A DNA stretch of 64,000 nucleotides from Tricharina praecox (Eukaryota), in assembly GCF_024521635.1 (NCBI RefSeq), contig NW_026250445.1, forward strand, positions 1-64,000, written 5' to 3'. A program made the position numbers and the translations under genes. Positions 1-64,000 of the stretch are shown here, one piece after another. Numbering within the stretch: the first letter of the stretch is position 1; every line of letters begins with the position of its first letter. A model generated the notes under the pieces. It saw only the letters and a program-made list of their open reading frames with translations, was not told the origin of the DNA and searched no databases.

Positions 1-1636
1 ACATGGGTGCTTCCATCGATAGCACAGACAGCGATGGAAACACTGCCCTACACTATGCGGTGATGGGCGGACACAAGAGCATCATCACTTTCCTCATCGA
101 CAAGATCAGCACCCCCGCCCTCTTGAGCAAGCGAAACAACGTTGGGAATACTGCACTCCACACTGCTTGCGTCAAAGGAGACGCTGATTCTGCGGAGTTA
201 CTACTCAAGGGCGGGGCTCAAGCAAATATCTGCGACGAAAGTGGGAGGACACCTCTCTTCACAATGCTCGCTGAAGGCTACGAAAACCCCTCCACCTCGG
301 AAGTTGTGAAGCTATTATTGAAATTCGGAGCCGAAATTTCCTACACGGACGAACACGGTTGGACCATTGAACTTCTCGCACAAACACGAGAAGAGATTCG
401 CACGCTTCTCCGGAGCCGCTCTAGTATCAGTCACATAGCGCACGCCGCCACCTCATCAACGACCGCTACTATCCCACCGAAAGCTTGGAGTACCAAGCAC
501 AAAAATCCAGAAATCCGAGTGGAAAATGACGGCCTCGACTCTATCCTCCCCGCCCCGCTTTCTTCACGTAACCAATGCATTCTCGGCCGAGCCGATCATC
601 CATTTCCGCCTCCACCTTCGCGTCCTTCCGAGGACGGCACCCCCTGGGGAGGAACTGAATCTTTCAATGCTTCGGCGTATTTCGAAATCAAAGTGATTTA
701 TATCAGTGATGATTCGTAGGTAGCGCCTTACACAATGCTGAACGGCAAGCGAGGCTGACTGGAAACTGCTCAGGATCATTGGTATAGGTCTCTGCCGCGG
801 GGGAATACCTAGCTTTGATCTGATGCCTGGCTGGTTCAACGGCTCGTGGGGATACCACGGAGACGACGGGAAAAAGTTTGCTGGGACCGCAAGCTTTGGG
901 GACGACTATAGCCAGACATACGGAGTTGGGGATACCGTCGGTTGTGGTGTGGACGAAGGGGGGAGTCTATTCTATACCAAAAATGGAGAACATCTAGGTA
1001 AGATCGCCGGCACCTAGAACATCCCAACGCTCCAATTTCGCTTACACTGAGCGTGAGAATCAAGGTATTGCGCATAGTGAAATTTTCGGTCAGCTGTTTC
1101 CGATCATCGGGATGTCGGCTCGGGGGTGCCACATCACGGCAAACTTCGGAGCAAAGCCGTTCCGATATACACCAGCCGCTGTTGACGGGAAGAAGTTCAA
1201 AACGGCAGCGGACAAAGCATTGAAACATGGAACCGTTGCAGCCGATGAGATTTCGCGCATTGCACAGTGGATCGGGGGAATCGCCGTCGACTCTGCGCCT
1301 GACTCTCCGATGGACACACCTGAGGATATTGCCGACGTGCCTGAGTCTCCGATGGACATACATGAGGATATTATCGACTCTACCGTTCATGAACTACCCG
1401 AATATGATAGTGCGGAAGATTCCGAAGGGTCTCCACAGGCCCGAGGGGCCGGAGAAGACGAACCCGCGAAGGAGGCGAGGCTACCTGCAGAGGCGAAAGC
1501 GGGGTTTGATAATGGGTTGAAGGTAGACTCCGAGCGCCCTCCAGCATCAGCTTCCGGCAGTGGATCGGCTTCCACTCCCGGCTCGGAAATCCCAGATTTG
1601 CCCCAGGATCCGGATATTGATCCAAAAAGCGGTTGA
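1..1636 (+). CDS. Ankyrin repeat + SPRY domain protein, 5'-partial; paralog of 18152-25593
   Basis: Exons <1-715, 774-997, 1065-1636 (introns GTAGGT..CAG 716-773 and GTAAGA..AAG 998-1064). Ankyrin motifs GNTALHYAV, GNTALHTAC, GRTPLF. SPRY motifs YFEIKV..IGIGLC..MPGW..SWGYHGDDG..YGVGDTVGCGV..FYTKNG..LFPIIG..ANFG. Acidic tail. Confidence 0.9.
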
Positions 1637-4600
1637 GATTTCGTTTCTTAATTTCCTTGATACTTCGGGGTTTTATTTGGAGGTTTATGGTTTTCTTGCT
1701 GCGAGCGTTTCCTTAATCTTTAAGTTTCACTTGCTCAGTGATGTGCGGGACTGCCGGACTCAAAGAAAGTGTGATGTGAAAAGAGTTGCCTCTAATTACT
1801 GCTCAGAATCTTCCTTAGATATGTAGCTCTCCGTGACATAACACCAAATTATGCTGCCCGAAACAGACTACATACCGGTAATCCGAGGGTCGGCTCCCGC
1901 GGCCAGCCACACACCCTATCACTCGCCTTCACATGCGCTTCTTCCGTTTATCACGTGACCTTCGCGTCCCTTTCATCCTTCCTGAGATAGCTCTCCCTTG
2001 TTCCGTGAATCCCGCATGTTTGACTGGGGCCTGGATTTCCTTGCTTCTGCTTGCGGCGGATGTTTTCAATAGCATCTCCTATTAGCCACATCTCCCATCC
2101 AGACCGGTAATAGGAATCTCAGGGAGTATATATATGCAGGTACGGCATTCCAAGTATCTCGCGCGGCCCGGATTCCATGCTGACAGTGCGATCTCGGGGC
2201 CGGCGCCTAACCCCCACCGTAAACATCGCGATCTATCCCGCCACAGCCCGGTACTGCCGATGTCTCGTGATGCTGCATCTACCCGCAGGCCGCAGTTCGA
2301 CTCGGCCTGAGATCACGGCGATAACCGGCATTGTGAGATCTCGGTGGTGCGGATACCTGTTATCCATACCTATCCCAGAGTATCCGATTACCGCACGGCA
2401 ACGAAACCGGTGCCGCGGCGGGGCGGGCGCAGAGGTAGCCATGTCCGTGTATCACTGTATCACTCGCACCCATCGATCCCGGTCGGTCACCGGTAGATAC
2501 GACTATGTATGTAGGTATGTGATACCGGTACTGCCGTCTGCCTTGCACCGCAGCCGGAGTTCGGCTTATGTGAACTTTACATAGGCAAGTATTTATAGCC
2601 TTGCCACCATGATGATCTGATTACCGCATCGTTTCCGGTCGGGATATCAATGTCGACATCATGTCGTGTACCTATTTTCTCAGGTAAATACATACGATTG
2701 ATGTTGCACAGGTTTCAAGTTTCAAGTTTCAACTGTAAATAACCAGCGGTGGACATCCCAGACGCGGTAGGTACTGCCTCGCCGGGTGTGGTCCGAGCGG
2801 TTGCTGACTTGCGCGGTTTTTGTCGCTTCCGCCTAGAGCCGGGGAATTGCGTTCGTCGGCGTGTCGGAGTGGTGATGGTTTTCACCCAGGGGTTGTAACT
2901 TATAGTAGAGCTTTACGGAATGTGCAATGGAGTAGTTGAGGTGGTTTGATTGTTTGTTTGTTTGGTCCCACTGGCATTCTTGGGGAACTGGGGCACGATC
3001 GTGTTCTGTATCCGTTGAAGATCTCGCAGATTGTCTGCGTAATTGCAAATTCAATTACTGGCATGCAGAGGTGCAACCATAGAGAACCTTGGTGTCTCGC
3101 TTGCTTCGGCATAGGTACTCACACTCGGCTTACCTATCTGGATTGTAGAGACAACGACGCAGCGACGCAGCGACGCAATAGTCTGCAGCAAGTCACAGGA
3201 TATCACTTCCGAGTGATTGCTCATGCTTTGAACCGCCTTGAACCTTTGGATGAGGAGTCGCCAGGCAGACGCCGCCAGTGACTGCATCGAACCGTCTCTT
3301 AGGCTTCAGCTCAAGGATATGCTGTAGCCTGCGGACGGGATGGGGGATGCGCATAGTACTGCCATGGTCCAGCTAGGCCCAACCGCATGATCAAATAAAC
3401 AAGCAAACGCTTGGACGGACAGGTAGGATTTCATTGCACATAAAACTCGATATTGTGGTCCAATAGAGTACTATATACGAGTTCAATCAACTAAATACTA
3501 GATAGTACATAGCCCGAGGGCCATCGTGCTGCATGCTCAGACGGCGTCGTGGATTAACAGTCGCACGCGGCACGCCGGTGTCCACTGTGCAGACTCCAAC
3601 CCCACAGTGCCCGCTCATGAGTCATGAATCTGACATGCTTACATACCTATGGCCAGTCAGTATACTATTGTAAGCACCATATTCCCGCCATCAGGATTCT
3701 TTAAAACCGTCCACTACCTACATACCTTGGTATTACACAGTAAGTGTATCCAGCCCCACACCATGATATCTGACCGAGTCCACCCGCCCGACCTACCCGC
3801 CTCGCCTACCCGGATCTCTCGAGCGGATCCTACCCTCGGACGCCTCGAGTTCGGAGTTCGGCCATGCTCAGATTCTCGGCATTCTACCGGTCTCGAGCAC
3901 ACGAACACGAATACGAACGCGGCGCCGTATGTACAGGTATTGCCTGCTGATATGTAATTGATTACGTCGCCGGCAATGCGTGCTTCCCTGCAAGGCTGCA
4001 CCGGAGGTAATTAAGCCCATCGAGCATAGGAGACAAACGTCAATACCGCCTGCGCTCCTACATATCTATGAATTTTTTCCCCCTTCTTCTTTCTGTTTTC
4101 CGCAACGACGACGCGCGCGGGTTTGCGGGGATAGACCGAGCAGGGACGCGAAAGCAACAAGGACACAATTTCAGCCTTCAGGTCAGCCCGTCAATAGATA
4201 GTCTTTTAGATATGGATGTTTCAAGGAGAGGATGGGCACTCGGCAGAGAATCTACCTAGATGAATACCTAGGTAGTTAGAGTAGGTAGACGACAGCAATC
4301 AAAAGCCCACAATCTATGCAGGCACATACCTATCTATCCAGGTAATAGAGTGGGTATAGAGTAGGTATAGAGTAGGTACACATACGATCCGCGACCGCAG
4401 CAGGCCCTAGGGAAACGAATAATGCAATTTACGGTTTTGGTATTTATTGGTATTAGTATTCCAGCGATGGATGGAGTCGTCGAGGCGACGAGGAGGCGTC
4501 GCTTCGGTTTCCCTGTATTGAGCCACACACATATATATAAACATTCACACACGTCAAACTCGGACGCGGACGAGGATTGGGGGTGCGGGTGCGTAACTAC

Positions 4601-5819
4601 TATATCTACATGGTAGATAGATGGTTACTCGGCGAGGATCAATCATGACCGGTGAGCCAGAGTGGGTGCCTATAGAGTAGAGTGGTAGCAAGCAAGCAAC
4701 AAACCCCTCCCCCCCCCCCCATCAACCTCGAGATTTCCTCTGTCCCGAGTGATGCGGTGGGTCGCAGGTCATGTCACGACTGATATATCACGATCAGATC
4801 AGCTGGCATGGCATGTCATTATCAGATGGCATGACATGACACCGCCGCCGCCGTCGTCGAGTTGTCGAGTTGTCGTCGCCGTGGTCCCGAAAAACCATGC
4901 CATGCCATGCCATGTCGCACGCACGCCGCATGCCGCCGCCGAGAGTCCGAGACTATGCAGATATCTATGTAGGTAGGTACCAAGGTGCAGCGCGGTGAAC
5001 TGAACAGACGAGCAAGGAAACAAGGATAAGGGTTCCTCCGGCGGCGACGACGACGCTCGGAGCACCTGCGACCTAGGTGGTAGGTGGGTAGGTAGGTGGG
5101 TAGTTGAATCTCAGCTTTCGGCGTCACCCCTCCCTCGGGCCTCCCTTCCTCCCCTTCCTTCGCGTACATCCCGATAATCCACTCGGGGACATACATATCT
5201 AGAAAGCTTCGCTCGTGGAGATCAATCATCAATCAATCGGTTCGCTGGACTGGGCTCAGTGGGCTGGGCTCAGGGCTGGGCTTGATATGTACCAGATGGC
5301 CGGCCTGATCTACACACGGCTATCTATACGTATACTTGGATAGTTGACTAGATATGTATGTACCCGACTCCCGAGTAAGCTTTTCGGTTTCCACGGTTCA
5401 GCGAACCTCCGGCTTTAGCTAGGTATAGCTATAGCTACAGCTGATGCACGACATATACCCATGGAGTACCTAAGTACATTTCAACTCTCGAGATCTCAAG
5501 CTCACGGCACTGGTGTCGTCCTGGTGGCCACTGGCTGAGATGCGATTGGGAATCTACATACCTACTCCAGGTGTCTCCACTTTGATTGAATATCTGCTGA
5601 GGCTGAGGATGGCCTCCCGACTCCCGAGTCCTAAAGCTGTGGATACTACTAACTACTGCTCTAGCATATGGTAGGTATACCTAGCACCCAGACTACTGCA
5701 GCCGTCGAGCTCGAGCTCACCTCCTTCATCTCCACAAGGCCAGCTCCACAGGCCCAGTTCCCAGTTCCACAGGGCCAGTTCCCAGTTCCAACTTCCCATC
5801 CCCCCTTTCAAGTTTCCCC

Positions 5820-5852
5820 ACCATCACCACCACCACCACCACCACCACCACC
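5820..5852. repeat. (CAC)n microsatellite
   Basis: Run of cac/cca triplets read directly from the sequence. Confidence 0.8.
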
Positions 5853-7504
5853 AGCCCGCTTTCATCCCGCTCGTCTCGTCTCGCACTCGTCTCGTCTCCC
5901 CTCTCGCTTCCGCTGTTTCCGGAATTATACTCCACGCGGCCAAAATATACACTATTATTTATACCAGGTACACCACCTGGCACCCGCTCTACTGGGCGGA
6001 GGTTAGGGTTCGGAATGGAAAGTAGAGTAGATGCATATCATAGCGCGGCAGGCAGGCAGGACAGGCTGGACTGTGGACGCAGAGGTGCGTGCTGGGCGAG
6101 GTTTTGGTTGGTTGGTTGGTTGGCTGGTTGGTTGGTTCATTAGCGCCCGGTGGGGCGGAAACTGGAAGTTGAACTGTGAACCGTCTCGACTCGCGAGGGG
6201 CTGCCGGGTCGTCGCCGGGTCGGTCGGTAAAGAAAAATACGCAAAACCTACCCATCTCTACGAGATGTGTAGATCCTCCTCATCACCATAATCATTGTCG
6301 TCACCAACACCGTCGTCGTCAGCTTACCTACTCTACTCTACTCTCCTCTTACCGCCGCGGGCCGGCCGCGAAAAAGTTTCTCCTGCTTCCTGTGCCGGCG
6401 CGCATGCGGCATGCGGTTTCATGGGATCCATCATATCTAACGGCGCAAGAGTTGGAGGTGCATGCAGCATGCAATGCAGATGGTGGGGCAGAAAGGAAGG
6501 AAAAAATAGGAAAAAAGGAAAAAAGGGAAGAAGGAAGGAAAGAAAGAACATGAGGAATATTCGGTAGATGCCTGATGGATACATGTACGGTATCTAATCG
6601 CGATGCGATCCACTCCCGCCGTGCTGGGAACTGGTTGCTGGTTGCTGGTTGCTTACTGCCGGTAGAGTTATACAGATGTATGTAGAGTACCTGCGACCGC
6701 CACAGAGCTTAGTTTCATTGTTCCACTGTTCCAGAGTCCTGTCGTGGGCCCTGTCGTGGGCGGCGACGCAGGCCAACTGCCGACAGCTCCACAGTGACCG
6801 ACGGTGACCACCGACAGCCCCAGCCCTCCACAGAAAATGTATAATCGTATCGTATCGTCAACGCACTTACCAGCCGGGCTCGCTCGCGGCTTCAAGGCGT
6901 CAAAGTCCATCCTTTCACTTTTTCACCCATTCACAATCGCTCACGTGCGCCGTGGGCGCCCTCAAGCGGTCAAGCGGTGAAGCGGTGAAGCGGTGAAGCG
7001 GTGAAAGCCAAAGTCGAGGTCCGTGGTACCTTAACCAACCAACCATCACTACGGCGGCGGCACCGTCCGATGCACTATCACTCGCTTCCGCTTAACTCCC
7101 TATGCAGAGTACCAGATGCCGCTTCTCCGCGCTGATGTTTTGGCGGGACGGGCGAGACTTACGTAACCAACCACGGGCACGACCGCGCATGCAGGCTCAG
7201 CTGGCAGCTGTCGTGACTCGTCGATACGACGCTTCCATGTACGATATGGAGTCATGGACTGCGCTGGCATTCGGTTTCCGAGCACGGGAGATATGTAGGG
7301 CTGTGACAGTTATTTGATTCCACAAGGCTGTAACCAACTGGTACGGAATACCGGTAACCACGAGTCACTAACTAGCAGAGCCAAGAAAGATGTACTTGGG
7401 TATGTAAGAAATTATGTATGCGGCGTCTTTTCCGTCGCTGAGCGTCGTGGCGGCGGGCGGAAAAAGTCGATATCTCTCTTTCTCTTTCTCTCGCACGCAT
7501 CGCC

Positions 7505-7534
7505 GAAGAAGAAGAAGAAGAAGAAGAAGAAGAA
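7505..7534. repeat. (GAA)n microsatellite
   Basis: About 10 tandem gaa units. Confidence 0.9.
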
Positions 7535-9288
7535 AAAGGGGTGGGGGGAACAAGCGGGGATTCCCGAAGTGGGCAAACGTGGCCATGGCATTCGGGTGTG
7601 CGCGTTCCCTTCGTTCCTGCATGGAAGGGAAGGGACACACCAGAGAATTCGGTACCTGCGTGGAGATTGATGCAGTCCGTGCCTTACGCCGGGGGAGAGG
7701 ATATCTCGTACCGGTAGAAGAGAATGTACTATGGAGTACCTAGAAGAGAGTAGATTCCGTCACTCTAGAGAGAGTGAGGACGTCGCAGTGCGTGGTCCAT
7801 CTTCCTTGTGTAAATACCAGGCCGAGTAGTAGTGGGTGGCGCATGTCCGACCGAACGAAATGAAGAGATTGATGGAGTGAGAGGTACGATACTATCGAGA
7901 GTATACTACTATGATGGTATAGGTACACACCCTCGCATAATAGGGTCAATCGAGAAGTTGGAGGGCAGCAGCGCGTACGGTAACCACGGCAGGGCACTGG
8001 GTCGAGTATGCGTGGCCTATGGAGCCGCGTGTGTACGTATCGCAGCCACTGTGCCCCGACACTGCGGTGGACTCACACCGGTCGGTAAGTACGGTAGGGT
8101 AGGTATATGGATACCTGGATTGAGTGACAGCCTCCGAGTGAGTGCATAGCTGGCAGCTGGTGATACCGCTGGGGTTCCGGCAAGCAAGCAGCAATCCTTC
8201 ACGTCGTAGGGAAACGGCAGCCGCAGTCATCGTGGCGAACGGGCGTGTCGATGTCCCATGGGCCATCCATCCACCCAGGACCGGGCGTAGTAAATATGAA
8301 ACGTTGGCGTGCTCGTACTTGCCTGCTTGCTTGCCTGCTGTAGCCGACCCCTGTGCCGACCGATTCTCCTCTCAGCACGCTGGGTTGGCTGCTTGGTTAG
8401 CCCGGGGCTTCTTGCCCCTTGTTGCTGCAACTCGCCCCCGGTCCCTCCCCGGCCCCTCCCTCCCTTGCCCGCACAAATTTGCACAACCGCACGCTTGTCG
8501 CAACAGGTTTCCAAACTCTGCGTCTCCGCAACTCCTGCTTCTCGCTCTTCTCTGTCTCTGTAGAGTACAGAACGCTGGGCCCGAGCAGAGGATCGCGACT
8601 TGCTAGAGGCGAGGAGAGTCGGTAGAGAAGAGTGGAGTAGGGTGGCTAACCAGCACTGCCACAAGTAGCGCTAGACTGGAGGAGAAGCGGCAATCGAGAC
8701 TCTGGCGTGTGTACCAGAGGAGAGAAGGTATCCAGCCGAGCACGGAAGACCTGCTAGCAGAATTGGGTATCAGCAAGTAGACATGTATCCAGAGTACACA
8801 CACAGCAAGCACACACACAGCACACGCACACCGCATGGAGTAGGTTGAATCGCGAAGGGGAGGGGCAAGGGAGGGGCAAGGGAGGGGCAAGGGGAGGAGG
8901 AGGGAGGTGCGAGGTGGGAGGGAGAGGGGGGTGAGCTAACCAGCCGGCTAGCAACTAGAGTAATCACAATTATTGGTGGGAAGGGGTCCGCTCGTCGCAG
9001 ACCCCCCCAGGTGTGGTGAATGGGGCCAAGGACGGGAATACTTTAGAGAGCCTTCCCCCCGACCCCGAGCCCAACTTTTCTCTTCCTTCCTCACCCTCAC
9101 ACACAGAAAGCCTTTGGAATTTCGCTCTTTCAATATTCCTTCCTTGAGCTTTTAGAAGTCGCCCACTCTCGTTTTCGCCGTCGTCGCCGCTACTTATTTA
9201 ACCCCCGACAACACTCCCAACCACAACAACAACACTCAACAATCAACCTTCACTCTCTACGCACACACACCGTTAAATAATATTCACG

Positions 9289-10451
9289 ATGCAGCTCCTC
9301 ACTCTCTCCACCCTCATGGGCCTCTTGGTCAGCTCTGTCGCCGCCCACTCCTGGTTGGAGTGTGTCGACACCGTAGTCAAGAACAAGGACTACGCTAAGT
9401 CCCACCCTAGCGACACACTGTAAGCAGAAGCTTCCCCCCAACCTTCTCGGAAACGAGAAGTTTACGAAGGAGAGACATCCCGCTGACACTTTCCTCTTAG
9501 CGTGCAAACCTGCAACGGATACCCTCGCAACAAGGTCCACAACGGTGACTGGATCTCGGAGTCGTCCTACTACTCTTACAACTTCAACACCGAATACGCT
9601 TGCCGCGATGGACAGCGGACTGCGGGCCAGGCGGCCGGCGCGCCCATGGCGACCGCGTCTCCCGGCGACACTCTGTTGATGCGCTTCTGGGGCAACGGTC
9701 ACTCCCGGTGGGACATTGGCTCGCCCAACCACCGCGACCCCGGTCTCGTCCGCATCTTCTGGGCCGGAAAGCCCGAGACTGAGATCGTGCACGCTACCGA
9801 TCTGACCGAGGAGTACTGGATCCCCGGTGCTCAGGGTAACTTCTCGGGCGACGCCGTCACCGAGATCAACGGTAACACCATGAACGAGAAGGCCAACTAC
9901 TTCTCGTTCGTCCTGCCCGAGAAGATCCAGAACGGTCGCCACATGATGGTCTGGTCGTGGGCGTGGAAGGAGTCGCTCGTCGACGGTGAGAAGGGTGACG
10001 CCAACGTGTACGACTCCAGCTGGGACAACGCGTGGGGTACTTGCTTCGACATCCAGATCGAGAACTCTACCTTCACTGGTAAGCTCCGCAATCCGCCCTC
10101 GTTCCTCCGCGAGTCATTACTAACATACTTCCAGACGAGGTGAACACCGACATCCTGTGCAACAAGGCCGGCTACGACAAGGAGGCCGCCACCAAGAAGA
10201 CTGCCACCGAGATCTGCTCCAAGACTTGCTACAAGGGCGGCATGGCCACCGACGCGATGAAGTGCACTGGAACAGACTGCCCCCCCTGCTGGTACATGAA
10301 CGCCGACCAGGTCAACTGCTTCGACTACGACACCACCGGCAAGTGCCCGTTCTCCGGTGCGTTCGACTGCAAGAAGGGAGCCGCCGCCACTACCAAGCGC
10401 GACGTGCTCACCCAGCACCGCAAGCACCGCCGCCACAACCACAAGAACTAA
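9289..10451 (+). CDS. Secreted LPMO-like (His-brace candidate) protein with Cys-rich C-terminal module, 341 aa
   Basis: Exons 9289-9419, 9501-10078, 10135-10451 (1026 nt, in frame; both introns GTAAGC..YAG). Signal peptide MQLLTLSTLMGLLVSSVAA followed directly by His (HSWLEC). Motifs GYPR, WGNGH, FVLPE..GRHMMVWSW, WGTCFDIQI. Strong C-ending codon bias. The gene is solid; the LPMO-like call is inference. Confidence 0.85.
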
Positions 10452-12505
10452 GCGTTCTGTGTTGTGTCATGAGTAGTCTGCTGTTTGTGTCTTGTTGTGT
10501 ACTGTCTTGCTAGGAATTGTTTGATTGTGATTTGTTGGGGATCTCGGAAAATATGTCTTTTTTTCGCTTCACATGTGTATTTTGGTCCGAATTGGAAATG
10601 CTTTGGTTTTGTTGCTTCTTCACGGCGCTCTGATTCCCTTGTTTTTGCGCGCTGTGAATGTATTTGACGGGACGGAACGGCTTTCCATGCTTTTTTTTCT
10701 TTTTCCTTTTTCTTTTTTTCTCTGCTTCGACGTTCATATATACAGATATTTATAGTGTGTGGTGGTGGTCACTGGTTACTAGGTCAGGTCAGATAGAGAG
10801 GAGGGAATGCGGATTCGAGCGGTCGTTGGCAGTTGTAAATGGTTTCGTTCTCGTCATGTTCGCTGTGAATCTGGTGATGTGTGTGATTGTGTTGTGTGCA
10901 TGAACTGAGCTGTTGAGCTTGACAGACAGAGAAAAGTGGCATGCTCGCAAACGGCCACGACTCCGTTGCCGAGACTCCGAGACACAGAGAGACCAAGGCT
11001 ATGCCTCGCGAGTCGCACGTCGTTGATAGCAACAAAGCACCATCTTCCGTCGAACCGTCGAACCTTCTCTCCGTCGAACCGACCATCTGTCCAGCTGTCT
11101 GATAGCCACGCTCCTCACTGCTCGCGAGTCGCGGCAGCCAGGCGGCCAGCCAGCCAGTCAATCAATCCACCCACGCCCCTCCCCCTCCCTCCCTCCACTC
11201 CCAGAAACCTCATTGAGCAGAACAGAGCTGAGCTGAACTGCACGCCACGAAAAGAAAGAAAAAACCGTTACAATCACACCACGCCGACCCTCGCAATCGC
11301 AACCGAAATTTGCAGCGAGCGCCACTCGCCGTCTCGCAGATTCTCGCAGATTCGCGAGCGAGGAAGTAAGTAGGTAGGGAATACTCTGCGCGCGCTGACA
11401 GCGTGACGCATGACCTGACGACGACGACGACGACGTTGTGGAGGGGTGTGCAGTCGAGTCGAATCGGCGTGTTGAGTGGAAGCCCCTTTTTTCTTCTTTC
11501 TTTCTTTCCTTTCTTGCGGTTCCTGTTCCTCTGCCTGTTGTGGTTCTTGGGCCTGTTCCTGTTCCTGTGCCTGGGCTGGTTCCTGAAGTCGACAAGGGGC
11601 TGTGCTGCTGGGTGTGGTGGCGGGTGGCAGGGATGGTTGACCAATCTCCGAGTGTCGTCGCTCGATGGCAGGGTGCAGTGCTCTAGAGTGGGAGACTGGG
11701 AGTTTGTGTGGGAGAGGAACGGAGGGGAGGTCGGAGGGGAGGTCGGAGGTGGGAGGTCGGAGGGGAGGTGTCTGTGCCCTACTCCACATACTTCACCTAC
11801 CATGCATGAGTGAATGAGTGAATGAGCGAATGAGTGAGTGGGTGAGCTCGACGACCGTTGGTGCGCGAATCGCGAGTCGCGCGACTGTTGGCGATCAATA
11901 AACAGATCTCGTGAGTCGTGAGTCGCGAGCGGCGACGAGTTGCGACAGCTTGCGAAACCGCACTCGGTACTGCCGAATCTCGTCTGGCTACATACCAGTA
12001 GAATTGGTAACCAAGGGAATATCGCGATTCGCGACACCGACAGAAAAGCTGGAACTTGCAACGTGGAACTTGGAACTCGAAGCAGGCAATCACCACTCGC
12101 GACTCGCGAGATCGTTGAATGTTGAATGTTGAAACAGCCCGGAGATTTGCGACATCGCCAATTCCAAATAGATGATGGATGGATGATGGATAGATGATAG
12201 CTGATATCGCTACCGTCGTCGAGCTGCCTCAATCGTGGGGAAGTGCCAGTACTTAGGCAGTAAGCGCCCTGGCGAAATACAGGCGGCGCGGCGGAATAGG
12301 CACCTGTCGCGAGTATCTATCACCCCCAGAAGAGGCATCACTCAACGCTCTATAGGTACCGGTAGTATAGATAATAGTACCTCGCCCCTCCCATTTCCCC
12401 CGCCGAACCAACCTCTCGCTCACACGCGAGTTGCCCGTGATCGCTCGTGAGTCGTGATCGTTCGTGATCGCTCGAGGGAGAACTTCCGGCGTCCGCTCCC
12501 CTCGC

Positions 12506-14465
12506 TTAGTTACAGCTATGGGCTCAAACTTCTCGATAGATACGCAAACGCCCGCTTCCCCTTCCGTTTCATTGATGATTGGACACTACCGGTACAGAGG
12601 GTACATGGGATAATAGGATTGGCACCTCCGCCGAAATGCGGATTGCGGAATGATGAGTGCGGCGGTGGCAGGTGGCAGGTGCGCGCTTGGAGCAGTGGAC
12701 AGGAAGTGTAGGTAAGGTGGCAGAATCCTGGATGCCTGGAAGGAAGACGGCGGAAATGAAACATGAAAGACTATGAGGAAGTGGAGGTTGTATTCAACTT
12801 CGAAGAGCCATCTGATATGACATGGCTCTCCTCCGCTGCCTACTCTACACGTTCGGTGTCACTCGACCCGGCTTGCCTCTCATCCTCCTATCTTATCAGA
12901 TCCTGCATCTATCCCACATGTGTTCCTCTCATGGTGGCGACAGACGACACAAGGGAGGGGGAGGGAAGGCTAGGGAGAGAAGGCTAGGGAGAGACGGCAA
13001 GGGACCTGGGAGAGAAACGAACTGGAAACGAAACAAAACGGTCGGTGTCGCGGCCGGGTGGCTGTAACTATGAATGTGGTTCTGTGAAGCTACGAAGGGT
13101 ACTCATACATCACACATCATAAAATAGCATTCATAATTAATGGCGGTGAATCGTCTCAAGCAATTGTAATGGCATTCGTCATCCACGGCGGTGAATCACC
13201 TCAAGTACTTATAATCATCCGCAAGCATTCGAACCATCTCCAGTTCTCCTCCGCTTCCCACCTCTGCCCATCTCCGGTCCTCCTCCGCTTTCCACCTCTA
13301 CACATCTCCAGTCCTCCTCCGTCTCCAGTTCTCCTCCGCTTCCACCTATGCCCATCCCCAGTCCTCCTTCATCTCCCAATAAATCCCCACCCTCTGCAAT
13401 TCATTACAGTGGGCGTAGGGGTCGTCACCACCCGCTGTCGCTTGGTTATCGAACTCGGCGAGAATTTTGTATTTGTGCCGGCCGCCACCATCCTTTGTGG
13501 CCGCGGCCATCCTCCGCTGAACACCAGTCATATCTATTACTTGTCAGCCCTCTACTACCTCTCGTGTCGAATGTGATAATTCTCGTACCTTCAAGCCGTC
13601 ATCGTCGGCATCTTGAGCTGGATAAAATCTATGCTCTTCGTGCGAAGACCGTATGCCCTCATCACCTCTTGTGACTTCTGAGTCATCCTGGGCCTCTTCT
13701 TCAGCTGGAGAGGGGTCGGACACAGCGAGCGGAACGTGTCCCGATGTTCCAATGACTTCCTGGTCTGGAGGAGACAGATCAGAATCCACAGATCCATCAG
13801 GCCGTTCGCTACAGGCGTGCCCGTCAGTACCCAGCGGGAATGGGCCTTTACAGCGTCGACGGTGTTGTAGTTCGCGCTCTCAATGCTCCGGATCGTTTGG
13901 GCCTCGTCCAGGACTATCAGTGCGTCGTTTCTCGGTGCGTCGTTGCGGTCGATGTACATATTCCGTGCGGAACTCCATTCGCCCTTTCCCTCAAGGACAC
14001 CTCGTGGCGTCCTCGGACCGGAAGAAGAAAATGCGAATCGAAGTCGCGGGTAAGTGAGAAGATGGGCCATTTTTGGCTGAGAAGATGAAGATGATGTTGT
14101 GTATAGAAGAGAAGAGGGAAGTAGAGTCGTGCGAACCGGTGAATATATAGGTGGAAACATTCCAAGAGCATCGAATCGGCGCTAGCGTGACGTTAGCGTA
14201 AAATTAGCGTACACACACGTGACCACACCCTACCCGTCGGCTTGAGTGACCGCTCACCATGTGTGATTATTCTGAGGGCTGTGATTAGAGAGTCTGTCCA
14301 GTGATCTAACAGTTTTACTCACTGATAAGATGTAACATCGCCGGCTGATGATGGGTGGTGATGGCTGGTGATGGCTGGTGATGGCTGGTGATGGCTGGTG
14401 GCTGGAGGTGCAGCTGCTCACTCGGTCACCTTATGTACTCATCCCACTTCGTCTTTGTTCGAAGA
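12506..14465. repeat. Dispersed ~1.95-kb repeat, copy 1 (direct copy at 55954-57893); putative non-autonomous mobile element
   Basis: Collinear similarity from ttagttacagc to ctttgttcgaaga in both copies, with unrelated flanks. Includes a (GGTGATGGCT)n tract near the right end. Confidence 0.9.
13591..14070 (-). pseudogene. SNF2-family helicase fragment (motifs II and III) inside repeat copy 1
   Basis: IVLDEAQTIRS...RWVLTGTPVANGLMDLW matches SNF2_N motifs II and III. No Walker A or C-terminal helicase domain. Frameshifted relative to copy 2. Confidence 0.7.
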
Positions 14466-15330
14466 GGGAGTTGACTTGCGTCTCTGGAGCACGAATCTTA
14501 CTGCTGTATCGATACGCGGCCTGTTCATACCAGGGTCCAGACTGGTCGCGATTGAACTTTGAAGCGCCCGGAGCAGGGGCTGACAGGCATTGGGTCTCAC
14601 TCGGCTGCATCGTTGCACGGTCACGATGACAAGTGTAATAGTAAAGTAAAGTATAGCAGTTCCACGTCACCTTGCCATCCAACTTCTGTCGCGTCCAGCG
14701 TCCACGAGCACCCATGAGCCGTAACCATGTACCTGCAGGCTGCAGCTCGTGTCCATGTTGCAATCCCGGAGGACCCGCCGGTGGTGGAGTACCACGGGGC
14801 TGACGTACATGGCCGTGTGGGTATCAGTGGCGATTTTCCAGATCTCGGTTTCGTCGGGTCATGTCCCTGGACGGAGAGCTCGACGAGTTATGTCATCGGT
14901 ACTCTACCGGATCTTCAATTTGGGTTGAATCATAACGGAACACTCGCAATCGCCTTTGTCGGACGTGATTCCTGAAAGTTGTCGGCAGAGGCGACGGTAA
15001 GGAGAATCTGGACTGCTCTGGGCCACTGTCTACTGCTGAATTGCATGCCGCTCTAACACATTACAGCCCAGGGACTATGACACCAGGTCCTGATGCGCCT
15101 GATGATTCATGAACACAGAGGACCTGCATTGCGGATAGCAAGGGGGGCGAACGACGACGTTGTGCCAATCGAAAGCCACCAGCCAAGCCTACGTAAGTAA
15201 TCGATTATCCACCGCAAACCCCATTCTGCATTACAATACGTTACATTACAATATCCTCCCCCAAGAAACCTACCGACACCCGCCCACCATCCGCAAGCCC
15301 TCACTCCGGCCGTATCGTCGTCTTGAGATC

Positions 15331-15857
15331 TCAACAGCAACGAAAGACAGTGAGACTGATTTGCGCACAGCAAGAAGAGCAGCACAGGATGGGGCGGTTG
15401 ATGTCGCAGGTCTCCCCGCTGATTGTGCACACTGGCTCGGGTGTGAGTGTAGGCGCGGGAGTCTCTGGCTCCGGGGTAGGAGTGGGAGTCTCCGGCTCGG
15501 GGGTAGGCGTGGGCGTGAGAGTCTCCGGCTTCGGGGTAGGCGTGGGCGTCTCCAGCTCCGGGGTGGGCGTGAGCGTGGGAGTTGGCGTGGGAATCTCGGG
15601 CTCGGGCTCGGGTCGCGGGCAGAGTTTTATATTGTACTTTTCGCATAGCGGCGCCAGAACTGCGGTCGATAATTAGTCTCAGTGTTCGCTCGCTATTCGC
15701 ATGGTCGTAGTTATGGGAGGGAGGGAGGCTTGCCCTCTGGGCAGCAGGCGGGTAGATCCGACGGTTTCGGGTGATAGTTGGGTTTGCAGGGGCTCGCGCT
15801 GACGGCGACGACGGCGACCAGGATGGCGAAGAGAGAGAGGAGTTGCAGGCGAGCCAT
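15331..15857 (-). CDS. Small secreted protein: Cys mini-domain, PT/PE-rich stalk, C-terminal 8-Cys knottin-like domain, 150 aa
   Basis: Exon 1 15857-15734 (MARLQLLSLFAILVAVVAVSA-SPCKP...ACCPE), GC-AG intron 15733-15660 (GCAAGC...ACTAAT...CAG), exon 2 15659-15331 (VLAPLCEKYNIKLCPRPEPEPEIPTPTPT...VCTISGETCDINRPILCCSSCCAQISLTVFRCC*). Total 453 nt, in frame. Confidence 0.8.
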
Positions 15858-18151
15858 GGTGTGAGCGAGTGTCGGTGAAAGAACGTGATCGGGGATGTCG
15901 TTCAAATGGCAGTGGATCCTGTGTATTTAAGCCCTGGGGAAACATAGGGGCTGGTCCATACATAGATCTCCGGATTCATGCAAGGTACAAGCTTTCACTA
16001 GAGCATGCAAAGGTGCTCGTCAGGAGAGGTTTCGCCTATTTTTTACGCTATTACATGCTTAACCTTCAGCGGGTAAGGGCTTATACTCGTGGGTTTCTCG
16101 GCACGCGTGGGTATGAATGATGACCACTAGACTAAACTTGTACATACGGCAAGATCACGGGATACTGTGGCTGGGTGTAGATGATTCTTTCCCACCGTCT
16201 TCATGCCGTCGGCACCGTCCTCTATCTAATACTTTATGTGTCCGCCTCTACTTTCAATAAAGTACCATATCAGGTGTGTTTGAATACCTAGGCAGTCTGG
16301 TGTCCGGCAGCCTGGTACCCGGCAGCGCGGTGCCCCGAAAAGGTCTCGGGCCTGGCTTGCTAGTGCTATGTATTTACTTTCCCTCTAAATAACCAGCTAA
16401 TCCAACAGTTATGTGTATCTATGGCGGGTAGCTTTTTGGCTGGTGATTATGGCGCTGTTCGCACGGTTGTTGGATTGCTACCTGGAATAGTAGCTAATAG
16501 TACTAGCAGTTCAGGAGTGTTCCGCGCATTGGTATCTGTGGCTTGTACATAACTACGTGGCTTGTAAGGGCTAGGTAAGGTCATAGGGAGTCTAGACATA
16601 CATCGGAGTCTTCTTCCGCTGAAAGGTCTTTCTTCCTGGCCATGCATGTGAGGAATGCATGATTATTGGCCAAATATTATTGCTCTGGCCGCTGTGCGAA
16701 ACGATGTTACCGGCTTTTTAATTGACTGCGGTCTGCACACTCGATCCATGGCGGCTTCAGTTTCTAGTCGTCAACTACCGCTACGGAGTATTGTGGCCCC
16801 ATTGGGATACCCCATGTTCTGGAGTCACCAGCCGGCCGGGTCTCGACTTAGCCTCAAGAACCTGAAGATGATGGGGGCGGGACGGGAGAGGGCAATTTGT
16901 GAAACGTATGTGCATGATGGAGACCAGTAAACCACATGGACTGTGATATGCCCACGGATCAAGTCGTTTCGTTCAACATAGGATCTCGTACATACCATCG
17001 AATTCCTCTCGGCGTATCTGGCGGTAGGTACTCTGCAGTGCGTCGCCTACTTTAGCAGCCAGCCTCACTGCCGCTCCGTGCTCCCAAATTTACCCGCGAT
17101 GTACTGATAACCCGCGTTTGTCTCGCCAGCTTTTGGAAGCACTATGGTCGGGCACACCAAATTGCGGACTCGCGGAGGGCGCGACATTCATTCCTGCTTA
17201 GTAACATACACAATATACCCTGCCGAACCGAGTGACTGATATGATTTCTTCGATCTTGACCATCCAAGCGACATTCCTTCCAAAACACCAGTCTCTTCTC
17301 TACAACCACAAGTTGCCGGCGGGAAGAAACGAATGTGGTTTGTACTATACCTAGTATAGTAGGTATCAACGTTGACAGGCAAGGCGGGGCCTTCTTCTTC
17401 TTCTTCTACTTCTTCTTTCTTGATCGTCATCTATCAAATAGGCGGCCAACCCCCCATCCCCACACTCTCCTCTGTGTGTGCTCCCTTCCTCGCCACGCCT
17501 GTTCGCCTGGAGAGGCATTGGCGAAGAGCCCTTAAAAAGGCGTCACTTCCTGCACGCCATCGGTCGCACCGGGGGCCATGAAAGATAAGCAGCCCACATT
17601 GCTGGCGAATCATAATCCCTAGGGGAATATCGTGTGTCTGTTTCAGTCCAATTGCGGCAGCTAATTCGAGCCGCTCAAGGGCACGCTCGACTGTGCGGAT
17701 CTCAACAAACGGGATTCTGGATTCCAATACGGTACTGCTCTATAGCGGAGTACTTCGAGTACTGACAACTGTGTCTCAGAGGTGTTGAATCGGCCGATTC
17801 TTGAGTGCGCAGAGATTCGGCATAGGCTCCAGAGCGCAGATCGGAGTTCCAGAAGGATGGCGCGCATTCAAAGGGGGCTTATTGGTGAATGTCGCGGGCA
17901 AGCCTATGATTTCTTTTTCTTTTTCTGCTGTCACCTTCAGTTTTGGCCGTGTGTGCTTCTAGGCATCTATCCATGTTGCTTACACACCTACAATCAGCGC
18001 AGCCTGGGGTTTCCTGGGGTTTCCCACACCACATGCCGGGTGCTTGGTGTCTCTCGCTTTGCTCTTGACTGGAATCCTCCGAGTCGAGTTTACTCTCAAC
18101 AACTACAACCCCGTACTACAGCATTCGACGATCTCCGGACTGTGCACTGTA

Positions 18152-21100
18152 ATGGCGCTGATGAAATTGATTTTGGCGATGGTTCTGGTTGTGGTTCTGG
18201 CCGGCGCTGCGGCCCCAGAACAGGTAGTACCTGCTACTTTGACCGCGCCGCCCGGCGGCAGTGATGAAGAAAAATATCAAGCTGGAGCTGAGTTTAATAA
18301 TAACTTGGTCTCGGATCTCTCGCCGTAAGGACAGCGTATTGCCCTATCATTTCTTATCACGCTGACGTCCTCGCCTAGACTACTCGCACTGTGATATCCC
18401 TCACATCCTCGCATTCGATGTTCCGCTTCTGACGAAATCGCAGCTTTGGTGAGCGGTTCGCCCAGCAGTTCATGAGCGTCTCCACTAGCTGGGTCGACAG
18501 TTTGATCTTCTCAATGGCTCCCTTGGGCGTTATCACCGCCATTGTCGGTATGCTTCACCGCGTTTCCAGCGCAATGCCCTCGTTCAAACTTCACGGTTGA
18601 CTCTCGTAGGGGCTATCAGGGTCGGCGGGCCATCGTGGCTGCGTGGAATTATTGGTCGAGCGAGGGAGACCCGTGCAGCCGCGGAGGTTGAGCTGATGTC
18701 ATCGACATCTCATGAAGGTCGGTCGGTCGAAACTAAAAACCGATGTGAGAGCCGGGAGCTTCGGGCTGATGCATTTAGTGTGCGAGATCTGGAATGGTGA
18801 TGCAATCGTTCGTGTGATGGGATCACCTCAAATCCAGCAACTTCTCTATTTCGAGAATGTTCCCGACAACCTTCTCGAGAAGATCAAAAAGCGGAGGTCA
18901 GCTGAGGGTAGTACGTCGACCCGGAGCTGTTACTCAGGCTGCCCGTCGGCTGCGGAATCGGGCACTGTGAACAGTGGTACTTTCGAGACGGTGCGAGATG
19001 TCGAGCTGTCGGAGATCAAGCAGAAGTTTCATGTTTTCACCCTCAAGGAAGCCGAAGACCTTGGGCTCATCTTCAACAAGTCGAAAGAACCGTCGAAGTG
19101 GGAGCAATGGCGCAAGTGGGTGATTGATCAGCTGAACAAGTACCTAGTCAAATATTGGAGAGAACAACGGGGGCGATTCTCCCGAACGCATGATGGCGAC
19201 GGCGGCGAGGCCGGCGATAAAAATGTCATGCACGTACAGTCGAAGTACGATGCTCCGAATATCTCGATGAATCTCAGTGTCCTGAAGAAGCCCTGGGAGC
19301 TCTACTTGGCTGCCGCGGTCGGAGTCTTGAGCCAGGCTGCTGTGATCGTTGTGGCCACCTATGCGGCCTATACACCCCACTTGCAGTTCAACAAGACTGG
19401 TCTCACAGTTCAAAAATACTCGTACCGTCAGTCACAAAACAGACTTCCGATTAATCGTGATGCGGAAATGCTGATCCAATTGTAATAGCGCTGACTTCCA
19501 TCGGAACCTTGTTACTTGTAACCGGAATGTTTATAGCGGCGTCGGTCGTAGAACGGAGTACCCACGAAGATACATACGAGAAACGCTCGGAAATGGTGGA
19601 TGCGAGGCTTTTTATATTCTGGTGAGAGCGGATAACTTGGGCGTCTTCACCGTGAGCTAGGACTGACCGAAATAGGATACAAAGAGGCCGTGTAATCAAC
19701 GACCAAACGTTTGATTCCTATGCGATAATTGCGGACGGCCCTGTCGATACGGTCAGGACATCCAGCCGTCAGCCATCTCACAAGGACTCGGACTCCCACG
19801 CCTCACCTCTCATGCGTGGGTTTACCGTCTTGGGAACAGTCACCTCGGTCGTGGGGTTTATATTCCAATTCATTGGTCTGCGGGGCATGCACTGGTGATT
19901 AAAGCCTTGACCTTGAAAAGTTGATGGACTAATTGAAGTTGCAGGTCGGCTTCAACAGCACAATTGGGAGCAACAATTCTCATGACAATTGTGAGGGCGC
20001 TCCTCCGTCGCGGAATGGCAAAACGACCGTCTTCGGTAAAGTTAGCAAATGAATTCGAGTTGGAGTGGCTCGCTACCGAATTAGCGAAACACAAGAACGA
20101 CTTCGGGTCACACTTCAGCAAACGCAGCAACACTCGAGCCATGCAGTCTCATGAGGATGAACATTCATGGCGCACGTTTAGGGTCATCACCGGTGGAATA
20201 CCTACTGATAAAACAAACGATCCCGGTAAAGAGTCGGTACCCACCGATACAACAGGAGGAGCACGGTGCTCCTTCCCAGCACCCGATATCCCTGATACAT
20301 CGAGACCAACCTCTCGCCAGCAAGTCAGTAACCCACAGTCCTCGCTTACTGTACGTAACCGACTGGGTCGGAAACCGTCTGTACGAAAGTCCGATGCGCA
20401 TACAGTACAGGAAAACTCCGACGGAACGGCTACGCCATCAGTCCAAGGCCAATATCGTATCCTTGAACGCTTGTTTGACTGGCTTCACCGGTCGGTCGGG
20501 CAACGACCTGCGGATCCAGTGCAGAAAACTCCCCAGGAAGCGCTCCTGAGCGCCCAGGACCTGGTGGATGTTCGCCAACGCGTCGGTCAACTTAGCCAGT
20601 GGACAGGTCCCGCATCCGACGCCGCAGTCGCCGCAGCTAATGCGATCGAAGTGGTCATGAACACGCTTTTTCCACCGAAAATCACATTATTAAAAGAGTT
20701 CAGTTGGCCCTTGGATGTTCGGATTGGGTGTGGTTGTAGCATGGAAGCCCTGGGAAGTGGTGGTACATCGTGCACAAGCAACCTTACATCAAAGTCTTCA
20801 GAGGACCAGCAAATCTTCCTTCGAGCAGAAGTGGTCCATAAGGATGGCAAGAAGTTCTGGCTGGCAAACGTCGATCGGATTGAGGCGCTATTATCGCTCT
20901 GGCTGCGTCATGCCCATGGTTCGGAGGAGGCAGCGCCGAAGATCGAGTCGGACAGCGGCAAGCCTGACACAAACTGGCTTCGACACAAACCACGAAAACA
21001 AAGCATGTTATTTCTGGGTCCTGACACCCTCCTTCTTCGCAGGGACCTGAGGTGGTGGGTACCAGGTGGCGCTGCCGGACTTCTGGAAGTGAGTATGAGA

Positions 21101-24100
21101 TCATCTGAACAGACGACTACTCCTGATGCAGAACCCAACATCTACCGTATAGATAGGCATAGGATCACCGGCCTCCATTGCCCAGGAAACTTCAATCTTG
21201 ATGACGGCGCGAGCACAGGTGGTTGCAGCAACGGACTCAAACTCATCAGCTTCGAATGCCGCACCTTGTCTTTAGACGACCCGGGGTCGACTCCTGGCTC
21301 CGATAAGCCGGCCGATATGGACCCACTGATTTCCGGTACCGGTCCGGAGACCACCGGTTCCAACGGTCTCGACCAGGCCTCCCGAGATACCAAAGCGATT
21401 TCACTGGGTGTAGTGACAACTACACCAAAAGAGTTACTGTTCGCGCAGCACATCTTCACTGCCTTCATGATGGCGGCCGCGACGAAATTGGATCGAATCG
21501 GCGGGAAGTCGGCCGCTTCTCAAGAAACGGCTCACAACCGTCCCTCCGCCTGGCGGCATTTCCGACTTCAGAATACGGTGATTGCCAAGATCGCGCTGGG
21601 TGTACAAAACGCTGGTCTCACGAGAAGCCTCGAGGAATCATATCTCTGCATCATTCCCCCGCTGAGCTGGCAGCACAAGCTTCCAGTTGGTGCTGCCGTC
21701 GACTTGGTGCTTCGGAATCTGGAACAGTTCGAGGATGTCCTGAATTGGGAGAAGTCCACGGACATCTATCTGGAATTGCTTCACGTAGCACACCATTTCG
21801 GCTCGCCTTCCGAGTGTCCCTTCGCCCTAAAGGCAGCGGTCGCCGTCGTGGAGTACTTGAGGAGGATAGTCAATACTCAGCAACTCTACTCTAAAGACCA
21901 CCCGGACTGGACGAAGTTGGAACTTCAAGCGGTGAACGTGAGAAAAGGTCTAAAAGAACTCGTGTGCGAACCAGTCCAAGCATCATTACGTTTGATATAC
22001 AAACACCAGGACCGAGGGGAAGAATATCAAAAGCTTCTCGCCTATACGGCGGACGCCGGAGTGAAAGAGACGCCGATGGCTTCCTCCGTTGGGTTTTCGG
22101 AGTTGCACGAAAAGATCTATTCCGGAAAACAATGGAAGCCGGAGGAAGGCATCAGAGACTGGAATGAGCAGGATATCCTGGGGTGGTCACCATTGCATTA
22201 TGCAATATGTCGGAATAATAACTGCGTAGAGTATGACTACCGAAGATTATTCACTGGGGTGTATTACGCTTGCTAACCGGCTTTTTTAGTGCTCTGATAC
22301 AGCAGGGCGCTGATACGGACCTCCAAGATATATCAGGTTGGACTGCCTTACACTACGCGGCTCGGAAAGGAAAGGCCGCCCCCGGAATGTCGCTCGTGAA
22401 GAGCGCACAAGTCGAGGCTCGCGCACGAGACGGGACATTTCCACTACATTGGGCTGCCAAACATGGACACGAGTTCGTCGAGGCGTTACTGCGGCAAAAG
22501 GCACGGGTTGATGTTCAAGATGCCACCAACCGAACACCACTGCATTGGGCAGCTCTGGCGAAGAATAACCTCGCCGTGGATTTGCTGATGCGGGCTCGCG
22601 CTTCGCGGGCCATCCTGGATTTTCAGCAAATGACACCTCTCCATCTTGCGGCTACCACTGGAGACCACGCGTGTATAAAGTTGTTGTTGGATGGCTCTGA
22701 CTTGGAGGCGAAGGACCAGAGCCAAAGGACCCCAATCATGCTGGCCGCATTGAACGGCCACAGGAAGGCTGTGGAATTTCTGTCGGAGAAGAATGCCGAC
22801 ATCAAGGCCAAGGACTGCGAAGGCATGATGGCACTCCATCTGGCGGTCTCGAGGGGTCACGATGCGCTCGTTGAGCTACTGCTTGATATCGACAGCGAAG
22901 CTCAAGGGTGTGAGAGTACCGATAAGAAAGAGACTGAGGGTTCCAGTAAGAAGGACGGGGAAACAACCCGGGGTGCTGACGAGATTAAGCACAATATCGA
23001 CGATACTGATGGGAAGCATGTGGAAACGACCAAGGGCATTTGCAACGTGTATAAGGAAGCCACCGACAAGTCCGGGCGGACTCCGCTCCACATCGCAGCA
23101 TTTTATGGCAGAGACTCCACACTTAAACTATTGCTCGGGAAAAAGGTCAACACGCAAGCGAAAGACAACGCGGGGAACTCGGCATTATACATCGCTCTAT
23201 TGAAAGGACATGAGAAGGCTGCGCGAGTGTTGCTGGACGCTGATCGCTTCGATATCCAGAGCAAAAACGAGGAAGGACAGACGCTACTTCATTCCGCAGT
23301 CCTGAGCGGGCCAGAGTCAGTCCAGTTACTGTTGACTTTGGGTGTCGACATCCAAGCCAAGAATGATATTGGTCGGACAGCACTCCATCTCGCGGCGATG
23401 AATGGGCGTAAAGAGGTTTCAATCATGTTACTGAGGGGTGTGGTAGAACAGGGGGGTGGGGTAGCAAAGGAAGGTGCCAGGGTAGACGTGAACCAGAAGG
23501 ATAACGGAGGGCGAACTGCAATTCATCTTGCAGCACTAAATGGCCATAAAGATATCATTTCGCTCTTACTCGATCAAGGCTCCGACCCGGATGCCATCGA
23601 CAACGATTCGGAAACGGCAATCCACATTGCTTGCGAAAATGATCACGTTTCGGTTACACGACTGTTACTCGACAAAGTAACAAGAACCACTATCGATGCT
23701 CAAAACAAAGCTGGACAGACAGCGTTGAACCTAACTGTCTTACGAGGAAACGAACAACTTGTCGATATACTCCTCAAGCATAAGCATCGCGCCTCGCCCG
23801 AGATCGTAAACGGCATCGGGAATACTCCATTACTCTCTGCCATTAAGTACGCGGTAAATGATGTTGCTTTGGTCAAAAGCTTGCTCGCTCATCGTGCGAA
23901 CACCGAACCACGAGACACTGAAGGATGCACGGCGCTTCATTGTGCCGTCGGAATGGGAAACATCGAAATCGTCAAGCTCCTACTCTCAAACAGGGCCGAT
24001 GTGCATGCCCGGGATAGCCAGCAGAATACAGCACTACATCTAGCAGCTGAGAACCTCTCTGGGGAGGCTGTTGAATTACTTCTCAAAAACGGAGCAGATA

Positions 24101-25593
24101 TAAACGCGCAAAACAACGATGGAATTACTGCGCTACACATCGCTTGCGAGATCGGTGCTGAAGACTCTGCGAAAAAGTTAATTGACCGTGGCGCCCGACT
24201 AGATATCGCCGACATAACTGGGAGAATACCGCTCGCTGTAGCGATAGTTGAAGACTACTACGGCTCCCATGTGGGAATTGTGGACCTTTTGTTACGATCC
24301 GGAGCCGATCCTTCCTCCACCGACAAACACGGCTGGACCATCGAGCACCTTGCACAATCACGAGAGAGGATGGTAGAGCTTCTCGAGGCTCACTCCAATG
24401 TTAGCCACACGGTGGATCTCACCATTCAATCTTCGACTATACCTTTACCGATCACCAGGAGCATTGATCATATACCCATAACGATACGTCGACCGACTGC
24501 TTGGAGCACGCGGTTTAAGAGTAAAAAAATCGAATTGGAAAACAATGGGCTCGATGCCATTTTTCCCTCGCAAGGGACCTACAAAACCAGTATCTATATC
24601 CGGGCTTTAGGCGTAGCCAATCATCCATTTCCTCCCCCACGGCCTCAGCATTCTACGGACGACTGGTCTCAAGGAGACGATAAGGTTTTCAATGCCTCAA
24701 CTTACTTCGAAGTTCGCGTGGTCGCTACAGATGACTCGTATGTACATCTCTCCATAGGCAGAACGAACGACCGAGGCTGACGGAGACAGAATCGTTGGTT
24801 TAGGTCTGTGTGACAAACCTAATGTGAACTTCGCCCAAATGCCTGGCTGGGACTCCCGCACCTGGGGGTATCACGGCGATGATGGACAGAAGTTTACTGG
24901 CGCTGGTTATGGGGATTTCTATAGTGAGCTGTATGGGATTGGGGATACAGTCGGCTGTGGGGTGGATAAACAGGGAAATATTTTCTTCACAAAGAACGGC
25001 GTGCATTTGGGTAAGTTCGCTGATAGTATTTCCTTGGTCTGCTCTGTACTGATACTGGAAACATAGGTGTCGCATTTACCGGGATCGCCGGCCAGTTGTT
25101 TCCGATAGTCGGCTTGTCTCTGTCAGGCCGCGTCACAGCAAACTTTGGAGCAAAGCCATTCAAATACGTACCAAACGTTTTGAATGCAGATACGTCCGTG
25201 ACGGCGGGTACCAAGCCGAATTATGAGAGGTCAGTTACAGCGGAAAGAAAGCTACGACTCGCCGACTGGATGGAGGAAATTTCCGACCTTCCTGTTGAAC
25301 CCCCGATGGTCATACAGGATGAGGGTACACCATTGGAAAGTGGTGGAGCAGAATGTCGAGAGGGAGTTCAAGGGGCCGAATCCGCGGACATAAACGAAGC
25401 AGTTGGGGGAAAGATGAATTCGTCTGCAAATGCGGGAGAGGGTTATCGGGATGATTGCGGCCAGGAGAACAGCCGCCAGGAGGATAATGCTACCGGAAAT
25501 GATTGTGAGGAAGTGGCTTCAGACCGGGCTGCTTCCCGCGGATCGGTTATCTTAGATATGCAGGGACGGTGTCGAGAGGAAGCGATAGTTTGA
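18152..25593 (+). CDS. Membrane-anchored ankyrin-repeat + SPRY protein, about 2292 aa, 11 exons
   Basis: Exons 18152-18324, 18379-18390, 18444-18547, 18610-18717, 18779-19426, 19489-19621, 19676-19894, 19945-22230, 22290-24737, 24790-25010, 25067-25593 (6879 nt, in frame, all GT-AG). Signal peptide, then an N-terminal domain (NNLVSDLSPLLALFGERFAQQF..MAPLGVITAIVGAIRVGGPSWL..VELMSSTSHEVCEIWNG) recalled from fungal ankyrin proteins, about 5 hydrophobic segments, about 20 ankyrin repeats and SPRY (MPGW..WGYHGDDG). Confidence 0.9.
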
Positions 25594-26446
25594 ATGGTTC
25601 CTGGGTTTCATTTGGGGTCCAGTGGAGTTTTTGTTTTTTGTTTAATCAATAATTGCATGCGACCTAGGTATTTACATGGCAATATCTACCCGTTCACTTC
25701 CCCGTTTCCACGCCACTGTCCAACCCGACTTTTCATCCAGCGTCCCGATGTGGCTTTCCCTCCCCCCGCCGTGGCCTGACCCGACGATATATGAGCGCAC
25801 CAAGGATGACCACTTGCCACAACATTCCAGCAGTTATTGACTCTTGAGTCTCATTGGCTCTTCGCCATTTATTCACGCCTGTCCTATTTGCGACCCTTGC
25901 CTCGCCATTGACCTTCGCCTCTCCCACATACACCTACTACCTACCTATACTCTCCACCGAACCATCCCATCTCTCAATGCTCGTATCACATCGTCCGGAT
26001 ATACACAGTTTCTCACAACATCCCCTAAACACAACACCAACATCAACATCCCTATCCCCGTAGTTACCATCTTCTCTTTTCTTCCCATCCACCGATCCCC
26101 AGACCTACTTACACAAATGAAAACCACTCCAACCCCGCCCGCCTCAATGCACCCAAAAAAAACACAAGACAAAAACCAAAAACCAAAAAAAAGATGCGAT
26201 GATAGGTATTCCGACACGAAAGAAACGAAAGAAACGAAAGCAACAAAAGCAACAAAAGAAAGAGAATTCTAAATAGACATGAGACATACAAGCCAATAAA
26301 TAGTAGGTAGGTAGTACCGAAATGATGAACCGAATGAAGAAAATAAAGAAAATAAAGAAAAGAAATGAAAAGAAAGGTACGCCCCAAAAATGCTCCAGCC
26401 CAGCCAACCAACCAGCTAATCGAACGCAGGTAGGTAGCCTACTCGA

Positions 26447-28216
26447 CTACCCGCCCGCACCCGCGCCATCCCCCGCTCTCGACCTTCTCGGTGGCGCCGG
26501 TACTACCACCATCGGCAAGCCAGGCAGTGCCTGCGGTACCACTTGCGGTACTTGTGCAGGAGCAGGAGCAGGAGCGGGAGGCGGGGCAGTTTCGGTCCCC
26601 GGCGTCCACGGCCCCTCCCTCCACCCGCCTTCCTCCACCTGTCCCATATACCCGCCCTGCGTCCTCCGCCGTCTCGGCGGCGGAATAATAGTTACCGGCA
26701 GCGCTGGCGGCGGGGGCGGGGGCGGGGGTGGGGGCGTGGTGGCCCGTAAGCGGGCGGTGGTGCGCTCCACCGCTCTAGAAAGCACGTCTCTGCGGGGTAG
26801 GCGCCAATTCCTGTTCGGAGTTGGAGATGGTGAGGGCGCCGGAGGCGCACGGTGAAGGGAAGCGGCGGGGTCGAGGGAGGGAGAGGAGGGCGGGTGCGAG
26901 GTCGAGGATGACGGGTTGGCTGTACCGGATTTCTCCGAGGGGTCTGAGTGGCTCTCCGTTGAGGTCAGTTGGCCGACGTTTACCTCGTACCTGGTGCTTT
27001 CGCTGGTGGCGGTGGTGGTGGTGGTGGTGGTGGTGGTGGGGGGTGCGCGCGAGTGACGGCGGCGTGGGGGCGGCAGCGGCGGGATGTCGTCGTCGCCGCG
27101 ACCGCCGACGAAGCGGAGGTCTTCGTCCTCGTCGTAGACTTCGCGGCCGAGAATGCCGCCCTTTTTCTCTTCGCGCTCAAGGCCTTCGATGCGGTCTACC
27201 CACTCCCATACGACAACACTGGAGGCCGCTGCACCCACCCATCGTATGTAGTCACCCCATCCGGCCAGGTCCTTCTGTGCGATGTCGACGATGAAGAAGA
27301 CGAGAGGGGTCAGGATGGAGGCGATGGAGAGAATGGCGACGAGGAAGATGCTGCGGCCACCGTACTTTTTCGTTCCCGGGGATGGCGCGGAAAAGGGGCG
27401 GTGCGGGTAGAAATACGAGTACCTCCGCTTGGCGATGGAGTAGTAGATCACGCAGCCGGCGTACATGGTGCTGCAGCAGATCTGGAATAGGTACGAGAGT
27501 GCCGGGATTGCGTCGAGGAAGGAGTCGGTCGAGGCCATGGGAGAGACGAAAGCCTGGAGGACGGAGAACAGCGTGTCCAGGACGATCAATGCGAAGCCCG
27601 CCCATTTGATGACGACTTTCTCGCGTTGCCGAGGGAAGAGGCGGATCAGCGTTTGGACCTGCGCAAGCCATAGGAAGAGGTCGCTGATTATCCGGCCGAT
27701 CTTGAGATGTATGCCGGCGACGACGCGGGAACGTACTTCACGTGCTTCGTTGGTGAGACTGTAGACGGACGATCCTACGAGGCTGTATTCGTGCCGCAGG
27801 ACATCGGTGGTCTCAGCGAAGGCGATGGTCAGGCAGATGCAAACGGCGAGGGTGGCGACTTTCTGGAGCCAAGGGCGCTCGTGCGGCGGGTTCGGGAGAA
27901 AGAGCAGCAGGAGTAGGACGTATGCGAGCGTGGACGTGGCGGCGATGGAGTATGCCATCGGGATGGTGCTGGCATAGAAGGGGTCGCGCAGTTCGGACGG
28001 CGACACTGAGAATCCGCCATCGTGGGAGGTGGTGGGTGTGGCTCGCGCGGTGTAGCAGGCGGGGGTGACGGCGATCTGGGAGGCCAGGACGGTGGTGGAC
28101 TCTTGCAGCGCGATGGTGAGGCCTGGCGGGAGGAAGTACGGGGTGCACGAAGCCGGCACGGTGACCCGCGCGGTTGTGGTCGGAGCGCGCCAGTTCTGTC
28201 GCGGCATATGGGGCAT
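26447..28216 (-). CDS. palH: pH-response 7TM sensor PalH/Rim21
   Basis: 589-aa single-exon ORF with family motifs RDPFYAST, RPWLQKVA, SDLFLWLAQVQTLIRLFPR.REK.IKW.GF, WVGAAASSVVVWEWVDRIE, GILGREVYD; multiple TM segments and a Pro-rich tail. Confidence 0.92.
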   Translation of the reverse strand: MPHMPRQNWRAPTTTARVTVPASCTPYFLPPGLTIALQESTTVLASQIAVTPACYTARATPTTSHDGGFSVSPSELRDPFYASTIPMAYSIAATSTLAYVLLLLLFLPNPPHERPWLQKVATLAVCICLTIAFAETTDVLRHEYSLVGSSVYSLTNEAREVRSRVVAGIHLKIGRIISDLFLWLAQVQTLIRLFPRQREKVVIKWAGFALIVLDTLFSVLQAFVSPMASTDSFLDAIPALSYLFQICCSTMYAGCVIYYSIAKRRYSYFYPHRPFSAPSPGTKKYGGRSIFLVAILSIASILTPLVFFIVDIAQKDLAGWGDYIRWVGAAASSVVVWEWVDRIEGLEREEKKGGILGREVYDEDEDLRFVGGRGDDDIPPLPPPRRRHSRAPPTTTTTTTTTATSESTRYEVNVGQLTSTESHSDPSEKSGTANPSSSTSHPPSSPSLDPAASLHRAPPAPSPSPTPNRNWRLPRRDVLSRAVERTTARLRATTPPPPPPPPPPALPVTIIPPPRRRRTQGGYMGQVEEGGWREGPWTPGTETAPPPAPAPAPAQVPQVVPQALPGLPMVVVPAPPRRSRAGDGAGAGG

Positions 28217-29208
28217 CGAAGGAATGCGCCTGGTGGGGAGGGACGGAGGTTATGAAGAGGGTTGGTGGCGCATAGAGGGTGGCAATTTGCGGGGGGGAGC
28301 GTGATCTGGCGCGGGCTGGAGCAAGGCAGTACGCTAGAGAGTCCTAGAGTGGCTCTGTGGTGATACGGGGGGTATGGAGACTGTAAGGGGTATGCTGTGT
28401 CGGTGTCTGTGTGGTCGTGATCTCGTGGATGAGTCGGTGTGAATGGGTTGTCGCTCTCCTCTCTTGTCCTCATGTCGGGATTCAAGATCTTCGGCGACGG
28501 CACCTGGGATGCGAGGGATGGATGACATGACGACGCAACTCCACCGGAAGAAGAAGCTAGGTAGGTAGAGAATCAGCACCAACACCATCACCAACAGCAT
28601 CTCCACTTCACCTTCACACTCACACAGTCTCGGAAATGCTTGGTTCGCTTGGCCTAACCTTCGTACAAGTTTATCTGCAACGTTCCTTTGACTTTCCAAC
28701 AATGTTCTCACCTTAGCGAGGCCGGAGTTCCCGCTTCCCCACATACTTGTGACGAAAAAGAAGGGAAGGGAATTCGTCTCCCGTTCTGTCACGAATCCGA
28801 ACATGCGATCCACGCAAAAGCTTGATTACTTTAATCGTTGATCTGGTCTAGGTACTCAGTACTGATTCTACTCAAGGGGCGGGTTGCACATAGACAAGGA
28901 ATAATTACCGCAGTCTACTGTGCAACACCTCGGCTCAGGACATTCCGTGTACGTTCCTCAGGCAGGGGGTGGTTACATGATGGAACGAAACACAAGACGA
29001 GATGGATGCACAACACAACTCTTCGTTACGAATAATTGCTGTTCTGCAGCAAAGTCTATCACACTCCACGCCTTGCTTTTGCAAAGAAAAATGATGTACA
29101 AATTGCTCACAGCGCAAACTCTCGTCACACTCTCCTATCTCAATGGCCTTTACATTCTGTACGTGTAGATCCGTCCATTCATCTCGCGGGGCTCGGAATG
29201 TGGTATAT

Positions 29209-30285
29209 CTATTTGGCGGGACGGTTAACATCGACGGTGCCCTTGATCTTGGCCGAGTCGTGGATGCCCTCCCCTTTCTTGCTGATGGCATCACCACGGG
29301 GCTCGTGGAGGATCTATTCACGCGTCGTCAGCATTCCAAGCTCACAGAAGGAGGATAGCAATATTGGGCATACCGGGTGTTGAGTATCGTCATTCGAGAT
29401 TCCTTGCTGCTTTCCACTCGTGGTTCCGGGGCCACCGGCATCCTTCTGAGCAGTGTCACCGGGATCGATCTTCTGGGGGTTGATAGAGGTTTTCTTCCCC
29501 TCCTTCTTCTTCTCCGCCTCCGCTCCCTCGTTATCATCCGTTTCGTCGGATGGGCCCTTCCTAACGGCATTGGCCTTCTCCTCCGCGCTCTCCTCGACGG
29601 ACTTAACCTTCTTGGTGGCGGTACCTTTGAGCACCTCTGCCGTCTCCTTCGCCTTCTTGGCCGCGCCCTCAGCCTTGTCCTGGGCCTTGTCCTGGACATC
29701 CTCCGCCTTGTCATTCGCCTGCCCAGCATACTCAGAGGCTTTCTCGCCAGCCTTACCAGCAGCCTCCTTCACAGCTCCAGTAGCGTCCTGAACCTTATCC
29801 TTCGCGGTCTCCTTAGCCGACTGCAGCTTGTCGGACGCAGTGTCCTCATCTTCGTCCTCCTCCTCCTCTTCTACTGGTGCGGCCTTCTTCTTCGGCAGCT
29901 CCAGCTTTCCGTGATGCTCCGGAGGGTGGGTTTGTACGCCCGGGCCTGCGCTGGTCGAGGCAGTGTCCATCTTCTTGCTGGGGTCGGAGTGATGCGGCGT
30001 CGGCGAGCCGGAGGAGAGAAGGTAGTAGCTCTGCGAGTATGAATTTCAGTGTCGGGTCCGGGAAATTTCGGCTATGCTACGGGATGCCGAGGGGTGTGGA
30101 ATGGGGGAGGAGAGGGGACAAACGGCGGGCAGAGTGAAGGCGACGGCACCGATCAGCCATGGCATGTCACTCGAAGTGCCAGTGGGATGGCCGTGCGAGG
30201 AAGCATAACGGCGGGCTGGGGTAGTGGTGAAAGTGGCTGCTCGGCGGGTGAGCGCGCGCAGTGCTGGCGTGCGAGCGGCGAACAT
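29209..30285 (-). CDS. Hypothetical protein, probably a mitochondrial single-TM protein with a Lys/Glu/Ala-rich region, 307 aa
   Basis: Exons 30285-30124, 30030-29374, 29313-29209 (924 nt, in frame). Arg-rich presequence ending in RRYAS, TM segment SDMPWLIGAVAFTLPA, LEA-like AKE repeats, C-terminus SKKGEG..AKIKGTVD..RP. Confidence 0.8.
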
Positions 30286-31066
30286 CGTGTGTCACTATTT
30301 TTTGGAATTGAAGGTGGTGCAGATGGTGGTGTTGGGTCAATTGATGATGAACGAGTGCAATGGTTAGGATGGGATGAAGAGAACACGAAACAGAAGAGGA
30401 GGAGCGGACGGGTGGGGATAAGGAAATGTCGACTCTGCGGGAATAGATGAGGTCACAGCAAGCTAAGATTGATGGGGTGTGGCGTGAAAGCGTCTCAGCC
30501 ACTTATGTCATCACTGAACGAAGCACTTGTGGCTAGCATGTTCACATAGGTGTGAATATCACGTGATAGAACCCGCTTTGCCCCGCAATGCGTTTGGTGT
30601 CCAAGGAAGCTGATGCAGATGCAAAGCTTGAGATCAACTCCAACCGCTCTGATCTCGCCTTCTTTCTCTCCATCTACTTCGGCCAATTCCATCAAGTCCT
30701 GTCGATACTCAATTAGACAGCTCTGTGTTCCGGAAGTTGATAGCTTTGCCTTTCGAGTTACCCACCCCGCATTTCATGACGGTGCGGCTCTAAGCTTCCC
30801 GCCCATCCTCCCTTTACCTTGACCCTACATACCTTCCCGCTCTTTCCATACACAACACCCTCATCCTCTCTACTCCTGCGATCCACATCTCCAATCCAAT
30901 CTATTAATCGCAACCCCGCAATCCTACGAATAGATACAACGAACGATCCGAAGTCCACACCTAGATACGAGCACACCCGTACCTCATCGTTGCTGCTACA
31001 CCGATAGCTTCAACTCACCCCATCACCCATCCCCGTAATCTGTCAACCCATCATCGCATTGCCACG

Positions 31067-34000
31067 ATGTCGGCCCCCGCCGCCTACGCGCTGCAGAGCC
31101 TACTGGATAAGATGTCCAACCCGGACAGCGACTTCCGCTTCATGTCACTAAACGACCTGTTGGCGATGCTCACGCAGAACCTGAGCTTCAGCCAGACAGA
31201 CCCCGGAACCATGAGCAAGCTCATAGATGCGGTCGTGAAAGCTCTAGACGATGCGAATGGCGAGGTGCAGAATCTTGCGGTTAAATGGTACTCATAATAC
31301 CCCTATCGCGGGGATTGAATGAAGCTAATAGAGGGCAGTTTGGGACCTCTCGTCCTCAAAGTCAAAGAAAACCAGATCGGCCCGCTTATCGACAGGCTCG
31401 CTACGCTGTCAATGACCTCACAGGACCCGTCGATCCCTTCGACCGCGCTGCGAACCATCATCACGAACCTCCCGCGCCCACATGCCTCGCCGGGAATGAA
31501 CTTGGCGTCCATCGCTGCACTGCACCAAGCACATGCCGCCGCCCCCAGTACAATGGCTCGGCCGGAGGCCACACAACAGGCAATCCAGACATCGGTCACT
31601 GCCGTGCAGAAGACGCTAATACCCAAGCTGATGATACTTCTCAAGCCGGATGGGGGCGAGAGCGGGAAGGCTACCGCTGGTGCTACGCTGGACAGTGTCG
31701 ACTTGCTGATCGAGACTGTCCGCTGCTTTGGGTCCATCATGTCCGGAGCCGAAGTGGAGAGACTGCAAGTTGCGGTCATGAATTTGGTCCAGAGCGAGAG
31801 GACCAGCGGCGTCATCAAGAAGAGGGCGGTTACGGCCTTGAGTTTACTCTGCGTTTATGCACCGGACGAGTTGCTCTCATCGTTCATCAACCACCTCATC
31901 GAGTCGTTCCGCGCCGAGAGCAAGCATGTCAATCCGGGCCGTCTGCGGCTGTTGATCTCGGTTACTGGCTCGCTCGCTCGCGGAATCCCAGAGCGGTTCG
32001 GTCCGTATCTGAAGACACTGTGCCCATTCATCCTTTCGGTTGTAGACGGTCGGGATCTGGAGAACCGTGATTTGGGAGATGAGCCGGATATGGAGATGGA
32101 CGAGGTTCGCGAGGTGGCGCTGGTGGCGCTGGAGAGCTTCCAGAGCTGCTGCACCGAGGAGATGAAGCAGTTCACCGACGACCTTCTCAACGCCGGCACT
32201 GTTTTCCTGAAGTACGACCCCAACTACGCCGATCCGGGCGATGACGACGAGGAAATGGGCGGTACTGCCGGTGGAGATGACGACGATGGAGAGTTTGGTG
32301 GAAGCGACGATGATGACACCTTTGAAGACGATGGAAACTTCTCGGACGAAGACGACATATCATGGAAGGTCCGGCGGTGCGCGGCAAAGCTGTTGGCGAC
32401 TGTTCTCGCGACTAGGGCCGGCGACTTGATCCGGGGATCCGGCGAGGGAGGCGGGTTGGCGTACAAAAAGGTGGCGCCGCTCCTCATCGACAGATTCCAT
32501 GAGCGCGAAGAGAACGTTCGACTCGAGATCCTCGCTACGGCCATCGTGCTGGTGAAGAAGACGGGAGAGGTTGCAGATGGCACGATCACCTGTGGGCCAG
32601 CTCTGAGCAGTGCTGCGGGCACGATGGCTCCGCCGCCGAAGAAGAGACGTGGATCGGACGCTTCGATGATGGATACCGATATGGCCCTGGAAGTGCCGTC
32701 GGTGGATGAGCACGGTGTTCGGGACAGCCTTTTCCAATTGGTTCCTCGGCTATCCAAGTCTGTCGGAAAACTGCTCAACAACAAGTCCATTACGCTTCCG
32801 ACTAAACAGGCAAGCATCGTTCTGATTTCAGCGGCTGTCTCGGTTCTGCACGGAAAGTTTGAGAGCTCGCTGAACATCTTCATCAATGCTCTCGTCGACG
32901 CTGCTGGTGGAGGTAATGCACTGGCTTCCGGTGGTAATGTTGTTGTGGCGTCTGCGCCTGGCGGCAGCGCTGCCACTGCGACAGGTGCCAGTGTTAGAAT
33001 TGAGGTTCTCCGCCTCTTTTCCAAGATCTTCGATAACCACTCTCTCGAAGCCGTGGAGCCATACCTGGCGGCCGCTGTTCCGGCTGTCTGCGCCGCCGTT
33101 AACGAGACTGCCTATAAGGTTTCCTTCGAAGCCTTGGGCACTGTCGCTTCAATCGCCAAACTACTGACTTCGCCTGGAGCCCCCGCCTACGCCGAACACC
33201 TTAAGCAGCTGTACCAGGTGATAATCAAGAAGGTCGAGAATGCGGATACGGATCTGGAGGTTCGCGAGAAAGCCATCGTCACGATGAGCATCTTGCTCGG
33301 CAGAACCAGCGGCAAGGCTGGTACTCTCTCGGCCGAATCCCGTCGTCACGCTCTGGACGTCCTGCTCGAACGCCTGAAGAACGAGACTACCCGTGCTAGT
33401 GCCGCCCGTGCTATCGATAACATCGCTAGGTCTGCCGGCGATGATGGATCAATCAGCGAAGAGTGGGTTCGCAAGGTCGTCACCGAGCTGGGTGCCCAGC
33501 TCCGCAAGTCGAATCGGTCGCTCCGTGCAGCGAGTCTGGTCGCGCTCGAGAGCATCGCTTCCAACCCGGCCCTGCTGCACCAGATGGACACGGCCAGCAA
33601 GAGCGAGTTGGTTGCGGTGCTCACGCCTTTGCTGGTCGTGGGAGATATGCAGCTTCTTGCCCTAGCTATTGCCGTCTTGAGGCTCATGATCATCAATCCG
33701 AACGGTATCACAATCTCGTTCGAGGTCATCAATGGTATTTGCAACCTTGTCAAGTTTCCTCTGGGTTCTGGGCTGGTACTCGAGAATCTGCTCAGCCTCG
33801 TCCGCACGATTGGAGAGGAGGATAAGAAGGGCAAGCGCAAGCTCATGGAGGAACTGCTCAAGAAAGTCGGTGTTACGGGAGATATGAGTGCTGTCGGCAA
33901 GGTCATTGCCCAGCTGCTTGTTTGCGGGGGCGGTGACAAGGGCGGCTTCATTGTCGGTGTCAAAGACTTTGTCGAGGAGTTCGAGACTGCGCGCGATTCT

Positions 34001-35164
34001 GGTCGCAAGTGTCTTGGATTGATAGTTCTGGGAGAGATTGGGCTCCGGATGGGCAAGGACTTTGACGTTCCGCCGGAGAAGTTTCTCGGACAGCTCGGGG
34101 ACGATTCGGATAATGTTCCTATCGCCGCGGCTGTCGCGCTGGGTCTCGCTGGTGCTGGGAATGTCGACAAGTTTGTTCCCGTCATCATGAAGAGGCTGCA
34201 GGATGGAAATGATAGTTATCTCCTGGTCCATTCGCTCAAGGAGATCATCACACATTCGTCGGCGGATAGCCTGAAGTCTTACACCAACGATATGTGGAAT
34301 ACACTGCTTTCCACCGCTGTTACGAACGATGATGCGAAAGCTGTGGCTGCTGAGTGTGTGGGTCGGCTTATTATCCTGGACCCGTACTCGTTCCTGCCCG
34401 AGCTGCAGAAACACATGACTTCGCCGCAGTCGGTGGTGCGGGGCTTGGTGATCTCGGCGCTGCGTTATACCTTCACGGACACGGACACGAAATACGACGA
34501 GCTTCTCCGCCCCACCGTTGTCGACTTCCTCGACACAATGCTGCAAGACTCGGAACTCGACAACCGGCGGCTCGCACTCACCACGCTCAACAGCGCGGCG
34601 ACCAACAAAGCGCACCTCCTCGCGGGCCCGGGCTTGGAGCGGCTCCTCCCGCGCGTCTACTCCGAATCCGTCATCAAGCCCGACCTCGTCCGCGAAATTC
34701 AGATGGGCCCGTTCCGCCACCGCATCGACGACGGCCTCGAGGTCCGCAAATCTGCCTACGAAACCCTGTACGCCCTGCTAGAGACGTCGTTCCATAATAT
34801 CGAACTGGACGTCTACTTCTCGCGCGTCATCGCCGGTATTGCGGACGACCACGATATCCGCGCCCTCGCGAACCTCATGCTCGCTAAGCTGGCGGTTCTG
34901 GCTAAGGAAGAGACGGCGAGGAGACTCGACTCCATCGCTGATACCATCCGCAAGGTGCTCATGGAGAAGCCGAAGGAGAATGCGGTCAAGCAGGAGCTGG
35001 AGCGCCACGCTGAGGGCGTTAGGGGAGTGGTCAAGACGGCGCTTGTCGTGCATAGAGAGGTCGGCGCGGAGAGGGGCGGCCAGAAGTGGAGGGGCTTCTG
35101 GGACTGGATATGTGCCAGCTGGAGGGAGCTGGTGACTGAGAACAGCGAGAACGAGGGGAAGTAA
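31067..35164 (+). CDS. CAND1: Cullin-associated NEDD8-dissociated protein 1 (CAND1/TIP120), 1348 aa
   Basis: Exons 31067-31287 and 31339-35164. Motifs DSDFRFMSLNDL, NGEVQNLAVKCLGPLV, YDPNY, DDISWKVRRCAAK, EREENVR, VREIQMGPFRHRIDDGLEVRKSAYE. Confidence 0.96.
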
Positions 35165-35270
35165 TGAACTGAAAAGGTACCGGGGGGAGATGTGGTTGTT
35201 TGTTTGTTTGTTTGTTTCTGATTGATTGTGATTGATTGTGTGACAATCTTGTTGTTTTCTAAAGAATTTC

Positions 35271-35298
35271 GGGGGGGGGGGGGGGGGGGGGGGGGGGG
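35271..35298. repeat. Poly-G tract (28 nt) downstream of CAND1
   Basis: Read directly from the sequence. Confidence 0.9.
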
Positions 35299-35651
35299 TT
35301 GGGTTGCGATGGTTTCTAGCAAGTACATCTCCGTTACGAAGCTAGTCTTTTACTTGTAATCTTAGTGTTCAACGGCCGCAGGGAATACATTTGATTGGTC
35401 GATTCTGTGAATCTGAATTTTGATTGTGACCTTCCGGCCCCGCTGTTGTGCTAGTCATTCACGTGACATCACTCGTACAAATGCAATGGTGTTGAGTTGG
35501 CTTTTGACTCCATTAAATTCGACTGTTAAACATTACGCTCTAACCCAAACACTCTATATACGAAGCTACTCATACAGACTAGCCCTTTTGCAAATAAACA
35601 ATAAAGACGCCAATCTTCCTACACAGACACACTGCCCTTCGATCTAATAAT

Positions 35652-37308
35652 CTAGTGATGGTGGTGTCCCAGACTCCTCCTCGCAACCTTCTCCAGCGAC
35701 ACAGGGGGGCGGACCCACTCCTTCTCCCACGTCTCATTCCTGCGCAGCAGTGCCTGTGTTCGCTCGAGGTCAAGACCGAGCTGCTGGGCAACGAAGAGGC
35801 CGACCTCAGCGTTCTCGCGCGAGCCAGAAAACTTCTCGGAGCCCTTGCCCCAGCCGAAGAGGGTGACGTCAGCAGCGGTGTGGCCGCCGGTGGACCAGCT
35901 CACGCCGAGGCGGGCGGACATGGATGCGGACAGGAATTCCTGGAAGGCGGAGGTGTCGTTCTTCAGGGCGAGACCCTGGACGAGTTCCTCCTCGGTGGGG
36001 ACGGCGATGCCGTGCGCGGCGAAGATGGCCGTCTTCAGGTACGACTTGGGAGTGCTACCAGAGTAGGCCTGCCATAGCTTAGACAGCGGGCCGGGGGTGG
36101 CCTTCGCAGCCGCGAAGTGCTCCGGGGCGTACCAGTAGTCCGGGGCGCCATCGAGTTGGATCGAGCCGACGGTCAGTCCGCCGCACTCGTGGTCGGCGGT
36201 CGAGATCAGGATCGTGGGCGAGTCCTCCTCGTGCTCGTCGATCCACTCGCGCATGGCGAGCATGGCCGCGTTGTACGCGAGGATGTCGTGCAGGTGGCCG
36301 ACGGCGTCGTTGGCGTGGCCGGCGTGGTCGATGCGGCTGGCCTCGACAAGGACGAAGAAACCCTCGTCTGAGTCCTTGGTGGCACGGTACAGGTCGTTGA
36401 TGCCCTTGAGAGCCATCTCCTTGAGGGAGGGCTCGATCGCGGGGTTGCGGTCGACCTCGTACGACATGTGGTCCTCGGTGAAGAGGCCGAGGTAGGGGAG
36501 CTTCTGCTTCGAGTCGAAGCCGGCGCGGTCGGTGATGACGGTGTAGCCGAGGTCGCGGGCGAGCGCCAGCGCGTCGATGCCGTCGTCACGGCAGGAGTCC
36601 GCGGTGGTGTTGGGGGTGAAGAAGCACCGGCCTCCGCCCATCATGACGTCGACGGTGCGGCCGAGGGGGTGGGCGTAGCCGATCTCCTGGAGGGCGATGT
36701 TGGCCTCCTGGTCACGGTCCCAGACGTGGGAGGCGTAGGTGGCGGGGGTCTATCATCACAGTCAGGGTCATGCAGCACTCAATGGTAATGGGATCACTCA
36801 CGGCGTGGGTGATGCGGGAGGTCACGATGAGACCGGTCTTCATTCCCTTGAGGTGGGCGGCCTCGAGGACGGTTCCGCAGGGGATGATGTCGTCGTCGAC
36901 ACCGATGGCACCGTTGTAGGACTTGATTCCGCACGAGTAGGCGGTCGCGGAGGCAGCAGAGTCAGTGACATAGCTGTCGGTGGCCTTGGTGCGGACGAGA
37001 CCGATCACCATCTCGTCGATGGGCATCACGGTGGTGCCGTTGTTGGTCCAGTGGACGTAGTCGCGAGCCATAGTCTCACTGGCGATACCGAATCCATCAG
37101 GGACGACCTGGACAGAGAAGAGTCAGCATGAATCAACCAATGTTCAGGACAATAAGAGAGAACATACCATGATGAAGTTCTTGGGACCCTTCCCGTAACC
37201 CTTTCCATTTCCCTTTCCATTTCCCTTACCCTTTCCGTGGTCCTCAGCACTGGAGAGCGCCGTGAACCCCGCCAAAGCGATGACGAACAAGCTCTTGAAA
37301 TTGAACAT
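35652..37308 (-). CDS. Secreted alkaline phosphatase (Pho8/PhoA family), 514 aa
   Basis: Exons 37308-37168, 37107-36802, 36749-35652 (1545 nt). Signal peptide; motifs NFIMVVPDGFG, active site VTDSAASATAYSCG, RITHATPA, VEASRIDHAGHAND, TADHECGG, GHTAADV. Confidence 0.95.
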
Positions 37309-37636
37309 GTTGACCGAAGGTGTACAGTGAAGGATGCGGGTAGAGGAGGAAGACGGAGAAGGCAACAACGAACACAGCTCGGTGGGCGGACAGTGGAGGC
37401 TTTTAAGAGAAGCCCCTCCTCCACGACCGATTGGCCGTCCTACATGCGTCTGTAGGTACTCTCTACTCTACTCGAACTAGTCGGTGTCTCGCACATGCTC
37501 AATTGGAACTTGCCCGCCCAGCCTACTCTGCATACAAATCGCGATGCATATTCTGAGCTGCCTAAAGCGAGCTGCCGATCACCCCTCGGTCGATATCTGC
37601 CATCTATCAAACCCCCATGTCGCCTTCTCCGCGTGC

Positions 37637-37804
37637 GCCAAGCGCCCCCTCCGATTGGCCAGACGCCACGTGCGACAGGAACGTTTTCTCTCGGCGGATT
37701 CCGTGGTGCGACCACGAGGGAACGAGGGAACAATTTGGCCTGTTCGAGAGTGCGACCAGAAAAGAAAGAGGCGGGTAGATACGCCGTAGCGTGCGCACGT
37801 GGGG
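37637..37804. promoter_or_regulatory. Putative Pho4/Nuc-1-type E-boxes and a PacC site upstream of alkaline phosphatase
   Basis: CACGTG at 37667-37672 and 37796-37801 (the latter as GCACGTGGG); GCCAAG at 37637-37642; ATTGG (CCAAT box) at about 37654. All lie 330-500 bp upstream of the ATG. Confidence 0.55.
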
Positions 37805-39320
37805 TGCAGAATGGGGATTCGGAAAGTCTGGGTAGTGGGATGTCGGTTGACAGGGCTACTTCCTTAGTTTGGAGGATCACGGGCAATGGGGCCACGCACT
37901 CTCACTCGATTGATGACGTCGCACCCAGACTTGGATTTCTCAGACGTTTGATTTTTGTTCCTTCATCGCGTATTCCAGACGCCTCGGGAAGATCAAGGCA
38001 GCTTCCACGACCGAATTCTATCCGCAGACAGATGAGCTCGCCGCAACAATCCACCCGATGAGCGACTGAAGGATCCAAAGAAAGTAGACGACATGTAGTG
38101 ACAGCCTTCAAGGAAATTGACCGAAACCCTCCGCCCCAGCTACCTAGCTCGCTGGCTCCTGCCAAGAAGGCTGTGCCGCCTCCCCCCTCCGTTTCACCAT
38201 TCAATCTCCCGGGCGGCTTGGATTGGAACTTGGAAGGAAGAGATTCCCGGTTTGAATCCCGCATTGCTCACAACCGAGAATACGGCTTCAGTACCTACGA
38301 TACTTTAGCACCTACTCCAGGACCTACTTTGGCACTTATGAGAACCTACTCGATTGCCTAGGTACATACATGGTAGGTAAGCCAGAGCTTCAGGTACCTA
38401 TAGTTATGTCACTATATAGTAGTATTCCCTATTACACTGCCAGTACCTACACTGTCTCACTCGCCGAATATTCCGCGTCTTCTATGATATGTTTGTGCGA
38501 CTGGCCATCTCGCGAAGTGCCCACATATATATATATCCTCCCGATTACCTGGCACCACTAGTTACCGTAGTTGCTGTACACGTGGGTAGCTAATACACAG
38601 AAACCACGGATCCGGGCCGGTGCCGGTGCCGTTGCGGATGGATGTCTGATGTCTCTGATTCCGATCCATGACTTTCGATAGGTCCATATTTCGCGCACAA
38701 ATAGTACCGAGTGCCATACAACCGTCAACGAGTAGCCGTCACCCGCGCACGTCGGGAGTCGGAAGTGTTCTTCAGACACCGTGGGGGGGGTGGGGGGTAT
38801 ATAGAGGGGTATATACCCATATAGGAGAGGAATTCGACGATCAAATTTGGAATGACCTATTTCTGGTCGTAAAGTCTGCGAAACCCCCCCTCCCTATTTC
38901 TCCTCTTGTACCTGCCTCTATGTATCTTGGCAGCGCGAATAGACACCTTGGTCCGACATGAATCCAGTGATAGTTATCTGCCACCGCAAAAACTCCTAGC
39001 AGCTCATGTTGACTCAAGAGAGGTCGTGGAAGGAAACATAGAAAATACCTAGGTAGGTGTTGGAAAGAGACGAATACTCTAGGAAGGCCACGACAAAGGA
39101 AGAAAGAAGGGCATTCAAGTGTTGACAAGCAGTCAGAGTGCATCGTCAATGAAGCCTGGAGGTTCGAGTAAAGTAGATCTGCATGACCACCTCTATTTCA
39201 ATGTGTAGGCGAGCGTAAGCACTAAGCTGTAATTATTGTGAGGCACTCTAAACCGTTCACATAACATGAGTGAGTGATGATGAATGAATGCTATCATGGA
39301 AAAAAAGTAGTCGCCACCAC

Positions 39321-39570
39321 GTCAGTCTCCATCAGAGTACCCAATATGTTATCGGGTTGCCTCCAGCGTCAACGACAGCTGCAATCGAGCCGGCATACAC
39401 TCTACCAGCCTATACAGAACCTCCTCCGTAATCACCTTCTCCCAACCCAGTCGGTCTCCATCTACCTAATATGGTATCGGGTTGCCTCCAGCGTCAATAA
39501 CAGTCTGTAATCGAGCCGGCATACCCTCTACCAGCCTATACAGAACTTCCTCCGTAATCACTTTCTCCCA
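39321..39570. repeat. Imperfect tandem duplication (~125 bp) of the transposase 3' end
   Basis: 39321-39444 matches 39450-39570 (gtc.gtctccatc...atcgggttgcctccagcgtcaa...ttctccca). Confidence 0.85.
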
Positions 39571-40551
39571 GGCAGTCTGTATACACAACTTCAATGTCTC
39601 AATATCCGACACTCGTCCCCAAATCTCCCCCAGCTCCGTTTCTATCCTTTCCCACACCACCCCCATAGGGTTCAGATCTGGCGACTGCGCTGGCCAGTCC
39701 AGAGCCTCCATCCCGTTCAACTGCCTATACTCGATCGCGTGCTTTTTGTGTCCTGGAGCGTTGTCTTCCTGCACAACCGCCCACCCGTACTCCTCGCAAC
39801 ACCGCTGCCAAAAGGGAACCAGTGCGGGTTCGAGGACAGTGCGTACATACGTTAGGGAGTCGACCTTCGCTTTGCCGGGGATGTCGACGAGCTCGCACTT
39901 GGTAGTACCGCAGAAAGCTCCCCAGATCATCTGGGAATTGCGGCCACTGGAGGGAGTGTTCTCATCGATGCAGTCGGAATGATACTCCTCGTCCGCTTTA
40001 CGAATAACCCACGGCTGGCCCGCCCCAAAGCCAGATGTCGAGAAGGAGCATTCGTCCGTCCAGATTACCCGCTTCCACTCCTCCCTCGTCCAGTGCAGAC
40101 GCTCTTGACACCACGCCACCCGCTTCTTCTTATTCTCGGCACTGACATGGAATCTCTTCCTCGGCACACTCTTTGTATACCCCATCTTCTGCATTGCATT
40201 CTGCACCGTACGTGCAGAGCACGCATACCCCATCTCTCGTACTACATCCTCCCAGCTGACGCGTCGCGTGCCCTTATCGCGGGTAACGAAAGCCTCGAGC
40301 TTAACCTTCTCCTCGTCGTCGAAGATGACCGGTCTGCCGGGCCGCTTCCGGTTCGAGGGAGTGCCGTCCACCTTCCAGCGCTCATAGATCCGTTGGCACG
40401 TCCGCCGGCCGATCCCGAGCTCCCGCTCGATCTGTGACCAGTTCCAGTGCGCGTTCTCGCGCAGCGCGATGATCCGCAGCCGTTCGTCGCGTGTCGTCTC
40501 GCGGTGGTGGACGCCCGAGGGCGCGGGTTCACGTTTGCCTTTTTGCTTCAT
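39466..40551 (-). mobile_element. Tc1/mariner-family transposase ORF (HTH + DDE), third catalytic residue E replaced by G, no TIRs seen
   Basis: 361-aa ORF. HTH region, RPGRP linker, WKRVIWTDE, IWGAF, QEDNAPGH, WPAQSPDLNPMG (canonical NPIE), LVEGMPARLQTVIDAGG. Confidence 0.85.
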
Positions 40552-43352
40552 GGCTTTGGCTTGCGGGACGGGGGAACTTTTTTCGTGCGATGGATGAACG
40601 GCAATAAGCGGCGATGGCTACGGCGATGACGATGGGCACGCGCAAAGAGGGCAACCGACGATAGTTATGGTGGTGAACTGGGTAGAATCTCCTAGCTGTC
40701 TCCTTGCTCTGCTCTATCGCCACGTCAACCCCCAGTCGCCAAGCAACGCTACTCTACATACGCGCTTATAACTACGATCTTTCTTATCAGATCCAATCGC
40801 GATAATCACTTTCCAGTAGGTTCGTTCTCTCTTTTACTTCCCGAGAGCTTCGGAAAGTTGATACCATTTTGTCTCCAGGTTCAGCAACCGGTCCATTCCC
40901 ATGCCCCCAGCAACCCGGGAGACTCGAGAGGTGTGTCGTCGCCAAGAAACTGCACCAGGCATTGCTACATATCGCTCCTTAAGAAGTGCGGCTTCACCTT
41001 TCCTTGCGCTCACCGCTCGCTCGTGGATAGCTCTCGAGTCTCTCCGGCTGTAAGCGCACCACCTTCGATCCGCCCTCATCCCCGCTGGCCATCCGGGACA
41101 CGGGGGGTGACCAGTCCCTGCATTATATTGGCCGAGTGCATTCCGCGATCGTTTCCATTATCACCCCAAAACTTATCGAGTGATATTAATGTGGCTGGGC
41201 ATCGGACACGGAATTCGCACCGGTTGTTTGTGTTTCCCCGGTGGTGGTGGCGGAAGAGTGGCTCATCACGGAAATAATCTCTGGAGTGAAGCATCTGCGG
41301 TCAAGAGAAAGCCAAGAGGATTGGAGTCAGAAACAGTGGGGAAGAAGATAAGTAGTTCCGCGTCTAGGATTTCCACCCAGCAGCCGGGCTCGGGAGATGG
41401 TCTCCGCCCCGAGGGGGTCTGTCGATATGGACCTCGCCGATAAATCCGCCGTCTTCCCTTGCTATATAAGAACCGAGCATCGATGCGTACTGCATCTCGG
41501 GATGGTTCACTGTAGGGACTCGGATAGTGATAACCATCCCTGGGAATGGCTCGCCGTAGTGGAGGCGGCAGGTGTATGAACATTTATCGCGTGCATAGTA
41601 GGCTTGCGGTAAATATGTATGATGGACTGGAGCGACTGGGTTTCGGTATGTATAGGTGAATTATGAGGGCCCATGGGCTTATCTCCACCATCGTCATAAT
41701 TCATCACTCGAGTCCTAATTCTGCACCGCAAGGAGAAATGAGTCTGTGAAGGAGAATGAGAAGACGGATCAAGGAGATAATGATAAAGATGCACCGTAGG
41801 TATCCTACAAACAACGGGTCTCGATCATCCTCGTAAACAGACTGGACGGACGGTTGATCGCTCATACGCGAGTGCCGGGTGGTTACCGAGAGTCCCATTG
41901 GAGTCGTCACTTAGTCACTATCGCTTTTTTCTTGCGACACTTCGCCCCCATAATCGAAGTCTCCTCCCTAACTACTCTTTCTAGTGGGTTTGAAGTTGGA
42001 TCTTGTTCGCATTCCCTGTGTTGTCTATGTACATAATACGTGAAGATATTCCCGCCGCTGGTCCAATGGTTGCGACATGCCTTTGCTGTACGCCTCCAAG
42101 AACGTATCGAAAGCCTGGCTTTTGATCGTCTTTTTCCTCTTCTGCGGTCACGAGCGCATCCATAGCCAATCCCAGTCTGGTCTTCGCCTCTGCCATAGCG
42201 AATATAGCAGTGTACCTACCTACATGGTAAAAAGTTTGATCACGTATCAGCCCGCTTCCTCGAGGACAGAAAAAAGAGTAGATACTTTAGGTAGATAGGA
42301 AACAGGCCCACGCCGCCAACGGCCTCAAGAAAGACAGAAGAAAACAGAGAACAAAAACAGTACATAAAACACACAGCTACCAAGAAAACCCGGTGCACAG
42401 TGGCGCGACGGAAGCACGGCACTACCGCCAACATTCACCGGCCTCAACCCTCAACGATCCCCGGCTTCAGCTCATACCAGTAGTCCGTCACCATGAGTTT
42501 AGCACTGCTAAACACTCGTTCAACCTCTGCCGTCTGCTAACATAGCATCTATGCTTGAGATTTCTAGTGCCATCACAGACAGACAGACGAGGGTAATAAA
42601 CTCGCTGCTTCTTCCAAAAAATCACCAAATCCCCCGCAGGCTGCATCAGACTCCCGAGGCTCTTGGTTCCACCGTTCTTACTCGCAAGTCAATTTTAGTG
42701 ATGTTTCCGCCCGAACCGTCTGGATACCCACCGCTCGGGTGTTGGTGCATTTTCCAGCTGGACCAGCGAGGCCCGGAGTCGTAGCCCTGTTGCGCGAACC
42801 AGCCACAAGGCATGAAAGCTGTTGTGGGAGGAGGTAGCTGAAGGAGCTGTCGATTGGTGCCCGGAGGCCGTTGGAATTGAGAAGCACGTATTCTGCCTGC
42901 CAGAAAATCAGAGATTATTCACCGCATTCTTCAAGCTGGCTAGTTCTCCACGCCACACGTGTTGTGTGGTATGGTAGCTGTTCTTCAAGATAGCGCCAGT
43001 GCGCCACTTAGCCTAAGGATCCAGTCCGAGAGCAGCGACATAAACAGGCTGTTGCCAGCAGTGGGCTATGGAGAACAAATCTCCACGCTGTACTCAGCGG
43101 ACTAAATACGCCGAGCTGGGGAAAGGGAGATTGTGTGTATGTGTAGGGGTCTAGGGAGGGAGAGAGCGCGGAAGGGCGAAGGATGGATAGAGATGAGTAC
43201 TTACTTCGGCCACGCAAGCGGCTGACATCGCCATCCGAGCCGGCAACAGTTGATCGTTACCAATGTGAGGCTGAAAATCAGACAAGAGAAGAATAGAAGG
43301 TGTGCGGTTCAAGGGTTGAACATAGGAAACAAGAGGAAGTGGTGTTGTTGAG

Positions 43353-43382
43353 GGAAGGAAGGAAGGAAGGAAGGAAGGAAGG
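43353..43382. repeat. (GAAG)n microsatellite
   Basis: Read directly from the sequence. Confidence 0.85.
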
Positions 43383-44664
43383 TGAGATGAGGCAGTGGGG
43401 TGGTAGCAGCAATGGTGGGGCTCACTTCTAGGGTAGGGTAAGGCGGGGTTCTCTCGCTGTTGCCCTAGTAGGTAGTCTGTCTACGTCGCACTGGCACAGA
43501 CACACATCAGCGGCCAACTTCCACACCGTTTAATCTAGCTGTCTGCATTCAGCACATCCAATTGCGCCCTGCTTGTTGCGTGCTGCGTGTGCGAACCCTA
43601 TCGCTATCGCCACGTCCACCGTGAACGAGGAATCAGGATGAATCCAATTATCAAGGCATCCGTTCGAAGTTGGAACAATTGTCCTGCTGTATGGGTATCA
43701 TACCTAGTGGAGGATGAGCATGCATGCCGCCGCTGCTGCTAACAGCAAACCATAATCCGCACACACGTGTCCGTACGTGCTGCTGCCCTATCTTCGGTAC
43801 ATAGCATCAGCTGTGACTAATTCTTATTCATGCAAATCTGAATTCTGGCGGAATGTTCTTAAATACCTTCATGTTGGGTACCTGGTAGATCACTTGTCGC
43901 TTGATCACGTGACCGTACGGACATTTACGGTTTACCCCCAGCTCCCTCACTATCGACTCTCGAGGCTCTTATTCTTGTTCTCTACACGTACCAATATATC
44001 CCTTACCCGCCATAATCCCATGATATATCGTCCACCAGTAACCAGCAACCGAGCAGTCACAGCAAATATATCCAGCTCCCCGCGAGGTCCAAGGTCGAGT
44101 ACGATCATATGATGCATTCCCGAACCAGAGTCCGCCAGGCTGAGTCACAGGTTAGTGGCTTGCTCGATCATGTGGCCTGTCATCCTGTCATCCTCTCCTG
44201 ATTCTTGATGCCGAGCGGACGGGTGGATTTGATACTAGGAATGGCTGTGTGCTCGTATTCATGTTCGTGCTTCCCAGTCCCAGTCATCTGAAGTGTACTG
44301 CTGTCGATTGCAGTTGTCGGTGTTCAAACTTCATCTGTTCAACCGCTCAACGGGATCCCACGGGATTAAGCCAAACTATAGTACCGAGTGCTTTCCCACG
44401 ACTTTTCCCGGTGCGCACTCAAATTACTCTCATATAAACCTATAAAACAGTAAATAAATAAGTACATACAGAGTCCAAACAGAACCCCCAAATCTAAGTA
44501 AATACAATCTCCCATCTCTCAGCTCCCCCGTAGGCTCGTACGTGAAAAAAAAAGCTATGATAACAACTCCCAACATCCCCACATCCCCAGTCACCATTCC
44601 CCATTCCTTATTCCCTATTCCCCAGTCCCCAGTCCCCAGTCCCCGCGTCCCCAGTCCTCACGTA

Positions 44665-47600
44665 TTACACCCCCCTCCCACTCCCACCCACCGCCTTCCG
44701 TCCAACAGTCATCTCCCTCCTAACCGGGCGCTCCTGCCCCACCCGCTCCTGTCCCGCCTGCCCCAGGACCACATTCGTACCATCCCCCTCACCCTGCACG
44801 AGCCCATCCTGCCCAGCATTCGCCTCAGCAAGCGCATTCCGCAGCCGCGTGCGCCTGCTCGTCTTCCGCTGCGGGTGGGGGTGGTACCGATCGCCGCTAT
44901 TGCCGTGCGAGTTCCCATTCCCGTTCCCATTCGCGTTCCTATTCCCGTTCGCGCTTCCATTCGCCGCACCGCGGAACGGGAGCACCTGCAACGTCTCCGC
45001 CGGTAACTCGGCCCCCATTTGTGCTGTCGGCGGCGGCGGTGGCGGTATATCCCCGCTCGAACCCGAATTACACCGCGAGTGAGAGTTACCGCGAGAGCGT
45101 GAGTGATACCCGCCATCACTCGAGCCCCCGAACGACATCGGCGACGGGGGCGCGAACGTATCGATGACAGCAGCGAGCTCTGTAGCGGTTGGCTCTTCTG
45201 CCGAGTGCTTGCAGAGGTAGGGGAGTGGTTTTGGCGGGAGCGGTGGGGGCGCGGTGGGGTCGGTGGGACTGGTGGGACTGGCGGGATTGGTGAGATTGGT
45301 GGGATTGGATATGGGTAGGGGCAGGGCTGGCGATTCTGGGAGCCGGGGGGCCGAGGGCCACGTTCCGACTGGGTAGAGTTGCAGTGGGACGGTTATTGCG
45401 GGTGGGCGCGGTGGGGGTGAGGGAGCAGGTGGGGAGGTTGGGGAGGGGGTTGACGGGGCTGCTGAAGGTTTTCGGGTTGGGGTGGCGGATGGTGATGGTG
45501 ATGTGCTTGATTGTTTATGTGGTAAAGGTGGCGGTGGGGGAGGCCTAGAAGGCAGCGGGTATGTGGTCTGAGTAGCATCCAGTGGTGTCTTGGTTGGCGA
45601 GGTGACTTCAGGTGTTGCCAGGAGTTTTCTGCGAGTACCGCGACGTGGAGGTGGAGCTGGCGGTGCCCTAGTGGGAGGGGGTGGGGGCACCCTGTTTGGG
45701 GGGAGCGGGGGCGCCCTGGTAGGAGGGGATGGGGGGCCTGCGGTCGGAGGTGCAGGGGTCTGCGCGGATGGGGTCACCACTTTCGGCGCAAACGTTTCGA
45801 CGGCGGGAGGCTCCATGACGAAACTCGTAACAGGCGATGTCCTCGTCAGTACCATGGGCGGCGGTTTCGTTGGTGTCAGAGGGGGCGATGGTTCCGCATC
45901 CACCATCGGGGGTGGGGGCGGAGCTCGTTCCGGAGGCACAAGCACAGGCGCAGGTTCCAGTGATAAAAGATCCTCCACCGAACTCGAAGCGCTAGTCCAG
46001 GTAGCAGTGGAGGGAGTGCCTGGAGTCGGCGGTGTTATCGGTGGAAGGGACGGTGGTGGTGGTGCAGGCGGCGGAGTGTAGACCGGTACGGCCGGTGCAG
46101 GTCCCATAGGAGATCCAGATCTGCTCACGATGCGGGATTGCGGAGATGATTCCTGGGTGGCAGTCTCTGTCATGGACTCTTCGTGCGGAACAGTCGAAGA
46201 TGATGATGCCCCTAAACCTCCTTGAACCATTTGTCCCAGACTGCTCTGCTCCTCGGAATGCCGCCCATACAGTTCCGGGGCAAAAGTAGGAGTGACAGGT
46301 GCCGGCGGAGACGGTGGTATGACTGTGAGGGAAGGTGGCATAGTGACGCTAGTGACAGCTCTTGGCCGGACACTTCTCCCAACTTCCGACTGCGAAGGTA
46401 ATATCGGCACGGGCTCCGTTTGCCTCCGGGTGATATTTTCCCTCACCGACGGTACCGCGTCCTCGAGATCGGCTGTAGCCAGATCCTCGCGGTTCAGCGG
46501 ATGCGGGGTCTCTGGGGCCCTCACATCCTCAATCCTCACCTCGGTCGCTTCCCTCCGTTTATTGTGGCGGCCAGGAATCAGCGCTGAAGGGACAGCCTCA
46601 TTCCCTATGCGCACAGCGGGGATATGATCGGAATGCAGCTCTGCCGGGCGTGCAATCTGCGAGGCGGATCGGGCGAGTGGTGTAGTTTCCAACCTCTTTC
46701 CGTGGAACGTCAGTGGTCCCAGCTCCGGCTCCCAGGGTCTGGACACGGCCACCGGCGGGCCCACGGCAAACGCCGGCATCGGAACGGAAGCCCGAGCTGT
46801 GGACTTGGGCAGCTCTCCGAATCCTTCCATCTGCGCGCGCCGTTCATCTTGTTCCTGCGCCCACCGCTCGTCTTGTGGCTGCGCGAGAGATCCGCCGGGG
46901 CTGTCCAACGTCATGCTGTGCCGACGGTTCGCACTTTTTGGTGTCGATGTTTGACTGGTGCCTCGGCCGCTGTCGAGCGAATTGCGCGTTGGGGTTGTGT
47001 TTCCAGGTGCGTGATGTCGGGGGTCCTGCTCTTCCATGTGGGCGTCGAGGAAAGGTTGTCGCCTTCGGGACTGTGTATCCACCCTGAATGCATCGTGCGC
47101 ATGCTCCTCGTGGAGGTCGGCGAGAACCGGACGTATGTTTACCCATGTGTGACGCCGGGCATGCGAGTTGGGCAGAGAGTTGTTGGGGAGGGGTGGTGGA
47201 GCGATGTTGAAAGCGGGCGATAGAGAGGGTTTGGGTCCAGTCGAAGGCGGCCGGTCGTAGGTTGGAATCACTGGCTCGGTCGCGCGGGAAATAAGATATG
47301 GGTCCGGTATCGCTGGGTCTTCTGTTGGCCACGGAACCCTCGGAACTATTGGCTCACTCGCTTGGGATACCAAGTTGGGCGGAAGTGGAACGGTCGAGAC
47401 CACCGGAGCATCTACGATGCTTACCGGTCGGGATGGCATAGGAGTGCCCGCCGGCGGAATCTGTGGTGGTCTGCGCGGCGGCATACCCGGTTGAACGGGA
47501 CCCTCCGCCAGCGGGACCAGCGACGGTGGTTGCAGTTTCCGCTGCCGCGGCGGTATGTACTGTGTGACATCTGGCATCGCAACTATTTCCACGGGCACCG

Positions 47601-48273
47601 CCGGTCCCAAGTAAGCCGGAGTCTCGGACCATCTCCGTCGATTCTGCTGCGAATACGGTACCTGCGGGGCAGCCGGTGCGGTCGAGGACGATCTCCTAGC
47701 GAGGTCTGCCATGGACGCCATGTAGGCGCTCGCTTCAGGCGCGAGAGACGTCGGCGGCAGCGGCGCGGAGGCGGGGGGTTGCGACGCCATCGTCCGTGTC
47801 CAACCCGCGTCCTCATCGTAAGTCACCACCGTCGCCGGCGGGGGCTCGGTCGTATCCTGCGGATTCCCATGTACGACATGTCCATGCGTCATCGTCGTCG
47901 ACGCAATCGCCCTTGCGGCGTCCGGATGCGCGCCATCCACCGCTTGCGGAACAACACTCTCCGCCGAAGCCGCCTTAGTATCCCCCCTTCTCCACAGCCG
48001 CATTCCCAAAAACCTCCCTTTGTCCCTGTCCTCTTCCTCTTCGGCCAGTGTGGACAGGTCTCGCGTTCCCGACGGGCCTCCTGCAGCAACAGGCGGGGAG
48101 TTCCCTCGGCTGTCGAAAGGCCGCTTCGTCAGTGTCTTCCTCGCGGAGGTCGACGGTTGGCTCTGGTTCTGGTTATGGTTCGGTGATTGTGAGTCCGGCG
48201 CTGGCATTGGTGGTGGTGTTGGCGGGCTGCCGCCGAAGAGGCTCCACCGGCGCCTGTGCGATTTCGTAGTCAT
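44665..48273 (-). CDS. Large proline-rich, probably disordered hypothetical protein, 1202 aa
   Basis: 3.6-kb uninterrupted ORF. No recognisable globular domain; many PxxP and RRxS/T motifs. The 3' end could be spliced differently. Confidence 0.7.
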   Translation of the reverse strand: MTTKSHRRRWSLFGGSPPTPPPMPAPDSQSPNHNQNQSQPSTSARKTLTKRPFDSRGNSPPVAAGGPSGTRDLSTLAEEEEDRDKGRFLGMRLWRRGDTKAASAESVVPQAVDGAHPDAARAIASTTMTHGHVVHGNPQDTTEPPPATVVTYDEDAGWTRTMASQPPASAPLPPTSLAPEASAYMASMADLARRSSSTAPAAPQVPYSQQNRRRWSETPAYLGPAVPVEIVAMPDVTQYIPPRQRKLQPPSLVPLAEGPVQPGMPPRRPPQIPPAGTPMPSRPVSIVDAPVVSTVPLPPNLVSQASEPIVPRVPWPTEDPAIPDPYLISRATEPVIPTYDRPPSTGPKPSLSPAFNIAPPPLPNNSLPNSHARRHTWVNIRPVLADLHEEHAHDAFRVDTQSRRRQPFLDAHMEEQDPRHHAPGNTTPTRNSLDSGRGTSQTSTPKSANRRHSMTLDSPGGSLAQPQDERWAQEQDERRAQMEGFGELPKSTARASVPMPAFAVGPPVAVSRPWEPELGPLTFHGKRLETTPLARSASQIARPAELHSDHIPAVRIGNEAVPSALIPGRHNKRREATEVRIEDVRAPETPHPLNREDLATADLEDAVPSVRENITRRQTEPVPILPSQSEVGRSVRPRAVTSVTMPPSLTVIPPSPPAPVTPTFAPELYGRHSEEQSSLGQMVQGGLGASSSSTVPHEESMTETATQESSPQSRIVSRSGSPMGPAPAVPVYTPPPAPPPPSLPPITPPTPGTPSTATWTSASSSVEDLLSLEPAPVLVPPERAPPPPPMVDAEPSPPLTPTKPPPMVLTRTSPVTSFVMEPPAVETFAPKVVTPSAQTPAPPTAGPPSPPTRAPPLPPNRVPPPPPTRAPPAPPPRRGTRRKLLATPEVTSPTKTPLDATQTTYPLPSRPPPPPPLPHKQSSTSPSPSATPTRKPSAAPSTPSPTSPPAPSPPPRPPAITVPLQLYPVGTWPSAPRLPESPALPLPISNPTNLTNPASPTSPTDPTAPPPLPPKPLPYLCKHSAEEPTATELAAVIDTFAPPSPMSFGGSSDGGYHSRSRGNSHSRCNSGSSGDIPPPPPPTAQMGAELPAETLQVLPFRGAANGSANGNRNANGNGNGNSHGNSGDRYHPHPQRKTSRRTRLRNALAEANAGQDGLVQGEGDGTNVVLGQAGQERVGQERPVRREMTVGRKAVGGSGRGV

Positions 48274-51200
48274 GGATCGGATCGTGCGCGTACGACAGTC
48301 AGTTTATGTGCGAGTAGGAGTGTGGCAGGAACATTCGCCGCATTGCAGTCTCGGAGGTGGTGGTGATGGTGATGATGGTGGTGGTGGTACGTAGAATAGT
48401 AGGCAGGATGTAGTCGTCTCGAGGGATGGGGCCAGAGGAGGAGACATGTTGTGTGTCTAGGCGTCAGCGCACCGCAAGGCTCACCGGCAGGGCGCGCAGG
48501 GTAATTGCAGGGAGGGCCAGACTGGGGCAGTTGGAAGGGGGTGGGCGCTGCGCGTGCGAAGATGGGAGCGCGGGGTGATGCGTGTGGGTGGGTGTAGGAT
48601 ATGCGTGTGCTACACAGCTCCGATTTTGGTTTTGGAGGGTGCGGTGCAGTGCGCATGGCACTAACAACGAGAGCACTGCCTGCTGAATTCTGGCTAGCTG
48701 CATCGAATACGGTGTTGGATAGCGAGCTGAAAATCAGGGCGAGCTGCGTGGTCGCGAAGACGTCGATTTGGTCCATCTACCTGTGACGGGATGCAATATA
48801 GAGTGACATAAGTACGGGGTGAAATTGGTAGTTACATAGAAGGAGAACGTGAAGGCGAGCCCCCAAGGTTGTGCGGCATTCTATGTAAGGTTGTTTTCTC
48901 GGGACCGAACCGGGGCCGGGACCGGGACGTGGTGGGAGGGGGCCGCTAGGAAGGCTTATTTCCTTCTGGTTGACCGGTGGTTACGAGGGTTGCACAGGAC
49001 CGAACACCCGTGGTCGGTGTGGACGGTGGTGATTGGCCGAGCAATTGGTTAACCTAATAATAATTGTTATAGTCATCGAACGATCGCTGATCAGCTCATA
49101 GCCTCATACAGAGCATCATAGGTAGCCTACGGTACTCATAGTAGCTGTAAATAATATCTGGGAGCGATGGAATTCCGTGGGCAGTGCGACCAGAGACCTG
49201 CGGGAAGAATCACGACATGGCGATATTCCGATTCCCCGGTAACCAAGACCCCAAGAGTCTGACTGACGCCTCCTCCTGCTGACGTTTTGGCAAGATTTAT
49301 CAACGGCCATCATGGAACATTGAAACGTCGCCCTTGCCGAATGACATGAATGACCTGAAACGTGACTGCTGCCTACGCCGGTTCGACGCTTCAAGAGTTA
49401 GTAGGGATAACTACTATAGTACCTGGTAGTTATGGTACATATACTCTATACGATGTGGCGAAGCCGAGAGCACGGCGCCATTCGAGGAACCACCTTTCCT
49501 ACTAGGTAATATAGGTAATACTATAATAGGAACAATAGTAGGAATCAAATCATCGTCTCGCGGTAAACAAGCTTCAGCGGGCGTCTAACTATCTGACATC
49601 CGTCGTTCGGCAGATACATAATTACATATGCACAATATGGAGTACCTGCGCCGCGCATGTACTAGTATACAAACACAGCAGCTGAGCTGACTGTGCTTGG
49701 TGACAGTTCTGCGTTGCGGACCTGCGGTAGCGGTAGCGGTCCGGTCGATCCGGCTGGCCGTGTTTGCCAGAAGTATCTACTGCAGTCTGCCTACATGATA
49801 GTAGGTAGTAGTAGTAGTGGACTGCGCTTCCAATGAGGAGAACTGGTAATAGACTACCTATAGTACTATAGTATCTATAGCAGATGTAAACTTGCAGCGG
49901 CTAGGTATGTAGGCTCTATGTAGAATACCGGTAGTAGATCCCAGTCCCGCCACCCTCATCGAGTGGTTCCGAGCTCCGGTAAAATCAGCCGTCATGCCTA
50001 CCTAGTTCATACAGGTGCCACTACTGTAATAACTACCTGCCTACTAGTAGTTCACGCTCACCGAGAATACGGTAATGTAGAAGTTCGCTGGTGTATCCGA
50101 ATCGGTCGTGACCCGTGCATCCTTATGTCTACTTATGGCGAGCTCGAGAATTGAGATGGCAAGAAATGACTGGATAAATGGCCTACCTATTTCGCGGGAA
50201 ACGTGCGTACCGGTATTTTGCCGGTTGAACTGTCGGAGTGCGCGTGTACTTACTTGGGTAAATAGTACTATTGGCTCTAGACTCCCTTCGATCCTCTAAA
50301 ATCCTACCTACCTACTCGGGCCCCTACTACTACATAGATATATTAGGCATCTGGTGAGACGGACTGGATATATAGTCTGGGTGATAGCCACTCCAACATC
50401 CCGATTCCGTTGCAATAGTGAGTGGCGCAGCAACTTCCACTGTCCAGTGCATACATGATGATCCCTCCGCCTACACATACTGCAGTCGTTGAAAATACCT
50501 AGGTAGTCGATCCAAGATATAACGGGGAATCCCTTGAACTCCCGAGCTTCCCTACTGCCCTGAAATCTAGTCCCCTCGGGCTTCCTCCTTCCTCGATGGA
50601 TTGTTCAGCCAAACGCCACACGCCACACGCGCGCCATGGTTCAAACTTCAAACCGACCCACCCTCTACCCTTCTCTGCCATGCCCTTCTTCAACTCCGCC
50701 TCGCTACTCTGGATTCCCACAGTTTGGGACTCTGGCGACCGATGCCGACTTACCGAATAGTAGATACTCGTTTGCAGCCGCCGTGAGATGTCATGCCGTA
50801 ATGGCTAAAACCTTTCCCCGTAAGCGCGCGAACCACCACCAGCCTTCTCGCCTCGGTGATTGGGTCGCGGGGAGAAGCAGTTACAATCGCGGCGCCGCGT
50901 TCTCCAGGAACTCATCTCCAGTAACTGGTCCGTTCCCTCGCCGCCAGTCGGCCACCGGTACATCCCTCCACGCGGCGCGCGCACTCCGCTCAAGTCCGCT
51001 GCCTCAGTGCCTCGCGCGCAATGGCATGTTTCTGCAAAGCCGTGCATCCATCCACTCTGGCTTCACCACCCGCAGCTTATCCAACTCCTTCCGAGTTCCA
51101 GACTTCTCTTCCTGCTCCCCGGTGCATCTCTCTGCTCCGGCACCGCCACACCATTGCTAGGAGCAGCTTTGAGCCTTCGGCAGACTGTAGACATCAAGAT

Positions 51201-52323
51201 GAGACGCGAAAGCGCGATGTCCGGATGGTCGACCGTAGCCGGCGATCTTTGATTCCTTCAGACCGTCGAACTGTCGCGACTCGCTGCTGGTTCGGAGTCC
51301 AGAAGCGGGAAGTGCATCTCTATGACCGTCATTGCATGGTGCTGACTGTGCTCTTTGTTCGGACGGAAAGGTAGCGCAATGTCCAGAAGGGCGACTCGGT
51401 GGCCGATCCTTCCTCCGCTTCCGGATCGGAATAGCTATTATGGCCCGTGGGGAAATGCCTAGTTCACCGTATTAATGTTCTTACTCTGTGGATGGGACCG
51501 ATGGGTACTCGACGAATCGGAGGGGTCGCGGCGACGGAGAGGTATGTACTCACTTATGTACTACCTAACAGTGACCACTGACAGCGACGTAAAACGTGCG
51601 CAACCTCGCAGCCAGTGCCAGTCGTTAGGTATTGACTCATCGCCGAGACACCGGCATTGCATTTTTACCGCACTCTATGTAACGCAGCCTCCTATGTACC
51701 TAGGCTCCTACAGCGGTGGCGTGTTGTACGGCATGAAGCGCATGCACGCCCAGGCACCGCCGCATCGTGGATTATGTGACGGTGACACACTGCGGATCTC
51801 TCATTCTCTGATGGCTGAAGATTGGCCGAAGCTTGGCCGAAGCTTGGCTGAAGATCGGCAGTGGGGGGGGTCTTGGTCTCTTAGAGATCGAGTGCGACTG
51901 CTAACAGGGCGAAATAAGCGAACACGGGCCAAGAACGGACGGAACGAGTGATCGGCCTGTTCGGCCAATTGCGGGTTTGTGCCACGTAGTCAGCTGGATA
52001 GGTAGATCCGTGTAACGAAGAGCGTTGTCGCCCTGCGGCCCGCCGATTCGGCGGCGGCCGGTGCTGGGCACTGCGGACATGTATGCGGCTGGATATCTGC
52101 ACAACGCAGATGAATCACGATACCTAGACGGCTACAGCTGTCAATATTGTGTGACCGGTGTCAGCCTTCAGGTGTTGTTGCGGTGGAAACGCCAGCCTCT
52201 GCGAAGTGCGAACTCTTCTTCACGTACGAAGTCATCGTGTAGAGTGCCTTTGCAACATCGAGTCGGTCAACATCCCCCCCGCCGCCCCACCCCCAACTCC
52301 CGATCTGCGTCGCACCCGCAGCA

Positions 52324-54507
52324 ATGGATCATCCCCGAATAGTCGTGGGCATCGACTTCGGTCCTCTCCCCGTCCGCCCCTCACACTCACAGCACTAACT
52401 TCTCCAGGAACCACCTACTCTTCGATAGCGTGGGCCACGACCTCATCACCCACGCACATCAGCCTGATCGCCGCGTGGCCTTCGGCAGGCGCACGAACAC
52501 ACCACAGCACGCCGAGCGAGATATCATACCACGTGTCTGGGAGCACTTCGTCGTACCTGTGGGGGTACGATATCCCGTCGTCGCAGCAGCGGCTAAAGTG
52601 GTTCAAGCTACTACTCGAGACCGACGACGAGGCGGCGCGCAGCGCAGTGCCGATTCCGCCCGGAATGAAGCCTACCGATGTTGCGAGAGACTTTTTGGCC
52701 GCACTGTATCACCATGCTATCCAGACCCTGTGGAGGATCAACTCTGCCAACGTGATGCGCGCGTCGAAGGTCGACTTTGTGGTTACGGTGCCCGCGGTCT
52801 GGACTGATGCCGCGAAGAATCGTGAGTGCGAACTACTGGCGAGGGGCTGCAAGGGCTGGGGTGACAGGTGATAGGTACAAGGTTGGCGGCGGAACAGGCG
52901 GGGATCGCGGGCGAGCACGAGTTGCAGCTGCTATCGGAACCGGAGGCCGCCGCGATATATTCCATCAAGATCCAGGAGTCGGCGGCGATCAGGGTTGGCG
53001 ATCGGATTGTCGTGTGTGATGCTGGGGGAGGTACGTTCGTCCTCCCATCTACTTCGCTACCACACTCATCTGAGTCCTGGATGACGTACTACATATACCT
53101 GCATACCTAACCTCACCCAGGCACAGTTGACCTGGTAAGCTACAGCATAACGTCTTTACACCCGGTGCTTCGGGTGTCGGAATGCTGCATCGGCGACGGC
53201 GACTTCTGCGGCAGCACGCAGATCGACCGGAACTTCGAGCAGCTCCTGGCATACCGCATGGGAGCGCACTACACCCGTCTGCGGCCTGAAGTGCGCAACA
53301 GGATCGTCCGCAATTTCGAAGAGGTCAAGTGTGCGTTCGAGGACCGCCCCGAAAAGGAGCGATTCTTTGTGCAGATCCCCACGTTGGATACCGTTGATGA
53401 GCCTGGTGTCAGGATTAGGGATGGCGAGTTTGAGATTACGAGGTGGGTTGGCTGGTCGGAGGGGGAGGTGGTGTGGGATGGTGGAGAAAGCGACGGCGGA
53501 GGGGGCTGATATACTGTACTGAATACCTAGGCAAGAGCTAAGAGGCCTTTTCGATCCGGTGGTGAATAAGATCATCCAGTTGGTCGCCAGCCAGGTAGAG
53601 CTCAGCTGCGCAGGCAACCGGTTCCGCGTCAACGTATTTCCCTCCCCTCCTCCCTCCAACCTTCTTCCGCTGACAGAAACGGCGTAGTACCTCCTCCTCG
53701 TCGGCGGCTTCGGCGAGTCCCGGTACCTATACAAGCGGCTGCAAGCCTGGGCGTCCATTCAGGGGATCGAGACATTACAACCGCGGGACGCGGCGACGGC
53801 AGTGGTCAAAGGCGCGGTAATCCGCGGCCTCGACGTAGCGATGGGGGCGCCCTCCGGATCCGTCGTGCGTCTCTCACGGCGCAACTACGGCACGCCCATG
53901 AGCACGCCGTTCATCGACGGGCGGCACTCGGAGACGGACGCATACCTTGACCCGTTCACGGGCGCGAAAATGGCAAAGAACCAGATATCTTGGTTCATTA
54001 GACGTGGAGACCCGCTCTCTGATGATACTAGGGTGGTCAGGGCGTTCACGAGGACGTTCAGGAAGTATCAGGGCCCGTGGGTGGATACAATGGTGGCGTG
54101 TGAGCTGGATCCGCCGCCCGGGACGGTGGTGGATGGTATGTAGCATACCACTTCCCCTGCCGCTCGCTACCGAGTTGACGACACCCACTAGACGTAAAAA
54201 CCATCTGCACCATCGCGGCGGATCTCGCGGACGTGAAAAAGAGCAAATACAGCCGCAAATGGCGGTACTTCCGGCGGTTTTACGTCGCTTGGTGCGCGTT
54301 CCCCTCTCCTCCCTCCACCGCCAATTCCCTAGGTAGTTCATCGCTGACTCCGATACGCCGATACCCCACAGTTACACGCTGGATCTTACTGTCCTGTCTG
54401 GCGAGATGAGGTTCGAACTGGTGTTTAATGGCGAGAGCTATGGATTCTGCAGGCTCGATTTTGATCCTGTTAGTGGGGATGTGCAGGTTCAGAGATCTGG
54501 TGTGTAG
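52324..54507 (+). CDS. Non-canonical Hsp70-family (HSPA12-like, actin-like ATPase) protein, 571 aa
   Basis: Exons 52324-52360, 52408-52821, 52875-53030, 53121-53442, 53531-53633, 53688-54135, 54192-54291, 54372-54507 (1716 nt). Motifs IVVGIDFGTTYS, WFKLLL, VVTVPAVW, SEPEAAA, VCDAGGGTVDLVSY, LLVGGFGESRYL, AVVKGAV, RRNYG. Confidence 0.92.
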
Positions 54508-55849
54508 GGGCTCGGGAGGAGGGGGGGTTGTGGGTGCGGGTGTAGTGGGAGAAGTGGAAAGTGGAGGACAGTAGAGTTGAGTGCCTGTCGTCACCCGTGA
54601 GGGAGGTGATATTTGGGATTTTGAATTAACCTGGGATATGATGTTATGACTGTTTTTTAAATTCCACAACCGTAATTTGTAGTATTTAGAAGCTGTCTGG
54701 TGGGATCGCCCACTGACCTGTTCGTAAAATAATGCCGACTATTTCGACCGATAAGACTTGATACTCGTCTACACAACGACAGAACTAGAATGACGGTAAT
54801 TTGATATTCACTATATATCTAGAGACTGGAGTACGCATGGTAGCGATGTAGAAGGATTCATCGCAGCTTCGCCGGATAGGGCCGAGTGAGGAGTGATGAG
54901 CGTGTCATTGGATCGCGCTTACGCAGAACTCAAGAAGGTACATAGCATAGATTCGCTCCAGCTGCTGGTTGGTCCAGAACTACTAGGGAGGTAGTACACA
55001 CTCCTTCTTCTTGTTGTTATTGTTGTTGTACTGCGGTCTACGTGTGCAGCGGTCTGCGCGGCGCGGCAATTTCTCCCACTATTTGTCCCACTAACTACCG
55101 CGTTTGTGCTGAAAATAATCCGACGATGCTTCACGCAAGCGCAAGGCGGGGGGTATTCCACTCTCGCAAGACTTTTCAGAAAGGCTTCTATCGCGCCAGT
55201 AGCCGCCATTCACTCTGACCTCAGCTCAAAGCTCATTTTTTCTCCACTACCTTACCCACCAACCCACAGCTTCCGTCTTCCCTTTTCTTTCCTTCCCTTC
55301 CCTTTCCACCATCCATCCACTGAACACTCCACCAACAACTCTTCGGCATACAAGCGATCAGCAACAACACGAACAACGACAACAATAACCATGTCGCCGC
55401 AGCCCCCCAGCTCGGCCGCACCCCCTCGCCGCCCAGTTCGCGCAGCCCTCGGGCACCACCAAGAAGAAGAAGTCTCAGTCCCCGGCCGCCGCGTCGATAC
55501 TCTCTGGGCGCGCCGCATGTTCGAGTCGCTCGCTCGCCGACGATAGCAAGGATCGACGTCGAGCGCATCGGCCTCGCCGAGAACGATAGGCTGCGCGCCG
55601 AGCTCGAGGAGCGCGCGCCAGGAGTAGCTGCGCTGCTTCTATCGAGATATGAGGTACGATGGAGCAAACGGGGATAAGATGTCCCGCCGAGTTCGCTAAA
55701 GATGCGCAGCAGGTATACATACCCCCAGTCGGGCGGCCGGGATCATTATGGTTAAAATGGGGGCTGGAGGAGGAGGAGTGGCGGGAGGGGCAGGAGAAAG
55801 GAGGAGCCGGAGGAGCCGGTGTATTAAATGCCCGGAATGTAGGTAGAGT

Positions 55850-55855
<6 letters not shown>

Positions 55856-55882
<27 letters not shown>
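55856..55882. repeat. (GA)n microsatellite
   Basis: Read directly from the sequence. Confidence 0.85.
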
Positions 55883-55889
<7 letters not shown>

Positions 55890-55953
55890 AGGGAGAGAGA
55901 ACATCAATTTATTTCGCATGAGTACGTAAGCGTCCTGCAGAATTCGTCACGGA

Positions 55954-57893
55954 TTAGTTACAGCCCTGGGCTCAAACTTCTTGATAGGTACGCCAAACAT
56001 CCGCTTCCCCTTCCGTTTTATTGATGAGTGGATGCCTCTATGTACGGTAGATACAGTACAAGGGATAATAGGATTGGTTTCCCCGCCAGAATGTGGAATA
56101 CGGAATAATGGGCGCGGCGGTGCGGCGGTGCGGCGGTGCAATGGTGGCAGGTGCACGCTTGGAGCGGTGAATGGGAAGTGCTGGCAAGGTGGCGTAATCA
56201 GGGAAGGCTTGGAAGGAAAACGGCGGAAATGAAAGATGATGAGGAAGGTGAGGTTGTATTCAACTTCGAAGAGCCATCTAAGTACCTAATACATGTGGCT
56301 CTCCTCCGCTGCGTGTGTTCGGTGTCACTCGATCCGACTAACCTCCACTGCTCCCATCTTATCAGACCCTCCATCTATCCTCCATGTGCTTCTCTCATGG
56401 CGGTGACAGACGACACAAGGGAAAGAGAGGGAAGGCTAGGGAGAGAAGGCGAGGGACCTGGGAGAGAAACGAACAGGAAACGAAACGAAACGGTCGGTGT
56501 CGCGGCCGGGTGGCTGTAACTATGAATGTACCTATGTGGGCGTGTGGGTATTGTGGCGGTTCGGTATCTACGCGGTTCTGCGAAGCTATGATGGATACTC
56601 ATACATCATACATCATAGAATAGCATTCATCATTAATGGCGGTGCATCGCCTCAAGCAATGGTAAAGTAATGGCATCCGTCATCCACGGCGGTGAATCGC
56701 CTCAAGTGCTTATAATCATCCGAGATCATTCGAACCATCTCCAGTTCTCCTCCGCTTTCCACCTCTGCAACATCTCCAGTCCTCCACCACTTCCCAATGC
56801 ACCCTCACACTCTACAAGTCGTTGCAGTGGGTGTAGGGGTCGTCACCACCCGCTGTCGCCTGGTTATCGAACTCGGCGCGAATTGTGTATTTGTGCCGGC
56901 CGCCACCATCCTTTGTGGCCGCGGCTATCCTCCGCTGAACACCAGTCATATCCGCCAGCCCCTACTACCTCTCGTGCTAGATGGATGTGATAATTCTCGT
57001 ACCTTCGAGCCGTCATCGTCGGCATCTTGAGCTGGATAAAATCCAAACTCTTCGTGCGGCGAAGACCGTATGCCCTCATCACGTTTTGCGACTTCTAAGT
57101 CAACCGGGGCCTCTTCTTCTGCTGCAGAGGCGTCGGACATAGCGAGCGGAACGTGTCGCAATGGTCCAATGAGTCCTTGGTCTGGAGGAGACAGATCAGA
57201 AGCCACAGATCCATGAGGCCATTGGCCACAGGCGTACCCGTCAGGGCCCAGCGTGAATGAGCCTTTACGGCGCCGACGGCCTTGCAGTTCGCGCTCTCAA
57301 TGCTCCGGATGGTGTGAGCCTCGTCCAGGGCTATCGGTGTGTCGTTTCTCGGTGCGTCGTTGCAGTCGATGTACACATTCCGTGCGGAATTCCATACGCC
57401 CTTTCCCTCAAGGACACACCTCATGGCATGCTCCAACCGGAGGAAGAAAATGCGAATTGATGTCGTGGGTAAGTGAGAAGATGGGCCATTATTGGCTAAG
57501 AAGATGAAGACGATGTTGTGTGTGTTGTGTGAAAGAGAAGAGGGAAGTAGACTCGTGCGAACCGGTGAATATATAGGTGGAAACATTCCAAGAGCATTGA
57601 ATCGGCGCTAGCGTACTCTTAGCGTACTCACACGTGACCATACCCTACCCGTCGGCTGGAGTGACTGCTCACGATGTATGATTATTATGAGGTTGTGAAT
57701 ATGGAAATCACTATCTGTGACTAGAGATTCTGTCAAGTGTTCTAATAGTCTTATTCACTGACAATAGGTAACATCGCCGGCTGATGATGATGGGTGATGA
57801 TGGGTGATGATGGCTGGTGATGGCTGGTGGCTGGAGGTGCAGCTGCTCACTCGGTCACCTTATTACTCATCCCACTTCGTCTTTGTTCGAAGA
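55954..57893. repeat. Dispersed ~1.94-kb repeat, copy 2 (direct copy of 12506-14465)
   Basis: Same termini and collinear internal sequence as copy 1, with many substitutions and small indels. Confidence 0.9.
57095..57490 (-). pseudogene. SNF2-family helicase fragment inside repeat copy 2
   Basis: IALDEAHTIRS...RWALTGTPVANGLMDLW; truncated and frameshifted relative to copy 1. Confidence 0.7.
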
Positions 57894-59746
57894 TCCTAGA
57901 CTATGGCGAACCAACGCACTCCTTTTTCTGTCCGTTCTGGCCAGTCTAGGTAGAAACACCAGTCCCGACATCGCGCATCACGCATCGCGCATCACCCCTC
58001 CTCCATATTCCAGACTTCCAGTTTCCCAAACCCGCATCCAGCAGGCCGATATACATCTCAGCAACTGGCAGGCTGGCACGCATCTTCAAGTTGTCGCGCC
58101 ATCGTGTAGGCTCTACTATACAGTCGTCGCCCCAAATCCATGTTCGTCGGCAATGATGCCTAATGGTTCGATTATTGCCAACCATGGCACATCAGTCGCT
58201 TGGTTCTCGGAGCATTATTTTTCCAAGATCTTTCGGTTTTCCTTTGGAGTAGCTACCTACATCGTACCTATTCAATATCGTTTTTGTGACGTGAAAACAC
58301 TGTAAAAATGTGACCGGATAAAATCCATCCAATTACTGCATCAGTCGTTCATTCATCAGTTATCACGCGTCTGCCTACCTATCCCAGACTAGCTTCCATC
58401 AGCCTTGGCACTACCGCAGACTTCTCCATATCCCCATCTTGTATGCAGTACCTTTCTCTTCTCTAAGCAATCTATCTATCTACCATCGTATATCTCCAAC
58501 AATCAATAATCGCCACCGACGAGTGATCTTTGATGGATAATTGTAGGTACCCATCGAATTGGCGCTCCTCGAGAGAATGTGTCGTTTCCGTCGGGAAATA
58601 GTAAGGCTCGCTGCGCTGTCGAACTCTACGACGTTTGTAATTTTCCATTGATCCTTAGGCACTTCCAATGCTGGTACCGGATGCAGAATGCCGCACCTCA
58701 GGCCCACCGCGTCGAGGGTACACAAGAGTTAGAAATTGATGCGATAGGGAGTTAGGAAACTGTAGATATATATTCGCGAAGAATGAAAAGGCACGCCATT
58801 GAGCACTACACAGGTATTTATTTAGTTTGCGAAAAAGCTCCGCAGCCAATAAACCGACGCCTTCAACGCCTTCGACGCCTTATGTCTACTCTATGTAGAC
58901 GAGGACTCAGGAGTTCCGAATTGCACGGTCCAGCGTCCGCGGAGTGGACGCGTCCGAATCCGTCATCTAGGTTCTAGAGTCGAGGCGAGTCGAAATAAGC
59001 AATTCTTAGACGCAGGCGGTAGTTAGGCTCCACTCGTGTGGCGTATTCATGAGACATCACTCGCACGCTTTTATTCGTCGACAACTCGTGACTCCGTCTA
59101 TTTGCGGACGACAGTGGGAGAACGGGAGAACGCAACGCAACGAGGCCTTCAGGGGTTTTTCCAGTTCTGTATGTATGCCATGCAATCGGACGTTTCTGGC
59201 AATGGGGGTTATGAGTTGCAACCGCTGTGGACTTTCCACAAACGCATTCGAGTTCGACAGAGCTTTCCCCTGGGCCTTGGTGCGGAGTTCAAACCCAACA
59301 ATGTTTGGCCACGCCCGCCAAGGGCGCCGTGCGACGTAGGTGGGTAACTACGCTCGTCGCACGATCACGTTCGCATCCGGCGAGTTTCCGCTTGCTGCTG
59401 CTGTTGCTTGTCAAGGCGAGATCACCATTTAGCCCCCTTTTTTTTTCTTCTTTTCTTCTTTTTACCGAAGAGCTTTTTGACGCTGCTGGGGAGGAGGGGG
59501 GGCGGGCTGGGAACCAGTTAGCTCCGTTTCCCCAACTTGCGCTGCATGTCTGCGGCTGATCGGTTCTCAGACGGTCAGACCTCCTCCTCCTGGGGAGCCT
59601 GGAGGGGGTGTCTCACCCATCCATCCCACCCGCGCGGTCCGATCCTCCATGGCTGTGTAGAGTAGACGACATATAAACCTGCGTCGTCCGCCCCGCCGCT
59701 CACCGGGCTTGCGTACCCCTCACCGCCGCGCACCGATATATACACC

Positions 59747-60270
59747 ATGAAGTCCCCCGCCACGCCCACCACGCTGCTGTACCACCTCCTCCTCCTGACC
59801 GCCGCCAGCTACACATCCGCCTTCGCAATCTTCACGCACACCGAAGTGTGCATGAGCCGGGACGCGGACCCTTCGACGCCGCCCATCACGAAAGAGAGCT
59901 TCGACGCCGCGCTCGGCACGTTCGAGCGCGCCACGCCAGAGCAGATCGTTACGGGCGACTACGGCGGCTGCTGCAAGGGCTTCTGTGTCCGCGCGGAACG
60001 CCTCTCACATTACGACTACTCGGACCGCGTTGATCCGCCCCTCATCATTCGTACCCAGGCCCTGGACGACGGCGTCGAGCGCTTAAGGAACTGTGTGGGC
60101 ATCGCGGTCGAGGGAAGGGTCGCGCTTTATGGTATGTTCACCCCCGACCCATGTGTGTACGGGTGAGACCCGCGGCTGACCCGTTGCGTGCTGCAGACTC
60201 GACGTGGGATGGCAGGATCACGCTGAGCTTTCATCCGAACGATGCGCGGGCGAATCTGACGAACTGTTGA
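59747..60270 (+). CDS. Small secreted cysteine-rich protein, 152 aa
   Basis: Exons 59747-60131 and 60197-60270 (GTATGT..GCTGAC..CAG intron, 459 nt total). Signal peptide, 6 Cys, ends in ANLTNC*. TATAAA at about 59672. Confidence 0.82.
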
Positions 60271-60982
60271 CGAGCGGGACGGTGTTTGCGTGGTGTGTGT
60301 ACATATGGAACCTGTAAGCTGTAACTAGGCTGTCGCATTGGGAATGGGGGGTGGCGGGCGTTTTCGGAATTTATTACGTAACTACTAGTACTCACTACTT
60401 GGAGCTCTCGAGTCTCAGCTCCTGATCGAACACGGGCAACACAGGCGCTCACATATGATGCCGCTTCGTGCCGGCGACGCTGCGCCGAGCGGTGGGTAGT
60501 CCGGTCCCAGCGGGCCAGCCCAGCCTACGCCCCACGGGCCGTTTCACGTATTTCCGCTGTGTTCCCTCTGGGGTTCCCCTTGGGGCTGTGCCAGTGTGCC
60601 GGTCCCCGGAGGTTCGAGAACTCCCCAGGCCTCAGTCGCCCATGGTCCCCCCTGCCGAAACTTCAGGAGCTGTGTGAAACGAGGTTATCGTGTGTTTCGT
60701 AGTGTTGGTCAGTTTTTGCGCACTTGTGTTGCTCCGCCACTGTCAAGTCAATCCCCCCTTGCATCGTGCGGAGAGCGCCGCTCACCCGTGAATGTGGATT
60801 TTCCCTGAGCCCACGTCTAGAGTGTCATCCTTGTGTCGCTCATTCGCCTCCCATGGAGAGGGTTTAGCTCGTGATTATTGTGCGTGATCGGAGCAGCGCC
60901 AAGCAGTGCTAAAAAAGACTCCATCCGGAGAGAGTCTAGACTCAGATTCCAAACAGCCAACCGAGCAGGTGCAAAAGTAAAG

Positions 60983-61063
60983 CGACGTCGACAGGGTTCG
61001 AACCTGCGCGGGCGAACCCAAGAGATTTCAAGTCTCTCTCCTTAACCACTCGGACACAACGCC
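60983..61063 (-). tRNA. tRNA-Ser(TGA), intronless
   Basis: Minus strand GGCGTTGTGTCCGAGTGGTTAAGGAGAGAGACTTGAAATCTCTTGGGTTCGCCCGCGCAGGTTCGAACCCTGTCGACGTCG: 7-bp acceptor stem, anticodon loop CTTGAAA, long variable arm, GTTCGAA T-loop. Confidence 0.95.
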
Positions 61064-61222
61064 ATACATATTTGTTATCTAATGATAGTCACTCTGACCG
61101 AGTGTGCCAATGGCTGAAAGTTGAGCTTAAGTTCCCCCTTACATCATAACCCATGGGCCACGCTCACATGCGGGGCTCCTCTCCGCCGCCTATTTACCGT
61201 CCGCAACACGCACACAAGCAAG

Positions 61223-61735
61223 ATGAAGTCCCCGACCAGTTACACCGCGCTCCCGACCACCGATGTCGACGCCGCCGCCGCCGACTACGATCCGGCGCCT
61301 GAACAGCGCACCGCCGAGCAGCACGCGCTACAGATAGCATTACGGTACTCCCCCCCTTCGCCTCCACCCCGAACAAACCCCCCTCCCCCTCTCCCCCCCC
61401 CCGCTGACCCACCCACCTACAGCCACGTATACCGAACCAACCTCCCCCTCGTATCCAGCGCAATCCTACACTGGCTGCCAGGCACGCGAGCACCAAGGAC
61501 GGCACTGGACGAGCTGGGCTGCTCAAAGGAGCTGGCGCGGATCGTGCTCGACGCGGGACACAGCCGTGGTGGCGGGGAGGCGCATGGTGGAGGAGGCCGC
61601 CAGCCCGCCCGAGAGGCGCTGAGGGAGATGGCTGAGGAGTTGGATTTCTATGAGGGGAGGTATATGGCTGTCACCGGGGGCGAGGGGGGACAGGGTGGGG
61701 GCGGGAGCGGGAGGTGGGCGAGGTTGGTTAGGTGA
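61223..61735 (+). CDS. Hypothetical protein, about 170 aa
   Basis: ATG after an A/C-rich leader, C-ending codons and a Pro-rich PPTY segment. No recognisable domain. Confidence 0.45.
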   Translation: MKSPTSYTALPTTDVDAAAADYDPAPEQRTAEQHALQIALRYSPPSPPPRTNPPPPLPPPADPPTYSHVYRTNLPLVSSAILHWLPGTRAPRTALDELGCSKELARIVLDAGHSRGGGEAHGGGGRQPAREALREMAEELDFYEGRYMAVTGGEGGQGGGGSGRWARLVR

Positions 61736-63184
61736 GTGTGCCGTGCCGTGGGGTAGAGGGGGGGTAGCAGAGTGAAAGTGCTGACTGGGTGGAAGGGCGG
61801 CTGAGGGAGGGAGAAAGCGGCAGGTTTGAGGTGCGGATCCGGGGATTGCGAGTAGTATTTGGTGATGATGATGGCGAGTGATCGGCGCCGGCTGCAGCCT
61901 GCAATGCTGCTTGGTCGCGCAGGCATAGGGGGACTACTGCTCCCGTTGGCTGAAAGCGAAATGTCTTTAATTGATCACAAGTTTCGGTTTCCGGAAAAAG
62001 TGTTCAAGAGTCATGATTCATCTGGCGATGGCGAGTGATCTGTGAGCTACCGTACCCACTCCATACACCTAATGCGTACATACATGAGGAGCAGTCCCAC
62101 AATGGCAATCCAGGTCAGACCAAGTTCCTTTGACCTTAACCGACCACCATTCATTGCTGCTTCAGTACATCCGCCTTCCCGAACCAATGCCCCAAATGCT
62201 GTCCCTGCAAGCGCAGCAGCGCAGGAGCCGACATCTCGGGAACCAAAAGTGCGCTTACTTCGCATACCTGGCATACCTGGCATACATACCACTGCAAGTG
62301 CAGTGCAGTGCAGATCCCGCCGGCCCGCCTTCCGAGCTCCGCTATCACCCATACCTACTAGTATCTCCGCGTCGCCAATTGAATAATGCATTTACCAAAC
62401 ATCGCCGGTGGTCAGTAGTCAGTGGTCACCGACTCATCATGCATGACGAAGGATCGTCACTCCCAAGTGCCTACGCCGAAGGTCCGAAGCGAGTGATCTC
62501 CTATCAGCACGGGGACTGCCGGTTTGAAATTTGGATGCATTATGCTTCTGTGGGAATGGGTAATTCGCCGGACGAACGAACGAGCGAGCGGGTGATAGAC
62601 CGTGGACGTGAGCGCAGTGACGCAGTTACGCAGTCATCATCGGTACTCGTTGTGCCTGTACCGCGAAGCCGGCCATTAGCCATGCAAAGAAGAAGGTCTT
62701 GGGCTCTTAGGCTCTTAGCTCGGAGCTCGGAGCTGCCAATATCGAATATCGAATATCAAGTACATGAACCAAGTACTTTGTAGGCCACTCGGGTTCGTCA
62801 TCAATTCTCCCTCCAGCCCAGCCCAGCCCGATGTGGGGCCCACAATGCACATTCCCTTTTCGCAGAGACCGCTTCGGTACATCATGATTCCAGATTTATG
62901 ACATGGGTATTTAGAGTACCCAGGGCGGTATGCAGACGAAAGCAGCAGGTCAGATCAATCATCAGATGCGCGTACATATGCAAGGTTGCGCCTTTCGTCG
63001 CCGGAGATCTGCGTGTACCGTAGAAATTGTAGAAGATCGACAGTTGACTTTGGGCTTTGGGCTTTGGGCTTTTAACGCACCTGTTTTAACGTGCGGAGTG
63101 GGGGCGTTCCGATAGGTGGCAGACTCATGGTCTATTGAGTATTACTCGGGTATGTATGTTGCATATGTATGAACCCACCGACGC

Positions 63185-63301
63185 TGATGCGATGCGGTGA
63201 TGCAGTGATGCAGTGATGCAGTGATGCAGTGATGCATGGAATCATGTCTCATGAATTATCGATTACTCGACTTGTCACTTGTCACTTGTCACTTGTCACT
63301 T
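63185..63301. repeat. Short tandem repeats (GATGCAGT)n and (CTTGTCA)n
   Basis: Read directly at about 63198-63235 and 63270-63301. Confidence 0.75.
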
Positions 63302-64000
63302 GCGGACGCCGCGTCGCCGAGGGAATTGTTATTCTGTCCTGTCCGTGGCGTGCCGATTATCCGAACTCTGGAGCTGAGCCTGGCGATTGTCTCAGACTCA
63401 CAGTCACTCAGTGGAATTCTCCAGGAAAATAAACGAAAAGACGGGCTTTGCAGGGTCGGTGGAAAAGTGCAGGCATGGGGGGGGGGGGGGGGGGGTGAGC
63501 GAGTGATGGCTGCGATGAAGTGATGAAGTGATGAAGTGATGAAGCTATTCCCTGCCGAAGGGGGACGGGGGAGGCATGCCTACCATACAACAAGGCTGCA
63601 GATAAACAAACAAGCCTCTTCCCAGCTATCCAGGGAAGCACAAATAGAACAGGATAGAATAGATGGTAGTCAGGCCCGGGCCCGCTCTGCTGGCCATCCC
63701 ATCCCATCCCGTAGCATAAGCCCCCAAACTCCAAAGCCCAGGCACCGCCCACACGGCGCAGGCATACACCATGCAATCCGCAAGGCGAGTCGCGACTACA
63801 CTATGCCATGCTATCCCATGCCATGCCAGCCCGACTCCCGAGTACCCGAAAAACGTGGAAGTCCGAGCCTCTGCGCCCTCGGCATTGTCGACCGTCGTGC
63901 ACGCCACAACCGCGACAACCCAGTCCAGTCCTGTCCGGTCCGTCGCGATGGCCGGTGGGAAAGCTGCAAGTTCCAGGGAACGCATCACGCATGTAGCTCC

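Follow-up and report, generated by a model that had tools for sequence, protein, structure and literature searches.

What does a predicted secreted protein do that places one His at its mature N terminus and a second within its chain, as in a copper-binding histidine brace, and that carries a Trp where lytic polysaccharide monooxygenases (LPMOs) carry an axial Tyr or Phe? The question is raised by a locus of the cup fungus Tricharina praecox within the 64,000-nucleotide stretch of DNA that we analyzed (hereafter, the window; all features of the gene described below lie on its plus strand). A preliminary description had proposed a non-classical LPMO or other copper protein here, and the landmarks on which it built are in place: an ATG at 9289; a His codon at 9346-9348, which encodes residue 20 behind a hydrophobic leader and would become residue 1 upon cleavage; a WGNGH motif with its His at 9700-9702; FVLPEKIQNGRHMMVWSW at the place given for it; and NAWGTCFDIQI with a Trp codon at 10033-10035, three residues ahead of Cys206. 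In mature numbering, His20 is His1, His111 is His92, and Trp222 is Trp203.

The gene itself turned out to be larger than first described. The motifs lie at the positions given, but reading them in one frame requires the removal of an 81-nt intron (9420-9500, GT..AG, with stops in frame), and the gene continues past 10078: A second, 56-nt intron (10079-10134, GT..AG) is followed by an overlooked third exon with a Cys-rich module and a His-containing basic tail. We thus observed a three-exon gene (9289-9419, 9501-10078, and 10135-10451) whose joined frame of 1026 nt has no internal stop and encodes 341 amino acids, 100% the same as the T. praecox hypothetical protein XP_051334922.1 (P0039). Exon 1 encodes the leader, His1, and the start of the catalytic domain; exon 2, the body of the DUF7492/LPMO-fold domain (residues 44-237); and exon 3, a linker, the Cys-rich module, and the tail, stop codon included. 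We compared transcript-like contigs from four of six listed runs with the gene. In runs X1 and X2, from two studies, both exon joints were carried on one contig and both introns were skipped (that these runs are RNA is a guess, although the two introns are missing from them), and in the soil metatranscriptome X3 each joint was present on a separate contig, so that three runs (X1, X2, and X3) show the joint 9419>9501; run X4 held only pieces of exons. The longest spliced contig (X2) spans 9112-10685 with both UTRs, true transcript ends not being given by contigs. A two-exon gene with its end near 10078-10143 is ruled out by the spliced contigs. The strong codon bias reported earlier was seen again (GC3 0.865, Nc 30.9). 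Of seven further long open reading frames (ORFs) in the window, six have Nc values of 41.9-60.6, and the alkaline phosphatase ORF shows the same degree of bias as the gene studied (Nc 31.1). Contig depths were 1256 and 1763, a measure that cannot rank genes by expression.

The neighborhood gives no help on function. A Pfam scan of 25 window ORFs, which are exon pieces such that genes may be missed, returned no carbohydrate-active enzyme, and a reading of the region as a gene cluster was rejected, the neighbors being ankyrin, an SNF2 fragment, PalH, CAND1, alkaline phosphatase, and a Tc1-like transposase. The ankyrin-repeat regions at 3-719 and 18712-24780 have ends that look alike by eye, the second coming after long ORFs without a Pfam match. 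What may be a gene fragment, a lone piece of an SNF2-related domain, lies at 13591-14160 (minus strand), followed by PalH/RIM21 (26447-28249, minus), CAND1/TIP120 (31319-35164, plus), alkaline phosphatase (35652-36749, minus), a Tc1/mariner-like transposase ORF with HTH_Tnp_Tc3_2 and with DDE_3 below cut-off (39466-40617, minus), and a 1212-codon open frame that matched nothing in Pfam at E ≤ 1e-4 (44665-48303, minus).

A resemblance to an uncharacterized fungal DUF-type family had been suspected, and the family could be named: The sole Pfam match at E ≤ 0.01 was DUF7492 (PF24320), an uncharacterized domain of fungi and oomycetes, with 40.5 bits for the whole protein and 37.5 bits for exon 2 alone against a gathering cut-off of 27, and the top three ESM Atlas clusters were DUF7492 as well (0.94, 0.91, and 0.90). 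The impression that no classical fungal AA family fits also held for the Pfam models of AA9 and AA10; membership in AA9 (PF03443) or AA10 (PF03067) was rejected for want of a Pfam match at E ≤ 0.01. Two relatives, P0017 and P0033, have a precomputed PF03443 match alongside PF24320. With 40.5 bits, compared to 315.8 for a typical member and 135.6 for a T. praecox paralog, the protein is, on these scores, a divergent and peripheral member of DUF7492. NCBIfam returned 0 families for three proteins, and searches of PDB sequences gave nothing better than E 0.17, the best LPMO being the AA11 enzyme 4mah (E 0.17 with exon 2, 0.32 with a profile).

Relatives were collected by a word-index search (38 relatives) and by searching 1.84 billion representatives with a profile; of the 273 matches at E ≤ 0.001, the best 150 were taken up. 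Those named include Wilcoxina, Trichophaea, Sphaerosporella, Morchella, Tuber, Ascobolus, Rhizophlyctis, and Pyrenophora and, more distantly, Pythium. Homologs bear automatic UniRef names such as “Lytic polysaccharide monooxygenase” and “Chitin-binding type-4 domain-containing protein,” so the fold had already been guessed by annotators. The family alignment started from 201 sequences, 145 of which had at least 60% domain coverage and the last-strand Cys, and kept 136 upon removal of those at least 95% identical; in a FastTree phylogeny, the protein fell into a clade of 60 (support 0.88, midpoint root), with the other 76 outside it. The literature that we searched, beyond which lie most subscription journals and the internal X families of CAZy, yielded no paper treating DUF7492/PF24320. 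AA18 is named in the literature, with Santos 2025 among the references given for the family range. The “LPMO16” of Voshol (the An07g08250 group) has a stated range of fungi, oomycetes, and some Metazoa (PMC6950343); compared by stated range only, which overlaps, it may or may not be DUF7492, and the texts and four supplements searched contain no sequence of that group.

Two side observations concern other family members. The same genome holds a second DUF7492 gene, a distant paralog, on contig C36 (L001; G000:C36:175398-176015, plus strand; locus about 1329-2182), which has a leader, an H-S-W motif with an intron right behind it, NGH, and E-W-Y-T-S-C and lacks the Cys-rich module; with its ordinary Glu-x-Tyr site, it offers a natural control. 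The module-bearing type of DUF7492 gene was found in this genome in one copy. In P0113 and P0162, sisters in the tree and distant members of the family, DUF7492 is fused to cell wall Tos1/YJL171C domains, fusions that may stem from gene models.

The two His residues of the putative copper site are highly conserved. A 19-residue signal peptide ending in V-A-A (9289-9345) is predicted from hydropathy and the small residue before the His, and its cleavage would free His1 (9346-9348), which opens an H-S-W motif and which conservation and LPMO superpositions mark as the first ligand of a predicted histidine brace. The second brace His lies in N90-G91-H92 (9694-9702), with a conserved Asn two residues ahead (127/136). 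Conservation of His1 and NGH among homologs had been put forward as a check of the proposal, and it came out in its favor: H92 was present in 136/136 sequences, and His1 in all 82 that have a residue there (54 gaps). Because both are retained throughout these aligned relatives, the motifs are not due to chance. Within the clade of 60, His1 was found in 28/28 non-gap sequences, His92 in 60/60, and Asn90 in 60/60; the residue preceding His1 was Ala, Gly, Ser, Cys, or Thr in 66/66 non-gap rows of alignment A2. As far as sequence goes, the predicted protein shows two marks of the LPMO superfamily, a His directly behind a predicted signal peptide and a second conserved internal His.

The proposed LPMO fold was recovered by modeling. 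An AlphaFold2 model from a 77-sequence alignment (pLDDT 89.5, pTM 0.86) consists of a β-rich domain (residues 20-230) and a second small domain. Foldseek gave 16 matches at E ≤ 0.001, the 15 listed all being LPMOs, with TM-scores that are low (0.2-0.3) when normalized to the two-domain query. In an independent comparison with 48,161 representative chains, the first 22 places went to LPMO or LPMO-like entries (Z of 8.9-6.9 over 124-164 aligned residues, with rmsd of 3.4-5.0), and the first non-LPMO row had Z 6.4; a Z of 8-9 barely exceeds the 7-8 that the search tool deems common, and a Z below 8 possibly reflects a common arrangement. The highest scores came from AA11 (7p3u, 8.9; 4mai, 8.6), AA10 (4oy7, 8.8), and AA15 (5msz, 8.7), followed by AA13 (4opb, 8.0), AA14 (5no7, 7.2), X325 (7.1), and an AA16 LPMO-like protein (6.1); identities to LPMO chains were 6-18%, and no single family stands out. 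Since the Z-scores are modest, we place the weight on the uniformity of the match list and on the register at residue 20: In a second structural comparison, all 50 of the matches listed were LPMO-type, and 49 of the 50 began at model residue 20 and at the chain’s first residue, His20 thereby falling on His1. An LPMO fold with a His brace thus appears highly probable from the model, the fold being predicted with high confidence and the geometry of the brace following from it by inference.

We then asked where the Trp of the last strand (N201-A-W203-G-T-C206, 10027-10044) would lie. Alignment end points were carried along the unbroken last strand (218-230), no gap being assumed, and four structures were checked. 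Model residue 233 corresponds to 195 in 5msz, which puts residue 222 on Tyr184, the axial residue of TdAA15A (PMC5823890); 231 corresponds to 233 in 4opb, which puts it on the axial Tyr224 (PMC4338556); 233 corresponds to 230 in 4oy7, which puts it on chain residue 219, i.e., with a start at 35, on the axial mature Phe185 (PMC12186267); and 233 corresponds to 199 in 6t5z, which puts it on the axial Phe188 (PMC12377627). The family supports the same assignment, because members outside the clade show Tyr in this column, usually with Glu or Gln two residues before it, as in the LPMO axial motif N/Q/E-x-F/Y (PMC5320794). Together, model and alignment make it very likely that Trp203 occupies the axial site. 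Tyr or Phe fills the column in 102/136 relatives, and N-A-W in the protein studied here departs from that Tyr/Phe criterion. LPMO axial residues are given as Tyr or Phe (PMC13353379), and for AA15 as Tyr, Phe, or Thr (PMC5823890); in the literature searched, which leaves most subscription journals outside, we found neither a natural axial Trp nor an LPMO with its axial tyrosine changed to tryptophan.

The preliminary description had taken the Trp as the mark of an unusual copper site. Its axial register was confirmed, but the residue is not fixed: The column holds 33 Trp, 18 Tyr, 8 Phe, and 1 Leu in the clade of 60, and 73 Tyr, 3 Phe, and no Trp in the other 76. Even within one 90%-identity cluster of Morchella, M. 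importuna has Trp and M. sextelata and M. snyderi have Tyr. Given this repeated exchange, the site seems to accept any large aromatic, and the Trp is probably a non-coordinating buried aromatic rather than a new ligand; Trp as a fixed, defining ligand was rejected (33/60 in the clade, with repeated changes). The column required 12 parsimony changes, compared to a median of 13 over all columns and 0-1 at structural aromatics such as W3, W42, F139, W176, W178, and F207. Being no more conserved than an average clade column, it could also have relaxed in function, and these 12 changes and the one Leu are what a degenerate LPMO-fold protein, glycan-binding or structural and with a dispensable metal site, would explain. 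We consider such a protein very improbable, as His1 (28/28) and His92 (60/60), together with Asn90, Trp42, and Glu45, are conserved in the clade, out to a chytrid sequence.

A second change near the predicted copper, passed over by the preliminary description, concerns the carboxylate or amide beside it. Asn201 occupies the place of the Glu or Gln found in most family members outside the clade: Two residues before the axial aromatic, Glu/Gln was seen in 2/59 clade members vs 53/76 outside. At the same time, the clade has gained a conserved Glu in a subfamily-specific short helix, W42-x-x-E45-S46 (9550-9564; model 61-68), with W42 in 46/46, E45 in 43/46, and S46 in 43/46, as compared to 0/69, 3/73, and 4/73 outside, where the alignment of this loop is unreliable. 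According to Hall et al. (PMC10472438), more than 96% of AA9/10/11 have such a Glu or Gln, which may sit at either of two places in the backbone; SmAA10A uses the second, its Glu being mature E33 from an N-terminal loop (PMC12186267). On this pattern, we hypothesize that E45 is a relocated second-sphere Glu, a reading against which count 17 of the 76 outside members, which have Ala at −2 and no Glu that we could identify. The Pythium-type sequences (P0097 and its clade) read G-A-A-Y, with Ala at −2 and no second-sphere Glu/Gln identified, and form a further active-site variant.

These same substitutions raise the prospect of a histidine-brace copper protein that is not lytic, i.e., an X325/Bim1-like carrier or buffer, or an oxidase that produces H2O2, which its module would anchor to the wall and in which the conserved Asn90 or Glu45 could take a copper position and damp reactivity. 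The −2 Glu/Gln is gone in 57/59 clade members and the axial residue is freely exchanged; X325 and the AA16 LPMO-like protein are among the fold matches (Z 7.1 and 6.1), and in X325, which is linked to copper transport, the fourth ligand is an Asp (PMC10349129). Against this stand the best fold matches, which are the active LPMO families AA11, AA10, and AA15, and the rest of DUF7492, which keeps the E/Q-x-Y motif. A non-lytic protein of this kind strikes us as a less likely outcome, one to be kept in mind, and the balance of model-based evidence tilts somewhat toward lytic activity of the predicted enzyme.

The C-terminal region bears on both activity and substrate. Residues 264-315 (10215-10370) form a Cys-rich module with eight Cys and the pattern C-x2-GG...C-x-G-x2-CPPCW...C-[YF]...CP-[FW]...DC. 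A local profile found it in 33/39 clade members with a tail of at least 80 residues, in 0/21 that are short or fragmentary, and in 0/76 outside the clade. Among 216 proteins, we counted 97 distinct copies, in which C288 (97/97), C298 (95/97), and C307 (94/94) are nearly invariant and an aromatic occupies position 289 in 72/97, 299 in 95/97, and 309 in 90/92. The module follows the catalytic domain in as many as three copies (P0060 and P0209). It also occurs on its own, in two to four tandem copies and mostly with a leader, in Conidiobolus coronatus, Neoconidiobolus thromboides, and Entomophthora muscae. Seven such Entomophthorales proteins (P0092, P0107, P0108, P0131, P0156, P0161, and P0197) have two to four modules, no catalytic domain, and no Pfam match over cut-off.

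Exon 3 was modeled with a pLDDT of 82-88 over its residues 31-80 (mean 67.5). The module had no Pfam match over cut-off, a best E of 0.65 against PDB sequences, and no usable match in the ESM Atlas; Foldseek gave a best E of 4.7 and the 48,161 chains no Z ≥ 2, searches in which small domains are easily missed and which prove neither that a match is absent nor that the fold is new. Small size, disulfides, conserved aromatics, tandem copies, and a place behind an LPMO-type domain are traits of carbohydrate-binding modules (CBMs), and by this analogy we regard the module as a candidate CBM, which could represent a new CBM family. Uncharacterized X modules are described on LPMOs (PMC10154629). An appended module of Cys and aromatics is the usual architecture of glycan-acting enzymes, which argues against the non-lytic carrier or oxidase. 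The chain ends in a Lys-Arg site and a low-confidence tail rich in His, Arg, and Lys (10395-10448; pLDDT < 50 at 326-335). Lys-Arg sites of this kind may be cleaved by Kex2. The His-rich character of this basic C terminus would suit a copper carrier, and the hydrophobic GPI-type end that serves as the X325/Bim1 criterion is absent. The Lys-Arg site and the His/Arg-rich tail (10395-10448) are common to several Pezizales orthologs and some module-only proteins.

What the enzyme, if active, would act on may be guessed from its distribution and that of the module. Because the module is expanded in Entomophthorales and the gene kept in Tuber, and because two distant family members are Tos1-fused, a wall-type substrate appears likely, by analogy, once activity is granted. 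An active LPMO that attacks plant polysaccharides (cellulose, hemicellulose, and pectin) in saprotrophic feeding would fit the presence of transcript fragments in one soil metatranscriptome study (two runs), the module-bearing homolog in the chytrid Rhizophlyctis rosea, which is cellulolytic, and the family members in Pythium. We hold it to be unlikely: Tuber, a genus with few enzymes for plant walls, retains the gene, the module has multiplied in the insect-associated Entomophthorales, and a single copy of this type was found in the genome.

The reading that we propose is a secreted two-domain mono-copper peroxygenase of DUF7492, LPMO-like, that acts on wall chitin or β-glucan with a buried Trp, a relocated Glu, and a module, and as a whole we give it an even chance. 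From a transcript seen spliced in contigs, signal cleavage would free His1; His1 and His92 would hold copper as a histidine brace on the predicted LPMO-type β-sandwich; Trp203 would pack under the copper without coordinating it, like Phe in AA10, and might also be a protective radical sink. The carboxylate that positions H2O2 would have shifted from the last strand, now Asn, to the Glu45 helix, as conservation suggests and as in the chitin-active SmAA10A. The Cys-rich module would bind an insoluble glycan, to judge from its distribution most likely the chitin or β-glucan of fungal walls, be it in remodeling of the fungus’s own wall or in fungal remains. A broader proposal, that DUF7492 is an unclassified LPMO family of fungi and oomycetes of which this clade is an active branch with Trp under copper and a catalytic Glu relocated to an N-terminal helix independently of AA10, and whose module is a new disulfide-rich CBM class that insect-pathogenic Entomophthorales secrete as stand-alone repeats, is speculative, and we incline against it. 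What is already known is narrower: DUF7492 membership and, by prediction, an LPMO-like protein, placed in no AA family and lacking the axial Tyr or Phe.

Current research asks how LPMO copper is tuned by the aromatic at the axial site and by the second-sphere Glu/Gln; the combinations described are Tyr-Gln, Tyr-Glu, and Phe-Glu. In the clade, a single scaffold naturally comes with Trp, Tyr, Phe, or Leu at the axial site, and the Morchella orthologs with Trp and with Tyr would allow the effect of this residue to be compared in naturally occurring proteins. Activity, if true, would give a widespread DUF a function and probably define a new AA family; inactivity, if true, would add a new non-lytic His-brace protein.

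Compared with known systems, the protein shares with DUF7492 at large the H-[ST]-W start, NGH, the W-x-W strand, and the aromatic-x-x-C-F-D end. It differs in belonging to a branch with Trp, Phe, or Tyr vs a near-fixed Tyr and with Asn vs Glu/Gln at −2, in its W-x-x-E-S helix, and in a C-terminal module that 0/76 members outside the clade carry. X325/Bim1 and Egh16-like/TrsA proteins likewise have His1 on an LPMO-type sandwich (X325, Z 7.1). X325 is described as having the LPMO fold and brace without cleavage activity (PMC10952591, PMC10349129), with Asp as fourth ligand and a role in copper transport (PMC10349129), Bim1/X325 as GPI-anchored (PMC10154629, PMC10349129), and TrsA as another candidate LPMO-like family with oxidase activity only (PMC12377627); the protein studied here differs from them in its only Pfam match, DUF7492, the absence of a GPI-type end, and its larger domain with a module. 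In TdAA15A (AA15, 5msz), the His1/His91 spacing is near that of His1/His92, with Ala89 before His91 (PMC5823890) where our protein has the conserved Asn90. By the end-anchored register, W222 falls on Tyr184 of 5msz and Tyr224 of AoAA13 (4opb), with 13% identity and no sequence match to AA15/AA13, for neither of which do the cited passages report Trp. The AA10 enzymes (ScLPMO10C 4oy7, SmAA10A/CBP21 2bem, and PlAA10 6t5z; Z 7.8-8.9) resemble it in having a non-Tyr aromatic under the copper and, for SmAA10A, a Glu from an N-terminal loop, as proposed for E45; they differ in the lack of a PF03067 match, at 11-18% identity, and our protein has Trp rather than Phe and Asn at His−2. AA11 (7p3u, AoAA11 4mai/4mah, and AfAA11B) is 15-17% identical and combines Tyr with Glu at −2 (PMC12186267), unlike the Trp with Asn found here; it also gives the best fold match (Z 8.9 over 152 aligned residues, rmsd 4.1) and is the only LPMO with any sequence match (E 0.17-0.32), and it is, like the predicted protein, fungal, secreted, and begun by His1.
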